Notes under the pieces: generated by a model
What the model was told of the DNA's origin: nothing
Seen by the model: the letters and a program-made list of their open reading frames with translations, nothing else
Databases searched by the model: none
Part shown: piece by piece, positions 1-64,000 of the stretch
How the letters are laid out: each line of letters starts with the position of its first letter
Numbering within the stretch: the stretch's first letter is position 1
Origin: Promethearchaeati archaeon SRVP18_Atabeyarchaeia-1
GTDB lineage: Archaea > Asgardarchaeota > Atabeyarchaeia > Atabeyarchaeales > Atabeyarchaeaceae
Reading direction: 5' to 3'
Assembly (NCBI GenBank): GCA_037308085.1
Contig: CP147779.1
Span: 2,304,001-2,368,000, forward strand
DNA length: 64,000 nucleotides
Made by a program: the position numbers and the translations under genes

Positions 1-315
1 CTCCGCTGAGGTCGTTAGTAGATAGAGTTCTTTTACTCCAACCAGTTCAGCGTTCTCTGTGAGCTCATGAACAAGCGCTTTACCGTAGCCTTTTCCACGA
101 ATCGACTCCTCGACTACCACCGAGCGAAGGAGACCCACGTTCCCGTATACCTCCAATCCACCTATTCCTATAACCTTGGAATGAGCGTATGCAACAAACA
201 TTGAACCAGCTTTCTGGGAGATATCTTCGAACGGCAGATTGCTGGATTTGAGTAGCTCCTTAATCATAGGAAGATCCAGCCCAGTCGCCTGCCTTAGCCT
301 TATTTCAACGCTCAT
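1..315 (-). CDS. GNAT family N-acetyltransferase (ArsN2/ArgA-like), 3' end outside window
   Basis: Translated by hand from ATG at 315: MSVEIRLRQAT...GLLRSVVVEESIRGKGYGKALV...ELYLLTTSAE, with the acetyl-CoA binding R-GxG-G motif. Not in the ORF track because it runs off the window edge. Confidence 0.85.
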   Translation of the reverse strand, partial: MSVEIRLRQATGLDLPMIKELLKSSNLPFEDISQKAGSMFVAYAHSKVIGIGGLEVYGNVGLLRSVVVEESIRGKGYGKALVHELTENAELVGVKELYLLTTSAE

Positions 316-512
316 ACCTTGCACGCTCCTTCCGCCAAGATGCCTACGGTGAGAACTTGGACGCAATAGTGTGATCATGGTAGATAAGGGATTTGCTCAA
401 CAAAGTGAGTGCGGGTCACTTGGGAACAACAATATCCAACGGTAAGCATGTACTGGGAGACAGAACCCTAAAATACACCTTCTCTAGTGCCTATAATGCT
501 AGAGGAGATCCC

Positions 513-950
513 ATGAAAGCAGAAAAGATGACGGAAACAGAGCTACTCAAGAAATACTTCATGCACGGAATATTCTTCTCGGTTCTAATGGACGTCATAG
601 CAATCGGATGGGTTGTCCTCCTGGTCTTTCTAGTAGGCTTTGGCTTCTATATCGGTTTGACAATAGGGTTAGCCTTGCTCTTCATCTTCATGGGTGCAGT
701 AAACGCCTTCGTAACAAGCAACGTCTGGAATGTCCGTATGCACGCAAACTGGGGATCAGACCTTGTGCATGGCTTCTTTCTTTTCCTCGTATTGTTCGTC
801 ATATCTCTGCCAGCTACAGCCATAGGCAATTTCCTCTTGCCATCCACCAACCCCGCTTCAGTGTTTGTCAAATTCGCTGTTCAGACGATAATTCTGGCAT
901 TTGTCTACGGCTTTGCGGCCAAGGCAGTGGCCGGCACTTGGATCGAATAA
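513..950 (+). CDS. Hypothetical multi-pass membrane protein
   Basis: About four hydrophobic segments. ATG at 513 follows GGAG, so it is preferred over the ORF-track start at 393. Confidence 0.7.
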   Translation: MKAEKMTETELLKKYFMHGIFFSVLMDVIAIGWVVLLVFLVGFGFYIGLTIGLALLFIFMGAVNAFVTSNVWNVRMHANWGSDLVHGFFLFLVLFVISLPATAIGNFLLPSTNPASVFVKFAVQTIILAFVYGFAAKAVAGTWIE

Positions 951-1198
951 GGCAATGCCCCGTTCTCGTACCAGGGGCGTAAGCTGCAGACTAGACCCCT
1001 TAGAGCGACAGATCCCCCCAGACAGGAAGGTTGAGTAAGAAAGAAGACAGTTAATCTTAGTCCCAGCATGTAATTGTGCCAGTTTATTGTCTCTATTGAG
1101 GCACTCGGTTTAGGCAATCCGATGAGCCAGCATGGCAACAGGGCCATGGAGAAACTCCCAGCGCTGGGCATGGCGCGTCTATTCGGAGACCCCACTTT

Positions 1199-2896
1199 TC
1201 AGATTATCTCCGGTGCCCTGTACTCTCCATAGACCTCCCTGAGGGCGTCGCATATTTCTCCATTTGTTGCGCACTTTCTTACCGCTTCAATGATTGCAGG
1301 CATTAGATTTTCGTTGCCCTGCGCCAGTTCCCGTATCTTCTCGAGGGCCTTTTTAGCCTCTTCGTTGTGTCGTTTGGCTTTGAAAGCTTTTAGTCTCTTC
1401 TTCTGTCGTTCCTCCACTTCAGGCTTGACGCGGAGCACCTCCCACGAGAGTTCTTCCTCGATTGCATACTCATTCACGCCGACAATAATGCGGCCCTTGC
1501 TCTCAACTTCCTTCTGGAACCTGTATGCGCTGCTGAGGATCTCCTTCTGCGGATATCCCCTCTCGATGGCCGGAATCATTCCACCCATGTCGTCGATCTT
1601 CTTCATGTAGTCCATTGCCTGACTCTCAATTTCGTTTGTCAAGCTTTCGATGTAGAATGATCCTGCCAGTGGATCAATGGTATTTGTGACTCCGCCTTCG
1701 CTAGCAATTATCTGCTGTGTTCTCAGAGCTATTCTGACTGCTTTTTCAGATGGCAATGCGAGGGCTTCGTCCATAGAGTTGGTATGCAGCGATTGTGTCC
1801 CTCCGAGAACGGATGCCAGCGCTTGAAGTGTTACGCGAACTATGTTGTTCTCCGGTTGCTGCGCCGTGAGGGTCACACCACCCGTCTGTGTGTGGAATCG
1901 GAGCATCATTGACTCGGGGTTCTGTGCCTTAAACCTCTCTTTCATGATCTTAGCCCAAAGCCTTCTCGCGGCTCGGAACTTCGCGACCTCCTCAAGGAGG
2001 TCCATGTGTGATGCGAAGAAGAATGATAATCTCGGCGCGAAAGTGTCAACTTTCAGACCTCGTGATGTGGCGGCATCGACGTAGGCTATTCCATCCGCCA
2101 AGGTGAATGCAACTTCCTGAACCGCTGTCGCGCCAGCTTCGCGAATATGGTAGCCGCTGATGCTTATGGTATTCCATTTTGGCACGTGCTTGAAGCAGTA
2201 ATCAACTATGTCTATTGCGAGTCTCATGGAAGGCTTAGGCGGGAAAATATACGTTCCCCTTGCGATATATTCCTTGAGGACATCGTTCTGAACTGTTCCT
2301 TGAAGAACAGATTCGTCTGCGCCCTGTTTCTCAGCCGTAACTATGTAGAGGGCAAGGATCACGGGAGCCGAGGAATTGATGGTCATGGATGTGCTGACTT
2401 TGCTCAGAGGAATTCCATTGAAAAGGGTCTCCATATCCTCGATGCTGTTTATGGATACGCCTACCTTGCCTACCTCACCGTACGAGAGTTCGTGATCCGA
2501 GTCGTAACCTATCTGGGTTGGAAGGTCAAAAGCCACGCTAAGCCCTGTCTGCCCTTCCTTCAGCAGGTATTTGAATCGCTGGTTTGTCTCCTCAGCCGAC
2601 CCGAAGCCGGCGTATTGCCGCATAGTCCAAAAGCGGCCCCTATACATTGTTGGGTAAACACCTCGGGTTGCCGGGAATTCTCCGGGAAACCCAAGTTCAT
2701 GTATGTAATCGGTGCTCCCGACATCCGAGAGAGTATACAGCCTCTTGACGGGTATGTTCGAGGATGATAGGAACTCTTTCTTGCGCTCAGGCGCTTTCTT
2801 CGTGTACTTTGAGAGGGTTGTCTGCTCCCACTTCTTCCGAGCCGCTTCAGTCTCATCGACTTTCTTCTCGTCGTACAAGTGCATTGTTCCCTCCAA
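1199..2896 (-). CDS. mcmA1: Methylmalonyl-CoA mutase, large (substrate-binding) subunit
   Basis: [51 protein letters not shown] and QSLHTN motifs. Tyr in RQYAG and Arg in ARGT favour methylmalonyl-CoA over isobutyryl-CoA specificity. Confidence 0.92.
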
Positions 2897-2903
2897 GAGA
2901 CTG

Positions 2904-3320
2904 CTATTCTCCTTTCCTGATCCTTTTCCTTAGGTACTCAACGAGGGTGCTCGTTGGTGTCCCTGGCCCAAACACCTCGTCGACGCCCATCTTCTTCAGC
3001 TCTGGGATGTCACTCTTGGGTATGATCCCTCCTCCCCATACCAGCATGTCTCCAGCGCCCTCCTTTCTCAGGAGCTCTATGACCTTCTTGAAGTAGTGTT
3101 TGTGGGTGCCGGAGAGTATGCTTAACCCTATAGCGTCAACGTCTTCTTGAACCGCGGATTTGACGATCTTCTCTGGTGTCTGCCTTATTCCAGTGTAGAT
3201 GACCTCCATTCCCGCGTCTCTGAGAGCGAGGGACACAACCTTGGCTCCCCGATCGTGACCATCCAAACCGGGTTTTGCTATCAGGACTCTAATCTTTGCC
3301 TTATTTGCGCTTTCGGCCAT
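2904..3320 (-). CDS. mcmA2: Methylmalonyl-CoA mutase cobalamin-binding subunit
   Basis: [10 protein letters not shown] (DxHxxG) base-off motif, SILSG and GGIIP; lies directly upstream of the large subunit. Confidence 0.93.
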
Positions 3321-3469
3321 GCTGATCAGCCTCAACGACAATCATGATCCTATCTTCGCTTCAACTTGCATATCTGAATTTTGGTGGACCAAAGATTTTC
3401 TGGGGAGATGCCGTTGATTTGCCCAGACTCATAAGAGGCAGGCGCTTTGTTTGCAGGGCTAGACTCCCT

Positions 3470-4768
3470 TCAATGACCCAAGTCACCCAATGAGAGTAGC
3501 GGTTCTCCTATTCCCTCTTGATTCTGCCTCTCTTTCTCTATTGCCTTGCGCAGGTTTGTATTCCCGCCATAGTTGAAGATGCCGAGTAATTTGATTGCGT
3601 TCCGATACTCTTCCTCGGCCTGTTTATCATTTCCCGAGAGTCTCATTAGTCGGGCAATGTTTATGTAGCTCATTATATTGTCCCTGAACAGGAGTATTGA
3701 ATTCCTGAACCTCTCAAGCGCGTTCTCTTTGTTTCCCAGATTGAACTCCTTTCCCCCCTGGCAGAAAAGGCGATCTGACAGTCTCTTTAGAACTTCCTCC
3801 GAAAATGATCCTGCCTCTTCTTCTCCAGCAGCTTCTCTGCTCTGCGTAGATTCTCCGGAAAGAGTATCGAGGATAGATTTTCCTTTTGATGAAATGGCTT
3901 TGTATAGTGCCTGTTTCCCCATATCGCGGACGAGTCTGAATGTCTCTTTCTGTTTTCCTGGCATCACTGGCATTGTTTTGAATACTCTGACCATTTTCCC
4001 TGTGAAGCCGGCCTTTTCGATTTCAGTGAAGACTTCGTGCAAGTTGGGGAACCTTTGCAATAGTCCGATGAGACAGAGCGCAACTCGGGGGCTGTAAACT
4101 CCGAGTTCGACTGCAACTTCTGCTGCCTCTATTTCTGTAATATCCCCAAGACTATTGTGTTCGACCATCTTGGAGGTCAAGAAGTCGATCGAATTCTCTA
4201 AATCGAGTGTCTCATTCTCGTTTGAGACGTCGATGGCGCACTCCCTATTAAGATTCTTTCTGAAAGATGCCATAAACTGAAGTGGCCAATATCGCTCTGG
4301 TTTAATAGAAGTGACTCTAAGAGTGGGTCGGTTCTTTTCCACCGTGAATGATTCTTGTCTGATGTTTTCAAAGCCGGTTTTTCTCAAGAGGTCTACAATC
4401 AGGTTTCTCGGAAAGCAAAAAATGTGCCTCATGCCAATAGAGCCCAGTCCGTATATCCACACTAGGAGATCGCTCTTGTCTTTCTCGCCGGCTTTGGTGA
4501 AAAGCCTAAAGGCGGCTTCAATGTCAGGAGTTTCTACTAGGAGGCAGCCGCTTGGCTTCAGAACTCTGAACCATTCGCTTAGCGCGTAAATCGACTTGGC
4601 GAATCCCAGATGCTCGATTACTTGGCATGCATCAATTCTTTCGACACTATTGTCCTGGTACCTGAGGTCTGCTGCGTCCTGTATCTCGTCAGCAACGATG
4701 TCGTCGTATGCATCCACATTGACGTAGCCCTTCTTGTATACCCTGCCACAGCCCAAGTTGATTCTCAT
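3470..4768 (-). CDS. Class I SAM-dependent methyltransferase with C-terminal TPR-like helices
   Basis: N-terminal INLGCG SAM motif, VIEHL and RVLKPSG; C-terminal helical TPR-like pair. Confidence 0.75.
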   Translation of the reverse strand: MRINLGCGRVYKKGYVNVDAYDDIVADEIQDAADLRYQDNSVERIDACQVIEHLGFAKSIYALSEWFRVLKPSGCLLVETPDIEAAFRLFTKAGEKDKSDLLVWIYGLGSIGMRHIFCFPRNLIVDLLRKTGFENIRQESFTVEKNRPTLRVTSIKPERYWPLQFMASFRKNLNRECAIDVSNENETLDLENSIDFLTSKMVEHNSLGDITEIEAAEVAVELGVYSPRVALCLIGLLQRFPNLHEVFTEIEKAGFTGKMVRVFKTMPVMPGKQKETFRLVRDMGKQALYKAISSKGKSILDTLSGESTQSREAAGEEEAGSFSEEVLKRLSDRLFCQGGKEFNLGNKENALERFRNSILLFRDNIMSYINIARLMRLSGNDKQAEEEYRNAIKLLGIFNYGGNTNLRKAIEKERQNQEGIGEPLLSLGDLGH

Positions 4769-4783
4769 GGATCAAGCTATGTC

Positions 4784-5140
4784 TCAGGAACGAAATATCC
4801 TTTTCTTCAAGTCTCTCTTGGTCGTAACACTGTACATCGGCTGTACTCCTCCAGGGGGAATGGGGTGACCGTAAAGGCCAGATGGTTGTGTAGGGGGATT
4901 GCCAGTCAGAAGGAAGAGAAATAGCGCCGCGATGAAGATCTCGACGGGGAAGAAGATGTACCAGTACTTCGTGACCAGAAGCTTCACGCCTGAAGAAGTT
5001 CCTCTCCTGTAAAGCCTTTCAACGTCATTCTTGTCAAGTCCTATAAGGCTGCCCGCAGCATAGATATCAGAAAGATCCGGTTTCTCGGGAGCCGCGTTTT
5101 CCTTCAGCAACTCCTTCATAACTCGCGCATATACACCCAT
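4784..5140 (-). CDS. Small single-TM protein, paralog of 5198-5548; candidate radical-SAM substrate
   Basis: Shares EKPDxxxIxAAGSLxGLDKxDxxR and a C-terminal Y-x6-DLKK with its neighbour; Pro-rich tail containing GLYG and QPMYS. Confidence 0.75.
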   Translation of the reverse strand: MGVYARVMKELLKENAAPEKPDLSDIYAAGSLIGLDKNDVERLYRRGTSSGVKLLVTKYWYIFFPVEIFIAALFLFLLTGNPPTQPSGLYGHPIPPGGVQPMYSVTTKRDLKKRIFRS

Positions 5141-5197
5141 TTAGTACCCTCACCTGCTGATTGTTCATACGGATTCGCTTCGCCCTCTTAGCAACTA

Positions 5198-5548
5198 TCA
5201 AGTTAAGAGAGATTTCTTCTTGAGGTCTGCTCTGCTAATAACATTGTACCTTGCGCCAGAGGGGTATACCTGAGACGGATTAGATGGAGGGCTTCCAGAT
5301 AACGCGTACGCAAGCAAAATAGCGAGGGCGGCTACGACGATTATGATCGGCAGGAAAATCCACGGTCGCTTGGCAAGAACGGTTCTCACCCTCGAAGAAG
5401 CAGGTCCCCGGTGGATTCTGGCTATGTCTTCCTTGTCTAGACCTAGTAGGCTCCCAGCGGCACTGATTTCTGCAATGTCGGGTTTTTCAATTGGCTTGGA
5501 ACCCGAAAGGATTTCCCCTAAAATGTGCTTGCTGCTGTTCAAACTCAA
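5198..5548 (-). CDS. Small single-TM protein, paralog of 4784-5140; candidate radical-SAM substrate
   Basis: Same layout of conserved N-terminal segment, TM helix and Pro/Tyr tail; TTG start after GAGG. Confidence 0.75.
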   Translation of the reverse strand: MSLNSSKHILGEILSGSKPIEKPDIAEISAAGSLLGLDKEDIARIHRGPASSRVRTVLAKRPWIFLPIIIVVAALAILLAYALSGSPPSNPSQVYPSGARYNVISRADLKKKSLLT

Positions 5549-5581
5549 CCCTCCTCAAACCTAATTGCGGTCAGACCGTAT

Positions 5582-6625
5582 TTAGCCCTTTCTCATGTCC
5601 GACTCTATCCTATAGTAACAGTAGGCATTCTCCCTTCTCTTTGCAGTATTGTACGCCACTGAGAGGCAGCCTCCCCTGCAGATCGCTGCATGGGGACATG
5701 TGCGACAGAAACCAGACAGGGAGGATTCTTTGAACCGCCGGTTGTAGGCGAAGGAATCTGCGTCATTCCAGAGGTTGACAAGTCCCCGCTCCCTGACATT
5801 CCCCTCGATGAAGTCGTCAGGCAATGCGAGGCAGCCCTTTACATTTCCGTTGCTTTGAATGCCTAAGTTTGTGATTCCTGCCTGGCAGCCATTCCAGTCG
5901 CCGACTCCTCGGAATGGTATCACGCTCGAGTAGTAGCCAGAGTCGTGAGCGCCTGCCACTGGCATATCTTTTAAGCTATGCTTCTTTCTCAGCGATGCCA
6001 TGAACAAGCCGACAGAGTAGAATTCCAGTGGGGACAACATGTACTCCTCGCTGAATCTGCCAAAAGGTGATGCCATTTGAATCTGCCAGACAATATCCTT
6101 TTTCAGTATCATGTGCCCGATCTCGGGAAGTTCCCTGAAGTTGAGTTTGTGTACTGCCGTGATAATACTCACTGGTAGCTTCTTGTCCTTTAGTAAGCTA
6201 AGGGCTTTGACAGATTTTGTGAATGATCCCTTCGCACTCCGTATGTGGTCGTGTGTGCCCGGGTTTGAGCCATCAATGCTTATTCCTACTGCGTCCGGTT
6301 CGAGCTTTGATATTTGAGTCGCCATTCTCTCATCGATCATAAGTCCATTCGAGACGATTGAGAGGCTCATCCGCAGCCGCTTAACCTCTTCAGCAATTTC
6401 AAACCAGTCGTCTCGAAGGAAAACCTCTCCGCCAATTAACGCGACTCCTCCACAACCGATCTTCTTAAGGTCGCTACACAGCCTTATCGATTCCTCCGTC
6501 GTCAGTTCATCTGGTCTCGCTTTTCCAGCGGAGGAACCGCAGTGGAGGCATCTCATGTTACACTTCAGGGTTACCTCCCAGACTGCACAAGCAGGAGCGT
6601 ACACGTTCCCTCTCTCCATCTTCAT
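5582..6625 (-). CDS. Radical SAM/SPASM domain peptide or protein maturase
   Basis: VWEVTLKCNMRCLHCGS (CxxxCxxC), GGE, CQAG...G.VKGC and SPASM CxxCxxxxxCxxxC...C. Start probably at Met 6625 or 6619. Confidence 0.9.
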   Translation of the reverse strand: MKMERGNVYAPACAVWEVTLKCNMRCLHCGSSAGKARPDELTTEESIRLCSDLKKIGCGGVALIGGEVFLRDDWFEIAEEVKRLRMSLSIVSNGLMIDERMATQISKLEPDAVGISIDGSNPGTHDHIRSAKGSFTKSVKALSLLKDKKLPVSIITAVHKLNFRELPEIGHMILKKDIVWQIQMASPFGRFSEEYMLSPLEFYSVGLFMASLRKKHSLKDMPVAGAHDSGYYSSVIPFRGVGDWNGCQAGITNLGIQSNGNVKGCLALPDDFIEGNVRERGLVNLWNDADSFAYNRRFKESSLSGFCRTCPHAAICRGGCLSVAYNTAKRRENAYCYYRIESDMRKG

Positions 6626-6789
6626 GAATCTGAAACAAGCAGACGGTACCTTATCTCCTTTTTGGGGAACAGAGATCTGAGCGACTCTGTCTCTTACTTG
6701 GAGAAAGAGATATAGATAGATATTTGTCGTGTACGTGAGCATATCTATACTGGCGTTCCGGATTGTGGGATCTCGAGGTGACGGGTTGA

Positions 6790-7233
6790 ATGTTGTGGGT
6801 CACTAGGAAGCAGCCTCATGTCGATCGGTGCGCCTCAGCATGGCTCATCAGAAGGTGGATCGATAAGGAGGCGGAGTTCGAGTTCATCTCAAGGGATGAG
6901 CCAATACCGAAGGGCTCGATCGCTTTTACGCTGCCGAAGGCCGAGATTAAGCCAGTCGAGGGCAAGACGACGACGTTCGACGCTCTGGCGAAGAGATACG
7001 GCGTTCAGGATGCGGTTGCCCTGAAGGTGGGCACCTTCATACACGATTTCGAAGTAGACGCCGAGGAGAACCCGAGTAGAGTCAGGTTTAAGGAGACCCT
7101 CGGGCTATGCTACGTACTTAAAGGTCTAGAGAAGGTATCCAGAACCGATCATGAAACGATCGAGAAAGCAATGGCCGTTGTAGATGCTTTCTTCGCTTCA
7201 TTGAAAGAGGCACTGTCATCTGAATCCCCGTGA
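6790..7233 (+). CDS. Chromate resistance protein ChrB-like domain
   Basis: WVTR..PHVDRCASAWLIRRWID.EAEFEF motif. Confidence 0.8.
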   Translation: MLWVTRKQPHVDRCASAWLIRRWIDKEAEFEFISRDEPIPKGSIAFTLPKAEIKPVEGKTTTFDALAKRYGVQDAVALKVGTFIHDFEVDAEENPSRVRFKETLGLCYVLKGLEKVSRTDHETIEKAMAVVDAFFASLKEALSSESP

Positions 7234-7242
7234 ACTTGGTGA

Positions 7243-7869
7243 GTGGATTTGATACTTGGCATATGTGGAAGCCCCAGGAAAAAGGCAACGGACTATGTCC
7301 TCAGGGAAACTCTCAAGATGGTTGAAGCGGCGGGTCACGAAACGGAGTTCTTTGGAGTTCTGGGCAGGAATATGTCGCCTTGCCTGCACTGCGACTACTG
7401 CCTTAAGAATAAGAAATGCAAAGTCGAGGACGACATGCAACATCTCTATCCTCTCCTGAGAACCGCCCAGGGAATTATCATCGCAACTCCAGTCTACATG
7501 GGAGGAGTCAGCGCGCAGACGAAGATTGCTATGGACAGATGCAGAGCGCTATTTGCCGCGGACAGAGACGTTCTCAGAGGGAAGGTTGGCATGGCGATTG
7601 CTGTGGGTGGTGATCGTGTGGGAGGACAAGAGTTGGCAATACAGCAGATAATGACATTCTACATTATCAATGGGGTGACTCCTATAAGCGGAGGCTCTTT
7701 TGGAGCCAACCTCGGTGCGACATTTTGGTCGAAAGACACGCTCGACGGAGTCAAGGAAGATGAGGAGGGTTTTAGAACTCTGAAGAAGACAGTTAAGAAA
7801 TTCACAAGTGCACTGAGCGAACCAAGCGCAAGGAAGGATGCCGCAGTTCGGACAATCCCTTCAACTTGA
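7243..7869 (+). CDS. Iron-sulfur flavoprotein (flavodoxin-like, Isf family)
   Basis: GSPRK, CxxCxxCx5C cluster motif, DDM, ATPVY. Confidence 0.88.
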   Translation: MDLILGICGSPRKKATDYVLRETLKMVEAAGHETEFFGVLGRNMSPCLHCDYCLKNKKCKVEDDMQHLYPLLRTAQGIIIATPVYMGGVSAQTKIAMDRCRALFAADRDVLRGKVGMAIAVGGDRVGGQELAIQQIMTFYIINGVTPISGGSFGANLGATFWSKDTLDGVKEDEEGFRTLKKTVKKFTSALSEPSARKDAAVRTIPST

Positions 7870-7882
7870 GGTGAGATTAGGA

Positions 7883-8461
7883 GTGAATGAGGGGAAGAAA
7901 CGCATGGATAGGAGAAAGGTGGCTTGGGGCATCACGGGGAGCGGGGAGAAACTACCTGAGACCGTGAATGTCATGAAGGTGGTCAAGCAGGAGTTCGAGG
8001 ACAGAGTTGATCTGCGAGTCTACGCGTCAAAAGCTGGTGATCAGGTTCTTAAGTACTATAAGTTGACTCAATACGTGGAGGGCAACTTCGGGAGAGTCTG
8101 GGTCGAGATCAACTCTAACTCGCCTTTTCTCGCCGGGCAGCTGCAGTCGGGCAAGTTCGAGTTTCTGGTGATCGCTCCCACGACCTCTAACACCGTGGCG
8201 AAGATTGCAGTGGGATTGGGGGACAGCATGCTCTCCAACTCAGCCATCATGAGCCTCAAAGCCTCGGTTCCTGTCTACTTGATGCCTTCGGATCAGTTAG
8301 AAGGGACTTTGAGTACTATACTCCCCAGCGGAAAAAGCCTACTACTGAAGATAAGAAAGGAAGATGCGGATAACGTTAGAAAACTGGCGGCAATGGAAAG
8401 CATGCACATACTTGAGAAGCCCGAAGACATTCTGCATGTCTTTAGAAGACACTTTGGCTGA
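7883..8461 (+). CDS. afpA: Archaeal flavoprotein AfpA family (HFCD flavoprotein)
   Basis: KVAWGITGSG, NSPFLAGQLQ.G, APTTSNTVAKIA. GTG at 7883 after GAGGTGA, or ATG at 7904. Confidence 0.8.
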   Translation: MNEGKKRMDRRKVAWGITGSGEKLPETVNVMKVVKQEFEDRVDLRVYASKAGDQVLKYYKLTQYVEGNFGRVWVEINSNSPFLAGQLQSGKFEFLVIAPTTSNTVAKIAVGLGDSMLSNSAIMSLKASVPVYLMPSDQLEGTLSTILPSGKSLLLKIRKEDADNVRKLAAMESMHILEKPEDILHVFRRHFG

Positions 8462-8479
8462 TGGGTGAACCGTTGGACG

Positions 8480-9181
8480 CTAATTGGTTTTCCGCTTCAG
8501 CTTCTCTTTGGTCAGTCTTCTATTGTCCTCAGCCAGTTTGAATGCGGGATCCATCTTCAGCGCGTTGTCATAGCACCGTATTGCCTCACTGAGATCACCG
8601 AGTTCGTCAAAGGCAACACCCATATTGTACCAAGCGTTGCTGTCTTGAGGCTCTATTTTGAGGGATTCATAGAGACTACTCGTTGCCTCTTTGAACCTGC
8701 CTAGCTTGTTGAGGAGCAGACCCCTGTCACGCCAGGCGTCGGCATTCTTTGGCTGCATTCTAGTCGCTTGGTCTAAACTTTCCATCGCTTGATCATACCA
8801 GCCAAGGCTAAACAGGGCACTGCCTTTGCCGTACAATGCTTTATCGTCTTTCGGGTTTGCTTTGAGCATGTGGTCGTAACACTCTAGTGCTTCGTTGAAG
8901 GAGCCACGCATAGCAAAGGCGACACCTTTGTTGTACCATGCGTCCTTGTTTTCCGGTTCTATTCTCAGCACTTGGTTGAAGCTGGCTATGGCTTCTTTCG
9001 TCATGCCAAGCTTCATGAGAGCAAGGCCTCTATGGTGCCAAGTGGTCGCGTCCACCGCCCTCAATTTGAGAGATCTGTCGAAGCATTCCAAGGCTTCTTT
9101 GAACCTGCCGAGTTTGCTGAACTCTATGCCATTCTTAAGCCACTCGGTAGCCTCTTTCTCCTGTCTGGACGATTCTGGCAA
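8480..9181 (-). CDS. Tetratricopeptide repeat protein
   Basis: About six 34-aa repeats (AWYNKG...EAL.C.D); TTG start at 9181 after GGAGG. Confidence 0.88.
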   Translation of the reverse strand: MPESSRQEKEATEWLKNGIEFSKLGRFKEALECFDRSLKLRAVDATTWHHRGLALMKLGMTKEAIASFNQVLRIEPENKDAWYNKGVAFAMRGSFNEALECYDHMLKANPKDDKALYGKGSALFSLGWYDQAMESLDQATRMQPKNADAWRDRGLLLNKLGRFKEATSSLYESLKIEPQDSNAWYNMGVAFDELGDLSEAIRCYDNALKMDPAFKLAEDNRRLTKEKLKRKTN

Positions 9182-9272
9182 GAATGCGCCTCCTGTAATT
9201 CGAGATCTTGTTGGGGTTCGCACTATCTCTGTATTGATGCCGTCGGCGAAGAGAATATTAATTAGTAGAGAA

Positions 9273-9800
9273 TCAGTCCTTAGTCTTGCGGGCTTTCTTA
9301 ATGCCTTCCCCCTGGTACCTTCCATTGTAGGCTGAACTCGCTTCCATCGCGTCTGTGACGACAAATTGGAACCAGCGCTCATTTTCCGCAATTCTCAGTT
9401 CCTTTATCGGTATGTAGACCGTCTGCACTCCGATGCCTTCGTAGCCGGGGTCGAAGACCGCCGTCTCAGACTTTATGACTCCAAGCCGGTTCAATGTGCT
9501 TCTCGGAAAGGAGAGCCCTATTGCATTGATCGGTATCCTGACGGCAACGTTGAGGCGAGCCTCATATACGCCTCGTTTGAGTGAGTACAACCCGTTCTGC
9601 GGCTTGCATGAGATTTTCGGCATATCCAGTTCTCTGCGCTCACCATCAAGTGTGGCGGTAGCATTGTCTTCTATTCGATCAACATTTGAGACCCCAATGT
9701 CGACTCCACAAGGGTTTATCTTTATTCCTTGCAGGCGATCCCTGTTCGCCTCTACCACCTTCAGAACCTCTTTGTAGATCCTTTGACCTGACCAGAACAT
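9273..9800 (-). CDS. dut: Archaeal-type trimeric dUTPase / dCTP deaminase family
   Basis: GVD, PRSTLNR, DPGYEG and YNGRYQG motifs. Confidence 0.8.
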   Translation of the reverse strand: MFWSGQRIYKEVLKVVEANRDRLQGIKINPCGVDIGVSNVDRIEDNATATLDGERRELDMPKISCKPQNGLYSLKRGVYEARLNVAVRIPINAIGLSFPRSTLNRLGVIKSETAVFDPGYEGIGVQTVYIPIKELRIAENERWFQFVVTDAMEASSAYNGRYQGEGIKKARKTKD

Positions 9801-9954
9801 TTGTAAGCATCTCCGTAGTATTCGCGGAAACTTTTCTGGGATATGTATTAACTTGATTACAGATAAATCCTTAGAAGGTATACTTTAATATGCCAAATAT
9901 AATCTATGGAGCGTAGATAAGACTCAGCATCATGAAGCTGGGGGTGCGGACTAA

Positions 9955-10896
9955 TTGGGTTTTACTGCCAGTTTGACGATCAAGGACTTAGATGTTCATG
10001 TGACATTTCCATGGGGAATCAGTATTGTAAGCAATATGGCTTTCCCTGACATGGTGCAAGGGGACGACAAATACCTCAACGCCATGAAGATAATCGGAGA
10101 GGATCCGTTCTTTGACGGAATCGAAATCCCGAAGCCTTCCGACCATCTATGGGATAAGATTGAGGACATGCTTGAAGAACAAGACAAGGTTGCGATTCTG
10201 GGTGCTCAGACCGAGGTCATCACCCACGGGCTGAATATCAGCGCGCTGGGAGAAGAGGAACGCAAGAAGGCGGTTGAAGGACTAGGCAAGATAATCGAGG
10301 ATGCCGGGGGTCATGGCATCTGGATAGTCGCTCTGTGCTCTGGTCCTGACCCTGGACCAAGCAATAGAAAAGAGTCGACAGGCAAGCTTGTCGAATCTCT
10401 CAACGAGCTTTGCCAAAAAGCGGAGGACTGCGGAGTCAACCTTCTTCTGGAAACCTTCGACAGAACCATGGATAAGAAGCTGTTGATAGGACCGATGGAC
10501 GAAGCCATCAAGGTAGTATCGGAAGTCAGGGAGAACCACGATGATCTTGGCTTAATGTGGGATCTCAGCCACGGCCCACTCCTAAATGAGAAACCGGAAG
10601 TCCTAAGGAAAACCGGTGAACTACTCGAACACGTACACATAGGCTGCTCTAAGAAGGTGGATAATGGGGGGCTACTCGACCATCACCCCGGCTTCTACAG
10701 CAAGAACTCCATCAACAATGAAGATGACGTTGCGGACCTGCTTGAAGAACTCCAAGCCATAGACTACTTTGGGTTCGTGGGTTTTGAAGTCAAGCCTCAG
10801 GAGTTTCAATCAAGCAGAGAAGTAATAAGCACCGCCAAGAGTGTTTTGGTCGAAGCTTTTGAGAAAACAGTCCCAAGAATATTCGCAAAAAGATGA
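9955..10896 (+). CDS. Sugar phosphate isomerase/epimerase (xylose isomerase-like TIM barrel)
   Basis: LLETFDR, WDLSH, HVHIG and GFE metal-binding pattern. Confidence 0.8.
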   Translation: MGFTASLTIKDLDVHVTFPWGISIVSNMAFPDMVQGDDKYLNAMKIIGEDPFFDGIEIPKPSDHLWDKIEDMLEEQDKVAILGAQTEVITHGLNISALGEEERKKAVEGLGKIIEDAGGHGIWIVALCSGPDPGPSNRKESTGKLVESLNELCQKAEDCGVNLLLETFDRTMDKKLLIGPMDEAIKVVSEVRENHDDLGLMWDLSHGPLLNEKPEVLRKTGELLEHVHIGCSKKVDNGGLLDHHPGFYSKNSINNEDDVADLLEELQAIDYFGFVGFEVKPQEFQSSREVISTAKSVLVEAFEKTVPRIFAKR

Positions 10897-10971
10897 ACTT
10901 ACCGGTGACTGATCAGGCAACTTGTGGCGCCTTTTTCGACCTTAAGAGATGACTGGAGAAGTGAGGTCTAA

Positions 10972-11856
10972 ATGAAAGTTGAAGGATGTGTTACCCCGGT
11001 GGTCACCCCGTTTGACTCTGAGGAGGAAGTAGATGAAGAGTCCCTCAAGGAGATAGTTGACTATTTGGTGGATGGAGGAGCCAGCGGCCTATTCGCTGCT
11101 GGAACCGCGGGAGCATTCTATTTGATGACCCCTGAAGAACGGAAACGGGTAACGAGCATCGTGGTAGAGAAGTCGAACGGAAGAGTCCCAGTCTACGCCG
11201 GAACAGGTGGGATAACCGTCAGAGAAAACTTGGACATCGCAAAGCATGCTAAGGACGTTGGCGCTGATGCTGCAGTAATACTTACACCTTACTACGTTAA
11301 GGTCGAAGATGAGGAGCTCTTTCAATACTTTACGACCTTCGCCAATGCCGTTGACATGGAAGTCATACTCTACAATAATCCATCAAGAGCGGGGAACAAC
11401 ATATCACCAGCGCTGCTTGAGCGAATTGTCAACGAGAACAGCAATGTAATTGCCCTCAAAGACAGTAGCGGAGACCTTGCTCAGTACGGCGAGTACGTGA
11501 TGAGGATGAAGGATAAGATCTCCTTGGTGAGTGGCAAGGACGAGCTAATGCTGGCATCCTTAGCTATGGGCGGGAACGGAGTTGTAAGCGCTGTAAGCAA
11601 CATCGTTCCTGAACTCGTATCACAGATCTTTGCTTCGTTCGAGAGGGGTGACATAAGGAAAGCTCAGGAAATACAGAGCAAGTGCTCCACACTGAAGAAG
11701 TCCTTCGGTGGAGCAGCTTACCCAGCACCAATCCTTGCGGCTCTAGATCTCCTAGGAATGAGGGCTGGCAGACCAAGATCGCCAGTGCTGCCCTTGAAAA
11801 ATGAACAAAAAGAAAATATCAGGCAGGCGCTGAAGAGCATCGGAAAGCTACATTGA
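10972..11856 (+). CDS. dapA: DapA/NAL family aldolase (dihydrodipicolinate synthase-like)
   Basis: VTPF, GTAG, LTPYY, LYNNP and LKDSSG (Schiff-base Lys). Exact substrate uncertain; the upstream sugar isomerase suggests a sugar-acid aldolase is possible. Confidence 0.75.
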   Translation: MKVEGCVTPVVTPFDSEEEVDEESLKEIVDYLVDGGASGLFAAGTAGAFYLMTPEERKRVTSIVVEKSNGRVPVYAGTGGITVRENLDIAKHAKDVGADAAVILTPYYVKVEDEELFQYFTTFANAVDMEVILYNNPSRAGNNISPALLERIVNENSNVIALKDSSGDLAQYGEYVMRMKDKISLVSGKDELMLASLAMGGNGVVSAVSNIVPELVSQIFASFERGDIRKAQEIQSKCSTLKKSFGGAAYPAPILAALDLLGMRAGRPRSPVLPLKNEQKENIRQALKSIGKLH

Positions 11857-12037
11857 GAGCCCACAATGCGATCGGGTTAAGAGAGCTTCTTCAGGAAGCT
11901 AAGCAACGACCTGCGAAACTGATCCGTTGCGTCAAACCGGATGCCGTGCTCATTATCTGGCGAGAGCATCAAGAATTCAGAGTTCTGCGCATCAATTGCG
12001 TTCTTGGTGGTGTGCGCCATCCCTAGTCACGCGCGCG

Positions 12038-12799
12038 TCAGGATTCCAGCGATGAAGGCAAGGACGCTCCTCTTGCTGGTATCACATTTATTCCTTTTTC
12101 AGTGATTACCATGGGACTTGTCTTGGACTCATGAAGAGTTCCTCTCATCTTGACCACTGTAAGTCCTCGTTCAAACTTTCCACCGTGCCTTATCTGTTCC
12201 AGAAAGATCACGCCATCAGATATGAACTCCTCCACGTCATAGCGGCTTATCTGCCCCTTCCCGCGCCCCTCCGATATCAGGAGGGTTGTGCAACCGAGTT
12301 CTTTCAACGTGGCGATCAGCCGGTGGATGGCGTGCCGTATCGCGCCAGGTTCTTCGATGACGAGTTCAAGCCCAGGTATTGAGTCGAGTACTGCCCTCTT
12401 AGCATTCGTCGTTTTCTGGAGTTGGCTTATAGCCAACAGTAGAGTGTTCATGTTCAGGAGGCGGGTGACTTCGTCTCTGCCAGCATATGGAACCCTCGAC
12501 TTGGGCGAAGCAATATCTATTATCCCCAGTTTGCCATCTTTCTCCAGCTTCTCCAGATCCCACCCAAAACCTTTCATATCAGCTCTGACTGCTGAAGGTG
12601 ACTCTTCAGTTGTAATAAGAATACCATTCTCTCCGAACTTAGTGACACCTTCGACCAAGAATTGGATGCCCAAAATACTCTTTCCCGTGCCACATCCTCC
12701 AGTGACCAGAATGCACCTTCCTCTTGGAAACCCCCCGTGCAGGAGTTCATCGAGTTGCCCGATTCCAGAAGAAACCAAATTGCCTACCGGTTCACTCAT
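12038..12799 (-). CDS. KaiC-like (RAD55) single-domain ATPase
   Basis: SSGIGQLDELLHGG, Walker A GGCGTGKS, TEE, VLDS, VEEFISDG, KMRG. Confidence 0.92.
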   Translation of the reverse strand: MSEPVGNLVSSGIGQLDELLHGGFPRGRCILVTGGCGTGKSILGIQFLVEGVTKFGENGILITTEESPSAVRADMKGFGWDLEKLEKDGKLGIIDIASPKSRVPYAGRDEVTRLLNMNTLLLAISQLQKTTNAKRAVLDSIPGLELVIEEPGAIRHAIHRLIATLKELGCTTLLISEGRGKGQISRYDVEEFISDGVIFLEQIRHGGKFERGLTVVKMRGTLHESKTSPMVITEKGINVIPARGASLPSSLES

Positions 12800-13152
12800 T
12801 GCTCGCACCTTCTGCCATAACACCTAATACTCGAAGCCCAGCGCCAAGGGAATACTCTCCTGACGCAGGCGAGTCCAGAATCTGTCAAAGAGCTCCTTTT
12901 TTCTGATTCTCCGCTGAAAGACATAATGGGGCAATCCCATATTTAAGCTGTGAATCGTTTTCAACGCCTCTCCTCCTAGCAACGAGGAGCCGGCGCGAAT
13001 ATTATTCGAAACCAGCCAGTTGCTGTTCCACACCTCGATTCCCATCATCTGGCGTATCCCACATATTTTGGCTTTCTTTCCTCATTTCATGTCAAGTTGC
13101 GCCATCGTTATTCTACTCGGTCGCCCTGTACTCGTCTCAGACTTATCGTGTT

Positions 13153-13869
13153 TCACTCCGTAGCCGGTTGTGAGAGCCCCTCTGTTCGCTGGATCTCGAA
13201 CAACAGATCACGCAAACTTGTAGAAGAGTAAGGTAGATTCAGACTGGTAGCGACAAGATTCAGACGGTCTAACAATACTTTCAGATTATGGGCTAGCGGG
13301 ATATCCAGCGCTTCGATAGTTTTCAGATCCATTTCGACAACCGGTTTCATCGCACCAACTATTTTCATGATCAAGTTATCTTGCTCTGATATAAGTGTAC
13401 CTTCCTGGGCGCTTTGCCCGCTATCTAGGTCCAGCAGCCTGCATGTCTCCGCAAAGATCTCCTTCGCGAAAGAATCATCAGGATTACAGCTATCTGCAAG
13501 TTTCGCGTTGAAGCCTGCTAAGAAATCTACTATCTCGTCGATCTTGTCAGACACTAGTTTTGGCGCTCTTATACTAAAGAAGACAATGAATGAATAGTAC
13601 CCGAGAGCCGGTAGGCTCCCAAGGGTTCCGAAGCCTATGGCCTCTATTTCGTCCATTGTTATCACTATGCCGGCTGTCTTTCCCTTCGTTGTGTTGAGTT
13701 GTATCATGGACTGCATTGCCAGCTGATTGGCTTGCGCCTCAGCGAGGAAACCTGCAGGGTACCTTGTTATAGGCGTCGGCCCAGATGAGAGGTCGAACCT
13801 GGAAATGAATACCCCTTTGACATATCTTGATGGGATCATGTTGGACGAGCTTGCTGCCAATTCCCTCAT
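13153..13869 (-). CDS. uDENN/longin-like domain protein
   Basis: N-terminal VFISRFDLSSGPTP..YP matches the F-D-x3-GP-x5-P start of uDENN longins. Confidence 0.6.
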   Translation of the reverse strand: MRELAASSSNMIPSRYVKGVFISRFDLSSGPTPITRYPAGFLAEAQANQLAMQSMIQLNTTKGKTAGIVITMDEIEAIGFGTLGSLPALGYYSFIVFFSIRAPKLVSDKIDEIVDFLAGFNAKLADSCNPDDSFAKEIFAETCRLLDLDSGQSAQEGTLISEQDNLIMKIVGAMKPVVEMDLKTIEALDIPLAHNLKVLLDRLNLVATSLNLPYSSTSLRDLLFEIQRTEGLSQPATE

Positions 13870-13968
13870 AACCTCTCATTTTTCATTGTGCATAATTCAT
13901 AACTGCCGTGAGCTTCTCTATCTTCCGAACGCGGGATTCTGCGTGGATCACTTTTCCCCTCGGCATTG

Positions 13969-14580
13969 TCAGTACTTTAGTTGAGCCTTTGACTCCTGAA
14001 GCACGGTTAGGAGCTGGGCGATTCGAGCCTTAGTCCCAGGCGCCACAAGTTCCAGTCTATTAAGATGTCCAGACTCAATGAAGGAGCTGATTGCAAGTAT
14101 CGTTTTGTCAGCAACCGCTTCTAACTTGTCACCGGGTTCGTTAAGAGCTTCCTCTTCATGAGACTTCTCGCAAACCCTTCGCACTCCTTCGAATAGCCTA
14201 AGTGCGGCATCTCCAGGGTGTCGCCTCACATTCTGCAACTCGCTTATTATGAGGCTTCTAATAAGGGGATACGTCTCCCAGATCATCGATTTAGCTTCTT
14301 CCCCAAACATCACTATTATCCCGGTAGCACCTTCAACGCTACTCCCCTCGGTCCCAACCACACCAACTTTGCCTATTTGGGAAAAAGACATAATTGAGCA
14401 GAGAGCCTCTTTCTTCCCTGTTGAGAGTAGCAACATGGCGTCCTCGGCGACATCCTTTAGCCCTTCGCCCGCGATGAATCCCTGTGGGTAGATAAAAGCC
14501 GGAGCTGGGCCCAGGAGCATGTCAAATCTGGTCACAATCACTCCCTCGAAAAGTAATCGCTCTGGTGACCTGCGCGACAA
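13969..14580 (-). CDS. uDENN/longin-like domain protein, paralog of 13153-13869
   Basis: VIVTRFDMLLGPAPAFIYP start, with a similar beta-alpha-beta order. Confidence 0.6.
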   Translation of the reverse strand: MSRRSPERLLFEGVIVTRFDMLLGPAPAFIYPQGFIAGEGLKDVAEDAMLLLSTGKKEALCSIMSFSQIGKVGVVGTEGSSVEGATGIIVMFGEEAKSMIWETYPLIRSLIISELQNVRRHPGDAALRLFEGVRRVCEKSHEEEALNEPGDKLEAVADKTILAISSFIESGHLNRLELVAPGTKARIAQLLTVLQESKAQLKY

Positions 14581-15005
14581 TCTGGTTAACCCCCATTACC
14601 CCATCGTGCGTGCACTGCTCGAACACCGTGTTCAGCTAGTAGAGTAGTTGAAGTTCCTTTTATTTTCTTCTTACTTATCTTCTACACAGAATTGTCTCTC
14701 CGGGCTCCCTCGATGGTTAAGCGCTGACACCGAGACTCAACCATAGAACACCACATCCGCGATAGCCCTTTTCTCGCCTCGACTAGAGAAATTGGAGTCT
14801 GGCAAACAAGCTCTGGCCTGACTTGGGTCGGGAAAGGCACATCAAGCGCTAGGATGACTATGCGCATTATTAAGTTCATTTGCCTATGAACATTGTGAGC
14901 ATCGAAAGCGAGGTACGTTGATAGACTGTGCCCTGCAGAAATGACAACATTTATGATGCAGTGCGTGGTTAGCAGAAACTGACATGAGGGGGTGTTCTTC
15001 TGTAA

Positions 15006-15539
15006 ATGCCCATAATCAAAATTCTGATAATGGGTCTGCCAGCGTCCGGCAAGACAACTTTCGTCAAGCATGTCTTTGAAGGAAAGGAATTGAACGATCT
15101 GAAGGACTACATTCCGACATATGGCGTGAATATAGCATTGTATAACTACAAGGGCTCGGAGGACATTAAGATCTCAACCTTCGATTGTGGTGGTCAGACA
15201 AGTTTTATCGACACCTATTTGACTGATCAATGGGTTCCCAGACTCTTCGCGGAAGTCTCGGCTCTTTTCTTCGTGGTAGATTCGTCATCGAAGAAGACTC
15301 TCAAGGATGCCAACAAGCTTTTCCACAAGTACCTTGAGAACGTATACAAGTATTCTGAAGACGTAGTGATCCATGTACTGGCATCAAAATGGGACAAACA
15401 TACCATCACAAGAGATGAACTCAAGGAAGCATTCTCGGATCTCGACGTTCGTCCCATATCCGTCGTCGACGGTTCAGCCAGACAGGTTACGCAGGCGATA
15501 ATGGACAGGCTAATCAGCGAAAGGAAGACGAAAAAGTGA
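15006..15539 (+). CDS. Small Ras-superfamily GTPase, Rag/Gtr1-like (Arf-related)
   Basis: G1 GLPASGKTT, G2 PT.G, G3 DCGGQ, G4 SKWD, G5 ISV. Confidence 0.85.
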   Translation: MPIIKILIMGLPASGKTTFVKHVFEGKELNDLKDYIPTYGVNIALYNYKGSEDIKISTFDCGGQTSFIDTYLTDQWVPRLFAEVSALFFVVDSSSKKTLKDANKLFHKYLENVYKYSEDVVIHVLASKWDKHTITRDELKEAFSDLDVRPISVVDGSARQVTQAIMDRLISERKTKK

Positions 15540-15609
15540 CTCCCCTGCTTCTCCCATCTGCCAGCAATCATCGCTACGAGCAGGACTAGCAGGCTCTTGA
15601 CCTCCGCAA

Positions 15610-16362
15610 TTACCTTCGTCCCACCGTGAGCCTGCCAGTTCCACCGTTCCTCGATACTGGAATCCATTTGGACTCGAAGTTGGTCCTTCTCATCTTGGAT
15701 ATGCAGATCTCCTTGCTTATGAAGCCCTGTTGCTCTGCGTTTCTGAAGAGTATGACGGAATCGAGCAACTGCTGAAGAGAGGCCACAGTCTGCACGTCAT
15801 GCATTCCCTCCGTCAATATGAAGATCGAGGTTGAGTTTGACTCCTTGAGCTTGGCAACCATCACGGAAGCTAGTTGATAGACAGACTGGGGAGCCGCATT
15901 CATGAGCAATGACGACAGAATATCGACTGAAACCCTTATCCGCCTACCCCCTATCTTTTCGGTCGCTGTCGATACCGCGGCCGCTACGTGATTCAAATCC
16001 ATTGATGATCTTACAACCTTATCAATCACCTGAGGATAGGGAACATCAGTTGTCCGCCAACTGTAGCAATCAACGAACATTAGGCTGGACCTCTGCTCCT
16101 GCGTCAACTCGTCAAAGTCGAGGCCCACTTCCTGCCAACTCTCCTTGACTTCGTCAACAGATTCGTTTGAGAGAACCATCACTCCACCTTCACCAGCCCT
16201 CAACCCATCGGCTATGAATTGCAGGCAGAAAATGTGTTTCCAGCTTCCTGGAGGCCCGTACAGAAGAGTCGATGAACCCTGAGGTATTCCCCCCTCGATC
16301 AATGCATCAAGTCCTTCTATTCCTGAACTCATTCTTCTGCTCATTTCTCGCAGCTCCTCCAA
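15610..16362 (-). CDS. KaiC-like ATPase with degenerate Walker A
   Basis: SSGIEGLDALIEGG, GPPGSWKH in place of GxxGxGK[ST], KMRR. Confidence 0.85.
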   Translation of the reverse strand: MEELREMSRRMSSGIEGLDALIEGGIPQGSSTLLYGPPGSWKHIFCLQFIADGLRAGEGGVMVLSNESVDEVKESWQEVGLDFDELTQEQRSSLMFVDCYSWRTTDVPYPQVIDKVVRSSMDLNHVAAAVSTATEKIGGRRIRVSVDILSSLLMNAAPQSVYQLASVMVAKLKESNSTSIFILTEGMHDVQTVASLQQLLDSVILFRNAEQQGFISKEICISKMRRTNFESKWIPVSRNGGTGRLTVGRR

Positions 16363-16372
16363 GAGTTCCCTG

Positions 16373-16990
16373 CTAATGCTCCCATTCGTGTCCTGTCATT
16401 TCCAAGTTGTACCTAAACTCGCAGCATGAATCACCTTTCGCGGTGCACTTCGATTCGACGAAGCCCACCTTTCTTCCTAGGGAATGCTCCAAGGCACCCG
16501 CAATTACTCCTCCAGTAAAATAGCAGATACTCACTCCTATGTCCATAATCCCGCAACAGTCGGCACACTCTTCGACCTGATAAACCAACAGCTTGCCTTT
16601 CTCGAATTCAGTCAACGTCAAGAGACCGGTGCCAGTCGATTTGAATCCTGTCTGTAGCGCAGAGTACCCGGTTGAGAGTCTTGCCTCCTTGAGATTCTCA
16701 GCTTCAGCAAAATCACGGTAACCTGGGAGTTTCTGAAGCATTGGCATGCCTCCTTCTGTAAGTCCAATCCCAGTCTGCCTTCCAGCCTCGAAAAGCACGT
16801 GACCCATAGACTCAGCCAAGACCAGGGCTGCAAGCACTGGCCTCTGGTAAGTCAGTAGGTCAACTGAATCCCCAAGTTTCTCTCGGATCCTATCCTTGTA
16901 TCCTGGCGTGTGAAGCATTCTCTCAAGTTGCGCTTTCGTGAGTTCTCTAATGATCTCCTTCTCTCTCACAACACGTGCTCTCGTCGACAT
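16373..16990 (-). CDS. V4R domain protein (Bet3/TRAPP-like fold)
   Basis: REKLG, ECADC...C.F.GG.IAG and ESKC.AKGD.CCEF. Confidence 0.85.
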   Translation of the reverse strand: MSTRARVVREKEIIRELTKAQLERMLHTPGYKDRIREKLGDSVDLLTYQRPVLAALVLAESMGHVLFEAGRQTGIGLTEGGMPMLQKLPGYRDFAEAENLKEARLSTGYSALQTGFKSTGTGLLTLTEFEKGKLLVYQVEECADCCGIMDIGVSICYFTGGVIAGALEHSLGRKVGFVESKCTAKGDSCCEFRYNLEMTGHEWEH

Positions 16991-17040
16991 CTCTTAACTT
17001 TCTCCTCGCGCTCTCCTTTATTTCTTTCTTCATTGACAGA

Positions 17041-17634
17041 CTATACTGTATATCTGAATTCACAGTTTGGGTCACCTTTTGCGCAACACTTCGATTCAAC
17101 AAATCCTACTTTTCTGCCAAGAACGCCTTCTAGAGTGCCAGCGATATTTCCACCAAGGAAGTAACATACACTCTGTCCCAAGTCTCCGACTCCATAGCAT
17201 ATGGCACACTCTTCAACCTGAACCACAATCAGCTTGTTCTTCTCAAATTCGCTTAACGTTAGGAGACCCTGGCGAGTTGTTTCTGCAAAAATCTGAAGAG
17301 TCGTAAACTCATCTGAAAGCCTAGCCTCCTCCAAGTTATTGGCATCAGCAATGCTACGAAAACCCGGTTGTTTCCGTACCTCGGGCCACATTTCCTCGAG
17401 CATGTAGGTTGCGGGTCTCCTGCCTGCCTCAAAAAGGATTGGTCCCATAGACCTGCTGAGAGACAAGGCACCAAGCATGCGTTCCTGGTAGGATAATAGG
17501 TCAACCGAGTCCCCAAGTTTTTCACGAATTCCGATCTTGCTAGGTGAACTTAGCAATTTCTCAAACTGCATTCTTGCCATGGCCTTGAGGACCTTCTCGG
17601 CGATCGTGAGCAGACAACCTCCCCCAATAATCAA
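17041..17634 (-). CDS. V4R domain protein (Bet3/TRAPP-like fold)
   Basis: Paralog of its neighbours: ECAIC...CYFLGG.IAG and ESKCCAKGDPNCEF. Confidence 0.85.
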   Translation of the reverse strand: MIIGGGCLLTIAEKVLKAMARMQFEKLLSSPSKIGIREKLGDSVDLLSYQERMLGALSLSRSMGPILFEAGRRPATYMLEEMWPEVRKQPGFRSIADANNLEEARLSDEFTTLQIFAETTRQGLLTLSEFEKNKLIVVQVEECAICYGVGDLGQSVCYFLGGNIAGTLEGVLGRKVGFVESKCCAKGDPNCEFRYTV

Positions 17635-17663
17635 TCCAATCGATTAGCTATTAGCGTTGTATT

Positions 17664-18245
17664 TCATGAAATGCTACACCTGAATTCACAATAGGAATCT
17701 CCTTTAGCTTGGCATAGTGATTCGACGAAGCCGACGTTTTTTCCAATTACGACCTCCATTGCGCCAGCGAGCTGACCTCCGAGATAGTAACATACGCTTT
17801 CTCCGAGGTTAGGGAGCCCAGTGCAGGACACACATTCTTCAACTTGGAAAATGAGGAGTTTCCCTTTTTCGTATCTGACCATGTTTATAATCCCCGTACC
17901 AGTCATCTGATACATTGCTTGAACAATCGACCACTCAGTAGAGCGTTGGGCTTCCTGCAGCGTACTAGACTTATTGATACTCTGATAGTTTGGCAGCTTC
18001 TGTATCATGGATAGGGATTTCGTGGAGAGAGCCCTTCCAACTTTCTTTCCAGCTTCTGCTAGTACCGGTCCCATGGATTTGCTTAGAGCGAGTACTCCTA
18101 TCACGCGTTCTTGGTATGCCCACATGTCTATGAAATTGCCGAGCCTTTTGCGGAGCCTAGCGTTGACCTTTGGGTTCTCTATCAGTCTTTCAAACTGCCT
18201 TTCAGCTAACGCATCTAGAATATCGTCCGCTTTCAATTGAACCAC
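17664..18245 (-). CDS. V4R domain protein (Bet3/TRAPP-like fold)
   Basis: ECVSC...CYYLGG.LAG and ESLCQAKGDSYCEF. Confidence 0.85.
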   Translation of the reverse strand: MVQLKADDILDALAERQFERLIENPKVNARLRKRLGNFIDMWAYQERVIGVLALSKSMGPVLAEAGKKVGRALSTKSLSMIQKLPNYQSINKSSTLQEAQRSTEWSIVQAMYQMTGTGIINMVRYEKGKLLIFQVEECVSCTGLPNLGESVCYYLGGQLAGAMEVVIGKNVGFVESLCQAKGDSYCEFRCSIS

Positions 18246-18281
18246 GTCACTCCTTCCATGTTTTGATGTCCTTCCCTACTT

Positions 18282-18866
18282 CTAGCTTTCCCTAATCAAT
18301 CTGTTTAGATTCTCGATTTCCCTTCTATACTTGGTCCGCAGTTCTGGATCGTCTGCAAGATGTCCCCTGTTCTCGGCAGCTTTATTGATTAGATTAGTGA
18401 GTGAATCCTTCCGAGTCGTGAGTTCCGACGCGAGGAGTTTCGTTAGTCTCTGGCCCAGTCTTATGGGCGTCCTCACCGCGTCTTGGGTTTTGACTGGGGC
18501 GTAAGGTGGCTCACTGCTCTTCTGCGAGATAGGATCATCTTCACAAATCGCGGAATTTGGGAACTTGTCCATGTCGTTTTCAGCGAATGCATTCCTCACG
18601 TTCTCATGGAACCCCGAAGTACTATCCTCGTCGTGAGAAGCATCGACCAAAGCCGCGAAGATCAGTGATGGAGATTCGTTGAAGGCAGACTTTGAGGTTC
18701 CTGATGCCATGATTCTTATGTCAACGCCGCGAATCTCTTTCATGAACGCGATCATCGCCTTGAGGAGACCACTAACAAGGTAGCAGTTCACAAGTGTCGT
18801 CCTGAAACCCTCATGGTAGATGCAGATTCCATTCTTCTCTGAGACAACGCATGGTCCATGGGTCAT
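18282..18866 (-). CDS. Longin-like domain protein
   Basis: G.CIY followed by the LVSGLL.A...F..EI helix typical of Asgard-type longins. Confidence 0.55.
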   Translation of the reverse strand: MTHGPCVVSEKNGICIYHEGFRTTLVNCYLVSGLLKAMIAFMKEIRGVDIRIMASGTSKSAFNESPSLIFAALVDASHDEDSTSGFHENVRNAFAENDMDKFPNSAICEDDPISQKSSEPPYAPVKTQDAVRTPIRLGQRLTKLLASELTTRKDSLTNLINKAAENRGHLADDPELRTKYRREIENLNRLIRES

Positions 18867-19197
18867 ATATTATCACGACACAGTGATCTTAGCGATCATA
18901 CAGCAATCGCGATTTACCCCCCCAAGACTTCCTTACCCATGCAAAGTGGCCCGGTGCCGAGGGAAAACTACAGGAAGTAGCATCTACCTGGTAACAATAG
19001 GCAGAAGCAACGATAAAAACGTTGCGAGGTCATTGTGAGATCCACAATCTCCCCCATGATATTGTGGGATAAGCAGCATAGTTCACCTGCCCTTTTATCG
19101 GAATTGGTAGCATGGATGCTGCTTGGGCCCTCATCTTCGTACTTGAGGCTGGTGGGCGCAAAGCATGGACCAATAACGAGGAAGGGATTAAGAGGTA

Positions 19198-19471
19198 ATG
19201 AACAAACCGAAATACGGTGAGAAGGTCTCCACCGGGATTCCTGGGCTGGACGAACTCATCGAAGGCGGGTTCACGGAGACCGCCGAAGGGTCGTCAGATC
19301 TCAGCGGGCCTGGCGTCGAGAAATTTCTAGCCACTGGCATAGTTTCTCCAACATTAGAATCTAGGGGCAATGAACTCCAGAAAGATCGCAATACGGAAGA
19401 TGAGAGCGGTCACGCACAGCTTGAAGGAATTTGAGCTGTTCATCACTGAACTGGGGATTGCCGTTATGCCA
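19198..19471 (+). pseudogene. Internally deleted, frameshifted KaiC-like ATPase remnant
   Basis: KVSTGIPGLDELIEGGF is joined almost directly to GVEKFLATGIV; KIAIRKMRAVTHS...FITELGIAV then follows in another frame. The P-loop core is missing. Confidence 0.8.
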
Positions 19472-19693
19472 ATTCAAGGAATTACATTAATCATCCTTTT
19501 CATGGATCTTCTTCAGGGGTTCTCTGCCAAACGTGAAGAGGTTGCCGATATCGGTCGAGTTGCGACAGTCGCACGAGGACCGGAGATTCATGCGCCGAAT
19601 AAGAATAGACCTTTAGTCGACTGCGACCACTATGGTAATTAGTGCCGTGGGCAATGGAGTCGTCTCACTAGCAGGCAGGAGCATCTGGCTAGG

Positions 19694-20509
19694 ATGATAA
19701 AAGCGGTTTGGATCCTATTGGACATCGGCCCGTGCCTGTACAGGTACGCTGCAGAGAAGCGATTCCAGGAGACAGATGAGAATCTCTTCTCAGGTTTCTT
19801 TGTTGCTTTGGAGACCTTCGCAAAAAGCATTGGCAGCGAGGAAGTCTTGAGAGTCGAACTGAGAGACTTGGCTCTTTGGTTCATGAAGGAAGCCAACGTC
19901 GTCTTCGTTGTGGCATCCGACAGAAGCGAGGATATGACTGAGATTCTGTTGAAGGTCAGTCGAGTGTTCAGTGAGGCTGCTCCAGATCTCCGTGCCCCTT
20001 TCTATAATCCACTTATCTCATCTGATGTGGCGGCACTCGAACAGAGGATTGATTCCAAAATCAGGGAGGTAATTCTATCACCAGTACCACCAGTTGGGGG
20101 GCTTGCCGAACAACTTGCCAAGGTAAAGGATGCGGTGACTTCGGCACTGCGCAAACCTCGCCCAGCCAAGCAGTCTGTCATAGCTGTGCAGGCTATCAGG
20201 CCAATTGAGGAGACAATTCCAGAACCCACTGAACCCAAGACAACTCAGCAACATGTTAGAGTGACGGGGGAGATGATTCCGAAACTGGAAAGGCCCCTAA
20301 CAGATGTTCTTAGAGAGAGGGAAAGACTCGTCAAGCGCTTCGGGGTTGCAGCGGTAGACATATTACATCATGCTGATGGCAAAATGACAGTGAGCGAAAT
20401 AGTAGCGGCGTCGAAGGCAGAGAAGAGTACGATTGAGGACGTTCTGAGTTTTGCTCAGAAGTTGGGGATTGTTGAATTCAAACAGAAAAAGCAGTATGCA
20501 AGCCCCTGA
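19694..20509 (+). CDS. Longin domain protein with C-terminal winged helix
   Basis: MIKAVWIL..G.CLY...DENLFSGFF.A..F longin, Pro-rich linker, then ILHHADGKMTVSEIV...LGIV wHTH. Confidence 0.7.
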   Translation: MIKAVWILLDIGPCLYRYAAEKRFQETDENLFSGFFVALETFAKSIGSEEVLRVELRDLALWFMKEANVVFVVASDRSEDMTEILLKVSRVFSEAAPDLRAPFYNPLISSDVAALEQRIDSKIREVILSPVPPVGGLAEQLAKVKDAVTSALRKPRPAKQSVIAVQAIRPIEETIPEPTEPKTTQQHVRVTGEMIPKLERPLTDVLRERERLVKRFGVAAVDILHHADGKMTVSEIVAASKAEKSTIEDVLSFAQKLGIVEFKQKKQYASP

Positions 20510-20930
20510 GAGAACGAGCCCAGGGTTTTTTGCCCAGCCTTATGATCTTACGAGTCATGCTTGGCGTCGTTACTTCTAGTCCACAGAGTTATACAAGCTG
20601 CAGGCCTTGCCAGCACCTTTGTTGGGAGAGGGCACTGCTAGTAGCAGTCTAAACTCTGAGATCAGGTTGCCGAGGTCATCAACTGAAGGAATCCGAAAGC
20701 GGGGAGGGGCATGAAGAGGTCATACATTGGGGTCTTCAGAGTTCTCACGAGAGTCTTCCCTTGGGTTTGGGACGGACTAGAAATAGAGGGTTCGGATCCT
20801 GGGCACTTTGCTCGGAACCTGTGGGAACCCTTTTCATTCATCTTACTTCAGCCATCGACTCGGATCCAGAGCACTTAAGCGAGTTCCTGTAACTCTTCCC
20901 TTTTTCTTGATTTTCTTGGACTTCTATGTC

Positions 20931-21914
20931 TCATGCCTTCCATTTCTTTATGGTTACCCTTGTTCCTCTGCCGACCTCAGTTTCGATGCTGAACTCATCC
21001 ATGAGACGCTTCGCGCCACCAAGCCCTATTCCCAGACCCCTCTTGGTGCTGAAACCACCTTCGAGGGCCTTCTCAACATCTGCGATCCCAGGTCCGCTAT
21101 CGTCTGCAATTATCACGATGCCCACTCTGTCACCCTCCTCAATGGGTTTAATGGCTATCCTACCGGCTCCATGAGCATGAGCCACGATGTTCTTTGCGAG
21201 TTCAGAAGTCGAGATTGCAATCTTGCTTTGGTCGGCTTCCGAGAAGCCTAGTTTCTTCGCCAGGTCCTCCGCTTTCTCAGCCGCGGTCATTGCACGGGCA
21301 TCACTTGAGGCATCCACCCCTTCAACAATGGATCCGAATTCCTCCTCGTTCTCAACCGCGATGGCTATGGTGGCATCATCGTTTCTATTCCCCCATTCGT
21401 CCAGGATTCTTTCAGCAACGAATTGTGGTTGTTCGTAGGCCAGGGGATAATCGGATAAACTAAACCGCCCGGAAACCCCATCTGAATAAAGAACTACCGC
21501 TCTGAGTGTGTCGTATGTGTATCCGAATTTCATAATCTTCCTAGCATTTACTCCGAGTATACCATCTAGCGAGGTAGGATGCATCGGGGGCTCGGCAACT
21601 ATTGATACATCGACATTCCCAATGCCACAAAAAATGAGTCGGTGTGCAGTTCTATCAATCCTTACTGCCCCTGCGACCACGCCTCTCGTCCCACGTAAAT
21701 GGGTATGAAGACTTGAAACGATCTGTTCGACGTCTCTCGTGTGATTCTCTAACACATATTGTCTTGCCTTAGTAGACGCAACCGCTGCTTCTTCCCCGTG
21801 ACCGAGTCCGTCTATTACGACGAGAAGCGTCTGCCCATTCCATTCCTTTACGAGATAATCGTCACCATTTGTATTCTGGTCTAATGCCGGTCTGGATGCA
21901 ATACCTAATTTCAA
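20931..21914 (-). CDS. rsbX: RsbX-like PP2C phosphatase fused to a C-terminal RsbT-like kinase
   Basis: NGD, IDGLGHG, GIGN, SDG and DDAT phosphatase motifs, followed by ELAKN, DSGPGI and GLGIGL GHKL kinase motifs. Confidence 0.85.
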   Translation of the reverse strand: MKLGIASRPALDQNTNGDDYLVKEWNGQTLLVVIDGLGHGEEAAVASTKARQYVLENHTRDVEQIVSSLHTHLRGTRGVVAGAVRIDRTAHRLIFCGIGNVDVSIVAEPPMHPTSLDGILGVNARKIMKFGYTYDTLRAVVLYSDGVSGRFSLSDYPLAYEQPQFVAERILDEWGNRNDDATIAIAVENEEEFGSIVEGVDASSDARAMTAAEKAEDLAKKLGFSEADQSKIAISTSELAKNIVAHAHGAGRIAIKPIEEGDRVGIVIIADDSGPGIADVEKALEGGFSTKRGLGIGLGGAKRLMDEFSIETEVGRGTRVTIKKWKA

Positions 21915-22117
21915 GCGTTCTTCACACCCACTACGAGTTTCCTGCCGTCGGACGAGCTCATTCCTAAACTGTCACCTGTATTGTTGCCTGCTTACGAGAA
22001 TGGGTTCTGGATTCCATACCTCAAGTCCATGATCCCTGTCAATTATCTTTTACCGGGGTGAAGAGGAGATCTCTCGGCTTCCGAGCTCGAAGGAAGTTAT
22101 CTCCAGCTCTCCCTACT

Positions 22118-23074
22118 CTATTGTTTCTTGCTCAGCCTCAGCCCGAGTTTCTCGTACGCGTATTCTAGTCCTTCTCGCAACGTCCTGCGTGTCACGATGC
22201 CCTGCAGTTCCACACCGAGCTCCACTAGCGTAGCTGCCACATCCGGCCTAACCCCCGCGATGATCATCTCTGAGCCCATCAACCTCACGGCTTGGATCGT
22301 GCGCAGAATATGATTGGCTGCCTTCGTGTCAATCGCTGCGATGCCGCTAATATCCATAATGACGATCTCACTCTTAGCTCGTACAATGTACTCCAAGACA
22401 GATTCAGTGAACTGCCTCGCACGAGCAGAATCAAGAATACCTATCAGCGGCAGCATCACAATGCTCTCCCAGACCTCAACGATAGGAGTAGAGAGTCTTC
22501 TGATCATCTCGTCCCTTTCCTTGAGTTCATCCATGTTCCTTTTGGCTTTAATCTCCATCCGATTGCGCATTAACGCTTCGACGATGCTCACGGAGAGGGT
22601 CTCCACAGCCCCCTGATCAGTGGGATCATAGCCTGACTCCTTGTTGGCCAAAGCAATCATACCGATCGTCTTACCAGCATATTTCAACGGGACGCCCAGG
22701 AAAGAGGCTATCGGTGGATGCCCTTTAGGAGTTCCAACCCAATCGGGGTGTGTCGAAGGGTCATTGGTTATCATAGATCTCTCATCTTTCAGTACTCTCC
22801 CCCAGATCCCCCGGATCTCCAAGTTCCTAAGCAACCTCGCGGCTTCCGATCCCGGCATCCTACACTCAGCCCAACCTGGGTCACTCAAAGCAATACAGTC
22901 ATAACGACCAACTTGATTCACTTCACCTATGAAACCGAACTTGCTACCGGTCAAGCTCTCGGCAACGGCAAGGCAGGTCTTGCAGAGTTGCTCTTCTGTT
23001 TCACATGTCAACGTTTCCCTGAGAATCCTGTTTACCCCCTCCAGAATGTCGCTCCTATCAATGTCTTTTCTCAC
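22118..23074 (-). CDS. GAF-STAS protein (RsbR paralog)
   Basis: GAF domain (P.GHPPI..FLGVPL, LANK) plus STAS domain (LSTPI, PLIGILDS.RA, DISG...IDT). Confidence 0.88.
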   Translation of the reverse strand: MRKDIDRSDILEGVNRILRETLTCETEEQLCKTCLAVAESLTGSKFGFIGEVNQVGRYDCIALSDPGWAECRMPGSEAARLLRNLEIRGIWGRVLKDERSMITNDPSTHPDWVGTPKGHPPIASFLGVPLKYAGKTIGMIALANKESGYDPTDQGAVETLSVSIVEALMRNRMEIKAKRNMDELKERDEMIRRLSTPIVEVWESIVMLPLIGILDSARARQFTESVLEYIVRAKSEIVIMDISGIAAIDTKAANHILRTIQAVRLMGSEMIIAGVRPDVAATLVELGVELQGIVTRRTLREGLEYAYEKLGLRLSKKQ

Positions 23075-23204
23075 CTCTTTCTCACCACCCTAGTTCTATC
23101 AGAAATCCGGTCTGAGAAACAATCCAAGCTTCTTTCCATAATCAGATCACGTTGCCACAAAACCGCGACAGAAGTCTGGGAGCAGTATGAAATCCGAAGC
23201 ACCC

Positions 23205-23609
23205 TCATAACCACTTTCTTATCGTTACTTCAGTACCTTCTCCGACCTTGGTCTTGATGTCGAACTCATTCATTAGTTTCTTGCTGCCTGAGAGGCCCAT
23301 GCCCAGCCCTCTGCTTGTGCTGTGACCCCCTTTCAGGGCCGATTCGAGATCTCTTATACCAGGTCCGTGATCCTCGACAACAATCTCTATTCCACGTCTT
23401 CCTTGTCTGTCGACCGGTCTGATCGTCACCATCCCCTTGCCTGCGTACTGGAAGGCGTTTCTGGCAAGCTCGGATACTGCGGTTGCTATCCTCGTTTGGT
23501 CCATGTAGTTGAACCCCATGGCTTCCGCTATCGCCTTCGCCTTGACTCTAGCTATCACTATATCAGCCTCGCTCGTGACTTCTAAGGCCACAATCGACAC
23601 CTGCACCAT
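23205..23609 (-). CDS. rsbT: Stressosome serine/threonine kinase RsbT
   Basis: DIVIAR, ATAVSELARN, D.GPGI, GLGMGLSG.KKLM.EF, KW. Confidence 0.92.
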   Translation of the reverse strand: MVQVSIVALEVTSEADIVIARVKAKAIAEAMGFNYMDQTRIATAVSELARNAFQYAGKGMVTIRPVDRQGRRGIEIVVEDHGPGIRDLESALKGGHSTSRGLGMGLSGSKKLMNEFDIKTKVGEGTEVTIRKWL

Positions 23610-23611
23610 AG

Positions 23612-23986
23612 TTACGGTCTCCCTGCCTGACGAAGGATCTCCATACCTTTCTCAAGATCTCTCGCTGTGTGAACTTTTTCTAGCGAGAACCCCATTTCCA
23701 CCAGCGTCATCGCAACGTCGGGTCTTAGACCGGTAATTACAACTTGGGCGCCCATTATATTCGCAGCTGTCGCGATCTCACCTATTTGTCGCACAAGGAA
23801 GCTGTCCACAATATCTATCGCGCTCACGTCGAGGACAAGCCCTTTCGCCTTCGTTTCGACGATTCTCTGAAGTATTTCATCTTTGTACTTCACAGCCAGT
23901 CTGTCATGGAGCGGCACCTGCGGAGAGGTGATTAGAAATTCTCCTGACTTCAAGATTGGAATGGTAACTTTCTCCAAACCTATCAT
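23612..23986 (-). CDS. rsbS: Stressosome STAS protein RsbS
   Basis: IPILK, LHD, IVDSF (phospho-Ser site), G.RP.VA.TLVEMG. Confidence 0.92.
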   Translation of the reverse strand: MIGLEKVTIPILKSGEFLITSPQVPLHDRLAVKYKDEILQRIVETKAKGLVLDVSAIDIVDSFLVRQIGEIATAANIMGAQVVITGLRPDVAMTLVEMGFSLEKVHTARDLEKGMEILRQAGRP

Positions 23987-24828
23987 CTCGCACTAGTCCT
24001 AGTCAGTTTCAATCCCAGCTTCGCGTATGCATACTCAAGCCCATCTCTCAACGTGCTACGCGAAACGATGCCCGATAAGTCGATGCCAAGCGTCACGAGA
24101 GTTACTGCGACATCAGGTCTAATACCAGTAACCACGACCTCTGAACCCATTAGTCTCACAGCTTGTATTGTCCGAAGGATGTGACTGGCCACCTTTGTAT
24201 CGATCGCGGTGATGCCACTGATGTCCATGACGACGACTTCTGTCTTTGATCGCATTATGTTCTCCAGAATCAACTCAGTGAGCTGCTTTGCACGAGAAGA
24301 ATCAAGAATCCCTATCAGAGGTACCATCGCGATGCCTTCCCAAGCGCTGACGATAGGTATGAGCAGTCTCAGGCCCATCTCTTGTTGCTTGATGACGGAT
24401 TCCTTTTCGGTGACGAATGCGGAGGCTACAATGTTCAGGATTTTGCGTGCCACTGGCTCGTAGACGGCAATAACCGCACTGCACGTTTCTGGGTCTTTAT
24501 AGTTATTTTCAAAGATGAACCGACCGTACAGGTCTCTCAGAATCAGGAAGCCTGCGATTATCTGCTCAACCGTCATCGATGCCAGAACTCCTTTCTTAGC
24601 AACATTCGCTGCATATCTTTGGGCTGATTCGTATGATCCAGTCTTCAAGCACAATAGGCATTCGTTGTAGATCGCTCTCGACTCCTCCTCTATCTCCCTG
24701 GGGGAGAGGGACACGAGTAGACCAGATTGTCGCATTTCATTGATCCACCGCGACCTGATCTCGTCTGCATTCTGCTCCAGCAGATTACTTAAAGTCCTTA
24801 CAAGTTCCTGGCTATTCTTCTTCGACAT
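23983..24828 (-). CDS. rsbR: Stressosome sensor/co-antagonist RsbR
   Basis: Helical N-terminal domain plus STAS domain with LDS.RA and IDT.VA phosphosites; overlaps the rsbS start. Confidence 0.9.
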   Translation of the reverse strand: MSKKNSQELVRTLSNLLEQNADEIRSRWINEMRQSGLLVSLSPREIEEESRAIYNECLLCLKTGSYESAQRYAANVAKKGVLASMTVEQIIAGFLILRDLYGRFIFENNYKDPETCSAVIAVYEPVARKILNIVASAFVTEKESVIKQQEMGLRLLIPIVSAWEGIAMVPLIGILDSSRAKQLTELILENIMRSKTEVVVMDISGITAIDTKVASHILRTIQAVRLMGSEVVVTGIRPDVAVTLVTLGIDLSGIVSRSTLRDGLEYAYAKLGLKLTRTSAR

Positions 24829-24980
24829 CCCACTCTCATCTCCATAGTCATTTGCGTCATAATCACTTTAGAACCTTTTACATTCCTTTCTGCGTGGAAA
24901 GAAATCCTTGAAAACCTGAATAATATAGGCAATTTCTCCACTCCTGCTCCATCTGTGCCTAGAACAAGCCTGGTTGTCCT

Positions 24981-25544
24981 TCATAGTCTGATCACCTCAT
25001 CGCAGAATTGTCTTACCGTCGAGAGGACATTCCCTTCAACTGAACCCTCAACCGCGAAAATCGCACCGTCAAACCCGAGAACCCTAAGACGGCCAACCAG
25101 GAAGTGAAGGAAATGAAGCAGCGCGCCCGAGCTATTGTAGACTAATAGAGTTGAGAGTGAGTCGATTAATAGCCATGAGTCATCTCTCTTGCAGTTTAGT
25201 AGTTCGACAGCCTTCTCGAAAGCCATCTGCGTGGCTGACAACTCAGAGGGTGATGCTACGTTGAGGCTACCTTTCACCTCACTAGACCCGACACTCTTCG
25301 ACACGAGATCTATGACGTAGGTTTTCTCAGTCTCAAGAGACTCTCTTAGGTCAAACCCGTAGACCCTCAGCTTTTCGACAAGATCCTTTGTCGACCTATT
25401 TGAGGAGACGTAGATCCCTTTATCATCCTGCCTATACCTTAAGAAGTCTGCCACAATCTTCATCGGGTTCTCACTGACAGGAACCTCCAGTAGCACGACG
25501 GACTTGGGCACAACGCGTTTAAGCCTGTCCTCAAGTTTCACCAT
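24981..25544 (-). CDS. Inactive KaiC/RecA-fold protein
   Basis: Lacks Walker A but keeps GIYVS, ID.VS, LIDSLSTLL.YN and FCDEVI. Confidence 0.75.
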   Translation of the reverse strand: MVKLEDRLKRVVPKSVVLLEVPVSENPMKIVADFLRYRQDDKGIYVSSNRSTKDLVEKLRVYGFDLRESLETEKTYVIDLVSKSVGSSEVKGSLNVASPSELSATQMAFEKAVELLNCKRDDSWLLIDSLSTLLVYNSSGALLHFLHFLVGRLRVLGFDGAIFAVEGSVEGNVLSTVRQFCDEVIRL

Positions 25545-25563
25545 TTGAATATCGTACCTCGTG

Positions 25564-25881
25564 TCAAATCATTGATCTCTTCTTAATCTCCTCAATAGCG
25601 GTTTGCAACTCCATATCCTTGAGAAGAGCGTAATCCACATTTAGCTTATCACACAATGTCTTCAGAACCAGTCCGTCTATGACTTTGGCCCCCAGCTTGA
25701 AGATGTCTTTGATCGCTGTGGCAAAGTCTTCAAGCCTTTTCGGGATCTGGTCCTTCCTAAGTGAGAGGGCGGCCGCCAGGTAAGTGTACAGGAGCGATCT
25801 AGTACTCTCACCCAAATTCAACATCGCATCGTCTATTGAACTGAGCAGGAGTTCCTCAAAGCTATTTGGTTCGCTACTCAA
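25564..25881 (-). CDS. Small helical KaiC-associated output protein (DUF3227/NitrOD5-like)
   Basis: SID..L..LGES....Y.YL....IP...E.F...I..IF..GA..I pattern; lies between KaiC-like genes. Confidence 0.6.
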   Translation of the reverse strand: MSSEPNSFEELLLSSIDDAMLNLGESTRSLLYTYLAAALSLRKDQIPKRLEDFATAIKDIFKLGAKVIDGLVLKTLCDKLNVDYALLKDMELQTAIEEIKKRSMI

Positions 25882-25935
25882 CTAGCTACCTCCCTACGTT
25901 CGCTGCTTGAAGATACGATAGATTAAACCAGATTA

Positions 25936-26640
25936 TCATCTACTGGCAGCGGGAATTGAGGACACGCTTATGCCTTCGGACGTGATATAGAAGTCGTGGC
26001 AATCCAATGAATGGTCGACGCCACGCATCTTTGGAATGTAGATCCTTCTCCTAACCTTGTTTTCCTCCAAACTCGATTCGAGGATGATTAGTCCGTCAGC
26101 TAGGAATTCCTCAAATCCCATTCCTATCTCCCTCTTGCCCCAGGGAATCTCCAAGATGAGGAGGGTTGTGCACCCAGTATTCGAAAGCAACTTGCTCATC
26201 ATTGAGATGAAGCTGCGGGCCTCAGACCTTGTGTGGACATAAGTCATGATAGCGGAGAGGCTGTCGACCACGAGTCGCTTGGCACCAAGTTCCGTGATGG
26301 AAGAGATCAGCTCTGCGAGGTTCGCTTCGACGCCTCTGTCGCTTGCCGACTGTACAAGGTCTAGAACGCTGAGCTTTCCTCCTTGCCCCAGCTTGTCCAG
26401 ATCCCAGCCAAGTCTGAGCATATCTCGCTTGAGCTTGGCGGCGCTCTCAACAAAGGATGCATAGATCCCCGGCTCATTCAGCAGCGATACACCGTTATAA
26501 ATGAACTGCATACCAAGAGTACTTTTCCCGGCGCCAGGCTGACCCGCTACCAGAATCACGTCTCCCTCATTGAAGCCACCGTCAATTATCCTATCCAGGG
26601 AAGGGATCCCCGAAGACAACACGTTTCTTCTCAATCTCAA
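25936..26640 (-). CDS. KaiC-like (RAD55) single-domain ATPase
   Basis: SSGIPSLD, GQPGAGKS, VVDS, EEFLADG, KMRG; TTG start at about 26640. Confidence 0.92.
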   Translation of the reverse strand: MRLRRNVLSSGIPSLDRIIDGGFNEGDVILVAGQPGAGKSTLGMQFIYNGVSLLNEPGIYASFVESAAKLKRDMLRLGWDLDKLGQGGKLSVLDLVQSASDRGVEANLAELISSITELGAKRLVVDSLSAIMTYVHTRSEARSFISMMSKLLSNTGCTTLLILEIPWGKREIGMGFEEFLADGLIILESSLEENKVRRRIYIPKMRGVDHSLDCHDFYITSEGISVSSIPAASR

Positions 26641-26886
26641 TATCCCCCTGCATGATCGTCCCACCTTAATGGATACGGAAATGATTACCGCTGAACCTTA
26701 AAAGGATTTGACCGAGCACCGCATTACCGATGCTCCCTGGTGCGAGATTCGCATCGCACGTCCCCCCTCCCCCTCGGAGCGTTTGGTGTTGAGTCTTTCA
26801 CATCCCGCTTCACCGATGCGCTCCACAACATTTCCGACGGAGTTGCTTGGATATCATAAAAAGGGAGTGAACTCACTTCCATAGAC

Positions 26887-29800
26887 TCACTTTTCAGATT
26901 TCTTTGGAGCCGTTTGCGGCTTGGCAGATTCCTTTAGGTCATAGGATGATCCCAGCAGAGCTGGTGTTAGTATCTTCTCAAATAGCTCGATGTAGGGCTC
27001 CCCTATGCTCACGAGACCAACAAGCTCAGTGTCCTTTTGCGCCATCGGTGCGAAAAGTATCTCTTCAGAGTCCTTTGAACACCCGTAGCACGATAGATCT
27101 GCAGATGCTCTGAGGCTAACGTTTCCCATCTTAGCTATCTCTGCCAGTGTCTGCATCTCCTTTTCGTCACCTTTTGTTTCTCCAACGACCAGTGTTACTC
27201 TCGTCGCCTTCTTGACTTTGGGGATTTCTTCCAAGGGTGCCTCTGACACTGTTGGAAGCATGATCATTATGTGGCTCTTCGTCCGCTTTATCATATCCTG
27301 TACGTGTGACATCAGTGCCACTTTCGTCACCACAGGCCAACTCTTCTCGCCTCCAAACATCGGGCTCTTCTCAAGTTCCATCCAGGCGCTTTGGAGGACC
27401 CATTCAACGCTGGCGGATGTCTTCCTCAGCTTATCGATGCTCTCACTGAGGTTCGCCAGAGACTTCCTAGTCTCCTCTTTAAGTAGCGCTTCATTTTTGT
27501 CTATGTAGCCGATGAGAGTCGAGTCAGTGTTGGTCATGGAGTTCTCGAATCTGGTTTGGTGGGTCAGCATAGTCTCTTGGAGGTTCTTTTCGTTTACCAT
27601 TGATATCTCTCTGTATCTTTCGTAGGACCTCGATAGGAGGTATCCACATGTGCCAGCAGCACCAAATGCCTCTTGCTCGTAGTCCTGCAGGTGCGATGAG
27701 ATCACTCTTTGGAACCTCTCCTTTGCGCCGGCAGCTTCTGACTTGAACTCTCCAAGTGAAGTATTTGTCAGCTTGGTCAATGACGTGCAAATTGTAGATG
27801 TGGTGTCGACCATTGTGTTGATCTGTTTGTTTGAGACATCATTGAGTTCTTTCACAGTTTTGCCCGTGAGCTGCTCAATTTGTCCGGAGAGGTTCTCTTT
27901 CGACTCTGAGACTCTAGTCGTGGATGCTTCCACGAGGTTCTTGATTTCCTCCATTGCCTGTCCACTGAAGCTGGTAAGATCCCTCTGTAAAGCTGCAGCC
28001 AAGTTGTCGAACTCACCCGTGACGGCCGCCATCGCTCCCCGAATAGAGTTGGTCGTAGTCTCAGTAATCTCCTTACTCGTGGCGAAAGTAGAGCTAACCA
28101 GTTTGTTGACGTTAGATTGAATTAATGATCTTGCTCCATCAGAGTTCTTCGATGTCTGCACAACAAGCTGCTGCAGATTGGACTTGCCCCGTTGGATGTG
28201 CCCATCCAGCTGGTCGAGGTGCTTGGCCAGAGCCGCTTCTAGGGAAGCATGCGTTTCTGCGGCTAGATCACTAATTTCCTTTGTATGCAAAGCGTGTTGA
28301 GCATTCGCGCTTTCAATCAGCTGCTTCTGGATCCTAGTCAGAGACGCAATCTGTTTTGCATAAAGGTCAGCCAAAGCCTTTCTTGCAATCTCGCTCTCGC
28401 CAGCGTACTGCTTCGCTGAAACATCAATCATGTCCAGCACCAGATTCTCGAAGCTCCCGACCGATGAAGAGTAATCTGCAAATCTTGGCAGCAGGCTTGC
28501 TGCGACCACTTCACCCTTCTGTAGCTCGAGTCTTGCGTTCTTGATATTTGTGGATGGTGCCGCAACGACATCCGTTTGGATCCCTGTGATTTCTTCCTCG
28601 AAAGAACGGTGCGCAGTCGCAACTTCCTCCTTCAAGTATTTCCTCAATTCGTCAGTCACTCTCTTCTCAAAACCTTTCAGCACCTCCCTGACCTCTGAAG
28701 TAATGGAGGTCTTTCTTGCGGCTCCTGGTGACTTCTTGGTTGAAACTCTTGCGGGGTTCTCAGCGATTGGGATTGAAGGAACCGATGCAAGAATTCTTTC
28801 AACTATGCCATTCATCTCCTTCTCTAGGGCTGGGAAGTAGGAGGAAACTTTGCTCTCTGCTTTCTGAGACAGTCCTGACAACAGGGCGTCATTCTTCTTA
28901 CCCAGTGCGATGCTCATCTTCTGCAGATTCCTCTCAATGTCAGATACAACGGTTCCCAAGGCGTTGTTGCAGCCGGGGATTATTGTCGAGAGAATCGACT
29001 CTAGAAATGATGTTGTCAGCTGACATGATGAGATATGCGACGTAATGGTGCCGCTTAAGGTGCCTTTTATCGCTGAAGCAGCTCCAGTCAGATTGGCAAG
29101 TCCGCTTGAGTATACTTCTTCAACCCTCGCTCTTAGTTCCTCGAAAGAGGGCTTTGTTTTCGCAGCGACAGACTCAACCATCGTTTGAGCTGTCGAGCTG
29201 ATCTTGTCACCTTCGCGGATTGCGCTATTCACTAATATATCCAAGCTTCTGGAGACGAGCTGAGCTGATTCATTTACATCTGCCTTGTACATGAACCACC
29301 ATTTGCCAACAGATGTTGCGGTCTTCTCCTTGAATTCTGCTAGAAGTCTAGTCAGTTCTGCCGTGAAACTCTTCGTCGTCTCGTCAACTGAGGACTTCAA
29401 CTTGCTTAGGTTGGAGGAAGCCGACTTCATGAAACGATCTGTCACTTCTCTGATGTTGGACTGAACTTCCAGTGACTTCTCGCCAAAGGTTTTTCTCTGA
29501 TTCTCCAACGTTTCGGAACTCCGTGCCTTAACAGCAACTATAGTGGCTCTCTCTTTTTCCTCAAGTTTGCCCTGAATTGAGGCGATCTCGTTCTCAAGGA
29601 GAGTTAGGTTTTCTCTGCTCTGTGTTTTGTACTCTTGTAGGTCCGTGTTCACTGTCCCTAGGAACGTCTGAACCCCACCCTTGTAGCTCTCAAGGAAAGA
29701 CGAAGTCACGTCTGTTGCTTCCTTCAGATAATTCTTGGCAGCCGTATCGAACTTTGTCGTGACGTTGCCTATTCCTGAAGCCAGCTCCGCCTCTGCTTCA

Positions 29801-30375
29801 TTTGATTTCGCCTTATGCGTGTCGACGTGCTTCTTAATTGCGTCCGTAATCATGTTCTTCGTAACTTCGGTTTCCTGCTTGAGTTTCTCCAGCATCTCAG
29901 CGATGCTCTTCGAAGAGTTCTGCTCGTATAGCTCTATTTCACCTTTTGTTTGACCCACGCTTGATCTTGCAGTTTGCAGGGCCTCTTTCTTCCACTCCTC
30001 GCAGTTCTGGCTAACAGCTGCCAAGGTGGAATCAATAGTGCTTGTTGTGTTCGCCCCTATGTTCTTGGCAATCTTCTGAAAGTCCTTAAGAAAAGCCACG
30101 AACCCCGCATAAGGAGGTATGGCTGCATATCGGTCGACCACACTGGGGATCCGCCTGATCAACCGCTCATTTTCTAACTCAACCATCGCTTTCGATGTCA
30201 ACACGAAACCCAAACCACTCTTAGTTGAGATCTCTCCGGCTGTCATAGGACCGATGCTGAGAAGAACCCTGAGCGCATCTGTCGCCGGGTCGGAGATGCC
30301 CATTGCTTCCTTCAAGATCTGATTAAATAACACGCCTTCTTCTCCAACAGTCTTTGCCTGCGTCTCCTTTGCCAT
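26887..30375 (-). CDS. TrmB-like wHTH, ~900-aa amphipathic helical region and TrmB-type C-terminal domain
   Basis: N-terminal GPMTAGEIS..SG...L...RLI...RY.AIPP; long low-Pro helical middle; C-terminal D.EEILFAP. Confidence 0.75.
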   Translation of the reverse strand: MAKETQAKTVGEEGVLFNQILKEAMGISDPATDALRVLLSIGPMTAGEISTKSGLGFVLTSKAMVELENERLIRRIPSVVDRYAAIPPYAGFVAFLKDFQKIAKNIGANTTSTIDSTLAAVSQNCEEWKKEALQTARSSVGQTKGEIELYEQNSSKSIAEMLEKLKQETEVTKNMITDAIKKHVDTHKAKSNEAEAELASGIGNVTTKFDTAAKNYLKEATDVTSSFLESYKGGVQTFLGTVNTDLQEYKTQSRENLTLLENEIASIQGKLEEKERATIVAVKARSSETLENQRKTFGEKSLEVQSNIREVTDRFMKSASSNLSKLKSSVDETTKSFTAELTRLLAEFKEKTATSVGKWWFMYKADVNESAQLVSRSLDILVNSAIREGDKISSTAQTMVESVAAKTKPSFEELRARVEEVYSSGLANLTGAASAIKGTLSGTITSHISSCQLTTSFLESILSTIIPGCNNALGTVVSDIERNLQKMSIALGKKNDALLSGLSQKAESKVSSYFPALEKEMNGIVERILASVPSIPIAENPARVSTKKSPGAARKTSITSEVREVLKGFEKRVTDELRKYLKEEVATAHRSFEEEITGIQTDVVAAPSTNIKNARLELQKGEVVAASLLPRFADYSSSVGSFENLVLDMIDVSAKQYAGESEIARKALADLYAKQIASLTRIQKQLIESANAQHALHTKEISDLAAETHASLEAALAKHLDQLDGHIQRGKSNLQQLVVQTSKNSDGARSLIQSNVNKLVSSTFATSKEITETTTNSIRGAMAAVTGEFDNLAAALQRDLTSFSGQAMEEIKNLVEASTTRVSESKENLSGQIEQLTGKTVKELNDVSNKQINTMVDTTSTICTSLTKLTNTSLGEFKSEAAGAKERFQRVISSHLQDYEQEAFGAAGTCGYLLSRSYERYREISMVNEKNLQETMLTHQTRFENSMTNTDSTLIGYIDKNEALLKEETRKSLANLSESIDKLRKTSASVEWVLQSAWMELEKSPMFGGEKSWPVVTKVALMSHVQDMIKRTKSHIMIMLPTVSEAPLEEIPKVKKATRVTLVVGETKGDEKEMQTLAEIAKMGNVSLRASADLSCYGCSKDSEEILFAPMAQKDTELVGLVSIGEPYIELFEKILTPALLGSSYDLKESAKPQTAPKKSEK

Positions 30376-30440
30376 CCTATCATTCCACTCCTTAAGATGA
30401 CTCTTTTAGATTATTCACGAAAATGCGAATCATTGCTCAA

Positions 30441-31301
30441 TTATGAATCCGACTTCCGGAGCTTCCTAAACTCCGTCAGGAATTCCCTGTTCAGCTCCAT
30501 AAGTTTGGAGGGGACGCCAGATGATGGCGAGCTAGGAACCCTCAAGATCTTCTCCCTCACAGCCGGGGCTTCAAAGGCATTCGATGCTTCTGGCACTGGG
30601 GTCGGTCCCATTTCTACAGCGGCGGATCTTCTCCCGACTATGCCCGCATTAGTCTTCGACTGAGATGACTTCGCAGAGGAAAGCACGCTCTTCAGCTCAT
30701 CTATCATCGCTCTTCTTGTATCCGACGGACCGCCCGGCTGGCCGAATTCCCTTCTTGGACCTCTCGGTGCCGTAGTTGCGGGTTGTCCAAGGTTCGTTGC
30801 TCGCTGAGAGTCTGCTTCATGCTCAGCGCTTACTCTGCCTGGAGCCCTGGAGTCAACAGTCTTAGGTTGTGCAACTGCTTCGCTCAGCTCATTCATCATT
30901 TTCAGTCTCGCGGGAGGCTCGGAGAATGTGGGGAACTCTTGATGCCACTTTGACTGCCTCTGCTCAATCACAGACAGTTTCTCAACGTACACGTCCCTGA
31001 GTCTTTCGTAGACTTTCGGGCCGACTATTCCCTCTTTCTTAGCTTTTTCGAGTGAGTTCAACGCTGCTTCAGCTGCTGCTTTTTCCACACCTAGCTTGAA
31101 GGCCTCCTCCCACCATGGGTCAGTCGGAAGCCCGATTGTGCTTCTGCTCCTCGTAGTAGGATGAGTTGAGCCTCTGGCTCCCATTTTCTCTCGCCGTTTT
31201 ACCCTGCCTTTCCCGTCTTTCTTCTTTCCCAACTGCACCAGCCTCAGTCTTTTGCTTCGAAGGACTCGTGACAAGGACATACTCGGTGATTGAATGGACA
31301 A
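30441..31301 (-). CDS. Hypothetical protein with short coiled coil and Pro-rich disordered tail
   Basis: Long ORF co-oriented with the TrmB-like gene; G.V...Y..L...Y helix; start uncertain. Confidence 0.6.
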   Translation of the reverse strand: MSIQSPSMSLSRVLRSKRLRLVQLGKKKDGKGRVKRREKMGARGSTHPTTRSRSTIGLPTDPWWEEAFKLGVEKAAAEAALNSLEKAKKEGIVGPKVYERLRDVYVEKLSVIEQRQSKWHQEFPTFSEPPARLKMMNELSEAVAQPKTVDSRAPGRVSAEHEADSQRATNLGQPATTAPRGPRREFGQPGGPSDTRRAMIDELKSVLSSAKSSQSKTNAGIVGRRSAAVEMGPTPVPEASNAFEAPAVREKILRVPSSPSSGVPSKLMELNREFLTEFRKLRKSDS

Positions 31302-31533
31302 GCTATCGAGACCGGACAGGATGATGTGATGAATGGGCTACGGTATCACTGCCAGCCTTGCTTGGATCGGACCCCCTTGCCAATCTTCGCAGAGATCTTC
31401 GTAACCTGTCCGGTGGACACTAATCAATTTCGAGTATAACTTATATAGATGTTTCTGGCATGTTGTATCTTACCCAACAATTCCTCGCCTTTTTTTGCGA
31501 GAGCCGCAAAAGCAGGGGGATGTGTAACCTACA

Positions 31534-31953
31534 ATGTCTCAAGATGTGACATTTGCTAAGATGGTAAAGCTCTCTGATGAGCCGATAGTTCTGCCAAGCA
31601 TGTTTCAAAAGGTCTTGGGGGAAAACAAACATGCGCTAATGATCCTCGCGGTCTCCACCAAGACAATCCGGTTGATTCCCACGGCAAGCCCAGAAGTGGT
31701 GAAGGTTGGTATTGAGATCAAGCAGTTGACCCCAGAATACCTCAAGAATATGAGTGAAGCATTCGTTAAGCATGACCTGAAGGTTGTTTACTCTACTGGA
31801 TTCTGCTACAAGGGTGAAAAGTGCATTTACGAAGCATACTTTGATCCTACAGAGATCAAGATGGACGACGACAAGCTCAGGGAGATAATTCAGTCACTGG
31901 AGGGCACTACGAGGATCGAAGTCACAAGGATCAATACAGAATCTTCTTCCTAG
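31534..31953 (+). CDS. Hypothetical protein, possible ACT-like domain
   Basis: Alternating beta/alpha pattern with YSTGFC...C.YE.YF. Confidence 0.55.
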   Translation: MSQDVTFAKMVKLSDEPIVLPSMFQKVLGENKHALMILAVSTKTIRLIPTASPEVVKVGIEIKQLTPEYLKNMSEAFVKHDLKVVYSTGFCYKGEKCIYEAYFDPTEIKMDDDKLREIIQSLEGTTRIEVTRINTESSS

Positions 31954-31988
31954 TCAGGAATCAGAGACTGGAGCTTAATCAATCACTT

Positions 31989-32291
31989 GTGAAGCGTGGT
32001 TTCATGATCGTCTTGGACAGCCTTGCTACTGGGGGTTTGCGTTTGGAAGACATCGGAACCATTGATGCGACCTTAGGAGAGGTCGGAGAGGCTACGTTGC
32101 TGGCTCTAAAAGATGGGGCTAGAACTCCTGAGGAGATACGGGCATTGACGGGCCTTGTTCCAAAGTTGATTTCGGCTCGCTTGCGCGTGCTGGTTGACTT
32201 GAAGTTGGCAACAGTGGGCTCTGATGGATATCTCCTGACCGAACAAGGTCTGGAACTAGCCAAGCTTGTCGCAGAGAGAAGGAATGCATAG
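31989..32291 (+). CDS. Winged helix-turn-helix protein
   Basis: T..EI...TGL....I..RL..L....L......Y.LT..G. Confidence 0.7.
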   Translation: MKRGFMIVLDSLATGGLRLEDIGTIDATLGEVGEATLLALKDGARTPEEIRALTGLVPKLISARLRVLVDLKLATVGSDGYLLTEQGLELAKLVAERRNA

Positions 32292-32400
32292 AAGCCTCTT
32301 GTATGGGGGAGAAATCACCCCCTTCACAGAGGAAAGTCGAGGGATTTGGGTTTGGAGGACCCATTAGAACCTGTTAAGTTCTGCAAGGGAGTGGATCTGC

Positions 32401-32859
32401 GTGTCAAAGAAAGGCGCTGATGAGAAATCAGACAAGAGGGGTGGAGTTACCTATCTTCTGTGTGTAGCGATTATTGGATACGATGAGCAAAATGATAAGC
32501 CTGTGTTAAAGGCAAGCTACCCTGAATTTGATCTCAGTGAAGGCACCCTAAGCGGCGTATATTCTCTCTCATCTTTCACCGGAAACGAGCCAGGCTTCAT
32601 CTCGCTTGGGGTTGACGAAGGCGTAGTGATGAGTTATTACACTGGCGTCCTAGAGCCTATGCGCTGCCGGCCTCATTGTCTGGTTCTCTTCCTCGATAAA
32701 CCAGACAAACCCGAAAGATACAGGCAACTTCTGACTAAGCTGGGGTCTGTAGTCTTTCCCCTTCTCTGTGATAGAGACTTCAAGGAGTTTGTTAGGAAAC
32801 TCTACGAGGCGGCGTCACTGACAGGTGAACTCAGATCAAAGCGTTCCTATTACGCATGA
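32401..32859 (+). CDS. uDENN/longin-like domain protein
   Basis: AIIGYDEQNDKPVLKASYP start, with YYTG and a following hydrophobic strand. Confidence 0.5.
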   Translation: MSKKGADEKSDKRGGVTYLLCVAIIGYDEQNDKPVLKASYPEFDLSEGTLSGVYSLSSFTGNEPGFISLGVDEGVVMSYYTGVLEPMRCRPHCLVLFLDKPDKPERYRQLLTKLGSVVFPLLCDRDFKEFVRKLYEAASLTGELRSKRSYYA

Positions 32860-32994
32860 ACTGGCAGATTCAACTCTTGGGCGGCTGCGCCGTAACGGGT
32901 TTGAGCCAAGAGAAACGAAAAACTGAGGAGAGACCGAGCTGAATTCGCTCTCCACGGAGATTGCCTCAGAGAATGAGTTCAGAAGGGGGATCTG

Positions 32995-33303
32995 ATGCAA
33001 ACGACGATAAGGTTCTTCACATCCAAGCACTGTGGCTTCTGCCGAGCAGCAAAAACAATACTAGACGGAATCAAGCAGAGCTTCGGCGAGAGCATGAGGG
33101 TAGAGGAGGTAGACATTGACGAGAATCCCCGAGCCGCAATCGAAGAAGGAATACTCGCACTCCCAGTTATCATCGTAGGTTCTTGGAAGTTCGTGGGGGT
33201 TCCTGACAAGGATGACATCATGACAGCAGTACTTAATTCCTTTGGCGGCCAAACGATCACTGCTTCAGAAAACAACAGAGAGATTCTCCAGGAGGGCAGA
33301 TAG
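32995..33303 (+). CDS. Thioredoxin-fold protein, KaiB-like, directly upstream of KaiC
   Basis: CGFC active site, VDIDENP..A...GILALP, G.P. Confidence 0.8.
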   Translation: MQTTIRFFTSKHCGFCRAAKTILDGIKQSFGESMRVEEVDIDENPRAAIEEGILALPVIIVGSWKFVGVPDKDDIMTAVLNSFGGQTITASENNREILQEGR

Positions 33304-33307
33304 CACA

Positions 33308-34048
33308 ATGGATAGAACACCTTCAGGCATAACGAATCTCGACAAGCTAATAGAAGGAGGATTCCCAAAGGGGAGGACGATGCTTGTAGCAGGGGGGGCA
33401 GGGTGTGGGAAGACCATTTTCTCGTTGCAGTTCGTGTACTCGGGTGCAGTGCTTTACGATGAACCGGGGGTCTATGTCTCATTTGAGCAGCCTGTTGACG
33501 AAGTAGTTAGGGACGCGCAGAGATTCGGGTGGGACTTCGAGGAGATTCAGCGAAACAAGAAACTCGCACTCCTAGATTACTCCGCTGCGAAGACAAGAAC
33601 AACGGAGGTAGTCGTCGAGAGCCCAGAGTTCAACCTAAACCCTCTGATCAAAGCCATCGAGTTCACAGCCAAGGAAGTGGGCGCCAAGAGAGTCGTACTT
33701 GATTCCATTACTGCACTCCTCTTGCAGTTCCGGCACACGGACATTGTTCGTAGGGAACTGCAGCGTGTTAGTTCAGCTTTGAAGAGGATTGGATGCACCA
33801 CGGTCTTAACCTCGGAAGTGCCCAGAGGCCAGGTTGGATTCGGTAGGTTTGGTGTAGAGGAGTTCGTCGTAGATGGGGTAATCGTTCTCCAAGTCATTCA
33901 GAAGGGACTGCTGAGATTTAGGTGCATTGAGATAACTAAGATGAGAGGCACGAAAGCCGAGCTTGGGCTGAGAGCCTTAGGCATCACTGAAAGTGGGATG
34001 ATAGTATACCCAGAGAAGGTGTACACGATCGAGCAACTAGTCGTGTGA
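33308..34048 (+). CDS. KaiC-like (RAD55) single-domain ATPase
   Basis: PSGITNLD, GGAGCGKT, SFEQ, VLDS, VEEFVVDG, KMRG; ATG at 33308, 4 nt after the thioredoxin stop. Confidence 0.93.
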   Translation: MDRTPSGITNLDKLIEGGFPKGRTMLVAGGAGCGKTIFSLQFVYSGAVLYDEPGVYVSFEQPVDEVVRDAQRFGWDFEEIQRNKKLALLDYSAAKTRTTEVVVESPEFNLNPLIKAIEFTAKEVGAKRVVLDSITALLLQFRHTDIVRRELQRVSSALKRIGCTTVLTSEVPRGQVGFGRFGVEEFVVDGVIVLQVIQKGLLRFRCIEITKMRGTKAELGLRALGITESGMIVYPEKVYTIEQLVV

Positions 34049-34173
34049 GAATTACCGATCACTTCTAAGCTCAGGGAGGAAAGATTATTAGCAAGAATCG
34101 TCTGCTCAATGCATGTCAACAATGAGATCAAATCGAGCCACCTAAGTATCGCTAGTCGGGTGCTAATCGAAAA

Positions 34174-34713
34174 ATGCCTACTATAATCAAACTAATAATA
34201 ATGGGTCTACCGTCGTCGGGGAAGACAACGTTCGTCAAACACATATTCGAAGAGAAGGAATTCAAGGGGATCGAAGACTACAAGCCGACGTTTGGCGTAG
34301 GCATATCTCTTTACGAGTATAAGGGTTCAGAAGGCATGATGGTCTCCACGTTTGACTGTGGGGGTCAGACAAGTTTCATTGACACATATATGACTGACCA
34401 ATGGGTTCCGACCCTCTTCGGAAAAGTCGCCATATTCTTTTTCCTTGTCGACTCCTCAGCAAGAGATAACCTGGATAGTGCCGCTAAGCTCTTTCGCAAG
34501 TACTATGAGAATCTTAGGAGGAATTCAAGCGCCGCAAAGGCATATGTACTGGCATCAAAATGGGACAAGCATCAAGTCATGCTTGACGAGTTGAGTCCGT
34601 TTTTCAAAGAGATCGACATATACCCAGTATCGGTCATAGACGGATCAGCTCGGAAAGTGTTCGAAGAGATAATGCATAACCTAATAGAGGAAAGAAAAGC
34701 GCAAGCAGATTAG
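34174..34713 (+). CDS. Small Ras-superfamily GTPase, Rag/Gtr1-like; close paralog of 15006-15539
   Basis: GLPSSGKTT, FDCGGQTSFIDTY.TDQWVP, SKWD. Confidence 0.85.
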   Translation: MPTIIKLIIMGLPSSGKTTFVKHIFEEKEFKGIEDYKPTFGVGISLYEYKGSEGMMVSTFDCGGQTSFIDTYMTDQWVPTLFGKVAIFFFLVDSSARDNLDSAAKLFRKYYENLRRNSSAAKAYVLASKWDKHQVMLDELSPFFKEIDIYPVSVIDGSARKVFEEIMHNLIEERKAQAD

Positions 34714-34828
34714 GTTAGCGTCAGAAATGTCATGATTCTGGAATCAACCGCAAACGTCGACGTCGGAAGACCCGTGGAGCGGGAATGGAACGAGTCGCGG
34801 ATCGGATCCTGCGAATCATAGGATCATC

Positions 34829-36133
34829 CTATTGATTCTCGCTCAACCTGTTCTCTGCGATTCTTCTATGTTCCTTTGCAGCAACAAAGGTTGGATCCAA
34901 TTCCAAAGTCCGGTCATAACATTCAATCGCCTTCCTAAGCACACCCATTTTTGATAGGGCTTCACCCGTCCTGAACCATGCTGAAGGGAATTTCGGTCTT
35001 AGTCTTGTCACTTGGTCATAGCACTCAATGGCCTGCTCAAATCGTCCCAGTTCGTAAAGGGCAGTACCTTTGTTATTGAATGCTTCGAAATGCTCTGGAT
35101 CTATTCTGATCGCTTGGTTGTAGCATTCTATTTCCTGCTCAAACCTGCGAAGTTCATGCAGGGCAAGACCCTTATTGAACCAAGCTTCGGCGTTCCTCGA
35201 ATCCACCTCAATCGCCCGATCATAGCACCTCACGGCTTCTTCAAATCTGCCGAGGTTATAGAGAGCGACTCCTCTGCTGTTCCATGCCCAATCATGCTTC
35301 GGGTTTATTCTTAGGGCCTCATCGTAGCATGCTACCGCGTCGTCGAATCGCCCGAGTCTATAGAGAACGAGACCTCTATCGTTCCATGCGGAGAGAAGTC
35401 TCGGATTCAATCTCACCACCTCGTCGTAGCACTCAAGTGCCTCACCAAGCATGCCTCGCTTCGCCAGCGCTAGGCCCTTATTGTGCCATGCTTCAGCATC
35501 CTTTCGGTCTATTTTCGTTGCCTTGTCGTAGCATCTTATTGCCTCCTCGACGTCTCCGAGCGCAAGTAGAGCTAGACCTTTGTGGTTCCAAGCTGCAGCA
35601 TGCCCTGAATCTATTCTGATCACTTGGTTGTAGCATTCCATTTCCTGCTCAAACCTGCCAAGTTCGTGCAGGGCAAGACCCTTATTGAACCAAGCTTCGG
35701 CGTTCCTCGAATCCACCTCAATCGCCCGATCATAGCAGATCAGAGCCTCGTTGAGCCTGTTGAGATCGTGCAATTCCAGACCTTTGCCTACCCAGGCTGG
35801 GATGAGCTTCGGATTCAGTCCTAGCGCCCGACTATAGGACTCTGCTGCCTCATCGTGTCTTTTCAGGCGCCCGAGGGCGATGCCCCTGTGATACCAGACC
35901 TCAGTACTATCTGAATGTATTTTGAGAGACTGATCTAAGGATTCTAGAGCTTCACTATACATGCCAAGCTTGATCAGAGCCAGGCCCCTGCCGCTCCATG
36001 CAACAGCGGATGCTGGGTTAGCATTTATCTCCTTGTTGTAATATCCCATTGCCTCCTCGTATCTGCCAAGCTCGAAGAGCTTCACGCCCTTACTGATCCA
36101 TTCTGAGGTCTTCTGCCCAGATTGTACTGGCAC
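34829..36133 (-). CDS. Tetratricopeptide repeat protein (~12 repeats)
   Basis: Regular 34-aa AWxNKG.AL..LGR.EEA..CYD repeats. Confidence 0.92.
   Translation of the reverse strand: MPVQSGQKTSEWISKGVKLFELGRYEEAMGYYNKEINANPASAVAWSGRGLALIKLGMYSEALESLDQSLKIHSDSTEVWYHRGIALGRLKRHDEAAESYSRALGLNPKLIPAWVGKGLELHDLNRLNEALICYDRAIEVDSRNAEAWFNKGLALHELGRFEQEMECYNQVIRIDSGHAAAWNHKGLALLALGDVEEAIRCYDKATKIDRKDAEAWHNKGLALAKRGMLGEALECYDEVVRLNPRLLSAWNDRGLVLYRLGRFDDAVACYDEALRINPKHDWAWNSRGVALYNLGRFEEAVRCYDRAIEVDSRNAEAWFNKGLALHELRRFEQEIECYNQAIRIDPEHFEAFNNKGTALYELGRFEQAIECYDQVTRLRPKFPSAWFRTGEALSKMGVLRKAIECYDRTLELDPTFVAAKEHRRIAENRLSENQ
35101..35737. repeat. 127-nt direct repeat inside the TPR gene (35101-35227 and 35611-35737)
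   Basis: Four mismatches in 127 nt; offset of 510 nt equals five TPR units. Confidence 0.9.
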
Positions 36134-36297
36134 CGTTTCGAGCTCCCTCCCAGTGATCCTTACGTCTGACCTTGCTCACAATTGAGCACTCATCATCTTA
36201 AGAGTTTTGACAAGTCAAGGTTTGGAACACAGGATCTACCAACTTGGCAAGAGAGATGCAACAGTCGTTCCCTTCTAAATAGCCTGCCGCTCGAGAC

Positions 36298-37092
36298 TCA
36301 CGTATCTGAGATGCTTGAATTTATTTGGAAGAAGATCGAATCACCAAAAAACTTCCTTGCATTTCCTACGATTGTAGTTCCCACTTTCTCCGGGTCGATG
36401 TTCTTCAGATCGGCTATTTTCTCAATAACCTTCACGATGTTAGCCGGCTCGTTTCTCTCCTTTGGATCTATTCCAAGCTGCGGCGAATCCGTTTCTGTGA
36501 GAAGGTCTTCCAGCGATAGTTCTCTCACTTGTCGCTGTTTTGCTTTATTCCTATATAAGTTGGGCGCGACTGAGACAAGGTGCCCCATGTTGTCTGGTTC
36601 GCTGAACCCGTGAAGGATTATTCCGAGCTTAGGATATTCTCGCAGAATGGCTAGCGTATCCCTGGCAGCATCCCGGGAGTGGGTTATTACGGGGAGATCC
36701 AGCTCTTCCGCGAGGTTGAGCATTCTTCTGAGGAGCTTCTTCTGTCTCTCCCTTTGACTCCCCTCCTTGACCCAGTAAAAGTCTAGACCTATCTCAGAGA
36801 TGGCTACAATGCGCTTGCTCTGCTTTCTTATCCATCCGATCTCGTCCTCTATCAGAGCGTCGCTGAATCTGGCGATAAATTCGGGATGCAGGCCCAGACA
36901 GGCCTTGACATTCGGGTATTTTCCTGCCATCTCAAGTGTCTTTCTATTGCTTGGAGGATCAACGCCTGCGTTCAGTATGACGACATCACTAGCCCTCTTG
37001 ATCACTTCATCTCTGTCATCGTCGAAAGCCTGATCGTCGATATGGCAATGAACGTCAACAAGCAACCTGCGTTCGCCACTTTCGTATCTCAT
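36298..37092 (-). CDS. tatD: TatD family hydrolase
   Basis: DVHCH, GLHP, EIGLD, HSR, ETDSP. Confidence 0.92.
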   Translation of the reverse strand: MRYESGERRLLVDVHCHIDDQAFDDDRDEVIKRASDVVILNAGVDPPSNRKTLEMAGKYPNVKACLGLHPEFIARFSDALIEDEIGWIRKQSKRIVAISEIGLDFYWVKEGSQRERQKKLLRRMLNLAEELDLPVITHSRDAARDTLAILREYPKLGIILHGFSEPDNMGHLVSVAPNLYRNKAKQRQVRELSLEDLLTETDSPQLGIDPKERNEPANIVKVIEKIADLKNIDPEKVGTTIVGNARKFFGDSIFFQINSSISDT

Positions 37093-37213
37093 TTCCTCTA
37101 GACCGAAAGATGATAAGAATGAGTCCATCTTTCCAATCGAATATTAAAGCATTATTGCAGAAAAAGCAAAACAGTCCCGTTGGGGCTATTTCTCTCTCCG
37201 ATCAGAGAGAAGA

Positions 37214-38119
37214 TCAGGGTACCGCTTTGTATTTTCCTTCTTTTACCTTCTCCACATCACCCATTTCCACCAGGCGATCCAAATGCTTCTCTAGCATAAG
37301 AGTCTCAAAGAAGCGGTACATGTTGACCGGCTCATTAAACTTCTTGTATATCACTCCTTTTCCGACAAGCTCGGCTATGGATTTTTCTGCTTTGAGTAGG
37401 TCAAGTATTCTTTCTTCCCGCTGGTAGATTATGTCTATGTACTTCTCAAACATGAGGTCGATCTTGTCCTTGCCTTCAAATGGTCCGCTGTGGCTCGTAA
37501 CTACGAGTCTAGGTCTGAGCTTGTGAAGAGATTCAATTGAGCTAATGAAGTCATCAAGATCTGAGGCGGCATTTCCATACCACGGGCCAAAAGGTGTCAG
37601 GTCTATGTCTGTTGAGAAGAGTAGCTTGTTCTTCGGTTCGTAGAAACACGAATGCCCGGGAGTGTGCCCTGGGGAGGGGATTACCTGTAGAACTGTCTCT
37701 CCAAAATCAAATTCATAACTGTTTCTGAATCTCACCTTGACCTTGACTTTCTCTCTCTTGTCGAAGAGTTCTTTTTTTTCCTTTTCGAAGTAGCGGAGCA
37801 ACTCAGGGCTCTTGTTGAATCCCGTCATCTCGAGGAACTTCTCATACGAGTCTATTGCAGGCGAATCTTTGAAGGGTGCATAGAGAGAAGCATTTGGAAA
37901 GATCCAGTTTCCACGGACATGGTCAATATGATAGTGCGAGTTGATGAGGATCTTGATATCCGTTTCGCGTGCGAGTTTCTTGAGTTGGCCGGAGTTGACC
38001 CCGGTGTCCACGAGTCCCTTTACCTCATCATCAATGAAAAGAGAGCTGGAATATGGAAAGGACTTGGAGTCGTCTGGTGTTATTAGAAACAAATGCCCAG
38101 CGAGACTGACCTTTGGCAT
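37214..38119 (-). CDS. MBL-fold metallo-hydrolase with C-terminal wHTH
   Basis: SHYHIDH, PGHTPGH, STD, SH. Confidence 0.88.
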   Translation of the reverse strand: MPKVSLAGHLFLITPDDSKSFPYSSSLFIDDEVKGLVDTGVNSGQLKKLARETDIKILINSHYHIDHVRGNWIFPNASLYAPFKDSPAIDSYEKFLEMTGFNKSPELLRYFEKEKKELFDKREKVKVKVRFRNSYEFDFGETVLQVIPSPGHTPGHSCFYEPKNKLLFSTDIDLTPFGPWYGNAASDLDDFISSIESLHKLRPRLVVTSHSGPFEGKDKIDLMFEKYIDIIYQREERILDLLKAEKSIAELVGKGVIYKKFNEPVNMYRFFETLMLEKHLDRLVEMGDVEKVKEGKYKAVP

Positions 38120-38848
38120 GGCTTCCCTCCTGACCTTTCCTTCGCCGCTCCTTCCCTACTAGCTCCCCGCAGCAACAGGACAACGTTGATTAGGGATCAA
38201 CTTATGGTGACGATGATCCTCTTAACCATAACGGATAATTCAGTCACAGCAAACGATTGAAACTTTTCTTATCGGTGATGCAGCTCTCTCATAGTGGAAA
38301 TTGTGCGCGACTTCTATGCGGATGATGCAACATAGTAACATGAAGAGTTGCTCTGGCCAGTTGCCACAGCATGCGCAAAATGTGGCTAGCATTGCCGCGC
38401 AGTTGAGGACTATACGGTCTAATCAAGTATTTGAGTCTAGCGATTTTCTCGTTGAACATCACCGGCCAGATTCGCGAACTGACTCCGAGTTAGTCACTTC
38501 TTGCTCTCCCGATCGATAATTGCGTCCGGTTGACAACTGAATTTCGAGATCGTACCTCATCTGAATTTCATGCGAGATATGTCGAGAATTCTTGCGCACA
38601 ACCCGCTAACTGTGCACAACCTTCGCAAAAGATTCGTAGATGAGCTGCAGCCTTAAGAGTCCCTCGACTGTCTTGGCAACTCTTGAACGCAGCTCACCAC
38701 CACGCGGATGCCCGCTGCAAATGGTTGCCACAAGCATGGATCTCGTGCTAGAAAACAGCGTCGGATATCTCCAGAGCGAAGGTCATCCGTCCCCCTCATT
38801 GAAAGGGCGACGGACAACCTAGTCAGAGTCCAGTAACCACGTACCGCT

Positions 38849-39061
38849 CTAGGCCTTGTGTGCGATGTACACCGCGGCGCCTAAGGCCCCTACTACAATC
38901 GTGACGAGTATGACAGCGGCGAATAGGATACGCCCTGCCGAAATATCCGCTGCCTCGGTGGGGTTGTAGAAGCCGTATACCAGAAATGAGACTATGACCA
39001 TCACTGACGCGATTGCTCCCCACAGAAGTAGCAGAAGGCTGAATCTACCTGGTATAGACAT
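38849..39061 (-). CDS. Small two-TM membrane protein
   Basis: GGAGG before the ATG; two hydrophobic helices. Confidence 0.55.
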   Translation of the reverse strand: MSIPGRFSLLLLLWGAIASVMVIVSFLVYGFYNPTEAADISAGRILFAAVILVTIVVGALGAAVYIAHKA

Positions 39062-39280
39062 TCCCTCCTTTCCGCTTCGTAGAAGGCGGTTTGTTCTCTT
39101 GTAGAGTTTTGGTTAGACATGCCTTAAATACTTTATCAAAAGGATTAAGAAAATCCGTCCCAATCGGCGCCCAATGCTCTATGTTTCGCTTTGCCCTCTG
39201 AGGGTCATCCATCACTAGGAACAGATCTTCACCTTTGTCTAGGTATGGCTCGGGCAGGGTTCGTGCCCGCTTGAAGGTTT

Positions 39281-39703
39281 CTAGCGTTTGTCCAACTTGT
39301 AGAATGCTGGGAAGTACCATTTCTCTATGTTTCTTGGTTCTATGACTCTCTTTGCTATGCCCGTGTGCTCCAGTCTCTCGAGCGCGGTGTCAACTACCTC
39401 CTTTGGCAACTTGACTTTCTTGATCAGTTCTGCGGCTGTGGTTACCCCGGTTGAAGAGACGGAGCTTGGTATCTTGCCCAAGTCTTTTGAGAGTTCTATC
39501 GGTTTAACCTCAATGATCTTAATCCCTGATGAGAGTTGTTTTGCCCCTCCGATTAGTCCTTTCTCGCAGAGGATGTTGACCGCTTCCTCGATCGAGTCGA
39601 CCAGTGTTTTTGCCGCCCCTTCTCTCTTCTTCACCTCAAGGCAGAGGTCGGCGAAAGATACTATTCCACCCTTGTTGCTGGACATCTCGTCTGCTATCTT
39701 CAA
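39281..39703 (-). CDS. ESCRT-II Vps22/Vps36 (EAP30)-like tandem winged-helix protein, N-terminally truncated
   Basis: GGIVS..DL, I..A...L, P.ELS.D, G.T...L......AL..LE..G and terminal WYFP. Similarity continues upstream (KLGELV) to an in-frame TAG. Confidence 0.65.
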   Translation of the reverse strand: MKIADEMSSNKGGIVSFADLCLEVKKREGAAKTLVDSIEEAVNILCEKGLIGGAKQLSSGIKIIEVKPIELSKDLGKIPSSVSSTGVTTAAELIKKVKLPKEVVDTALERLEHTGIAKRVIEPRNIEKWYFPAFYKLDKR

Positions 39704-40233
39704 TACTAGCTCGCCTAGCTTCTAACTCCAGACGATTTGTCTGGTGTCGTTTGTACTATCGCTTTGTTTATACTACGAATCTGCCAAACCAACAATCCTA
39801 ACGATACCAAATAAAGATCAACGCTGAGACGAAGACAGTGGAACATTCAGTCTACGCGCTGAGTCTGTCAATCACATCAAGACAATTAGGTTCGCAACAC
39901 CCGAAGAGACCGATACGCCTGCATCATTTACGTTAGTGATGAGGTGGCGTAGCAAAGGAACAGGAGATGCAAAAGAGGAGACGAACTGGGCACATTTTCT
40001 TGTTATTCCAAAGAATTGGAAACTGCGACCCGGAATGCAAATTGTGCCCTAGCTGATTGTGGAAAAAGTCTTAAATCGCTGAGGCTATCGATCTGCCCGC
40101 GGGATGCCAATATCAAGCGTTCTTTGACCTTTTCTAACGCTTGCCCATAAAATCTATGCTTTTTTTCGCCTTCTAGATATGGCAATATGCTGGAGGGAGA
40201 AAGGATGGTTGAAGGCGTCACCGGCACCAAGTT

Positions 40234-41544
40234 CTATTCCTTAGTCGCGATCTCCCATTCAACAGGTGTTATTTCCCTGAGGCATTGTTGGACTAACTGG
40301 TCGACGCCCAGATGTTTCTCGAGTTCCTCCACCACTTGAATGTCCCCCCGGATTTGCGGGTGATCCGGCACACCCCAGCACGGTAATAAGGTGATGGAGG
40401 CCGCGGGCGCGGTGCCGATCTGGCGTGCGAGCGCTACGACCTCCTCCTTGTCGAATCCAAACAAGGGGCGGTGCACCGGGATGGTAACCACGCTATTCAG
40501 GACCATGAGGTTTTGGGCGGTCTGACTAGCCTGCTCCCCGAGGATCTCCCCTGTCACGATCCCCTTCGCCCCGTACATGTGCGCAACCTGTTCCGCGACG
40601 CGATACATCATGCGCTTGCATAACAGACACGTCACGCCCGCCCGCGCCCCTTGGGACGTGAGGGCGGTCAGGACCTTGCCATAGGGCATCACGAAAACGA
40701 GCGGTTTCGCAGATTGGCCGCGCATGTATTCCACTATGACTGCTACTTCCTTCAAGGCATTTGAGCGCACGGATCCTTCGGACTCCCCACCGCTGGCCTC
40801 CTCCTGGGCCGGGTTCATTATGACGAAGATGAGGGGCGCGCCGCGGCGCATCGCCATCCACGCGGCGACCGGGGAGTCGAAGCCCCCGCTGACGAGGGCA
40901 ACCAATGGATCTTCCAGTCCCAATGGGAATCCCCCGGGCGCTTTAATCCGTTCCGCGGAGATAAAGGCCGCGTTCTCGAACACCTCGATCTCGAGCTGTT
41001 TCTCCCGCTGGCACGCCCACGGCCCCATGGTCCAGCGCTCTTCCGCCCGAAAGCGTTTCTTTGAAAGGTCCTTTTTCCCCTTGGCAGGGTCGTTTTCTTC
41101 TTGGGAAAATTTGTCGCACAAGGCGAGAATCTCTGCCTTCCACTGCTTTTCATCAACGGGGGAGGAATCGATGGCCCGAATGGCGATTTTTTTCGTGCGG
41201 GGGTATAACCCGTGGGCAAGCATGAGCTTGGCTGGTACGGTGCGCGTGGAGGTCTTGTCGCTCAGCGGCGTGTGGAAGCACGGAGAGATGGTAGAAATTC
41301 CAAAGGTCCGCCCGACGACGGAGACGATGGCGGGCACGTCCGCTTCGACCGGTTGCCGGGGCACGAGGTAATAGCGGCCGGGGCGCATGATAATTTGGAG
41401 GCGTTTGAGCATGTCCCCGTTCCCGGTCGCCGTGAAGGCGTTCTGGATGTTCCGCCGGAGCAATGACTCGAGTAGATCCTGCGTTTGGGGGGACTTGATC
41501 CCAAATTCACCGGTGAACCGAACGAGCACGCTATTGTAGATCAT
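40234..41544 (-). CDS. thiI: tRNA 4-thiouridine synthase ThiI (archaeal type, no rhodanese domain)
   Basis: GEFGIKS, GGFPLG, SGGFDSPVAAW PP-loop, CLLCKR, TGE.LG..ASQT, RPL. Confidence 0.88.
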   Translation of the reverse strand: MIYNSVLVRFTGEFGIKSPQTQDLLESLLRRNIQNAFTATGNGDMLKRLQIIMRPGRYYLVPRQPVEADVPAIVSVVGRTFGISTISPCFHTPLSDKTSTRTVPAKLMLAHGLYPRTKKIAIRAIDSSPVDEKQWKAEILALCDKFSQEENDPAKGKKDLSKKRFRAEERWTMGPWACQREKQLEIEVFENAAFISAERIKAPGGFPLGLEDPLVALVSGGFDSPVAAWMAMRRGAPLIFVIMNPAQEEASGGESEGSVRSNALKEVAVIVEYMRGQSAKPLVFVMPYGKVLTALTSQGARAGVTCLLCKRMMYRVAEQVAHMYGAKGIVTGEILGEQASQTAQNLMVLNSVVTIPVHRPLFGFDKEEVVALARQIGTAPAASITLLPCWGVPDHPQIRGDIQVVEELEKHLGVDQLVQQCLREITPVEWEIATKE

Positions 41545-41769
41545 GATACCTATCCCTTAGGAGAATGAATCCTTTAAGTCCTTTGTGCTAAATGGCCCTT
41601 TTTGCGGCGGTTTTTGGGATCACTCTTCGGGTACCCATATTCATTTAGGTATGACCTGATGAAGAAACCGCAAAAGAACTTTCCGCGGTGGGGTCGAGCA
41701 TTGGAGTCCCCTGTCATCAAATGCTGGCAGAAGGCAAAAAAAAGAGGAAATGGAGGTTTTTAAAGTCCA

Positions 41770-42121
41770 CATACCTATGTCTTTAATACTTTATCAGGCG
41801 AATCAAGGAAATCCGCGGGATGCGGTCTGAAATCATCGAGGATTTGGGCTGACGGCGCAAAGCAGTAACAGCTTTAGAGGACTTCCTGCAAGGGCGCGCA
41901 GAATTGAGTCTGCTAGACAATACTCCCTTTTTGATACCAACCTTGACGGCAGGCACAAATCCCGGATCCAAACACCGCGATTCTGTGGCGCAAAGCTACG
42001 TATTCTTCAATAGGGATCTAACTTACTAGGGGCGAGGAACGAACCAACCGGCCGTCTTGCGAAAACCAGACAAAAGAGGGGGGAGTTCTTGAAGAACGCA
42101 TACCTATGCCTTTAATACTTT
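41770..42121. repeat. 23-nt direct repeat CATACCTATG(T/C)CTTTAATACTTT at 41770-41792 and 42099-42121
   Basis: One mismatch; the minus strand reads AAAGTATTAAAG (BRE/TATA-like). Confidence 0.8.
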
Positions 42122-42171
42122 GTTGAGATCGGTGCTGTCACATCTGCGGTTGGCATGCTTTCATATGGAAG

Positions 42172-42350
42172 GTTCTTATGCGCACGCGTGACCTACCAAC
42201 CCCTCAAAGGGTGTTGGCTTCCTGGTTCATGGACCGAGCTTGCCTCGACGTGTGGCGGCCGTTGAGGCACCTCAGAGGCGCCGGGGTAGAGGCTTCGATC
42301 TCCGCAGGCGTAGATTCGGCGCGCACCATACCTATTGCCGAGACCGATGC
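42172..42350 (-). ncRNA. Putative TnpB omega/reRNA scaffold plus flank-derived guide
   Basis: Retained tnpB 3' region and right-end hairpin ending in TCAC; the guide would be the flanking GCGTGCGCATAAGAAC. 5' boundary approximate. Confidence 0.45.
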
Positions 42351-42418
42351 ATGTTCCTCTATTTGAACCCGCGATTCACCCCACCCCTCAAAGGGTGTGG
42401 GCTTCCTGGCCCGCGTTC
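42188..42418 (-). mobile_element. Non-autonomous IS200/IS605-family element (231 bp, PATE/MITE-like)
   Basis: Twin subterminal hairpins CC(C/A)AC-A-CCCT-TTG-AGGG-GT(G/T)GG at 42380-42401 and 42196-42217, each preceded by GAAG. TTAC lies 5' of the left end and TCAC marks the right end. The interior resembles a tnpB 3' tail (RAESTP.E...SMNQEA). Boundaries are supported by an empty homologous site at 61279-61361. Confidence 0.85.
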
Positions 42419-42480
42419 GTAACAGAACCTTGAGATCAGCACCTGCAGAGTCTGAGAAGCTATTTGGAGTCGTCGCGAAT

Positions 42481-43062
42481 TTGGCAAAGAAGAATTTTGG
42501 AAGCAAACCGCTTCTTCTCCCATTTCCAGTCACTATTGTGGGGGCAGAAGTTGATGGAAAACCTAACTTCATGGCGATCGGTTACATCGGGATAATCGAT
42601 GACACGCCATCGATGGTCGCACTGGGATCGCTGAAGACCCATTACACGAATAGAGGTATTATTGAGAACAAGACGTTCTCTGTAAACATACCTTCGGAAG
42701 AGATGATTCAGATCACTGACTACGTGGGGGTGGTTAGCGGAGAGAAGACAGACAAGTCGAAGCTATTTGATGTTTTCTACGGGAAGCTGAAGAATGCGCC
42801 GATGATACAGCAGTGTCCACTCAACCTTGAGTGCAAGGTTCTCGATATTCTGGAGAAAGGGGGTACGTACTACAACATCATTGGCGAGATTGTCGAATCT
42901 TACGTCGACGAGGAGTGCATGGTTGGCAAGTACCCGGACCTGGAGAAGGTGAAACCTATGGTCTTTTCGGTGGTTGGTGGCAAGTACTACTCAGTCGGGA
43001 AGTATCTTGGCGCGATGGGGAAAGCGAGCAAGGATTTCAAGTATAATGGCAGAGAACAGTAA
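42481..43062 (+). CDS. Flavin reductase-like (flavoredoxin) protein
   Basis: P.PVTIVGA..DGKPNFM, FSVNIPS, SG...DKS, P.NLEC, GEI; TTG start at 42481. Confidence 0.88.
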   Translation: MAKKNFGSKPLLLPFPVTIVGAEVDGKPNFMAIGYIGIIDDTPSMVALGSLKTHYTNRGIIENKTFSVNIPSEEMIQITDYVGVVSGEKTDKSKLFDVFYGKLKNAPMIQQCPLNLECKVLDILEKGGTYYNIIGEIVESYVDEECMVGKYPDLEKVKPMVFSVVGGKYYSVGKYLGAMGKASKDFKYNGREQ

Positions 43063-43262
43063 ATCGTAGCTGCAGCTGCGCCGTTGCGACGCCAACCTTT
43101 AGCTTTGGCCCTTCGCCAATCCATGAATGAGTTCGGCTCAGATTCGGGTTCCAGTTGCCGAATGTGAGTGAGGGCTCATCCCCAATTGACCGTAAGCTGT
43201 AAATAAATCGTAGAGTCGTAGAGATTAACTAATCAAGCAAGAGCGATCCGGAGGCGTCGGGA

Positions 43263-44417
43263 ATGTTCAAATGCCCTCAGATATACTACGGAACCGGTTC
43301 ACTCGACAGGGTTGCATCCCTCAAGGGAGACCGCGTTCTAATAGTGACGGACAGGAAGATAGAGGAACTGGGACTGGTCGAAGAGGTGCGAAAGCGCCTG
43401 AAAGAGAAAGGCGCAGAAGTGCACGTTTTTGATGATGTGGAACCTGATCCGAAGGACTCGACCGTCGCCGCTTGTGCTAAGGTTGCGTCGGAGTTCAATC
43501 CTGATCTGATTATAGGACTCGGCGGGGGATCCTCGATGGATGTCGCTAAGGGTGCATTCTTTCAGTACGAGCGACCAGATGTCAAGCTCTGTGACATGAG
43601 TGCCTTGGAGAGCTATGGGCTAAGGAGGAAAGCGAGCTTGGCAATGATACCGACGACTTCAGGAACCGGCTCGGAGGCATCGGTTGGATGCGTAATAACT
43701 GATTCGGAAACAGGCAGGAAACTCTCTCTGGCGTGCTTCGAACTGACTCCTGACGTTGCAATCCTGGATCCGTCACTAGCCTTCAAGATGCCGCCCAAGC
43801 TAAGGGCGTGCACAGGAATTGATGTTCTCGTTCACGCGGTTGAGGCTTATGTTGCTAGTATGCACAATTTCTTCGCCGATGCGCTAGCCCTCAAGGCGAT
43901 TCAGACGGTGTTCCAGTACCTTGAGAAGTCCGTCAGGACGGGTGACCAAGAGGCTATGGAAAAGATGCACTATGCTGCAACTCTTGGAGGAATATCAATG
44001 ACCAACTCCGGCCTGGGCCTAGCACATGGAATAGGACACAGTATCGGGGCGCTCTTCCATATACCTCACGGAGCAGCAGTCGGCTTCGCCCTCCCTTACA
44101 TAATTGAGTTTTGTTCACAAACATCTAGGAATAGGTTCCTAGAAATACTTGGATCCCTCGGGGTCACCGGTGTTGATTCCGACAACGCGGCGAAGAGGCT
44201 TTCAAGCATTGTCAAGGAATTGATGATCAAGATTCAGATCCCACCAACACTGAAGGGCATAGGCGTCAGCGAAGACAAGTTCAGGAAGATGATACCCAAG
44301 CTCGTGGAGTTCTCGGAGAATGATGTCACGTCAATTACTAGCCCAAGAAACGCCACCACGGAAGACTTCCAGAAAATCCTAGAATACATGCTCAAGAACA
44401 AAACCGTCGACTTCTAG
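43263..44417 (+). CDS. Iron-containing alcohol dehydrogenase
   Basis: GGGSSMD, PTTSGTGSE, D...H..E, GLAH..GH, HG. Confidence 0.93.
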   Translation: MFKCPQIYYGTGSLDRVASLKGDRVLIVTDRKIEELGLVEEVRKRLKEKGAEVHVFDDVEPDPKDSTVAACAKVASEFNPDLIIGLGGGSSMDVAKGAFFQYERPDVKLCDMSALESYGLRRKASLAMIPTTSGTGSEASVGCVITDSETGRKLSLACFELTPDVAILDPSLAFKMPPKLRACTGIDVLVHAVEAYVASMHNFFADALALKAIQTVFQYLEKSVRTGDQEAMEKMHYAATLGGISMTNSGLGLAHGIGHSIGALFHIPHGAAVGFALPYIIEFCSQTSRNRFLEILGSLGVTGVDSDNAAKRLSSIVKELMIKIQIPPTLKGIGVSEDKFRKMIPKLVEFSENDVTSITSPRNATTEDFQKILEYMLKNKTVDF

Positions 44418-44585
44418 CGGGGGGGATCAGCCACACACTTACTTTCCTCTTCCCTTTCTTTGACGGCAACTATATCATCATTGTAGAATCAAATCAGTAT
44501 TCACGTTGGAAAGTGCGGAATGCCACGTGGCAAAGTCGCTTTGAGAGTCTCTTCAAAAGTGGAATGGGCAAGGAGGCCGAAGGTT

Positions 44586-47456
44586 ATGGCTCGAGTATCC
44601 AAGAATGTATCACGAATAGAAGGGTTCCCTTATCCGAAAGATGCTAAACTTGCAGGGAAGTTTCTCACTGACTTCTTCGAGCTGTTGGGTAAGAACAAGG
44701 AGATTCTGAGATCATGGGTGGAACTAAGAGCCCTGTTTCAGATCCACGTCGAGTCCCCTGAAGTCCTTGTGTCAATTGACACTCTAAGTGGAAAAGGCAT
44801 GCGAGTGTCTCTCGGAGAAGCCAAAGGAACTCCTAACGTGATCATGACTCTAAATGCTAATACATTTCATGAACTATATTCCGGCAAATTGAGCACTTTT
44901 CAGGCGTTCGGATCAGAAGCAGTGAGAACTGATGGCGACCGGAGTCTCGTAACAAGAATGACTAAGACTCTGCCACAGAGCATCAAGGCATATACGGATT
45001 ACTGCAAGGGGCTTGGGATTCATGTCGAATCGCTAGAGAGTGAAGCCACCTCCAAGGCAGCTTTGGAGGAGAGAGCCAAGGCCGTAACCCAAGGATCGCG
45101 AACCGAACGACTCAAGAAACTATTTCTACGTCGGCAGAGGGAGATCTGTGTCGAAAGAGCGCGTTACTACACAGAGTCGTACAGAAGTACTGAGGGAGAA
45201 CCAGCGGTTATTCGCCAAGCCAAGGCACTGAGAAACGTGCTTGACAATCTCCCAGTACACATCTACGAGGACGAGATGATAGTTGGCAACATTTCGAGCA
45301 AGCCTCTGGGAGCGGGGGTCTATCCTGAGACAGTGCTGGGTCCTAGAATAGAGGGCGAACTCAATAGGATAAGCCAAAGAAGCACAAACCCCTTCACCAT
45401 AGGTGCGGGAGAAAAGCGCGAACTCCAAGAGAGTATATTCCCCTATTGGCGGGGAAAAACCATCATCGACCTAGCTAGGAAGTATTGGTCCAAGGAAGTT
45501 GCCGATCTTTTTGACAGACTGGGAGTCTTCATTTTCACCGAGATTGGTGGCATAGGACATATGCTGATAAACCACGAGCGCGTTCTCAGAATCGGACTCA
45601 ACGGAATAATCGCGGAAGCTAACAGACGCAGAAAGGGGCTCCTGAAAGAGGACATGTCCGGAGATCCAGGGAAACAACAACAACTCGAATTCCTTGAAGC
45701 CGTTGAGATCGCGTGTAAGAGCGTGATCGACTTCGCAAGGAGATACGGCGGGCTAGCGGAAGAGCTTGCTGGAACCGAAAAAGATCCTGCGAGGCGTGGA
45801 GAACTCGAGGAGATCGCCAGAATATGTCTAAAGGTGCCAGAGAACCCAGCAGACACTATCCACGAATGCTTGCAGGCGATGTTCTTCACCCATATTGCAT
45901 GTCAAGTCGAGAGTTGGGAGTCAGCCATCTCAGTCGGAAGACTAGATCAGTTCCTAAAACCGTACTACGAGGCAGATCGACAAGCTGGAAGAACGGACGA
46001 AGTGAAAGCCCAAGAATTGTTTGAATGCTTCTTCTTGAAGCTTTCCTCGGTGATACCATTATTTGACGCGGATGCCTCCATAGCATTCGCCGGATTGACA
46101 GCCTTCGCAAATGTCGTCATTGGAGGAGTCGACAAGGATGGAAACGACGCTACAAATGATCTGTCCTATGTAATCCTGAATGCCGTGAAAAGGATGAAGA
46201 CCCCGCAGCCAAACTTTGGAATTCGAGTTCACGAGACTTCGCCCGAAAGACTTCTGACTGAGGTCTGCCGCGCTGCCTTAGAAATGGGAACTCTACCTCA
46301 TGTTTTCAACGACAGGTTGGTCATCAAGTCGATGGTCAACAGGGGGATACCGATAGAAGAGGCGAGAAATTACGGGATCATCGGCTGCGTAGAACCCGCC
46401 GTTCCAGGCAGGAGCTTCACCTCATCAGACGCGGCGCTCTTCAACCTTGGACTCTGCCTTGAACTCGCCTTGAACGATGGCAAAGCAAGATTGATGTCAG
46501 GGCAGATAGGACCACAGACGGGTAGCCCCGCGTCATTCACCTCGATGGAAGGCGTCTTGAATGCATTTGCCCAGCAGGTTCAGTACCTTATCAGGAAAAT
46601 GGTTGAAGGACTCGATGTACTAGCCAGAATCCATGCCGAGGTGAAGCCTACACCCTTGGCCTCATCATTGACCGATAATTGCCTAGCGAGCGGCAAAGAT
46701 CTCACCCGCGGGGGCGCAGTCTACAACTTCACCGGACCACAGGGAGTTGGACTCGCGACGGTTGCGGATTCGCTTGCGGCAATCGATCAACTTGTCTTCA
46801 GAGACAAGAAGGCAACCATGGATGAAATCTCGAAAGCTCTAAGTAAGAACTTCGCAGGTTACGAGCCACTAAGGCAGATGCTGATCAACTCGGCGCCGAA
46901 GTATGGGACGGATAACGACCTCGCGGATACATATGCCCGCCAAGTGGGCGAGATCTTCTGCAAGGAGATTGAGAAGTACCAAAACCCTAGAAATGGGCGG
47001 TATCAGCCGGGCTTGTACTCGGTGACGATGCACTTGACGTTTGGTATGCTGACAGGAGCACTGCCGAACGGGCGCAAAGCAAGCAAACCGCTGTCGTGCG
47101 GGGTAACACCCGAACCTGGAACAGCTTCTTTCGGACCGACTGCGCTGCTCAGGTCGGCGGCGAAGTTGAATTACGAGCTTGTGTCAAACGGCGCCGTGTT
47201 GGGTCTAAAGTTCAGTCCGAGCACGTTCCGCGGTGACGAGGGCCTACGAAATCTTGGATCTTTAGTTGAGTCCTTCTTCAGGCTCGGTGGAATGCATATC
47301 CAAGCCAACTTCGTAGGCCGCGAAACTCTACTCGCAGCGCAGAAGTGTCCTGACGAATATCGCGACCTAGTTGTTCGAGTTGCAGGATATAGCGCGCTGT
47401 TCACCGATCTCGACAGACTGGTACAGGATGAGATTATTGCGCGAACCGAATTCTAG
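44586..47456 (+). CDS. Glycyl radical enzyme (PFL2/PflD-like) with N-terminal SCP2-like domain
   Basis: IIGCVEP active-site Cys and RVAGYSA glycyl motif; N-terminal F...SGKL....AF....VR.DGD SCP2 signature; ATG at 44586 after GGAGG. Confidence 0.88.
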   Translation: MARVSKNVSRIEGFPYPKDAKLAGKFLTDFFELLGKNKEILRSWVELRALFQIHVESPEVLVSIDTLSGKGMRVSLGEAKGTPNVIMTLNANTFHELYSGKLSTFQAFGSEAVRTDGDRSLVTRMTKTLPQSIKAYTDYCKGLGIHVESLESEATSKAALEERAKAVTQGSRTERLKKLFLRRQREICVERARYYTESYRSTEGEPAVIRQAKALRNVLDNLPVHIYEDEMIVGNISSKPLGAGVYPETVLGPRIEGELNRISQRSTNPFTIGAGEKRELQESIFPYWRGKTIIDLARKYWSKEVADLFDRLGVFIFTEIGGIGHMLINHERVLRIGLNGIIAEANRRRKGLLKEDMSGDPGKQQQLEFLEAVEIACKSVIDFARRYGGLAEELAGTEKDPARRGELEEIARICLKVPENPADTIHECLQAMFFTHIACQVESWESAISVGRLDQFLKPYYEADRQAGRTDEVKAQELFECFFLKLSSVIPLFDADASIAFAGLTAFANVVIGGVDKDGNDATNDLSYVILNAVKRMKTPQPNFGIRVHETSPERLLTEVCRAALEMGTLPHVFNDRLVIKSMVNRGIPIEEARNYGIIGCVEPAVPGRSFTSSDAALFNLGLCLELALNDGKARLMSGQIGPQTGSPASFTSMEGVLNAFAQQVQYLIRKMVEGLDVLARIHAEVKPTPLASSLTDNCLASGKDLTRGGAVYNFTGPQGVGLATVADSLAAIDQLVFRDKKATMDEISKALSKNFAGYEPLRQMLINSAPKYGTDNDLADTYARQVGEIFCKEIEKYQNPRNGRYQPGLYSVTMHLTFGMLTGALPNGRKASKPLSCGVTPEPGTASFGPTALLRSAAKLNYELVSNGAVLGLKFSPSTFRGDEGLRNLGSLVESFFRLGGMHIQANFVGRETLLAAQKCPDEYRDLVVRVAGYSALFTDLDRLVQDEIIARTEF

Positions 47457-47513
47457 CTCTCCCTGATGATCCTCTTTGAACCTTCAAATGATAACGAAGA
47501 GGGGCACAGATTC

Positions 47514-47861
47514 ATGAAGATCCGGCTGGAGGAGGGAAAGGTCAAGGACACGATCGAACATGTGGACAAACCTTCCTTCACCGTCCTTGACTTCATCGAA
47601 ATGTTCAAAGCTCTACATCCAGATGACTGGGATCAGCTTGCAAAGAGATTCGGTGGATTTGGCGAGAAACGGAGATATACGGTCAATACCTATTTCTCCA
47701 ATCGACTCGACGCGTACTCGCAAAAGCCTACCTCGCTTCTGGTTCCTTTTGTAAGGTACAAGCAGGGGGGATTCAATGACTATAGGAGGACGACGGAGGA
47801 GGAGAGGAAAGTCTTTGGTAGTCCTTGGATAGCCATGTTCAATAAGAGGGAAAAGGCGTGA
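47514..47861 (+). CDS. Hypothetical protein
   Basis: Clean ORF with GAGGGG before the ATG; no recognised motif. Confidence 0.6.
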   Translation: MKIRLEEGKVKDTIEHVDKPSFTVLDFIEMFKALHPDDWDQLAKRFGGFGEKRRYTVNTYFSNRLDAYSQKPTSLLVPFVRYKQGGFNDYRRTTEEERKVFGSPWIAMFNKREKA

Positions 47862-47878
47862 GTAGCTAGGACATGCAA

Positions 47879-50800
47879 TTACAGAGTTGTCACTTGAATC
47901 GGTACCGCGACGCCGATCATGGTCACATCGTACATGTCGTACATGATGGTGTAGAGCTTGCACCGTCCCTTGGCAGTAGCCAGTATATCTAGAACTATGC
48001 CACCATCGGTAAGGGGTTTTGAGATTGTCTGAATGTTTACACCGCCCTCGAGAAAAGCCATGTTTGCCGCTAGAAATACCTTCGCTATAGGACATATCGA
48101 GTGATCCTTTGGCACAAGTGATAGTTGTACTCGCTCCCCCAGCTTCAGTGTAGTCTTGGGAAGTTTTGCTTCGAAGTTGAACATGGACTTTATCTTCTTG
48201 TAGTCTATTGTTTCCACTCCATCGAGCCTGACTAGGAGCTTGGTGCCGGCCCGAAGTCTTCTGTTTTCAGATGATTGGTCGCTGCCAGCCTCGTCATCAA
48301 GCGCGATTGTTCTGGCTACATTCCGTGAATCCAACCCGTAGTCTTTCTCTGTCAGCGTGACTGCTCTTGTCGGATCATCTTTTGTATGCGTGAAGTAGGC
48401 GAATTTGGGCATACTATCGAAGCCCTCCATTGTGGCGAAGAGTTCGATTAGTGCGCGCGTATCAGCCGTAGAATTCAGCCTGCCTGCTACGAGCCTCTTG
48501 GCGACGAACTTGAATCCCTTCTTAAACAGCATCTGGTGTCTGACGTCATTCGAAGGGCCAAGCACACGAAGTGCCGTCGCTGTCGTCTCGAGACTTCCTC
48601 CCCAAGTCGATTGGGACGCTTCCCAGTGGACTTCACTTCCCCCTGCTCCTTCGATGGCTCTTGATTCGATCAGCTTGAGTGCATCCTTCCGCTTTCCCTT
48701 GTCGCCTACATGTAGCGCTATGTTTGCCGCGTCCTCCACAGTCGACATCGGAGCCGCGAACTTTTCATTGAGTGGGAGAAGTGCGTTATCATGTACGTCT
48801 CTCTTCACAAGTTCCTGTATCGGCCTCTCAACAAGTGGAGCCGTATCCATCTTGAACTTCTCTACCTCCATGAGGGGAGCGAGGTTCTTCAATACTTTTC
48901 TTGTGACGTCGGGAGAACCATCCTTGGCACCCTCCCAGAGGGAATACATGCCATCTTGCTGGAGGAACTTCGCCATTCTTGAGAGACCAGAACTGATCAT
49001 TTGTGTTATTTCCTGTGATGTTTCGCCGAATTTCCATGCGACGGCGAGTCCACACAGCTTTGCACTTGTCTGCTCGGCGCATCCATATGGATACTGAACA
49101 AGGGCTCTAACCGAATCTGTGAGTATCGCTTTCACAGATCCATACACGAAGACTCTCTTTCCAGCGCCGATCTGTAGCTCTTCATTCTCTTCCAGCATGC
49201 TGAGAGCGGAAACCGTTACTCGCTCACTAGCTTGTGCATTGACTTCTTTTGTCATCAGGTCGCTGCCAATCGTCGATGTTAGCTCGGCCTCGACAACCCC
49301 AGGTCCGGGCAGCTTGAAGTCCCTGATGCCGTCACCCTCGACTTCGCCTTCGTAGGAGCTTCCGTCAGGGAGCCTAATTCGCAGACTTCCTTTTCCTTCG
49401 GCAAGGTGGTAGATTGCTTTCCCATAGTATTCGTCGCCATAATCTATCATCGAAGGTATGTCTAAATCAACCACGACACTCTTGTCGGCTTCCACGCTGG
49501 CAGACTTTGAGATATAGTCGACGCCGGTGAATGCGTAGACTTGCACCTTCCAGCGTGTTATCGTGTCTCCGAGCTTGATGCGCTCCTCGTGAACACCATC
49601 CATCTCGATGAGCTTGTATGCTAGTAGCTTAGGGAACCAAGCTCTTCTTGGCGTTACAGTCATTGCCGCCTGCACCGTTGTGGTAATGACAGTTGTCAAT
49701 TTGTCTCTATCTGCCATGTTGTAAGCGCCGACACCCACGGCCATCAGTTTCGCCGGGGTGGGTGATCTGGCAGAAAATGAAGGTGGTGGCGCGGCCATCT
49801 TTGCCATTGGTGCACCCGCGGCCATCATGTGAGCCAAGGGACGTACCGCTTCTTCTGCTTCAACCTCATGTACCTCTTTGCGTTCGATGAATTGCTCCAT
49901 CAGCTCCTGGATGCTTGGAAGCGCCCGTAAATGGTTGTAGATGTCTTTTCCGAGCTTTCCTGTAATATTCTCGGTGTCGAGTCTCTCGTCGAATACCATG
50001 AGAAGGCACTCAGCCTTTCTGTTTGATTCGAGAGTTATCGTCACCTCTTCGCCTGGCTCCGCTTTCTCAGGAGCCCTGATCTGCAGTTTGAGAGTCTCGG
50101 GGTGAAACACGACACTTCTCCCTTCAAACAAAGTGCTCTCATCGGCGTTGATCATGCATCCGACGAAGACAATCTGGTATGGAGCGCTATTATCAAACGA
50201 TAATTCTAGACCCTCTTTTGCAGAAGCCTTAGATGCTTGCCTAGCCTCACCGGTGAAGGGGTTAACGGTGTATACTGAGAGGTAGTCGAGGTTTCTAGTC
50301 ACCTGAACCTCGATCTTCTCCGACTCGGCGTTCCTGACTATGACAGGCGTCGTCGAGGCACCTCGTGGTGCCCAGTTGATCCCGCGAAGACTCCTCCCAT
50401 CAGGAATCGGGACTAGCGCCATATTCACGATCTCACCCAGGTTGCCGACCTGGATCTCCTGGCGTTCCTCGACTCTTGTGGACTGAAGCGTGACGGAAGC
50501 TGTGTTCCCGTCCGGAGTGGAGAATTCCAGTCTGAACGGTCCAGTGTGTCCACTTAGGCGCCATTGGAACCCAAGCGATCCGTTTTTGGCGTCGAAGGAC
50601 TTCTCCTCAACGACGACTTTGCAAAACTCGCAGTATAGTCCGATTCTAACGGAACCAGTGTAGGGCTGGTTGAGAACAGTCATCTCGAACTCCGCATCTA
50701 GGGCGTCACCACTGATAACTTGCTTCTTGATCTGGGCCAGCATGGGGCTGAGGGTGTGCTGGGCTATTGTGAAGTCACAGCTGAAGGTCTTCCTCTCCGC

Positions 50801-51241
50801 CTCAGTTGCCTTGCCAATCTTCCGCTCTGACGTAGTGGTTACTGCCGCAGTGTATTCACCCGTTTCCTCCGCGCCTCTTAGCTCATAGACATATACTCCA
50901 TAGTCGTCGAGCGTGAAGTCGTCGCTCGTCATAGCACGCTTGCCTGCAAACATGACCTCCAAGTGGGCAGTGTTGCGCCCACAGCCCGGCGATGCAATAA
51001 GCAGCCTCACGACGTCACCAGGATTGTAGACTCTCCTGTCCGATACGACTGCACCGAAGGCAAGAGGACCAATCTTGGCGGGCGCATAGGTCTGCCCCTT
51101 GATCTTCAGATCCTTGCCTAGCTCCCCTATTCTCGGGTATATGACCCGATCATCCAGGTCATAAATGAAATAATGCCCGACCTTAACTCCTTTCGCTGCA
51201 CCACCACTTTCTCTCAACAGTATCACGCTCCGCATTATCAC
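47879..51241 (-). CDS. Alpha-2-macroglobulin-like thioester protein
   Basis: DRRVY.PG (MG2), low-complexity bait-like region, R..FP, D.IT.W, YPYGCAEQ thioester (49070-49084), Q.DG..S.W, ST.DT..A. Confidence 0.85.
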   Translation of the reverse strand: MIMRSVILLRESGGAAKGVKVGHYFIYDLDDRVIYPRIGELGKDLKIKGQTYAPAKIGPLAFGAVVSDRRVYNPGDVVRLLIASPGCGRNTAHLEVMFAGKRAMTSDDFTLDDYGVYVYELRGAEETGEYTAAVTTTSERKIGKATEAERKTFSCDFTIAQHTLSPMLAQIKKQVISGDALDAEFEMTVLNQPYTGSVRIGLYCEFCKVVVEEKSFDAKNGSLGFQWRLSGHTGPFRLEFSTPDGNTASVTLQSTRVEERQEIQVGNLGEIVNMALVPIPDGRSLRGINWAPRGASTTPVIVRNAESEKIEVQVTRNLDYLSVYTVNPFTGEARQASKASAKEGLELSFDNSAPYQIVFVGCMINADESTLFEGRSVVFHPETLKLQIRAPEKAEPGEEVTITLESNRKAECLLMVFDERLDTENITGKLGKDIYNHLRALPSIQELMEQFIERKEVHEVEAEEAVRPLAHMMAAGAPMAKMAAPPPSFSARSPTPAKLMAVGVGAYNMADRDKLTTVITTTVQAAMTVTPRRAWFPKLLAYKLIEMDGVHEERIKLGDTITRWKVQVYAFTGVDYISKSASVEADKSVVVDLDIPSMIDYGDEYYGKAIYHLAEGKGSLRIRLPDGSSYEGEVEGDGIRDFKLPGPGVVEAELTSTIGSDLMTKEVNAQASERVTVSALSMLEENEELQIGAGKRVFVYGSVKAILTDSVRALVQYPYGCAEQTSAKLCGLAVAWKFGETSQEITQMISSGLSRMAKFLQQDGMYSLWEGAKDGSPDVTRKVLKNLAPLMEVEKFKMDTAPLVERPIQELVKRDVHDNALLPLNEKFAAPMSTVEDAANIALHVGDKGKRKDALKLIESRAIEGAGGSEVHWEASQSTWGGSLETTATALRVLGPSNDVRHQMLFKKGFKFVAKRLVAGRLNSTADTRALIELFATMEGFDSMPKFAYFTHTKDDPTRAVTLTEKDYGLDSRNVARTIALDDEAGSDQSSENRRLRAGTKLLVRLDGVETIDYKKIKSMFNFEAKLPKTTLKLGERVQLSLVPKDHSICPIAKVFLAANMAFLEGGVNIQTISKPLTDGGIVLDILATAKGRCKLYTIMYDMYDVTMIGVAVPIQVTTL

Positions 51242-51501
51242 AAATAGAACAGAAATCCGCCAATACCGACTTCGATGGAGTCGGAGTCATTGTAGCATCC
51301 TGAGAACCTGACCCCATTACACTGTTGGTGGGATCAGCAGTTTGCCAAATAAACTCTTCGAAAAAGAAATCGCCTCAAAGCGCCACAGTCTGAGATATAT
51401 GTGGATTGCTTGCGAGTTATGAAAACGCTTATATCCGAAAATCTGACATAGACTAGACAGGGTTCTGGCCATCCGAGAGCAGACGGACGTCCGCTCCGGC
51501 G

Positions 51502-53682
51502 ATGCAGAGGGGGACAATAGTGAAGAGAGGAAAATGCCTCTTCTCAACCGTCATTATTCTCTTTATTCTAGTCACAGTGGTGTCGCCCATGGCGGGCGAA
51601 ACCAACCCTGTGACCGGGAAATCACAAGCGGCGTCTGGGAAGACAGGGCAGGACCCAGCAGGGTTCGGCGCGGGGGTGCCCGCCCAAAGAGATCCGGCAA
51701 CTCCCGTGGGCTCTGACACTAATTGGTTCGGAGTGACTTTCCCAAGTGGGCACTACTACAGCTTTTACCAGATTCAGACGCCATACGGTGTAGGTCAACA
51801 TATCGACACCGTAGGAACCAGCGATTATAACTACACCTTTATGGGTTGCACGACGGCAAACTATACGGTCGACTCCAGTGGGAGCATACAAGTAACTGGC
51901 TGGTTCAGGCAGTACGATATACTACCTCCCGATGCACTCGACCACAGAGTGCTGGACATCTACGTGCTGGATGCAGGCACTCTTGCTCATATCCTGAACC
52001 AGCACATCCTTAACGGCACTGATGGGACTGGGTGGGTATACAAGAACGTGACAGTAGATGGGTTGACCCCTGGAGTGACGGTGAAGATAGGATTCGGTAT
52101 GGGAAAATGGTGGACTGCAGACTGGCAACTAACACGTGAATGGGTAATGCTTAGTAACGCCAGTAACGGCACCGTAGTGTCCGGAAATGCTTCTTGGACA
52201 GGAACGACGAACCCGGGTGGCTACCACTACAACTTATATCAGGTCCCAACGCCCTACGGCCAAGGCTGTCACATCGACAGCGCGGGTAGCAGCAGTGTAC
52301 CAGCCCAAGGCGGATACGACTTCTTCGCCTTCAGCAATGTGAGCTACCCGGTCGGTAGCGACGGAGGCATAGAGGTGCGAGGCTACTTCAGGCAGAGTGA
52401 CATATTTGATTCCTTCACGATGCCTGGAAGGAGAGAAGTGAGAATATTCATTATGTATTCAAACGATAATGCCACGATCGTCAAGCAGCTGCCAGTCATC
52501 AGTTACACCTACGGTACTGGCTGGGTGCACAGAGAAGTAATGGTTACTGGGTTAAGCCCTGGAAGCCTTGTCAAGATAGGCGTTGGAAGACACGACGGCT
52601 GGTCCACCGACTGGCAATTGACGGCCGAATGGGCGGCAATAGAGGTCGTAGGCAATGTCTCCTGGAGTAACATGACAGGATCAGGCCCGCAAGTGACCAG
52701 TCCAGTAGGTAACTACTGTAACTTCTATCCGATCATAACGCCGTATGGTCCGGGCCACCATATTGACACTAATGGGAGTGGCGGCAACCCCAACAACTAT
52801 GCCTTCTACGGCTGCACTCTTGCAGACTACCCTGTCGGCAACGATGGAAGTCTAGAGGTTAAGGGACACTTCAGGCAAGATGATTCGCTGGCGCCGCTCC
52901 TTTTCCCCCAAAGGAGACTTCTCTGGGTTTTCATCATGTACTCTGGTGACAACTACACGATAGTACGCGAACAGATAGTCCTCAACTATACTGATGGAAC
53001 AGGCTGGTTGTACAGAGATATTACCATCAACGGTTTGACGCCAGGGAGTTTCGTCAGGATAGGGTTTGGCAGGTACAACTGCTGGTCAACCGACTACAAG
53101 TTGGTAGTGGAGTGGGCAGGAGTAGAGATTAGCAGCCCAACTTGGGGTCCCTTTGGCGCCGGTGGAGGAGGAGGTGGAGGAGGCGGACTGGGCGGCCCTG
53201 ATTTCACGCCAAATCTCGTTTTGATCATTGCATCAGGTGGCACGTTGATAACGGTCCTGGGCATTCTCGTCGTTGTATCCAGACGCAGAGCAGGAGCGTC
53301 ACATCGCGAAAATGCGCCTCAGAGAGATTTGCGAATGCGGATAGAGCCACAGGAGACTCGCGCCGTTCTCGTCCCTCCTTCAATGAGGTGTCCAAGTTGT
53401 GGTGGCGCCATCGAGCCTCCAGATTCAGCGTATTGCGTACACTGCGGCACAAAGCTTCAAGCACCCGCTGCAGGGAACGTGACCGCCCGACAGAGTGAGA
53501 CCTCAAGCACCCTCAAGGGCTGCATGATTTGCGGAATGCAAATCAAGGGGAGTGATATAGCAGTAAGGTGTCCCTACTGTGGAAATAGGGCGCACAGGAT
53601 TCATATGCTCGAGTGGCTTCATGTGAAAGATTACTGCCCAGTGTGCCAAAGGCACCTCGATGAACAGGAATTCGGAGAATAG
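51502..53682 (+). CDS. Type I membrane protein: three extracellular beta repeats, TM, zinc ribbon and C-terminal RING-type domain
   Basis: Signal peptide; three TPYG.G.HID...FRQ.D...GTGW...GLxPG repeats with many NxS/T sequons; Gly9 linker; TM followed by RRR; CPSC..CVHC; C-x2-C-x12-C-x2-C-x4-H-x2-H..EW..CPVC. Confidence 0.85.
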   Translation: MQRGTIVKRGKCLFSTVIILFILVTVVSPMAGETNPVTGKSQAASGKTGQDPAGFGAGVPAQRDPATPVGSDTNWFGVTFPSGHYYSFYQIQTPYGVGQHIDTVGTSDYNYTFMGCTTANYTVDSSGSIQVTGWFRQYDILPPDALDHRVLDIYVLDAGTLAHILNQHILNGTDGTGWVYKNVTVDGLTPGVTVKIGFGMGKWWTADWQLTREWVMLSNASNGTVVSGNASWTGTTNPGGYHYNLYQVPTPYGQGCHIDSAGSSSVPAQGGYDFFAFSNVSYPVGSDGGIEVRGYFRQSDIFDSFTMPGRREVRIFIMYSNDNATIVKQLPVISYTYGTGWVHREVMVTGLSPGSLVKIGVGRHDGWSTDWQLTAEWAAIEVVGNVSWSNMTGSGPQVTSPVGNYCNFYPIITPYGPGHHIDTNGSGGNPNNYAFYGCTLADYPVGNDGSLEVKGHFRQDDSLAPLLFPQRRLLWVFIMYSGDNYTIVREQIVLNYTDGTGWLYRDITINGLTPGSFVRIGFGRYNCWSTDYKLVVEWAGVEISSPTWGPFGAGGGGGGGGGLGGPDFTPNLVLIIASGGTLITVLGILVVVSRRRAGASHRENAPQRDLRMRIEPQETRAVLVPPSMRCPSCGGAIEPPDSAYCVHCGTKLQAPAAGNVTARQSETSSTLKGCMICGMQIKGSDIAVRCPYCGNRAHRIHMLEWLHVKDYCPVCQRHLDEQEFGE

Positions 53683-53715
53683 TCCCCAAGAAACACTTTT
53701 CCCTGAGTGCCTTCG

Positions 53716-54177
53716 CTACGCGGGCAGGGCATGAAGTAGAGTGAGTTTCAGGTTCTTTACTCCTTTTTTGCTTATCATCGTTTCGGAGACTTTCTTGAGT
53801 TCCTTTGCCTTGCCCTCCATGGCTATGATCTCCATGCAGTTATGCTCGTCGAGGTGAAGATGAAGCGATGCCTTCACCGCTACCGCTGAGTCGTGCTGAA
53901 TGTCAATGAGCTTGTCAACCAGAGACCTAACCGCGTGATCGTAAACCATTGAAATCGTCCCCACCAATATGGCATCCTCATCAGTGGTCCACTTGCTTTC
54001 CAGAATGAAGTTTCTGAGGGCCTCCCTGATTGCTTCTGACCTCTTGAAGTACCCCTTCTTCCTTGACGTCTCGTCGAAGCTGACCAGCAGGTCTTCAGGG
54101 AGACTCATGCTTATTCGAGTGATCTCCTCCTCCGAACTTCCCTTTTCGTTTCTCGAGGCGAACATCCTTCCACTCAA
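53716..54177 (-). CDS. nikR: Nickel-responsive regulator NikR
   Basis: RISMSLP..L...FD, RSEAIR.A.R, YDH, QH, HLHLD..NC.E. Confidence 0.93.
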   Translation of the reverse strand: MSGRMFASRNEKGSSEEEITRISMSLPEDLLVSFDETSRKKGYFKRSEAIREALRNFILESKWTTDEDAILVGTISMVYDHAVRSLVDKLIDIQHDSAVAVKASLHLHLDEHNCMEIIAMEGKAKELKKVSETMISKKGVKNLKLTLLHALPA

Positions 54178-54356
54178 ACCCCCATCAGCGTGAAAAGGCA
54201 GCGAGCTTCTCTCTTAGGTCTTCACGATGGAGTAATATTATCTTGCATGTATTTATGTGACTAGTATTACAAACATCAGGAGTCTTATTACTGGCTTCGA
54301 CGGGAGTCTCAAGACATTCAATGACCTTCCATTTGGCGATGCCATTATGGACGCCG

Positions 54357-55427
54357 CTACTCTGGCGTGCTGCCTCTCTTGGCGACAACAATTTGATCAG
54401 TGTTCAAGTTCATTACTATCTCAGCTATGTCGCTTGCGTATTCAGCTGCCCTTATTATGCTCTCAATCATCAGTGTGAGCCCTGCCACTTCTTGGATGTG
54501 AGTCTCGGCAAGGACCGAGTCCATTAACTCCTTCTTCAGCGAGGCCACTTTCTTTGCTTTCCGAACTACTTCTTCGGCAAACCTGAAGTCTCTTTTGAAT
54601 AGGGATTCTATTGACTCGTCGAATGCGGAGACTGCTGCCAGACTTGTCGACTCAATCTTCTTGAACATCTGACCATCTAAGAAGTGTTCCAATATCGTGA
54701 TGTTCCTCGCTATTTCGACTGCGTGATCAGCTGTTCTCTCTACAAATTTCGTTATTAACCTGTACGCGAGACACTCCTTACCTGTGGTCAGACCGATCCC
54801 CCGAAGTACGTTCATATCTTCGACTGCTGCCTTCAGTTGACGGACAATGTACAGGCCAAAGCGGTCGACTTCGTCGTCTCTGTCGATAACGTCTTTGGCG
54901 GATTCTCTATCGAGTTCCTTCAAGGCAGATAGCGCATCCTTGTGCATCGAAGATGCGATGAGACTCATTCTTCTGAGAGCACTTTGGACCGAAAGCTCCG
55001 TATAGCTAAGCAGCACTTTGATGGTGATCTCATTCTGGGAATCAGCAATGATCTCTGTGCCCATCAGCTTTCTTCTAGCGACGTCTTTTATTGCATTTCT
55101 TTGACCCGGGGGCAGCCGGTGTTTCTCTTCCCTAACGCTAATCGCGTTGTAGCCTACTAAGTAAAGGGAGATGATCTTTCTCATGATTGATTCAGGGTCA
55201 TCTGTCGCCTCGACTCCGACCAAGGCATCCATAGGACCTCCGGGTTTCCTCAGCCCTTCTGGGACTATCGATAAGCTGTTATCATTTTGAGTTATCAAAG
55301 CTACTTGGCTCCCTTTCTGTAAGCCCATCTGAGTGACCCATTTCTTTGGCAGGGAGAGAATGAACGTTGAGTCTCCTGTGACTTGGAGTTTCCTTACTTC
55401 TCTTTTCTCAGTCCATACTTCATTCAT
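54357..55427 (-). CDS. AbrB-PhoU phosphate uptake regulator
   Basis: RKLQ.TG.ST..SLPK.W AbrB domain plus PhoU repeats (D.EVDR, ER.ADH); divergent from pstS. Confidence 0.9.
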   Translation of the reverse strand: MNEVWTEKREVRKLQVTGDSTFILSLPKKWVTQMGLQKGSQVALITQNDNSLSIVPEGLRKPGGPMDALVGVEATDDPESIMRKIISLYLVGYNAISVREEKHRLPPGQRNAIKDVARRKLMGTEIIADSQNEITIKVLLSYTELSVQSALRRMSLIASSMHKDALSALKELDRESAKDVIDRDDEVDRFGLYIVRQLKAAVEDMNVLRGIGLTTGKECLAYRLITKFVERTADHAVEIARNITILEHFLDGQMFKKIESTSLAAVSAFDESIESLFKRDFRFAEEVVRKAKKVASLKKELMDSVLAETHIQEVAGLTLMIESIIRAAEYASDIAEIVMNLNTDQIVVAKRGSTPE

Positions 55428-55467
55428 TTCATTCTCACCGCTTCGTTGGTTAACAGGTTTTACAGCA

Positions 55468-55523
55468 TATATATTATCAATAGTCTTCCATAGTCGTCTA
55501 TATTCTACCTGGATTTCCTATAT
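55468..55523. promoter_or_regulatory. 10-bp-phased C(T/C/A)ATA(G/T) repeats in the regulator-pstS intergenic region; candidate phosphate operator
   Basis: TATATA at 55468, CAATAG at 55478, CCATAG at 55488, CTATAT at 55498 and CTATAT at 55518. Confidence 0.45.
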
Positions 55524-55577
55524 AAGGCTGTCTCCATCTATGTTCATGCGTAAGAAAACAAGTAGGAGAAAAGAGAG

Positions 55578-56705
55578 ATGAACTACAAGAAGATAGCCAT
55601 CATTGAAGTGTTTGCAATAGTAGCAGTAATAGGCGTCGCATCATTCGTCATTGTAAACTCTGGAGCACCCGCACCCGTTAACATAAGCGGAGCAGGAGCA
55701 ACATTCCCAGCACCGTTGTATCAAGAGTGGAGTCAACAGTATCAGAGTCTTACAGGCGTTAAAGTAAACTACCAAGGTATCGGAAGCGGAGGCGGCATAA
55801 CACAGTTCAAGGCTAAGACTGTCGACTTTGGGGCAACTGATCCTCCGATGGGAGCACCTGACTGGGCCGCCGGAGATTTGCACGTCCCGACAGCCATCGG
55901 CGGTGTCGTGATAATCTACCATATCTCAGGACTACTACCAAGTGCGAGTGCTAAACTAAACTTCACTGGAGCGATCATATCTGCCATTTACGAGCAAAAC
56001 ATAACGCACTGGAACGACGCGGCACTCACAGCGATCAATCCAGGTCTAACACTGCCCAATACGTTGATAGTGCCAGTCCACAGATCAGATTCAAGCGGCA
56101 CAACCCAAGTCTTCACCAGCTTCCTCTCCAACGAGAGCTCAAACTGGAAGACTCACTACGGTGCGGGCAAAGTCATTAGCTGGCCATCGTCCGGAGAAGT
56201 GGGTGGATCAGGAAACCCAGGCGTTGCCGCAGGCGTGCAACAAAACGATAATTCTGTGGGCTACGTTGAACTCACATACGCGCTGTCAAACTCTATCAGC
56301 TATGGCAAAGTGCAGAACGCCGCAGGAAAGTTCATTGATCCGAGCCTGGCGAGCCTCCAAGCAGCTGCTAACGCATGGTCCTTCAATCTTCCTCCTGGAA
56401 ATGAGAGCTGGGCAAACGTACCATCCTTCTTCAGCTTGAGAGCCACAGGAGTTGTCCCAGACGATGCGTACCCAATAACTAACCCCACGTACATCATTGT
56501 CTACAAAGACCTCAGCGTCGTACCTGGCATGACCCTAGCCAAAGCCAAGGCTCTGGCATACTTCCTCTGGTGGGGAGTACACGATGGACAAAACTACTGT
56601 GCAGGTCTTTCATACGTCAAGCTGCCGGCAAGCGTCGTACAATTAGACGAGGCAACGCTTCAAATGATGACCTTCGGCGGAACACCGCTTCTTCCGTGGT
56701 CCTAA
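55578..56705 (+). CDS. pstS: Phosphate ABC transporter substrate-binding protein
   Basis: GAGATFPAPLY, GSGGGI, DFGATD, HRSDSSGTT, GYVE, YPI. Confidence 0.95.
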   Translation: MNYKKIAIIEVFAIVAVIGVASFVIVNSGAPAPVNISGAGATFPAPLYQEWSQQYQSLTGVKVNYQGIGSGGGITQFKAKTVDFGATDPPMGAPDWAAGDLHVPTAIGGVVIIYHISGLLPSASAKLNFTGAIISAIYEQNITHWNDAALTAINPGLTLPNTLIVPVHRSDSSGTTQVFTSFLSNESSNWKTHYGAGKVISWPSSGEVGGSGNPGVAAGVQQNDNSVGYVELTYALSNSISYGKVQNAAGKFIDPSLASLQAAANAWSFNLPPGNESWANVPSFFSLRATGVVPDDAYPITNPTYIIVYKDLSVVPGMTLAKAKALAYFLWWGVHDGQNYCAGLSYVKLPASVVQLDEATLQMMTFGGTPLLPWS

Positions 56706-56808
56706 CAGACCCAAATTCCTCATTTTTTGCTTCTTGAATTCAAACTAAGCTAATGAATGGGTGTTAGCCAAGTCTTAAACGATTATTCGGAATTGGGAGA
56801 CGAGACGA

Positions 56809-57849
56809 TTGGAGAAAGGGAAGGATACCAGAAATTTCCGTTCTCGATTGCGTCGTGCATCCAGTTTATTTTCGAGAGAGAGAATCAAGGGAGTCTTCTC
56901 CAAGGGGCAACTCAGAGGAGGTCATCTATTCAGAAACTTAGTTGCCCTAATGGCATGCAATGTCTTCCTAATTCTGGGCATCATGCTCTACAAGTTTGTG
57001 GGTGGAGCTTGGTTGTCAATCACCTCCTATGGATTAGGGTTCCTCGGGGGTACGACATGGCAGCCGTTTCCACCTAATCAGCTGGCTGCCCCGGTTTTCG
57101 GAGCGCTGCCCCTCATTTATGGCACCCTTGTCACGTCTTTGATAGCCCTCATCATTGCGGTGCCATTGAGCTTGGGTATAGCATTGGCGCTTTCGGAGTT
57201 CGCTCCGAAGCGATTCAGTTATGTAATCTCGTTTCTTGTGGAGCTTCTAGCCGCAATCCCAAGCGTCATCTACGGTCTCTGGGGGATTTTCATCCTCATT
57301 CCGTTTCTGCAGCAGGATGTGTACCCTCAGCTCCAGTCGGTTCTTGGTTTTCTCCCATTCTTCCAGGGGCCGATACTAGGCTCCAATGTGTTGACTGGCA
57401 GCATTGTACTGGCGATAATGATTATACCCACCATATCCGCAGTATCAAGAGACGTTTTTGCCGCAGTTCCTGGCAGCCAGCGGGAAGCAGTAATCGCGCT
57501 GGGCGCTACAAGATGGGAAGCCGCGAAAATTGTGGTCAGCTACGGTCGCTCTGGCATCGTCGGTGCGATTATTCTAGGTTTGGGCAGGGCGGTTGGGGAG
57601 ACAATGGCGATCACAATGGTAATTGGTAATTCATTCAATATGTTCAGCTCGCTTTTCCAGCCTGGCTACACTCTGTCGTCAATCATAGCAAACGAGTTTA
57701 GAGAGGCGAGTTCTCCACCAGTCTATATTTCGGCACTGATAGAAGTGGGCCTTGTGTTGTTTGCCCTCGCTTTGGTCATTAACATACTGGCTAGGATAGT
57801 TATTAGGGGTACAATGAAAAGAATCGGAGGAGCTGAGAACTTAAGATGA
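56809..57849 (+). CDS. pstC: Phosphate ABC transporter permease PstC
   Basis: ELLAAIPSVIYGLWG, REA..ALGATRWE, GRAVGETMA. Confidence 0.95.
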   Translation: MEKGKDTRNFRSRLRRASSLFSRERIKGVFSKGQLRGGHLFRNLVALMACNVFLILGIMLYKFVGGAWLSITSYGLGFLGGTTWQPFPPNQLAAPVFGALPLIYGTLVTSLIALIIAVPLSLGIALALSEFAPKRFSYVISFLVELLAAIPSVIYGLWGIFILIPFLQQDVYPQLQSVLGFLPFFQGPILGSNVLTGSIVLAIMIIPTISAVSRDVFAAVPGSQREAVIALGATRWEAAKIVVSYGRSGIVGAIILGLGRAVGETMAITMVIGNSFNMFSSLFQPGYTLSSIIANEFREASSPPVYISALIEVGLVLFALALVINILARIVIRGTMKRIGGAENLR

Positions 57850-58691
57850 ATCGCAAAGCGTTCAGAAGAATCAAGAATCTAATGATGATTTCACTCTGCT
57901 TTCTCGCTCTTATAATCGCACTAATTCCGCTTATCAGCATTCTATGGGAGACCGTTACGAGAGGAGCCCCAGCGCTGAACCTGAACTTCATCTTTCAGGA
58001 GCTACCGCCTCTAGGTCAGGCAGGCGGCGGAATCGGTCCGGCAATTGAGGGAACGCTGGTAATCGTAGGGCTCGCCTCCCTGATCGGCGTACCCATCGGA
58101 GTTGTATCTGGTATATTCCTAGCAGAATTTCCCAACAATAGGCTTGCGTCGGTCGCGAGATTCTTTACTGATGTCCTAACTAACATGCCTTCCATAGTCA
58201 TCGGCATACTTGGATGGGCACTCATAGTAATCGTAATTGGGTGGTCTGTGCTTGCAGGTGCCGTTGCCCTGGCAATAATGATGATTCCAATAGTAACAAG
58301 AACTACGGAAGAAGCAATCAAACTGGTCCCTGCCTCTATGAGGGAAGCAGCAATAGCACTGGGCATCCCGCAATGGAAGGCCTCAACGACCGTCGTCTTG
58401 AGTAGCGCTAAGAAGGGGATAGCAACGGGCGCTCTGCTTGCCGTTGCGAGGATTTCCGGTGAGACTGCTCCACTCCTCTTGACCATTCTGGGAAGTAGAT
58501 TCTGGCTTAGCGGGCTTACTGAACCTGCTACAGCTTTACCGCTAGCAATATACAACTTTTCAGGATCCCCCTACGGGGTTGACTTGGCGAGAGCATGGGG
58601 TGCGTCTCTGATCCTGATACTAATCGTTCTCTCAATCAGCGTCGTCGTGAGATACTTCACAAGAGAAAAATATGGAGGAGCAAACAGATGA
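57846..58691 (+). CDS. pstA: Phosphate ABC transporter permease PstA
   Basis: GGIG.AI.GT, PSIV.G, REAA.ALG...W, AR..GETAPL. Confidence 0.95.
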
Positions 58692-59446
58692 GTTACAAGG
58701 TTGAAATCCAAGCCTTAAGTGCTTGGTTTGGGGAGCACAAGGTTCTAAAAGACGTGAACATGAGCGTGAGAGCAAACGCCGTCACAGCCATAATAGGTCC
58801 TTCCGGATGTGGGAAAACCACTTTCATAAGGTGCCTAAACAGAATGCATGAGCTTGTCCCAGGAGCGCGGGTCTCCGGAGCAGTTCTTCTGGACGGCGAA
58901 GACATCTATAGCAATGGCACGGACCCTGTCACAATAAGAAGAAGGGTCGGGATGGTTTTCCAGAAGCCAAATCCATTCCCCATGATGTCTGTCTACGACA
59001 ACGTCGCTGCTGGCTTGAAGCTGAACGGAGTGGGTGACAAGAAGAGGCTGGATCGGATAGTTGAGAGAACTCTTAAGCTGGCAAATCTCTGGGATGAGGT
59101 CAAGGATGAATTAGAGAAATCGGGCGCCAGTCTATCCGGTGGACAGCAACAGAGACTGTGCATTGCAAGAGCGCTGGCCGTGGAGCCGGAACTCCTCCTG
59201 ATGGATGAGCCATGTTCAGCTCTTGACCCTTCTGCGACCTCAAGAATAGAGAACCTGATACGCCAGCTCAGAAAGAACTACACTGTAGTCATAGTCACGC
59301 ACAATATGCAGCAAGCTGCCCGAGTGTCTGACTTCACAGGTTTTCTCTATTTGGGAAAACTCGTCGAGTACGGAGATACAAGAATGATCTTCGAGAACCC
59401 CAAGAACAAACTTACAGAGAATTATATCACGGGGAGATTCGGTTAG
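58688..59446 (+). CDS. pstB: Phosphate ABC transporter ATP-binding protein
   Basis: [40 protein letters not shown]; ATG at 58688. Confidence 0.96.
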
Positions 59447-59456
59447 GTGAGAAAAT

Positions 59457-60098
59457 ATGAGCAGACTAATCGACGATGGATTGAAACAACTCTCCAATCT
59501 CCTAGGCAAGATGGGTGAGTTGACCGAAAAGACAGTCTCACTTTCATTCGACGTAAGCACAAGAGGAGTAGACTCCGCTGATAGGGTTAGGGTGTACTCT
59601 GAAACGCTAATCTCCTCAAGCGAAGAGATCGAGGAGAAGTCGACCGAAGTTATTGCGAGATATCAACCCGTGGCCTCTGATCTGAGAACCATAAGGGCTT
59701 ACATGAAGATCGCATACGACCTTGCTAGAATCGGCAGATATGCATGGGACATATCATTCATCTACAAGAGATTCAACATTAGCTTCGAAGAGTGTTCACT
59801 TCCCTGGTTACCCTTGACGGAAATGATGAAAGAAGCGCAGAAGATAATTCAAATGAGCGTCGAGGCGATTACAAGAAAGGACTTGAAGCTCGCTAGGAAA
59901 ATAGGCGAAATTGAGAGCGGAATTGATAAGATGTATATCGACTCCCTGAACAAGCTTGTTGATCAAGCACCAATCAAAACCAAATGCGTAGTCGCAAATC
60001 TCCTATTCGTGCGGCATCTTGAGAGAATCGCTGACCACGCGGCTTACATAGGGGAATCAGTAATATATCTCGTTACGGGTGAACGCGCCAACTTGTGA
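59457..60098 (+). CDS. phoU: Phosphate signalling protein PhoU
   Basis: QPVASDLR, L.RIG.YA, LERIADHA. Confidence 0.93.
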   Translation: MSRLIDDGLKQLSNLLGKMGELTEKTVSLSFDVSTRGVDSADRVRVYSETLISSSEEIEEKSTEVIARYQPVASDLRTIRAYMKIAYDLARIGRYAWDISFIYKRFNISFEECSLPWLPLTEMMKEAQKIIQMSVEAITRKDLKLARKIGEIESGIDKMYIDSLNKLVDQAPIKTKCVVANLLFVRHLERIADHAAYIGESVIYLVTGERANL

Positions 60099-60832
60099 CG
60101 GAACCTAGAGCTGGAAAAGCTGCCATCAGAAAGCATGGGGTGTTTCACTTGAAGTATGAAGCCATAATCTTGTGTGGTGGAGAAGGCTGGAGACTGAAGC
60201 CAGATGAATGGACGCCCAAGCCTTTGCTGAAAATCACCGAAACCGAGAGTCTGTTGGACATGCAGGTGCGCTGGCTCGTAGATAATGGATTCGACAACAT
60301 TGTGCTTGCATCAAATCGCTCCTTTCCAGAGTCAGATATGTTCACGAGCCGAAAGGTTCAGATGTGCACAGAGCGGAAAAAGCTGGGGACTGGAGGCGCG
60401 GTAAAGAGGGCAGCCGTTCTCATCGACACCGACAGATTCTATGTGATGAACGTTGATGACGTGGCTTTCTATGACCCGAGAACGCTCTATGACAGGGCTA
60501 CGACTGGCGCTGCAATACTCTTGGCAAAACCTAGGCTGCCCTTCGGGAAGGTAACTCTACAAGGAGACGACATAGTTAAAGGCTTTGAGCACCGCCCTAT
60601 TCTCGACATGTGGGTCAGCGCAGGGCACTACGTCTTCTCCAGCGGAATAGTGGAAAAGTACTTCCCCGCCTATGGAGACTTTGAGCACACGGCAATGCAG
60701 CAGATTGCAGGAGATAATCTTCTGCGGGGCCTCAAGTACCCGGGAGACTGGCTGACCCTAAACACTGCAAAAGACCTGATCGCAATCCAGGAATACATGA
60801 AGAATATGAAGGTCTCAAGGAAGCATGGATGA
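60095..60832 (+). CDS. Sugar-phosphate nucleotidyltransferase family protein
   Basis: ILCGG.G.RL.P...PKPLL, LGTGGA, N.DD. Confidence 0.88.
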   Translation: MTEPRAGKAAIRKHGVFHLKYEAIILCGGEGWRLKPDEWTPKPLLKITETESLLDMQVRWLVDNGFDNIVLASNRSFPESDMFTSRKVQMCTERKKLGTGGAVKRAAVLIDTDRFYVMNVDDVAFYDPRTLYDRATTGAAILLAKPRLPFGKVTLQGDDIVKGFEHRPILDMWVSAGHYVFSSGIVEKYFPAYGDFEHTAMQQIAGDNLLRGLKYPGDWLTLNTAKDLIAIQEYMKNMKVSRKHG

Positions 60833-60838
60833 AAAAAC

Positions 60839-61210
60839 TCAAGTCACGTATGATTCTATGAGTGGCTTTCCGCCCTTTCTTCTCCGCTCCCTCTCGCGTT
60901 CTTCTGAGTCGATATACGCCTTCAGTTCTACCATAATCCCCTCAACGATCTTCTCTAAGCGCTCGTGATTCTTCTCTTTCTCATCCTTGAGTACCTTCCC
61001 CAGATCCTCGCAAGGGTACTCGGCGCCCCCAGCGAGAGCAAAGATCTGCCTGAATCTAAGAAGCAAGTAGTCTTCAATACGCTTTCGCATATGAGGCTCA
61101 AGGTCCTCAATTCTCTCTGCAAAGAAGATGGAGGTGTACTTGTTGATCAGATCACCTATAACAAGAAGAGACTCGTTACTCAAGGCTCCTCTGTCCTCTC
61201 TCTCCCACAC
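60839..61210 (-). CDS. Hypothetical helical protein
   Basis: ORF preceded by a TATA-like ATATATA; no recognised motif. Confidence 0.55.
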   Translation of the reverse strand: MWEREDRGALSNESLLVIGDLINKYTSIFFAERIEDLEPHMRKRIEDYLLLRFRQIFALAGGAEYPCEDLGKVLKDEKEKNHERLEKIVEGIMVELKAYIDSEERERERRRKGGKPLIESYVT

Positions 61211-61278
61211 GGGAATGCTATCAGGAAAAGATCACTCTACTCTAATATTAGCTAGAGTTCAGATATATATCTGCCGAG

Positions 61279-61361
61279 AAGGTTCCGTTAGGCGCACACA
61301 TAAGAACCTTCCATATGAAAACGTGCCAACCGCAAAGGTAACAGTTCCGCCGAGAACAAAG
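61279..61361. repeat. 83-bp element homologous (inverted) to the IS-interrupted site at 42118-42187 plus 42419-42431
   Basis: 66/83 identities ungapped after removing the IS; contains AAGGTTC-N18-GAACCTT. Confidence 0.85.
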
Positions 61362-61517
61362 CCACGCGTAGGGTCCCAGGGGCACGCTTTCTCTCAGCCC
61401 TCCCACCCCGTTGCACAAGTTGAGGCAGACAAGAGAGTTGCCACAGAACCGGAACTGATAAGAATGTGAAAAACCTGGATCATCCGGTTACCGAGTGTTC
61501 CAGGGGATATGTCTACT

Positions 61518-62291
61518 TCAGGTGAGCGTTTTCGTCAATCTCACCTTATCCGAGCCTTCCCTGGCGATTATCCCTTTTTGTTCAAGGGACAGAATCGTCC
61601 TGACTGCCAGCGCCGGTGGAACTTTCGTGGCTTTCTTGAGTTCCTCGATGGAGGCGACGCCGTCTCCTTTGACCAATCCAGCGATTATGGAGATCTCTGC
61701 CGGCTCCTGTGTTGCTTCAGTAAGCAGAAATTCAGCTACTGGTTCCCTCTCGACCAGCTCCTTTATCTTCTTTTGAGCCTCCTCGAATCCCGCTCTTCTT
61801 TCTTGAAATTCCTTCTCGTTGGACGCTCTTGTCTTCTCGATGCCAGTTTCAACTTCATTGATGGCGCTTTCCAGTTTTTCGCTTTCCAGTTTCACGGTTT
61901 CCATCTTGGCCTTGTATTGCTTGAGCGTATCCTCTGTCCTCAACAGCTCCTTTGAGGTGGAACTATTCTCTGAGGTCAGTGAGGATATCTTTCTCTCCAG
62001 CTCCTTTACTTGTTGCTCAGACGAGTTTATGATCGATCTTAGACTCTGCTTCTTCTCCTCAAGTTTGGCAATGCTCTCATCATGTGTAGCTATTCTCCGG
62101 TCAGCCTCCTGTAATTGGACATCAATCTTCTCAGCTGTCTCGAGTATGGTCTTGGACTCCTCAGAGAATGAATAAACGACCGCCTCTATTGATTTAGTCA
62201 GCTCAGCTATCCTTGACTCGTTCTGCTGAATGACCTCTTTCAATCTTTCAGTTTCGGACATTTTAGTGTAGCCTCCGACGTTTATTCTCAT
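61518..62291 (-). CDS. Long coiled coil with C-terminal winged helix
   Basis: About 190 aa of heptad repeats, then EI.II..L......SIEELK......A...I..L.QKGII. Confidence 0.75.
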   Translation of the reverse strand: MRINVGGYTKMSETERLKEVIQQNESRIAELTKSIEAVVYSFSEESKTILETAEKIDVQLQEADRRIATHDESIAKLEEKKQSLRSIINSSEQQVKELERKISSLTSENSSTSKELLRTEDTLKQYKAKMETVKLESEKLESAINEVETGIEKTRASNEKEFQERRAGFEEAQKKIKELVEREPVAEFLLTEATQEPAEISIIAGLVKGDGVASIEELKKATKVPPALAVRTILSLEQKGIIAREGSDKVRLTKTLT

Positions 62292-63055
62292 ATTTCCAAG
62301 GGGCGAAGGACTCTCACCTCGCCTGACGTGGAGTCGTATGAAAGCACCCCTCTTCTGACGAGATTCCTTACTGTGTTCTCAATCTCGACGAGTCTCGATT
62401 GAGTCATTCTCTGAAGATGCTCCATATTCGTTGACGGCTGGCCCTCAAGGATCTCTAAGATCTTTAGTTCTGGCAGAGCTATCACCTTCTCTCTGACAAG
62501 CAGCCGCAGAGCCTTGTGATGAGCCTCCATTGCTGAGAGTTTGGTCAATGCTTCTTCGTGTGACTTTCTTAGTGAGTCTATCTCGAATTGATGCTTCTTT
62601 GCCATCGACTGCAGGTCCTGTCTGAGCTTCTCAACCTGGCGTTTCTTCTCGCCAACAGAATCTTCCAGTCCGACTAGCGCGCTGACATCTTCCGATGCCT
62701 CATTCTTCTTTTCCGCTAGCGTTTGCCTAAGCTCTTCGACTCTTGAAGACATCTGTGCGGCGTTGGAGTTCCTCTCAGAAATAGTGGACTCAAGCTGTGA
62801 GCTTCGCTTCTCGAGTTCAGCGACGTCGCCTTCAAGCTGTGCAATCTTTTTCTGCCCGTCCTCCTCGGTCTTGCCTTTGTCTTTAAGCCTGCCTTCAAGG
62901 CGTTTCACGAAATTTAATGCAGAATCTACTCCCAGCGATATGCCGGACGCCTCCCTGTCCACAAGGGCGGATAGCTCCTTCAGCAAGATCTTCTCCTTGC
63001 TAAGGGAAACTGCTAGGCTTGAACCCTCGGTCAAGATTGATCCACTCCCATTCAA
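62288..63055 (-). CDS. Long coiled coil with C-terminal winged helix (partner of 61518-62291)
   Basis: Same architecture: ELKIL..L.......L.......I...V..L..RGVL.YD; 4-nt overlap with the next gene. Confidence 0.75.
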   Translation of the reverse strand: MNGSGSILTEGSSLAVSLSKEKILLKELSALVDREASGISLGVDSALNFVKRLEGRLKDKGKTEEDGQKKIAQLEGDVAELEKRSSQLESTISERNSNAAQMSSRVEELRQTLAEKKNEASEDVSALVGLEDSVGEKKRQVEKLRQDLQSMAKKHQFEIDSLRKSHEEALTKLSAMEAHHKALRLLVREKVIALPELKILEILEGQPSTNMEHLQRMTQSRLVEIENTVRNLVRRGVLSYDSTSGEVRVLRPLEI

Positions 63056-63067
63056 GAATTAGAAATT

Positions 63068-63088
63068 CATCTGATAAGCTATCAGATG
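63068..63088. promoter_or_regulatory. Perfect inverted repeat CATCTGATA-AGC-TATCAGATG; candidate operator
   Basis: Lies between a minus-strand TTAAATAT box (~63098-63105) and the start at 63055. Confidence 0.5.
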
Positions 63089-63240
63089 GCAAGACTGATA
63101 TTTAAGACGCGAAGCCACGTCGGCGCGCTCGGTGTTTACCATTGCGCTTGTCGCAATCTGAGGAGTCTTCTGCTCCAGCAGAGTCACAAATGTGGTTTCG
63201 GTGTCAAAATAGAAAGAGGATTATTGGCTGACCACCCTGT

Positions 63241-63474
63241 CTAGAAGGGAACCCATTTGCTCATTAAGACACCTATGGCCCACAATACAAATGGCACTGG
63301 GAAGAGAGAGGCGATCGTAGTATTGACTTGCCCTATGGGGCTTTCACCTGCACTGATTATTGCCGCGGCAACGCTCGGGGTCGTGATGGAGATGTAAACG
63401 ACAAGGTAAGTCACCGCATAGTAAACAAGTAGTCCCAGCGTGAGTACGACCACGTGTTTCAACCACACGTTCAT
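63241..63474 (-). CDS. Small two-TM membrane protein
   Basis: GGTGA before the ATG; two hydrophobic helices. Confidence 0.6.
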   Translation of the reverse strand: MNVWLKHVVVLTLGLLVYYAVTYLVVYISITTPSVAAAIISAGESPIGQVNTTIASLFPVPFVLWAIGVLMSKWVPF

Positions 63475-63731
63475 AGCTAGTTTTCACCAACTTTCTTCTT
63501 ACTGCTTAACCTCTTACCCTTGGTATCTCCAATGATATAAGTATGTTACGTATCATCTATTTAACGGCAACGCAAGGCTTGGCATCGGTCCCTAAGTGCT
63601 CGGGTATCCGGATATGTGCCATTACGTCTTGGGACGGATTTGGGAAAGACTTATATTGTTGCGCCCCTATAAATTTCCTGTGAAGCAATCGGTTACATCC
63701 ACTGCAATTAGTGAACGGATGGTAGATTGAG

Positions 63732-64000
63732 ATGGCAACTAAACCGCTGGTCATGACAATAGCAATTGGATTCATCAGCGTCCTACTGTTCATGATGCTC
63801 CTTACCCTGATCCAATACGTGGCCAGCGTAGGGTTTCACAGCATCTTTGAAACTCTTCCAAACGAAACAATTGAAGCGTTCTTCAGCTCGCAGGCCTTCG
63901 CGAACATCATACTCTTTGCAATCGCCTTTACTCTCATGATAGGTGTGCTTGCCCTGCTAACCCACGGAGCAATGATCAAGGCCGCAAAGAAGTTCGTCGC
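63732..64000 (+). CDS. Membrane protein, 3' end outside window
   Basis: Hand translation MATKPLVMTIAIGFISVLLFMM... stays open to the window end. Confidence 0.65.
   Translation, partial: MATKPLVMTIAIGFISVLLFMMLLTLIQYVASVGFHSIFETLPNETIEAFFSSQAFANIILFAIAFTLMIGVLALLTHGAMIKAAKKFV

What the first reader, a model, noticed from the sequence alone, without database searches (positions are those of the whole stretch)
13153..15539. Tandem uDENN pair divergent from a RagA-like GTPase: possible ancestral GAP module
Seen: two paralogs begin with FISRFDLSSGPTP and VTRFDMLLGPAP, head-to-head with a GTPase carrying DCGGQ. Known (from memory): SMCR8, C9orf72, NPRL2 and FLCN begin with a similar F/W-x4-GP strand-turn and work as longin heterodimer GAPs, and WDCGGQ is the RagA/Gtr1 G3 motif. 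Inference: a minimal archaeal GATOR1- or C9orf72-SMCR8-like heterodimer acting on the adjacent GTPase.
Basis: partly seen in the sequence, partly recalled or inferred. Interest (0 to 1): 0.8.

Follow-up and report, generated by a model that had tools for sequence, protein, structure and literature searches.

The report
Arginine-less Asgard longin gene pair
Two neighbouring genes in an Asgard archaeon encode relatives of the eukaryotic nutrient-signalling GTPase activators (GATOR1, folliculin, C9orf72-SMCR8), but both lack the catalytic arginine and travel more faithfully with a KaiC-like ATPase gene than with the GTPase next door, so they are probably a non-catalytic adaptor pair rather than the ancestral activator.

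Summary
Two paralogous GP-motif longin genes (A 13153-13869, B 13969-14580, minus strand) lie head-to-head with a Rag-like GTPase (15006-15539) in a complete Atabeyarchaeia genome. Both fold as longins closest to Lst4, C9orf72, FNIP2 and NPRL2. A heterodimer gets weak model support (0.59 against 0.00).

The 'ancestral GAP module' reading fails three tests:
(1) Neither protein has the arginine finger. The beta4-beta5 loop is about 4 residues short, with no conserved Arg in 13 A and 13 B orthologues. Longer Asgard GP-longins keep an Arg-Gly there, and those are already published as GAP candidates (PMC12290439).
(2) There is no cDENN/dDENN, only a helical hairpin.
(3) The head-to-head layout belongs to one clade and was lost again within it.

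B-A adjacency is 13/13 loci. The same KaiC-like ATPase follows A in 10/12, and any small GTPase is adjacent in 6/11. Arg-less relatives in Baldrarchaeia and one other Asgard family also abut different KaiC-like ATPases.

Best reading: a lineage-restricted, non-catalytic longin heterodimer acting as an adaptor in a KaiC/small-GTPase signalling network. An Arg-independent GAP or GEF remains possible. New variant of a known kind; moderate interest.

The parts
13153..13869 (-). Protein A, 238 aa: GP-motif longin domain (about residues 14-150) plus C-terminal three-helix region (155-231); no arginine finger
13969..14580 (-). Protein B, 203 aa: paralogous GP-motif longin domain (about 9-142) plus C-terminal helical hairpin (149-201); no arginine finger
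13771..13809 (-). F-D-x3-G-P motif region of A (F25, D26, G30, P31 near-invariant; same spacing as C9orf72 W33-D34 and G38-P39)
14500..14535 (-). F-D-x3-G-P motif region of B (F19, D20, G24, P25 near-invariant)
13600..13617 (-). Short beta4-beta5 loop of A (residues 85-90), where Arg-bearing relatives have Arg-Gly; here Leu-Gly
14329..14349 (-). Short beta4-beta5 loop of B (residues 78-84), no Arg, variable among orthologues
15006..15539 (+). Rag-like small GTPase G1, 177 aa, G domain only; DCGGQ at 15183-15197; no conserved Arg in switch I
14581..15005 (.). 425-bp spacer between the divergent B and G1 genes; no sigma70-type hit (the scan does not cover archaeal promoters)
12038..12823 (-). 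Single-domain KaiC-like ATPase with intact Walker A, directly downstream of A; its orthologue follows A in 10 of 12 informative loci (probable start ATG at 12796)
15610..16362 (-). KaiC-like protein with degenerate Walker A, convergent with G1; directly upstream of B in the two relatives that lack G1 here
16373..18245 (-). Three tandem V4R-type genes (two with Pfam V4R hits here); linked to the pair only in the window's clade
34174..34713 (+). Second Rag-like GTPase G2 (60% identical to G1), behind a longin-like gene, a thioredoxin/KaiB-like gene and a KaiC-like ATPase; the same order is kept in the other complete Atabeyarchaeia genome

Best explanation
A and B are a duplicated pair of Arg-less GP-motif longins that form an A:B heterodimer. 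The join is probably the usual side-by-side longin interface (helix alpha1 and strand beta3), possibly clamped by their C-terminal helical hairpins. The dimer is a non-catalytic platform (a pseudo-GAP). It keeps the docking face of the GAP-longin family (F-D-x3-G-P motif and a conserved first helix) but cannot supply a catalytic Arg. It works as an adaptor in a cytosolic signalling network whose most constant member is the KaiC-like ATPase encoded just downstream. It may also dock a small GTPase without speeding hydrolysis. Shown: the folds, the missing Arg, the absent DENN lobes and the gene linkage. Weakly supported by a model: the heterodimer. Inferred only: the interface, binding to the KaiC-like ATPase, and binding to any GTPase.
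For: Longin folds: Z 14.1 and 14.4 to a Loki longin, 9.5-11.4 to Lst4, C9orf72, FNIP2, FLCN and GATOR1 subunits. No conserved Arg in the beta4-beta5 loop of 13 A and 13 B orthologues. Six further Asgard homologues fetched without looking at that loop all have Arg-Gly. B lies directly upstream of A in 13/13 loci, and A and B are separate clades (100/98 each), so both are kept. Complex model: ipSAE 0.59, best of 3 controls 0.00, runs agree in at least 88% of contacts, partner pLDDT at least 77. That mark was reached by 58 of 80 solved and 2 of 110 mismatched pairs, but at 0.60 or under by only 7 of the 80 and by both mismatches, so it is weak; it may also reflect likeness to solved longin heterodimers. 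The same KaiC orthologue follows A in 10/12 loci across three chromosomal settings. One exception has IS-like genes directly before the KaiC gene. Arg-less relatives abut non-orthologous KaiC-like ATPases in Baldrarchaeia and family f7, against a background of about 15-30 KaiC-family matches per genome. Conserved residues cluster in the motif, helix alpha1 and beta3/beta4; alpha1 and beta3 are the dimer and GTPase face of longin platforms (PMC3747258).
Against: No physical link between a longin and a KaiC-like ATPase is known to me, and none was found in the literature searched. The A-KaiC gap is 120-360 bp, so co-transcription is not shown. Two other families with Arg-less relatives (f5, f8) show no adjacent KaiC gene. 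Signalling genes cluster in these genomes, which inflates any neighbour count, and the loci are related, not independent. Small GTPases sit beside the pair in three different layouts, and close structural relatives are fused to Rab-like GTPases, which favours a GTPase client.
Confidence: 0.45

Rival explanations
1. Arg-independent regulator of the Rag-like GTPase. The A:B dimer binds switch I/II of G1 (or G2) and acts as an allosteric GAP or a GEF, perhaps standing in for the C-terminal domain that these short Rag-like GTPases lack.
For: A small GTPase is adjacent in 6/11 loci in three layouts: head-to-head G1 (window, L022, L027, L093), tail-to-tail G1 (G001), co-directional Rab-like (L083). 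That is well above the roughly 0.7% of genes that are small GTPases. Loki relatives are fused to Rab-like domains. The F-D pair matches C9orf72 W33-D34, which is needed for GAP activity on ARF1 (PMC8213707). G1 and G2 lack the C-terminal extension that the Baldrarchaeia relative has (308 aa). Longin and roadblock dimers are general GTPase platforms.
Against: Five loci keep the pair with no GTPase beside it. Two of them lost G1 from inside the head-to-head clade, and in the other complete genome G1 is about 48 kb away. G1 and G2 have no conserved switch-I Arg that an MglB-type GAP could reposition (MglA mechanism from my own knowledge). The clients would be two unrelated GTPase types.
Confidence: 0.25
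2. One reading: a canonical Arg-finger longin GAP heterodimer (minimal GATOR1 or C9orf72-SMCR8) acting on the adjacent Rag-like GTPase and ancestral to the eukaryotic complexes.
For: Fold, GP motif, tandem paralogues, Rag-like neighbour, and weak heterodimer support.
Against: No Arg in the beta4-beta5 loop, which is about 4 residues shorter than in Arg-bearing homologues. The only near-invariant Arg residues (B R108, R128) lie on the two helices of the opposite face. No DENN lobes. The pair was found only in Atabeyarchaeia; Arg-bearing forms are widespread elsewhere.
Confidence: 0.05
3. No dedicated module. A and B are a tandem duplication whose products act separately (monomers or homodimers), and their neighbours reflect general clustering of signalling genes.
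For: Tandem duplicates often stay adjacent. The best structural match, 8yqg, is titled a dimer of one Loki longin. Relatives in f5 occur singly. The window is a dense signalling island.
Against: A and B have diverged to about 22-31% identity, yet each keeps its own near-invariant residues, and the order B-A survives relocation to at least four chromosomal settings. The complex model gives weak support for A:B.
Confidence: 0.15
4. TRAPP-like exchange platform: a longin heterodimer flanked by the V4R (TRAPPC3-related) proteins of the island, acting as a GEF for a small GTPase.
For: V4R genes lie two to three genes from B in the window, L022, L025, L027 and L082. TRAPP is a longin heterodimer flanked by TRAPPC3-type subunits, which probably share ancestry with V4R (PMC10933270).
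Against: No V4R genes near the pair in G001, G002, L026, L097 or L083. TRAPP longins lack the GP motif and score lower (Z 8.4-8.7) than the GAP-type longins.
Confidence: 0.1

Closest known systems
Asgard GP-motif longins (Novak Vanclova, Jackson and Dacks 2025, PMC12290439)
   Same: Same superfamily: GP motif, longin fold, and profile-profile match to Arg-bearing Asgard members at 99.1% probability, E 5.5e-19.
   Different: The published members carry the arginine finger; these do not. These are short (203-238 aa), come as a fixed tandem pair and sit beside a KaiC-like ATPase. The paper gives no genomic context or partner.
Eukaryotic longin GAP heterodimers: GATOR1 (NPRL2-NPRL3), FLCN-FNIP, C9orf72-SMCR8
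   Same: Longin fold (Z 9.5-11.4), GP motif, F/W-D pair, and probably a longin-longin heterodimer.
   Different: No catalytic Arg in either subunit, so both resemble the non-catalytic C9orf72-type half. No cDENN/dDENN. Orthology was not tested, as no eukaryotic sequences were available for the tree.
Lokiarchaeia-type longin-Rab fusion proteins (about 350 aa; GTPase-longin fusions noted in PMC10933270)
   Same: Top structural look-alike of B in the ESM Atlas (TM 0.67); homologous longin domain.
   Different: They have a longer beta4-beta5 loop with Arg-Gly and a fused Rab-like domain. None was detected in this genome.
Rag/Gtr GTPases
   Same: G1 has the Gtr1/RagA-type G domain and DCGGQ.
   Different: 177 aa, without the C-terminal roadblock domain by which Rags pair.
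MglA-MglB (roadblock dimer, Arg-independent GAP)
   Same: Precedent for a platform dimer that regulates a GTPase without giving an Arg (indirect GAP).
   Different: Longin rather than roadblock topology; G1 has no conserved intrinsic Arg in switch I.
Archaeal KaiC-like ATPase signalling hubs (Makarova, Galperin and Koonin 2017; reference seen, text not held, content from memory)
   Same: The island has active and degenerate KaiC-like proteins with V4R and STAS-domain genes.
   Different: A GP-longin partner was not found in the literature searched.

Membership tests
Longin-domain GAP complexes (GATOR1, FLCN-FNIP, C9orf72-SMCR8) | N-terminal longin (uDENN) fold in both subunits | tested here: met
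   AlphaFold2 models (mean pLDDT 78 and 80) and VIA-align: Z 14.1 (rmsd 2.8, 133 aligned) and 14.4 (rmsd 2.3, 129 aligned) to 8yqg; 10-11 to Lst4, C9orf72-SMCR8, FLCN-FNIP2 and GATOR1 chains
Longin-domain GAP complexes (GATOR1, FLCN-FNIP, C9orf72-SMCR8) | GP motif at the beta1-beta2 turn | tested here: met
   Near-invariant in A and B; aligns with NPRL2; motif defined in PMC12290439
Longin-domain GAP complexes (GATOR1, FLCN-FNIP, C9orf72-SMCR8) | Catalytic arginine finger in one subunit (beta4-beta5 loop) | tested here: not met
   0/13 A and 0/13 B orthologues have Arg at the Arg-Gly position, and the loop is about 4 residues shorter. The position was assigned by sequence alignment to Arg-bearing Asgard homologues, by the loop location given in bioRxiv 10.64898/2026.01.05.697756, and by NPRL2 numbering (Arg78 from my own knowledge). 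No residue-level structural superposition was available.
Longin-domain GAP complexes (GATOR1, FLCN-FNIP, C9orf72-SMCR8) | Longin-longin heterodimer | tested here: inconclusive
   Weak support: ipSAE 0.59 against 0.00, no interface given; 13/13 gene adjacency
Longin-domain GAP complexes (GATOR1, FLCN-FNIP, C9orf72-SMCR8) | GAP activity on a Rag or Arf GTPase | not testable with these tools
   Needs an assay
DENN-module proteins | cDENN (alpha/beta) and dDENN lobes after the longin | tested here: not met
   The proteins end 55-85 residues after the longin, and the models have only helices there
Asgard GP-motif longins (PMC12290439) | Homology and GP motif | tested here: met
   hhalign 99.1%; A and B are the only matches of that profile at E<=0.001 in this genome
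Asgard GP-motif longins (PMC12290439) | Arginine finger in the same arrangement | tested here: not met
Rag/Gtr GTPases (for G1) | Gtr1/RagA-type G domain | tested here: met
   PF04670 E 4e-22, above Arf at 3e-17; best PDB hits Gtr1 and RagA. No tree was built.
Rag/Gtr GTPases (for G1) | C-terminal roadblock domain for Rag pairing | tested here: not met
   177 aa; homologues are nearly all 169-191 aa
MglB-type indirect GAP | Client GTPase carries its own catalytic Arg in switch I | tested here: not met
   No conserved Arg before the switch-I Thr in 16 G1/G2 sequences
TRAPP-like GEF core | Longin heterodimer assembled with TRAPPC3/V4R subunits | tested here: inconclusive
   V4R genes are linked in one clade only; binding not tested

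The most novel reading that the evidence does not exclude
The Arg-less A:B longin heterodimer physically couples a KaiC-like ATPase to a Rag-like GTPase that has only its G domain. That would join an archaeal RecA-family signalling hub to a eukaryote-type small-GTPase switch, a wiring not found in the literature searched. The longin-KaiC-GTPase gene order recurs around the second Rag-like GTPase of the window, and Arg-less longins abut KaiC-like ATPases in three Asgard families.
Probability: 0.2. Interest if true: 0.7.

Novelty: new variant of a known kind. Interest (0 to 1): 0.4.

Why it matters
Whether Asgard GP-longins are GAPs, and for which GTPases, is an open question posed in PMC12290439, and operons rarely reveal partners in Asgard genomes (PMC10933270). 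This locus shows that the family split into an Arg-bearing branch and an Arg-less short branch. The Arg-bearing branch is often fused to Rab-like GTPases and is the right target for an ancestral-GAP assay. The Arg-less pair is a natural negative control, and a small soluble test of whether non-catalytic, C9orf72/FNIP-like halves existed in archaea. If the KaiC link is physical, it would connect two signalling systems that are studied separately. If not, this is one more lineage-specific Asgard longin duplication.

Tried and rejected
Pfam scans of A, B and 34 family members gave no longin/DENN family. The NPR2 and Folliculin models found nothing in the genome. Foldseek gave no match at E<=0.001; its best rows were GATOR1 subunits at about 3e-3.

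Two scans of metagenome contigs confirmed no relatives, so contexts came from exact look-ups and genome searches. No RNA holder was listed, which says nothing on expression. The sigma70 promoter scan was at chance level and does not apply to archaea.

The one complex job went to A:B, so neither GTPase nor KaiC binding was modelled. Eukaryotic NPRL2, FLCN and SMCR8 sequences could not be fetched, so there is no tree with them and no residue-level superposition. A and B as sister clades has only 82/79 support, and test_one_clade was not run. One row of the GTPase alignment (L074) was mis-cut and was ignored. Three papers were not held.

Rejected: that A or B uses another conserved Arg. A R36 is not kept in deeper orthologues, and B R108/R128 lie on the opposite face. 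Also rejected: that head-to-head order is the ancestral state of the family, and that the proteins are DENN-module proteins.
Full report
1. Observation. The three ORFs and motifs are as described. A (13153-13869, minus, 238 aa) and B (13969-14580, minus, 203 aa) are paralogues at 31% over 102 aa, and are each other's only significant match among 10,342 ORFs of the genome. G1 (15006-15539, plus, 177 aa) is best matched by Gtr1_RagA (E 4e-22) and by Gtr1/RagA structures, but it is a bare G domain. A second copy, G2 (60% identical), lies at 34174-34713. The genome is one contig of 2,808,651 bp, the length of a complete Atabeyarchaeia genome; the relative G002 has the length of the other one (PMC11291895).

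2. Fold. Neither protein has a Pfam hit. AlphaFold2 models give the longin order (two strands, helix, three strands, two helices) followed only by helices. VIA-align ranks a Lokiarchaeota longin first (Z 14.1 and 14.4), then Lst4, C9orf72-SMCR8, FLCN-FNIP2 and GATOR1 chains (Z 9.5-11.4), above DENND1, TRAPP and SNARE longins. The ESM Atlas points the same way. A family profile aligns with human NPRL2 residues 7-72, GP motif included (E 9e-4). So 'longin of the GAP type' is right. 'DENN' is not: there is no room and no strand content for cDENN/dDENN.

3. Prior art. The GP motif of C9orf72, SMCR8, FLCN and NPRL2, and its presence together with an arginine finger in Asgard longins, was published in 2025, with the suggestion that they may be GAPs for Asgard Rag or ArfR GTPases (PMC12290439). 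What can be new is this pair and its context.

4. The arginine finger. In eukaryotic longin GAPs one subunit gives a catalytic Arg, and mutating it abolishes activity. In DENN-type GAPs it lies between strands beta4 and beta5. Profile searches retrieved longer Asgard homologues, many fused to Rab-like domains, with Arg-Gly in that loop. I picked the first 15 partly on that feature. Six more, fetched from Freyarchaeia and two other families without looking at the loop, all have it too. Against these, A and B lack about four residues and have no Arg there. In 13 orthologues of each, none has Arg at that position; scattered Arg residues elsewhere in the loop are not conserved. The only near-invariant Arg residues, B R108 and R128, sit on the two helices that form the face opposite the GTPase-binding helix. 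G1 and G2 have no conserved switch-I Arg either. Both subunits do keep F-D-x3-G-P, matching C9orf72 W33-D34, a GTPase-contact pair. They look like two non-catalytic halves. Caveat: the position is assigned by sequence alignment, not by superposition. A and B are the only members of this group detected in this complete genome.

5. Heterodimer. B lies directly upstream of A in all 13 loci with both genes in view, although the loci were fetched with one gene only. A and B are separate, well-supported clades. The complex model scored 0.59 against a best control of 0.00, with at least 88% contact agreement and partner pLDDT at least 77. That mark was reached by 58 of 80 solved complexes and 2 of 110 mismatches, but at 0.60 or under by only 7 of the 80 and by both mismatches. 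It is weak and may reflect likeness to solved longin dimers.

6. Which neighbour is constant? The same single-domain KaiC-like ATPase follows A in 10 of 12 informative loci, in three chromosomal settings, including the deepest branch, L083. Of the two exceptions, G001 has that KaiC gene on another contig with IS-like genes directly before it. A small GTPase is adjacent in 6 of 11: head-to-head G1 in four, tail-to-tail G1 in G001, and an unrelated Rab-like gene in L083. The four head-to-head loci belong to one clade (100/100). L025 and L082 nest inside it (99/99) and lack G1 there while keeping the rest, so the layout arose once and was lost once. In G002, G1 is about 48 kb from the pair, beside genes that flank the island here. 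Outside Atabeyarchaeia, short Arg-less relatives occur in Baldrarchaeia, Asgardarchaeia and two unnamed families. In Baldrarchaeia two of them flank a double-domain KaiC/GvpD-like ATPase; in family f7 one directly follows two KaiC-like genes. These ATPases are not close to each other. None of these relatives directly abuts a GTPase gene. KaiC-family matches number about 15-30 per genome and small GTPases about 18, so both associations exceed simple chance. However, the loci are kin and signalling genes cluster, so no formal test is claimed.

7. Ancestry. The A/B pair was found only in Atabeyarchaeia among 301 genomes searched. Paralogues of other lineages group apart from A and B (97/94), and A+B sisterhood itself is weak (82/79). 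The Arg-bearing form is widespread, including in the sister lineage. The simplest inference is loss of the Arg loop and a lineage-restricted duplication. Orthology to the eukaryotic subunit pairs was not tested.

8. Mechanism. Best supported (0.45): a non-catalytic longin heterodimer acting as an adaptor, most tightly tied to the KaiC-like ATPase and perhaps docking a small GTPase. Fold, missing Arg and linkage are shown; the dimer is weakly modelled; partners are inferred. Rivals: Arg-independent GAP or GEF for G1 (0.25), no dedicated module (0.15), TRAPP-like platform with V4R proteins (0.10), canonical Arg-finger GAP (0.05). It works like a longin platform. It is not a member of the longin GAP complexes, since a defining feature was tested and not met.

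9. Verdict. The feature is real and the family is known, but this variant and its context were not found in the literature searched. New variant of a known kind; interest 0.4. The better candidates for an ancestral GAP are the Arg-bearing homologues found along the way.

Noticed in passing
L042, L045, L048, L049, L053, L056, L057, L101 (family f9 and others; probably Lokiarchaeia): Proteins of about 350-420 aa fuse a GP-longin with an intact Arg-Gly loop to a Rab-like GTPase domain; the profile finds 3-9 matches per f9 genome. They are candidates for self-contained or mutual GAP-GTPase units and better tests of the ancestral-GAP idea.
   Followed up: partly
L098:7091-10396 (G037, 3,576,204 bp, Freyarchaeia): Three tandem Arg-bearing GP-longin genes (372, 375, 166 aa) with no GTPase next to them.
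   Followed up: partly
window 32401-34713: Longin-like gene (related to a 130-aa Asgard family), thioredoxin/KaiB-like gene, KaiC-like ATPase and second Rag-like GTPase in a row; the same order is kept in G002.
   Followed up: partly
window 20931-24828: Stressosome-like cluster: GAF-STAS and STAS proteins (RsbR/RsbS-like), an RsbT-like kinase and a phosphatase-kinase fusion.
   Followed up: no
window 26887-30375 (-): 1162-aa protein with an N-terminal TrmB-type HTH and a long helical repeat body; conserved beside the island in relatives and beside G1 in G002.
   Followed up: no
window 18282-18866 (-) and 19694-20509 (+): Two further genes that look longin-like by eye, the second with a C-terminal winged helix; a homologue of the second follows the KaiC gene in L026, L097 and G001.
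   Followed up: no
window 15610-16362 and 24981-25544: KaiC-like proteins with degenerate or missing Walker A (DUF7504-like), probably inactive partners.
   Followed up: no
L074:1093-2019 (Baldrarchaeia G029): A Rag-like GTPase 45% identical to G1 but with an extra C-terminal domain of about 130 aa that looks roadblock-like; the fold was not tested.
   Followed up: partly
L102:1738-3676 (G001): IS-like gene pair (TnpB-like and small resolvase-like, IS607 type by my reading) directly before the KaiC orthologue, where B-A stand in L026, L097 and G002.
   Followed up: partly
L016 and L085: In Asgardarchaeia-type genomes the single Arg-less longin is convergent with a 300-aa gene without Pfam hits, next to or near RNase HII.
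   Followed up: no
window 8480-9391 and 34829-36133: Two TPR-repeat genes (recognised by eye) near the ends of the signalling island.
   Followed up: no

Follow-up and report, generated by a model that had tools for sequence, protein, structure and literature searches.

Does an Asgard archaeon possess a membrane-bound ubiquitin ligase with a large domain outside the cell? This is the question raised by a gene for a 726-aa protein at 51502..53682 (+ strand) of the window, the 64,000-nucleotide stretch of DNA that was analysed. The use of ubiquitin to control membrane proteins, by way of transmembrane RING ligases and sorting by ESCRT, counts as a trait of eukaryotes. Studies of Asgard archaea have so far dealt with the operon of ubiquitin, E1, E2 and a small RING, and with the link between ubiquitin and ESCRT. 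In the literature searched on these archaea, RING domains appear only as entries in lists of eukaryotic signature proteins. No description of receptor-like transmembrane RING proteins from Asgard archaea was found in it; supplementary tables and subscription journals lay outside this literature, and an earlier description is possible. The 726-aa protein is probably a bitopic membrane glycoprotein and a candidate membrane-tethered RING E3 ligase with three outer jelly-roll modules. The ligand-gated “receptor” behaviour that the initial annotation proposed for it is speculative.

Coding span and predicted topology

The open reading frame was checked over its whole length. The public gene call (P0002) takes the GTG at 51520 as the start, six codons downstream of 51502, giving a product of 720 aa. 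A functional tie to the divergent alpha-2-macroglobulin-like neighbour gene was considered and is not supported, as the syntenic locus L072 carries a different 269-aa gene in that place. Among sequencing runs, a search listed no RNA run carrying the gene, an outcome that bears neither way on its expression.

The N-terminal region (51502..51600, +) contains a basic KRGK followed by around 20 hydrophobic residues, placed by a hydropathy scan at approximately residues 12–31. This segment was initially annotated as a signal peptide. The hydrophobic N-terminal helix is present, and the sequence cannot separate a cleaved peptide from a signal anchor. At the other end of the ectodomain is a Gly-rich juxtamembrane linker (53140..53214, +), with the Gly9 run noted earlier at residues 554–562 (nt 53161–53187). 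Poly-Gly linkers are also present in the homologues P0025, P0015 and P0029. It is followed by a single hydrophobic transmembrane (TM) helix at residues 572–592 and the sequence S-RRR, with the arginines at 594–596 (53215..53289, +), in agreement with the one TM segment and RRR stop-transfer originally described.

The protein contains 15 N-glycosylation sequons, 14 of which lie within the ectodomain. Their reported abundance exceeds chance, as 4.3 ± 1.8 were expected and none of 2000 ectodomain shuffles reached 14. The 14 sequons are on the predicted outer side and the zinc ligands are all on the predicted inner side. Taken with the hydropathy profile, these two distributions point to a topology in which the repeats are predicted to be outside the cell and the RING inside.

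Outer repeats and their exchange among paralogues

The outer part consists of three repeats of ~155 aa, located at 51703..52179 (repeat 1, residues 68–226), 52180..52650 (repeat 2, residues 227–383) and 52651..53139 (repeat 3, residues 384–546), all on the + strand. They were demonstrated by alignment and HMM, a self-BLASTP of the whole protein giving the diagonal match only. The repeats are pairwise 41–45% identical with 45 invariant columns, and their description as rich in Trp and Gly holds for the ectodomain (12.7% Gly, 3.5% Trp and 6.7% Tyr). Invariant Asp and Glu residues hint at a structural metal site, for which calcium would be a candidate.

Neither Pfam, searched to an E of 1, nor NCBIfam returned anything for the outer part. 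A comparison of 15 repeat units with Pfam at E up to 1 matched no family, the carbohydrate-binding module (CBM) families included, and the repeat profile had no match among PDB sequences. As far as sequence comparison reaches, the outer repeat is an unannotated family without a Pfam model. It is carried by ~160 cluster representatives among 1.84 billion, mostly on secreted peptidases of the S8, C11 and M12 types.

Repeat 3 was the unit chosen for modelling (pLDDT 87.6). The structural matches of the model in the VIA search were CBM4/15/16/22, the Eph ligand-binding domain (Eph-LBD), MAM and reelin, at Z 9–10.8. Against CBM-type modules the rmsd was ~3 Å over 120–140 residues (VIA), with a Foldseek E of ~1e-5 and an Atlas TM of 0.56–0.65. 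The predicted fold is a CBM4/9-like β-jelly-roll of the galactose-binding-like type, with the similarity at superfamily level; repeat 1 is assigned the same fold by homology to the modelled repeat 3. The suggestion that the repeat is a new domain is upheld in part: it is a new sequence family, and its fold is not new. This small unannotated family merits a definition of its own. A CBM-like fold at a Z of ~10 is insufficient to establish carbohydrate binding. The putative ligand is most likely an extracellular polymer, whether glycan or protein.

The outer repeats were not found in the 40 relatives searched, one of them a same-genus genome, 94% complete, so the fusion of repeat and RING appears to be lineage-restricted. 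Within the genome, the RING family comprises 27 proteins, several of them built like type-I receptors and at least four of them receptor-like. The arrangement of one to three repeats, poly-Gly, TM helix, RR(R), zinc ribbon and RING is also seen in P0003, P0015, P0025 and P0029 (36–47% identity), and the P0029 gene shares its gene neighbourhood with that of the 726-aa protein. In paralogues and relatives the tail is kept while the outer domain is exchanged for SBP_bac_5, PPC, an FG-GAP propeller or a β-helix. The layout of outer domain, TM helix, zinc ribbon and RING is a recurrent one, both within this genome and across the phylum. The recurrence in the four homologues and the retention of the tail under exchange of the outer domain suggest that the architecture has been selected for.

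Zinc ribbon and RING finger

The predicted cytoplasmic part begins with a zinc ribbon (53389..53445, +) of the pattern C630-x2-C-x11-C-x2-C648, confirming the ribbon of the initial annotation. In Pfam it resembles DZR, DUF7575 and Zn_Ribbon_1 at scores below threshold, and it is kept in homologues and paralogues. NCBIfam also returned families of RNA polymerase subunit P, TFS and rubrerythrin-like proteins, which were discarded as generic zinc-knuckle matches far under the cut-offs.

The terminal domain (53521..53646, +) is a variant RING-H2 finger, C4-H-H-C2, and the coordinates first given for a RING-like domain agree exactly with its ligands C674 to C715. The eight ligands follow the pattern C674-x2-C-x12-C-x2-C-x4-H-x2-H-x10-C-x2-C715 in cross-brace spacing, which is identical across the 27 paralogue domains (query and 26 paralogues). 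Ligands 3 and 4 form a C-x2-C where the canonical form is C-x-H; given this departure, the assignment of ligands rests on the zinc-free model. At ligand 6, 22 of the 27 domains have His and the other five Asp.

A profile built from 22 RING domains of the family matches solved eukaryotic RING-H2 E3s, with RNF24 at 3.2e-10 and Arkadia at 6.5e-9, as well as EL5, RNF165, ZNRF3 and RNF13. All 22 domains match both Prok-RING_1 (PF14446; best 7.9e-11) and zf-RING_2 (best 2.5e-8) in Pfam. The isolated domain of the 726-aa protein stands barely at the cut-off for Prok-RING_1 (29.2 bits against 29.1), in a match that spans only profile positions 5–32 of 54. Its zf-RING_2 score of 25.3–25.7 bits is under the Pfam cut-off of 27.3, and the second half of the domain fits zf-RING_2 (positions 3–44 of 44) better than Prok-RING_1.

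The RING model (pLDDT 85), predicted without zinc, contains the central RING helix. Compared with the PDB by Foldseek, it has E3 domains of the RING or U-box type for nearly all of its best 50 matches (TM 0.6–0.77, rmsd 1.3–2 Å), including the RING of the PA-TM-RING ligase RNF13. The best 50 of an exhaustive VIA search, likewise of the PDB, are almost only RING or U-box domains (Z 5.5–7.8). PHD fingers are not among the best 50 of either search, although such lists do not exclude a family, and the sole neighbour named for a PHD protein is PHF7, the entry being an E3–E2 complex. By its sequence profile and predicted fold, the C-terminal finger is a RING and not a PHD finger, in line with the RING-like domain originally proposed.

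The putative E2-contact residues are I676, W705, P713 and R717. Among the 27 paralogue domains, the position after ligand 1 is always I or V, the aromatic position of the helix is occupied by W in 24 and in the remaining three by Y or F, the P after ligand 7 is present in all, and a basic residue is found one or two positions past ligand 8 in most. The E2-contact residues first proposed were the EW and CPxC motifs. The P of CPxC stands; the EW pair is not conserved, the closest homologue, P0003, having EQ in its place. It has been reported that I30, W58 and R69 of the small RING protein srfp of C. subterraneum are required for ubiquitylation in vitro (PMC5654768), and since I676, W705 and R717 are the equivalent residues, they are likely to be of functional relevance. 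When the RING and the E2 of the genome, both entered as alignments, were modelled as a complex, the scores of 0.01 and 0.12 stayed under the mark of 0.32 and gave no answer, which speaks neither for nor against an interaction. E3 activity of the RING tail is likely on sequence and model evidence. We infer zinc binding, E2 binding and that activity, as well as the kind of ligand and any coupling of outside to inside.

Putative function and relation to known systems

The presence of ubiquitin, E1 and E2 in the genome was a check proposed at the outset, and all three are found in one cluster, which holds Vps4, ESCRT-II, Vps28, UEV-Vps23, RING, Ub, E2 and E1. The gene content of this cluster is the basis for the Asgard assignment. 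The genome as a whole encodes Ub, UEV-Vps23, Vps28, EAP30 and Vps4, an E2 (C1:331839–332252) that has both the HPN motif and the catalytic Cys, and an E1 of the ThiF type (C1:332362–333300). The operon RING (83 aa), one of the 26 paralogues, adjoins ubiquitin, E2 and E1. It aligns without gaps to the RING of the 726-aa protein and has exactly the same ligand spacing. Of 41 related genomes, 33 have both the RING tail and E2, and the other eight, spread over four families, lack both; as related genomes are not independent, this co-distribution weighs less than the raw counts.

In the proposed mechanism, the RING would recruit the ubiquitin-charged E2 of the genome and promote the transfer of ubiquitin onto lysines at the membrane, either of its own protein or of neighbouring membrane proteins. 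The protein would act as a membrane-tethered E3 ligase in the manner of the eukaryotic PA-TM-RING ligases. The ubiquitylated products may be read by the UEV-Vps23/ESCRT proteins of the same genome.

Two readings place the finger outside catalysis. The consensus of PHD fingers, C4HC3, overlaps the spacing C-x2-C-x12-C-x2-C-x4-H-x2-X-x10-C-x2-C, so that a PHD-like reader would be formally compatible with the C4-H-x2-[H/C]-...-C2 ligands. This identity is very improbable and was rejected: a Cys at ligand 6 is found in none of the 27 domains, the profile matches are RING-H2 ligases, the Pfam families common to all members are Prok-RING_1 and zf-RING_2, and the model shows the central helix typical of RINGs, with RING or U-box domains as its best neighbours. 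A surface glycoprotein or adhesin, in which the ribbon and RING-like finger serve as a non-catalytic handle for docking or oligomerisation (to cytoskeleton, ESCRT or nucleic acid), is a good deal less far-fetched and still decidedly unlikely. Some eukaryotic RINGs, such as those of GATOR2 and IFT-A among the matches, are scaffolds without ligase activity, and both the sub-threshold zf-RING_2 score and the non-canonical ligand pattern would suit such a role. It accounts poorly for E2-contact positions kept across 27 paralogues, for the operon RING of like type that neighbours Ub, E2 and E1, for the identical presence and absence of RING and E2 in the 41 genomes searched, and for the in vitro activity of the homologous operon RINGs (PMC5654768; bioRxiv 10.1101/2023.07.25.550441).

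A third reading keeps the ligase and adds a switch, whereby a ligand on the repeats, perhaps a glycan, toggles the RING, for example by clustering, and the signal is passed on by ubiquitylation. The same tail is joined to the classic ligand-binding domains SBP_bac_5, PPC and FG-GAP propeller, also in relatives; the repeat fold is common to CBMs, the Eph receptor ligand-binding domain and MAM; and RING E3s are often activated through dimerisation. Conformational coupling is itself unlikely through a single TM helix, a flexible Gly9 and a cytoplasmic linker of ~35 residues, which leaves clustering as the only plausible coupling. The homologous repeats are mostly found on secreted peptidases, where substrate tethering fits equally well as sensing, and ligand gating on the whole is unlikely. 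Equally doubtful is its extension to an Asgard-wide family of receptor-like E3s, with a fixed cassette of TM helix, Arg stop-transfer, zinc ribbon and RING, exchangeable outer sensors of the CBM-like, SBP5, PPC, FG-GAP and β-helix kinds, and ligand-induced clustering that would lead to ubiquitylation of membrane proteins and their sorting by UEV-Vps23/ESCRT. If true, such a family would give the ubiquitin-dependent down-regulation of receptors a forerunner among prokaryotes, and would amount to a mode of signalling hitherto unknown there.

The membrane-tethered E3 ligase candidate, the preferred reading, has consequences of its own. Should the RING family prove active, the diversification of E3s and the tethering of ubiquitylation to membranes would be older than eukaryotes. 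The RING tail and the E1, E2 and Ub of the same organism form a clonable set with which to ask for the targets of archaeal ubiquitylation.

Among known systems, the closest in the type of RING are the srfp of C. subterraneum and the Helarchaeia RING E3, operon-encoded homologues which are active E3s in vitro (PMC5654768; bioRxiv 10.1101/2023.07.25.550441). Like the RING described here, the small RINGs of such operons carry an additional Cys in the knuckle of ligands 3 and 4 and conserve the I/V, W and basic E2-contact positions. They are soluble proteins of ~80–100 aa, whereas the 726-aa protein is predicted to be membrane-anchored, with a large ectodomain and an additional zinc ribbon, and its gene, at C1:2355502–2357682, is ~2 Mb away from the ubiquitin operon.

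The predicted fold of the repeat is common to the CBM4, CBM9, CBM15, CBM16 and CBM22 modules, and also to the Eph ligand-binding domain, MAM and reelin repeats; in sequence (Pfam, PDB) it has no match to any curated CBM family. Many CBMs ride on secreted hydrolases, as does the repeat, but its partners are peptidases and not glycoside hydrolases.

In overall architecture the likeness is to the PA-TM-RING ligases, namely RNF13, RNF167, GRAIL/RNF128, RNF43/ZNRF3 and the plant RMR proteins. A signal peptide, an outer domain, one TM helix and a cytosolic RING-H2 are shared with these, as predicted here, and the topology agrees with the resemblance to eukaryotic ectodomain-TM-RING ligases drawn initially. 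The outer domain of those ligases is a PA domain, while here a triple CBM4/9-like jelly roll takes its place; the zinc ribbon ahead of the RING and the C-x2-C of ligands 3 and 4 are further differences. The 726-aa protein is architecturally akin to the PA-TM-RING ligases yet outside their family, as it has no PA domain, and independent assembly of the shared architecture is likelier than common descent.

Architecture and predicted topology

The feature is real and consists of a single uninterrupted ORF in the window sequence (51502-53682, + strand) encoding 726 aa. In the public annotation of the identical sequence, the gene begins six codons downstream and encodes 720 aa. The source genome comprises 2,808,651 bp in one contig, C1, of which the window is C1:2304001-2368000.

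The N-terminus has basic residues ahead of ~20 hydrophobic ones, and the hydropathy scan marks a further hydrophobic helix (residues 572-592) that leads into S-RRR, in agreement with the signal-type N-terminus and single RRR-flanked transmembrane (TM) helix of the initial annotation. The three ~155-aa repeats it proposed align at residues 68-226, 227-383 and 384-546, with a mutual identity of 41-45% and 45 invariant columns. Its Gly9 linker lies at residues 554-562, on the N-terminal side of the TM helix. Behind the membrane are a zinc ribbon, CxxC-x11-CxxC (residues 630-648), and an eight-ligand finger (residues 674-715; nt 53521-53646), the annotated coordinates being exact. The reported abundance of N-x-S/T sequons also held, with 14 in the outer part against 4.3 +/- 1.8 expected when its own residues are shuffled (14 was reached in 0 of 2000 shuffles) and one in the cytoplasmic part. 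With the sequons on the outer side and the Arg run and every zinc ligand on the inner side, the predicted topology is consistent with a type-I or bitopic protein.

The same layout recurs in four metagenomic homologues (P0003, P0015, P0025 and P0029; 36-47% identity), which contain one to three repeats, a Gly-rich linker, a TM helix, RR(R), a zinc ribbon and a RING. P0003, a complete protein of 555 aa, has two repeats and its own signal peptide, and P0015 carries an FG-GAP propeller in addition. P0029, with a single repeat, looks like the positional orthologue of the studied gene because it has the same flanks, a glycyl-radical enzyme gene and nikR. Three paralogues in the genome of the studied gene share the layout, their outer domains being SBP_bac_5 (827 aa), PPC repeats (719 aa) and an FG-GAP propeller (691 aa). 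In related genomes, the best matches to the zinc ribbon-RING tail join a TM helix, RRR(R), zinc ribbon and RING to an FG-GAP propeller (G002, same family), an SBP5-like domain (G001, same genus) or a beta-helix (G037, distant). Since paralogues and relatives keep the TM-zinc ribbon-RING portion and differ outside, the cytoplasmic cassette is constant and the outer domain exchangeable.

A 396-aa protein of G002 (L028:107-1297, - strand) combines an outer part rich in sequons with a TM helix, RR and a zinc ribbon, and lacks the RING. Its gene stands in tandem with the full FG-GAP-TM-zinc ribbon-RING gene of that genome; the protein could be a partner without a RING, or a copy in decay.

Upstream of the studied gene, a divergently transcribed gene (47879-51241, - strand) encodes a 1120-aa protein that weakly matches alpha-2-macroglobulin (A2M, TED, bait region) and shows no clear signal peptide; at the syntenic locus of P0029 its place is taken by a different 269-aa gene. 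Downstream (53716-56705), nikR and a MazE/AbrB-PhoU fusion regulator are both encoded on the - strand, and a pstS phosphate-transport operon begins on the + strand. The adjacency of nikR is kept in the P0029 locus, and no functional tie of nikR to the RING gene was seen.

The outer repeat

The repeat has no match in Pfam, NCBIfam models or PDB sequences. Searching 5.8 billion proteins by word index returned only seven relatives, and a repeat profile gave 162 matches at E <= 1e-3 among 1.84 billion cluster representatives. Domains found beside the repeat in 61 of those representatives include Peptidase_S8 (7), clostripain C11 (4), reprolysin-type M12 (4), PKD, Big, CARDB and similar. By this company, the repeat is an extracellular accessory module, chiefly of secreted peptidases.

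The model of repeat 3 (pLDDT 87.6) is a nine-strand all-beta sandwich matching CBM4, CBM15, CBM16, CBM22, CBM29, the Eph ligand-binding domain, MAM and reelin repeats (VIA Z 9-10.8; Foldseek E ~1e-5; Atlas TM 0.56-0.65); one of the Atlas clusters matched is CBM_4_9. With no sequence model matching it and CBM-type structural neighbours, the repeat is, as modelled, new as a sequence family and familiar in its fold. The suggestion that it is a new domain therefore stands for the sequence family but not for the fold. A binding role is plausible.

In its own genome the repeat is confined to the studied gene. It occurs in 13 of the 251 genomes sampled in the phylum, and 11 of these 13 belong to f6, the family most often carrying the jelly-roll repeat (11/60 genomes). 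The four f6 genomes searched yielded neither E2 nor the RING tail. Outside the studied lineage, repeat and RING are therefore largely complementary in their occurrence, and the jelly-roll domain was probably recruited into the RING cassette within that lineage.

The C-terminal finger and the ubiquitin system

Against Pfam, the whole protein gives only sub-threshold matches (Prok-RING_1, 1.3e-4; zf-RING_2, 1.5e-3), and the isolated finger scores 29.2 bits for Prok-RING_1, just over the cut-off of 29.1. The genome holds 28 zf-RING_2 matches over 27 ORFs, and 27 domains share an identical, indel-free spacing, C-x2-C-x12-C-x2-C-x4-H-x2-[H/D]-x3-[W/Y/F]-x6-C-P-x-C. Prok-RING_1 and zf-RING_2 both match all of the 22 domains from this family that were combined into a profile, and the profile finds the solved eukaryotic RING-H2 ligases RNF24 (3.2e-10), Arkadia (6.5e-9) and EL5 (3.1e-8), as well as RNF165, RNF126, ZNRF1, ZNRF3, RNF13, RNF38, AMFR and HRD1. 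The finger model from the family alignment (pLDDT 85) has a central helix and two short strands. Its top 50 Foldseek matches are nearly all RING/U-box E3 domains (TM 0.6-0.77, rmsd 1.3-2 A), and exhaustive alignment to 48,161 representative chains lists almost only RING/U-box matches (Z 5.5-7.8). The RING-like assignment of the initial annotation is upheld by these profile and structural matches. A PHD finger, which it named as a refuting outcome, is unsupported because the structural matches are almost all RING/U-box; ligand 6 is His or Asp across the family and never Cys.

When the family HMM is aligned with RNF24, canonical ligand 3 falls on the second Cys of CPxC and the canonical His-4 position holds a variable residue; presumably the invariant first Cys of CPxC replaces His-4. 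The same ligand shift, termed 'additional cysteine C3B', has been reported in srfp, a small RING protein of Caldiarchaeum subterraneum with biochemical activity (PMC5654768).

Elsewhere in the genome, a soluble 364-aa protein (C1:1326843-1327937, + strand) has two family-type RINGs (residues 224-266 and 318-359), and three tandem paralogues of 433-464 aa (C1:2026880-2031514, - strand) each have a zinc ribbon and RING at the C-terminus and no TM helix.

The ubiquitin, E1 and E2 genes that the initial annotation asked to have confirmed lie in one ubiquitin-ESCRT cluster at ~C1:323-333 kb, which encodes Vps4, EAP30/ESCRT-II, Vps28, UEV-Vps23, an 83-aa RING, ubiquitin, an E2 with HPN motif and catalytic Cys, and a ThiF-type E1. 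The joint presence of ESCRT-I, ESCRT-II and ubiquitin marks the source as an Asgard archaeon. The 83-aa RING aligns with the studied finger without gaps. Between the EAP30/ESCRT-II gene and vps28 lies a 420-aa TnpB-like ORF (C1:326171-327433, - strand; locus L040:6172-7434) with a Cas12f1-like TNB domain (E 6.6e-11), probably an IS200/IS605-type insertion.

Family RINGs retain the E2-contact positions: I/V after ligand 1 (27/27), the helix Trp (24/27), Pro after ligand 7 (27/27) and, in most, a basic residue directly past ligand 8. The equivalents in the studied protein are I676, W705, P713 and R717. Mutation of the srfp residues that correspond to I676, W705 and R717 impaired ubiquitylation (PMC5654768), and an Asgard E1/E2/RING cascade has been reconstituted (bioRxiv 10.1101/2023.07.25.550441). 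Tail and E2 occur together in the same 33 of 41 genomes of the phylum, and neither was found in the same eight, which represent four families; as the 41 genomes are related, this co-distribution is suggestive and not statistical evidence.

Interpretation and comparison with known ligases

The best-supported reading, held at somewhat better than even confidence, is that of a RING E3 tethered to the membrane, with outer jelly-roll repeats that would bind an extracellular polymer. A true ligand-gated receptor is unlikely; the flexible linkers favour clustering over conformational coupling. That the zinc modules are a non-catalytic handle is quite improbable, given the conserved E2-contact positions and the co-distribution of the RING tail with E2.

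In the report on the Atabeyarchaeia-1 genome (PMC11291895), RING finger domains appear only as entries in an ESP list, and no description of receptor-like transmembrane RING proteins of Asgard archaea was found in the main texts of the openly available papers searched. As a membrane-tethered E3, the studied protein could act in the manner of the eukaryotic PA-TM-RING ligases; however, it differs from them in the absence of their defining PA domain, and is therefore not a member of that family.
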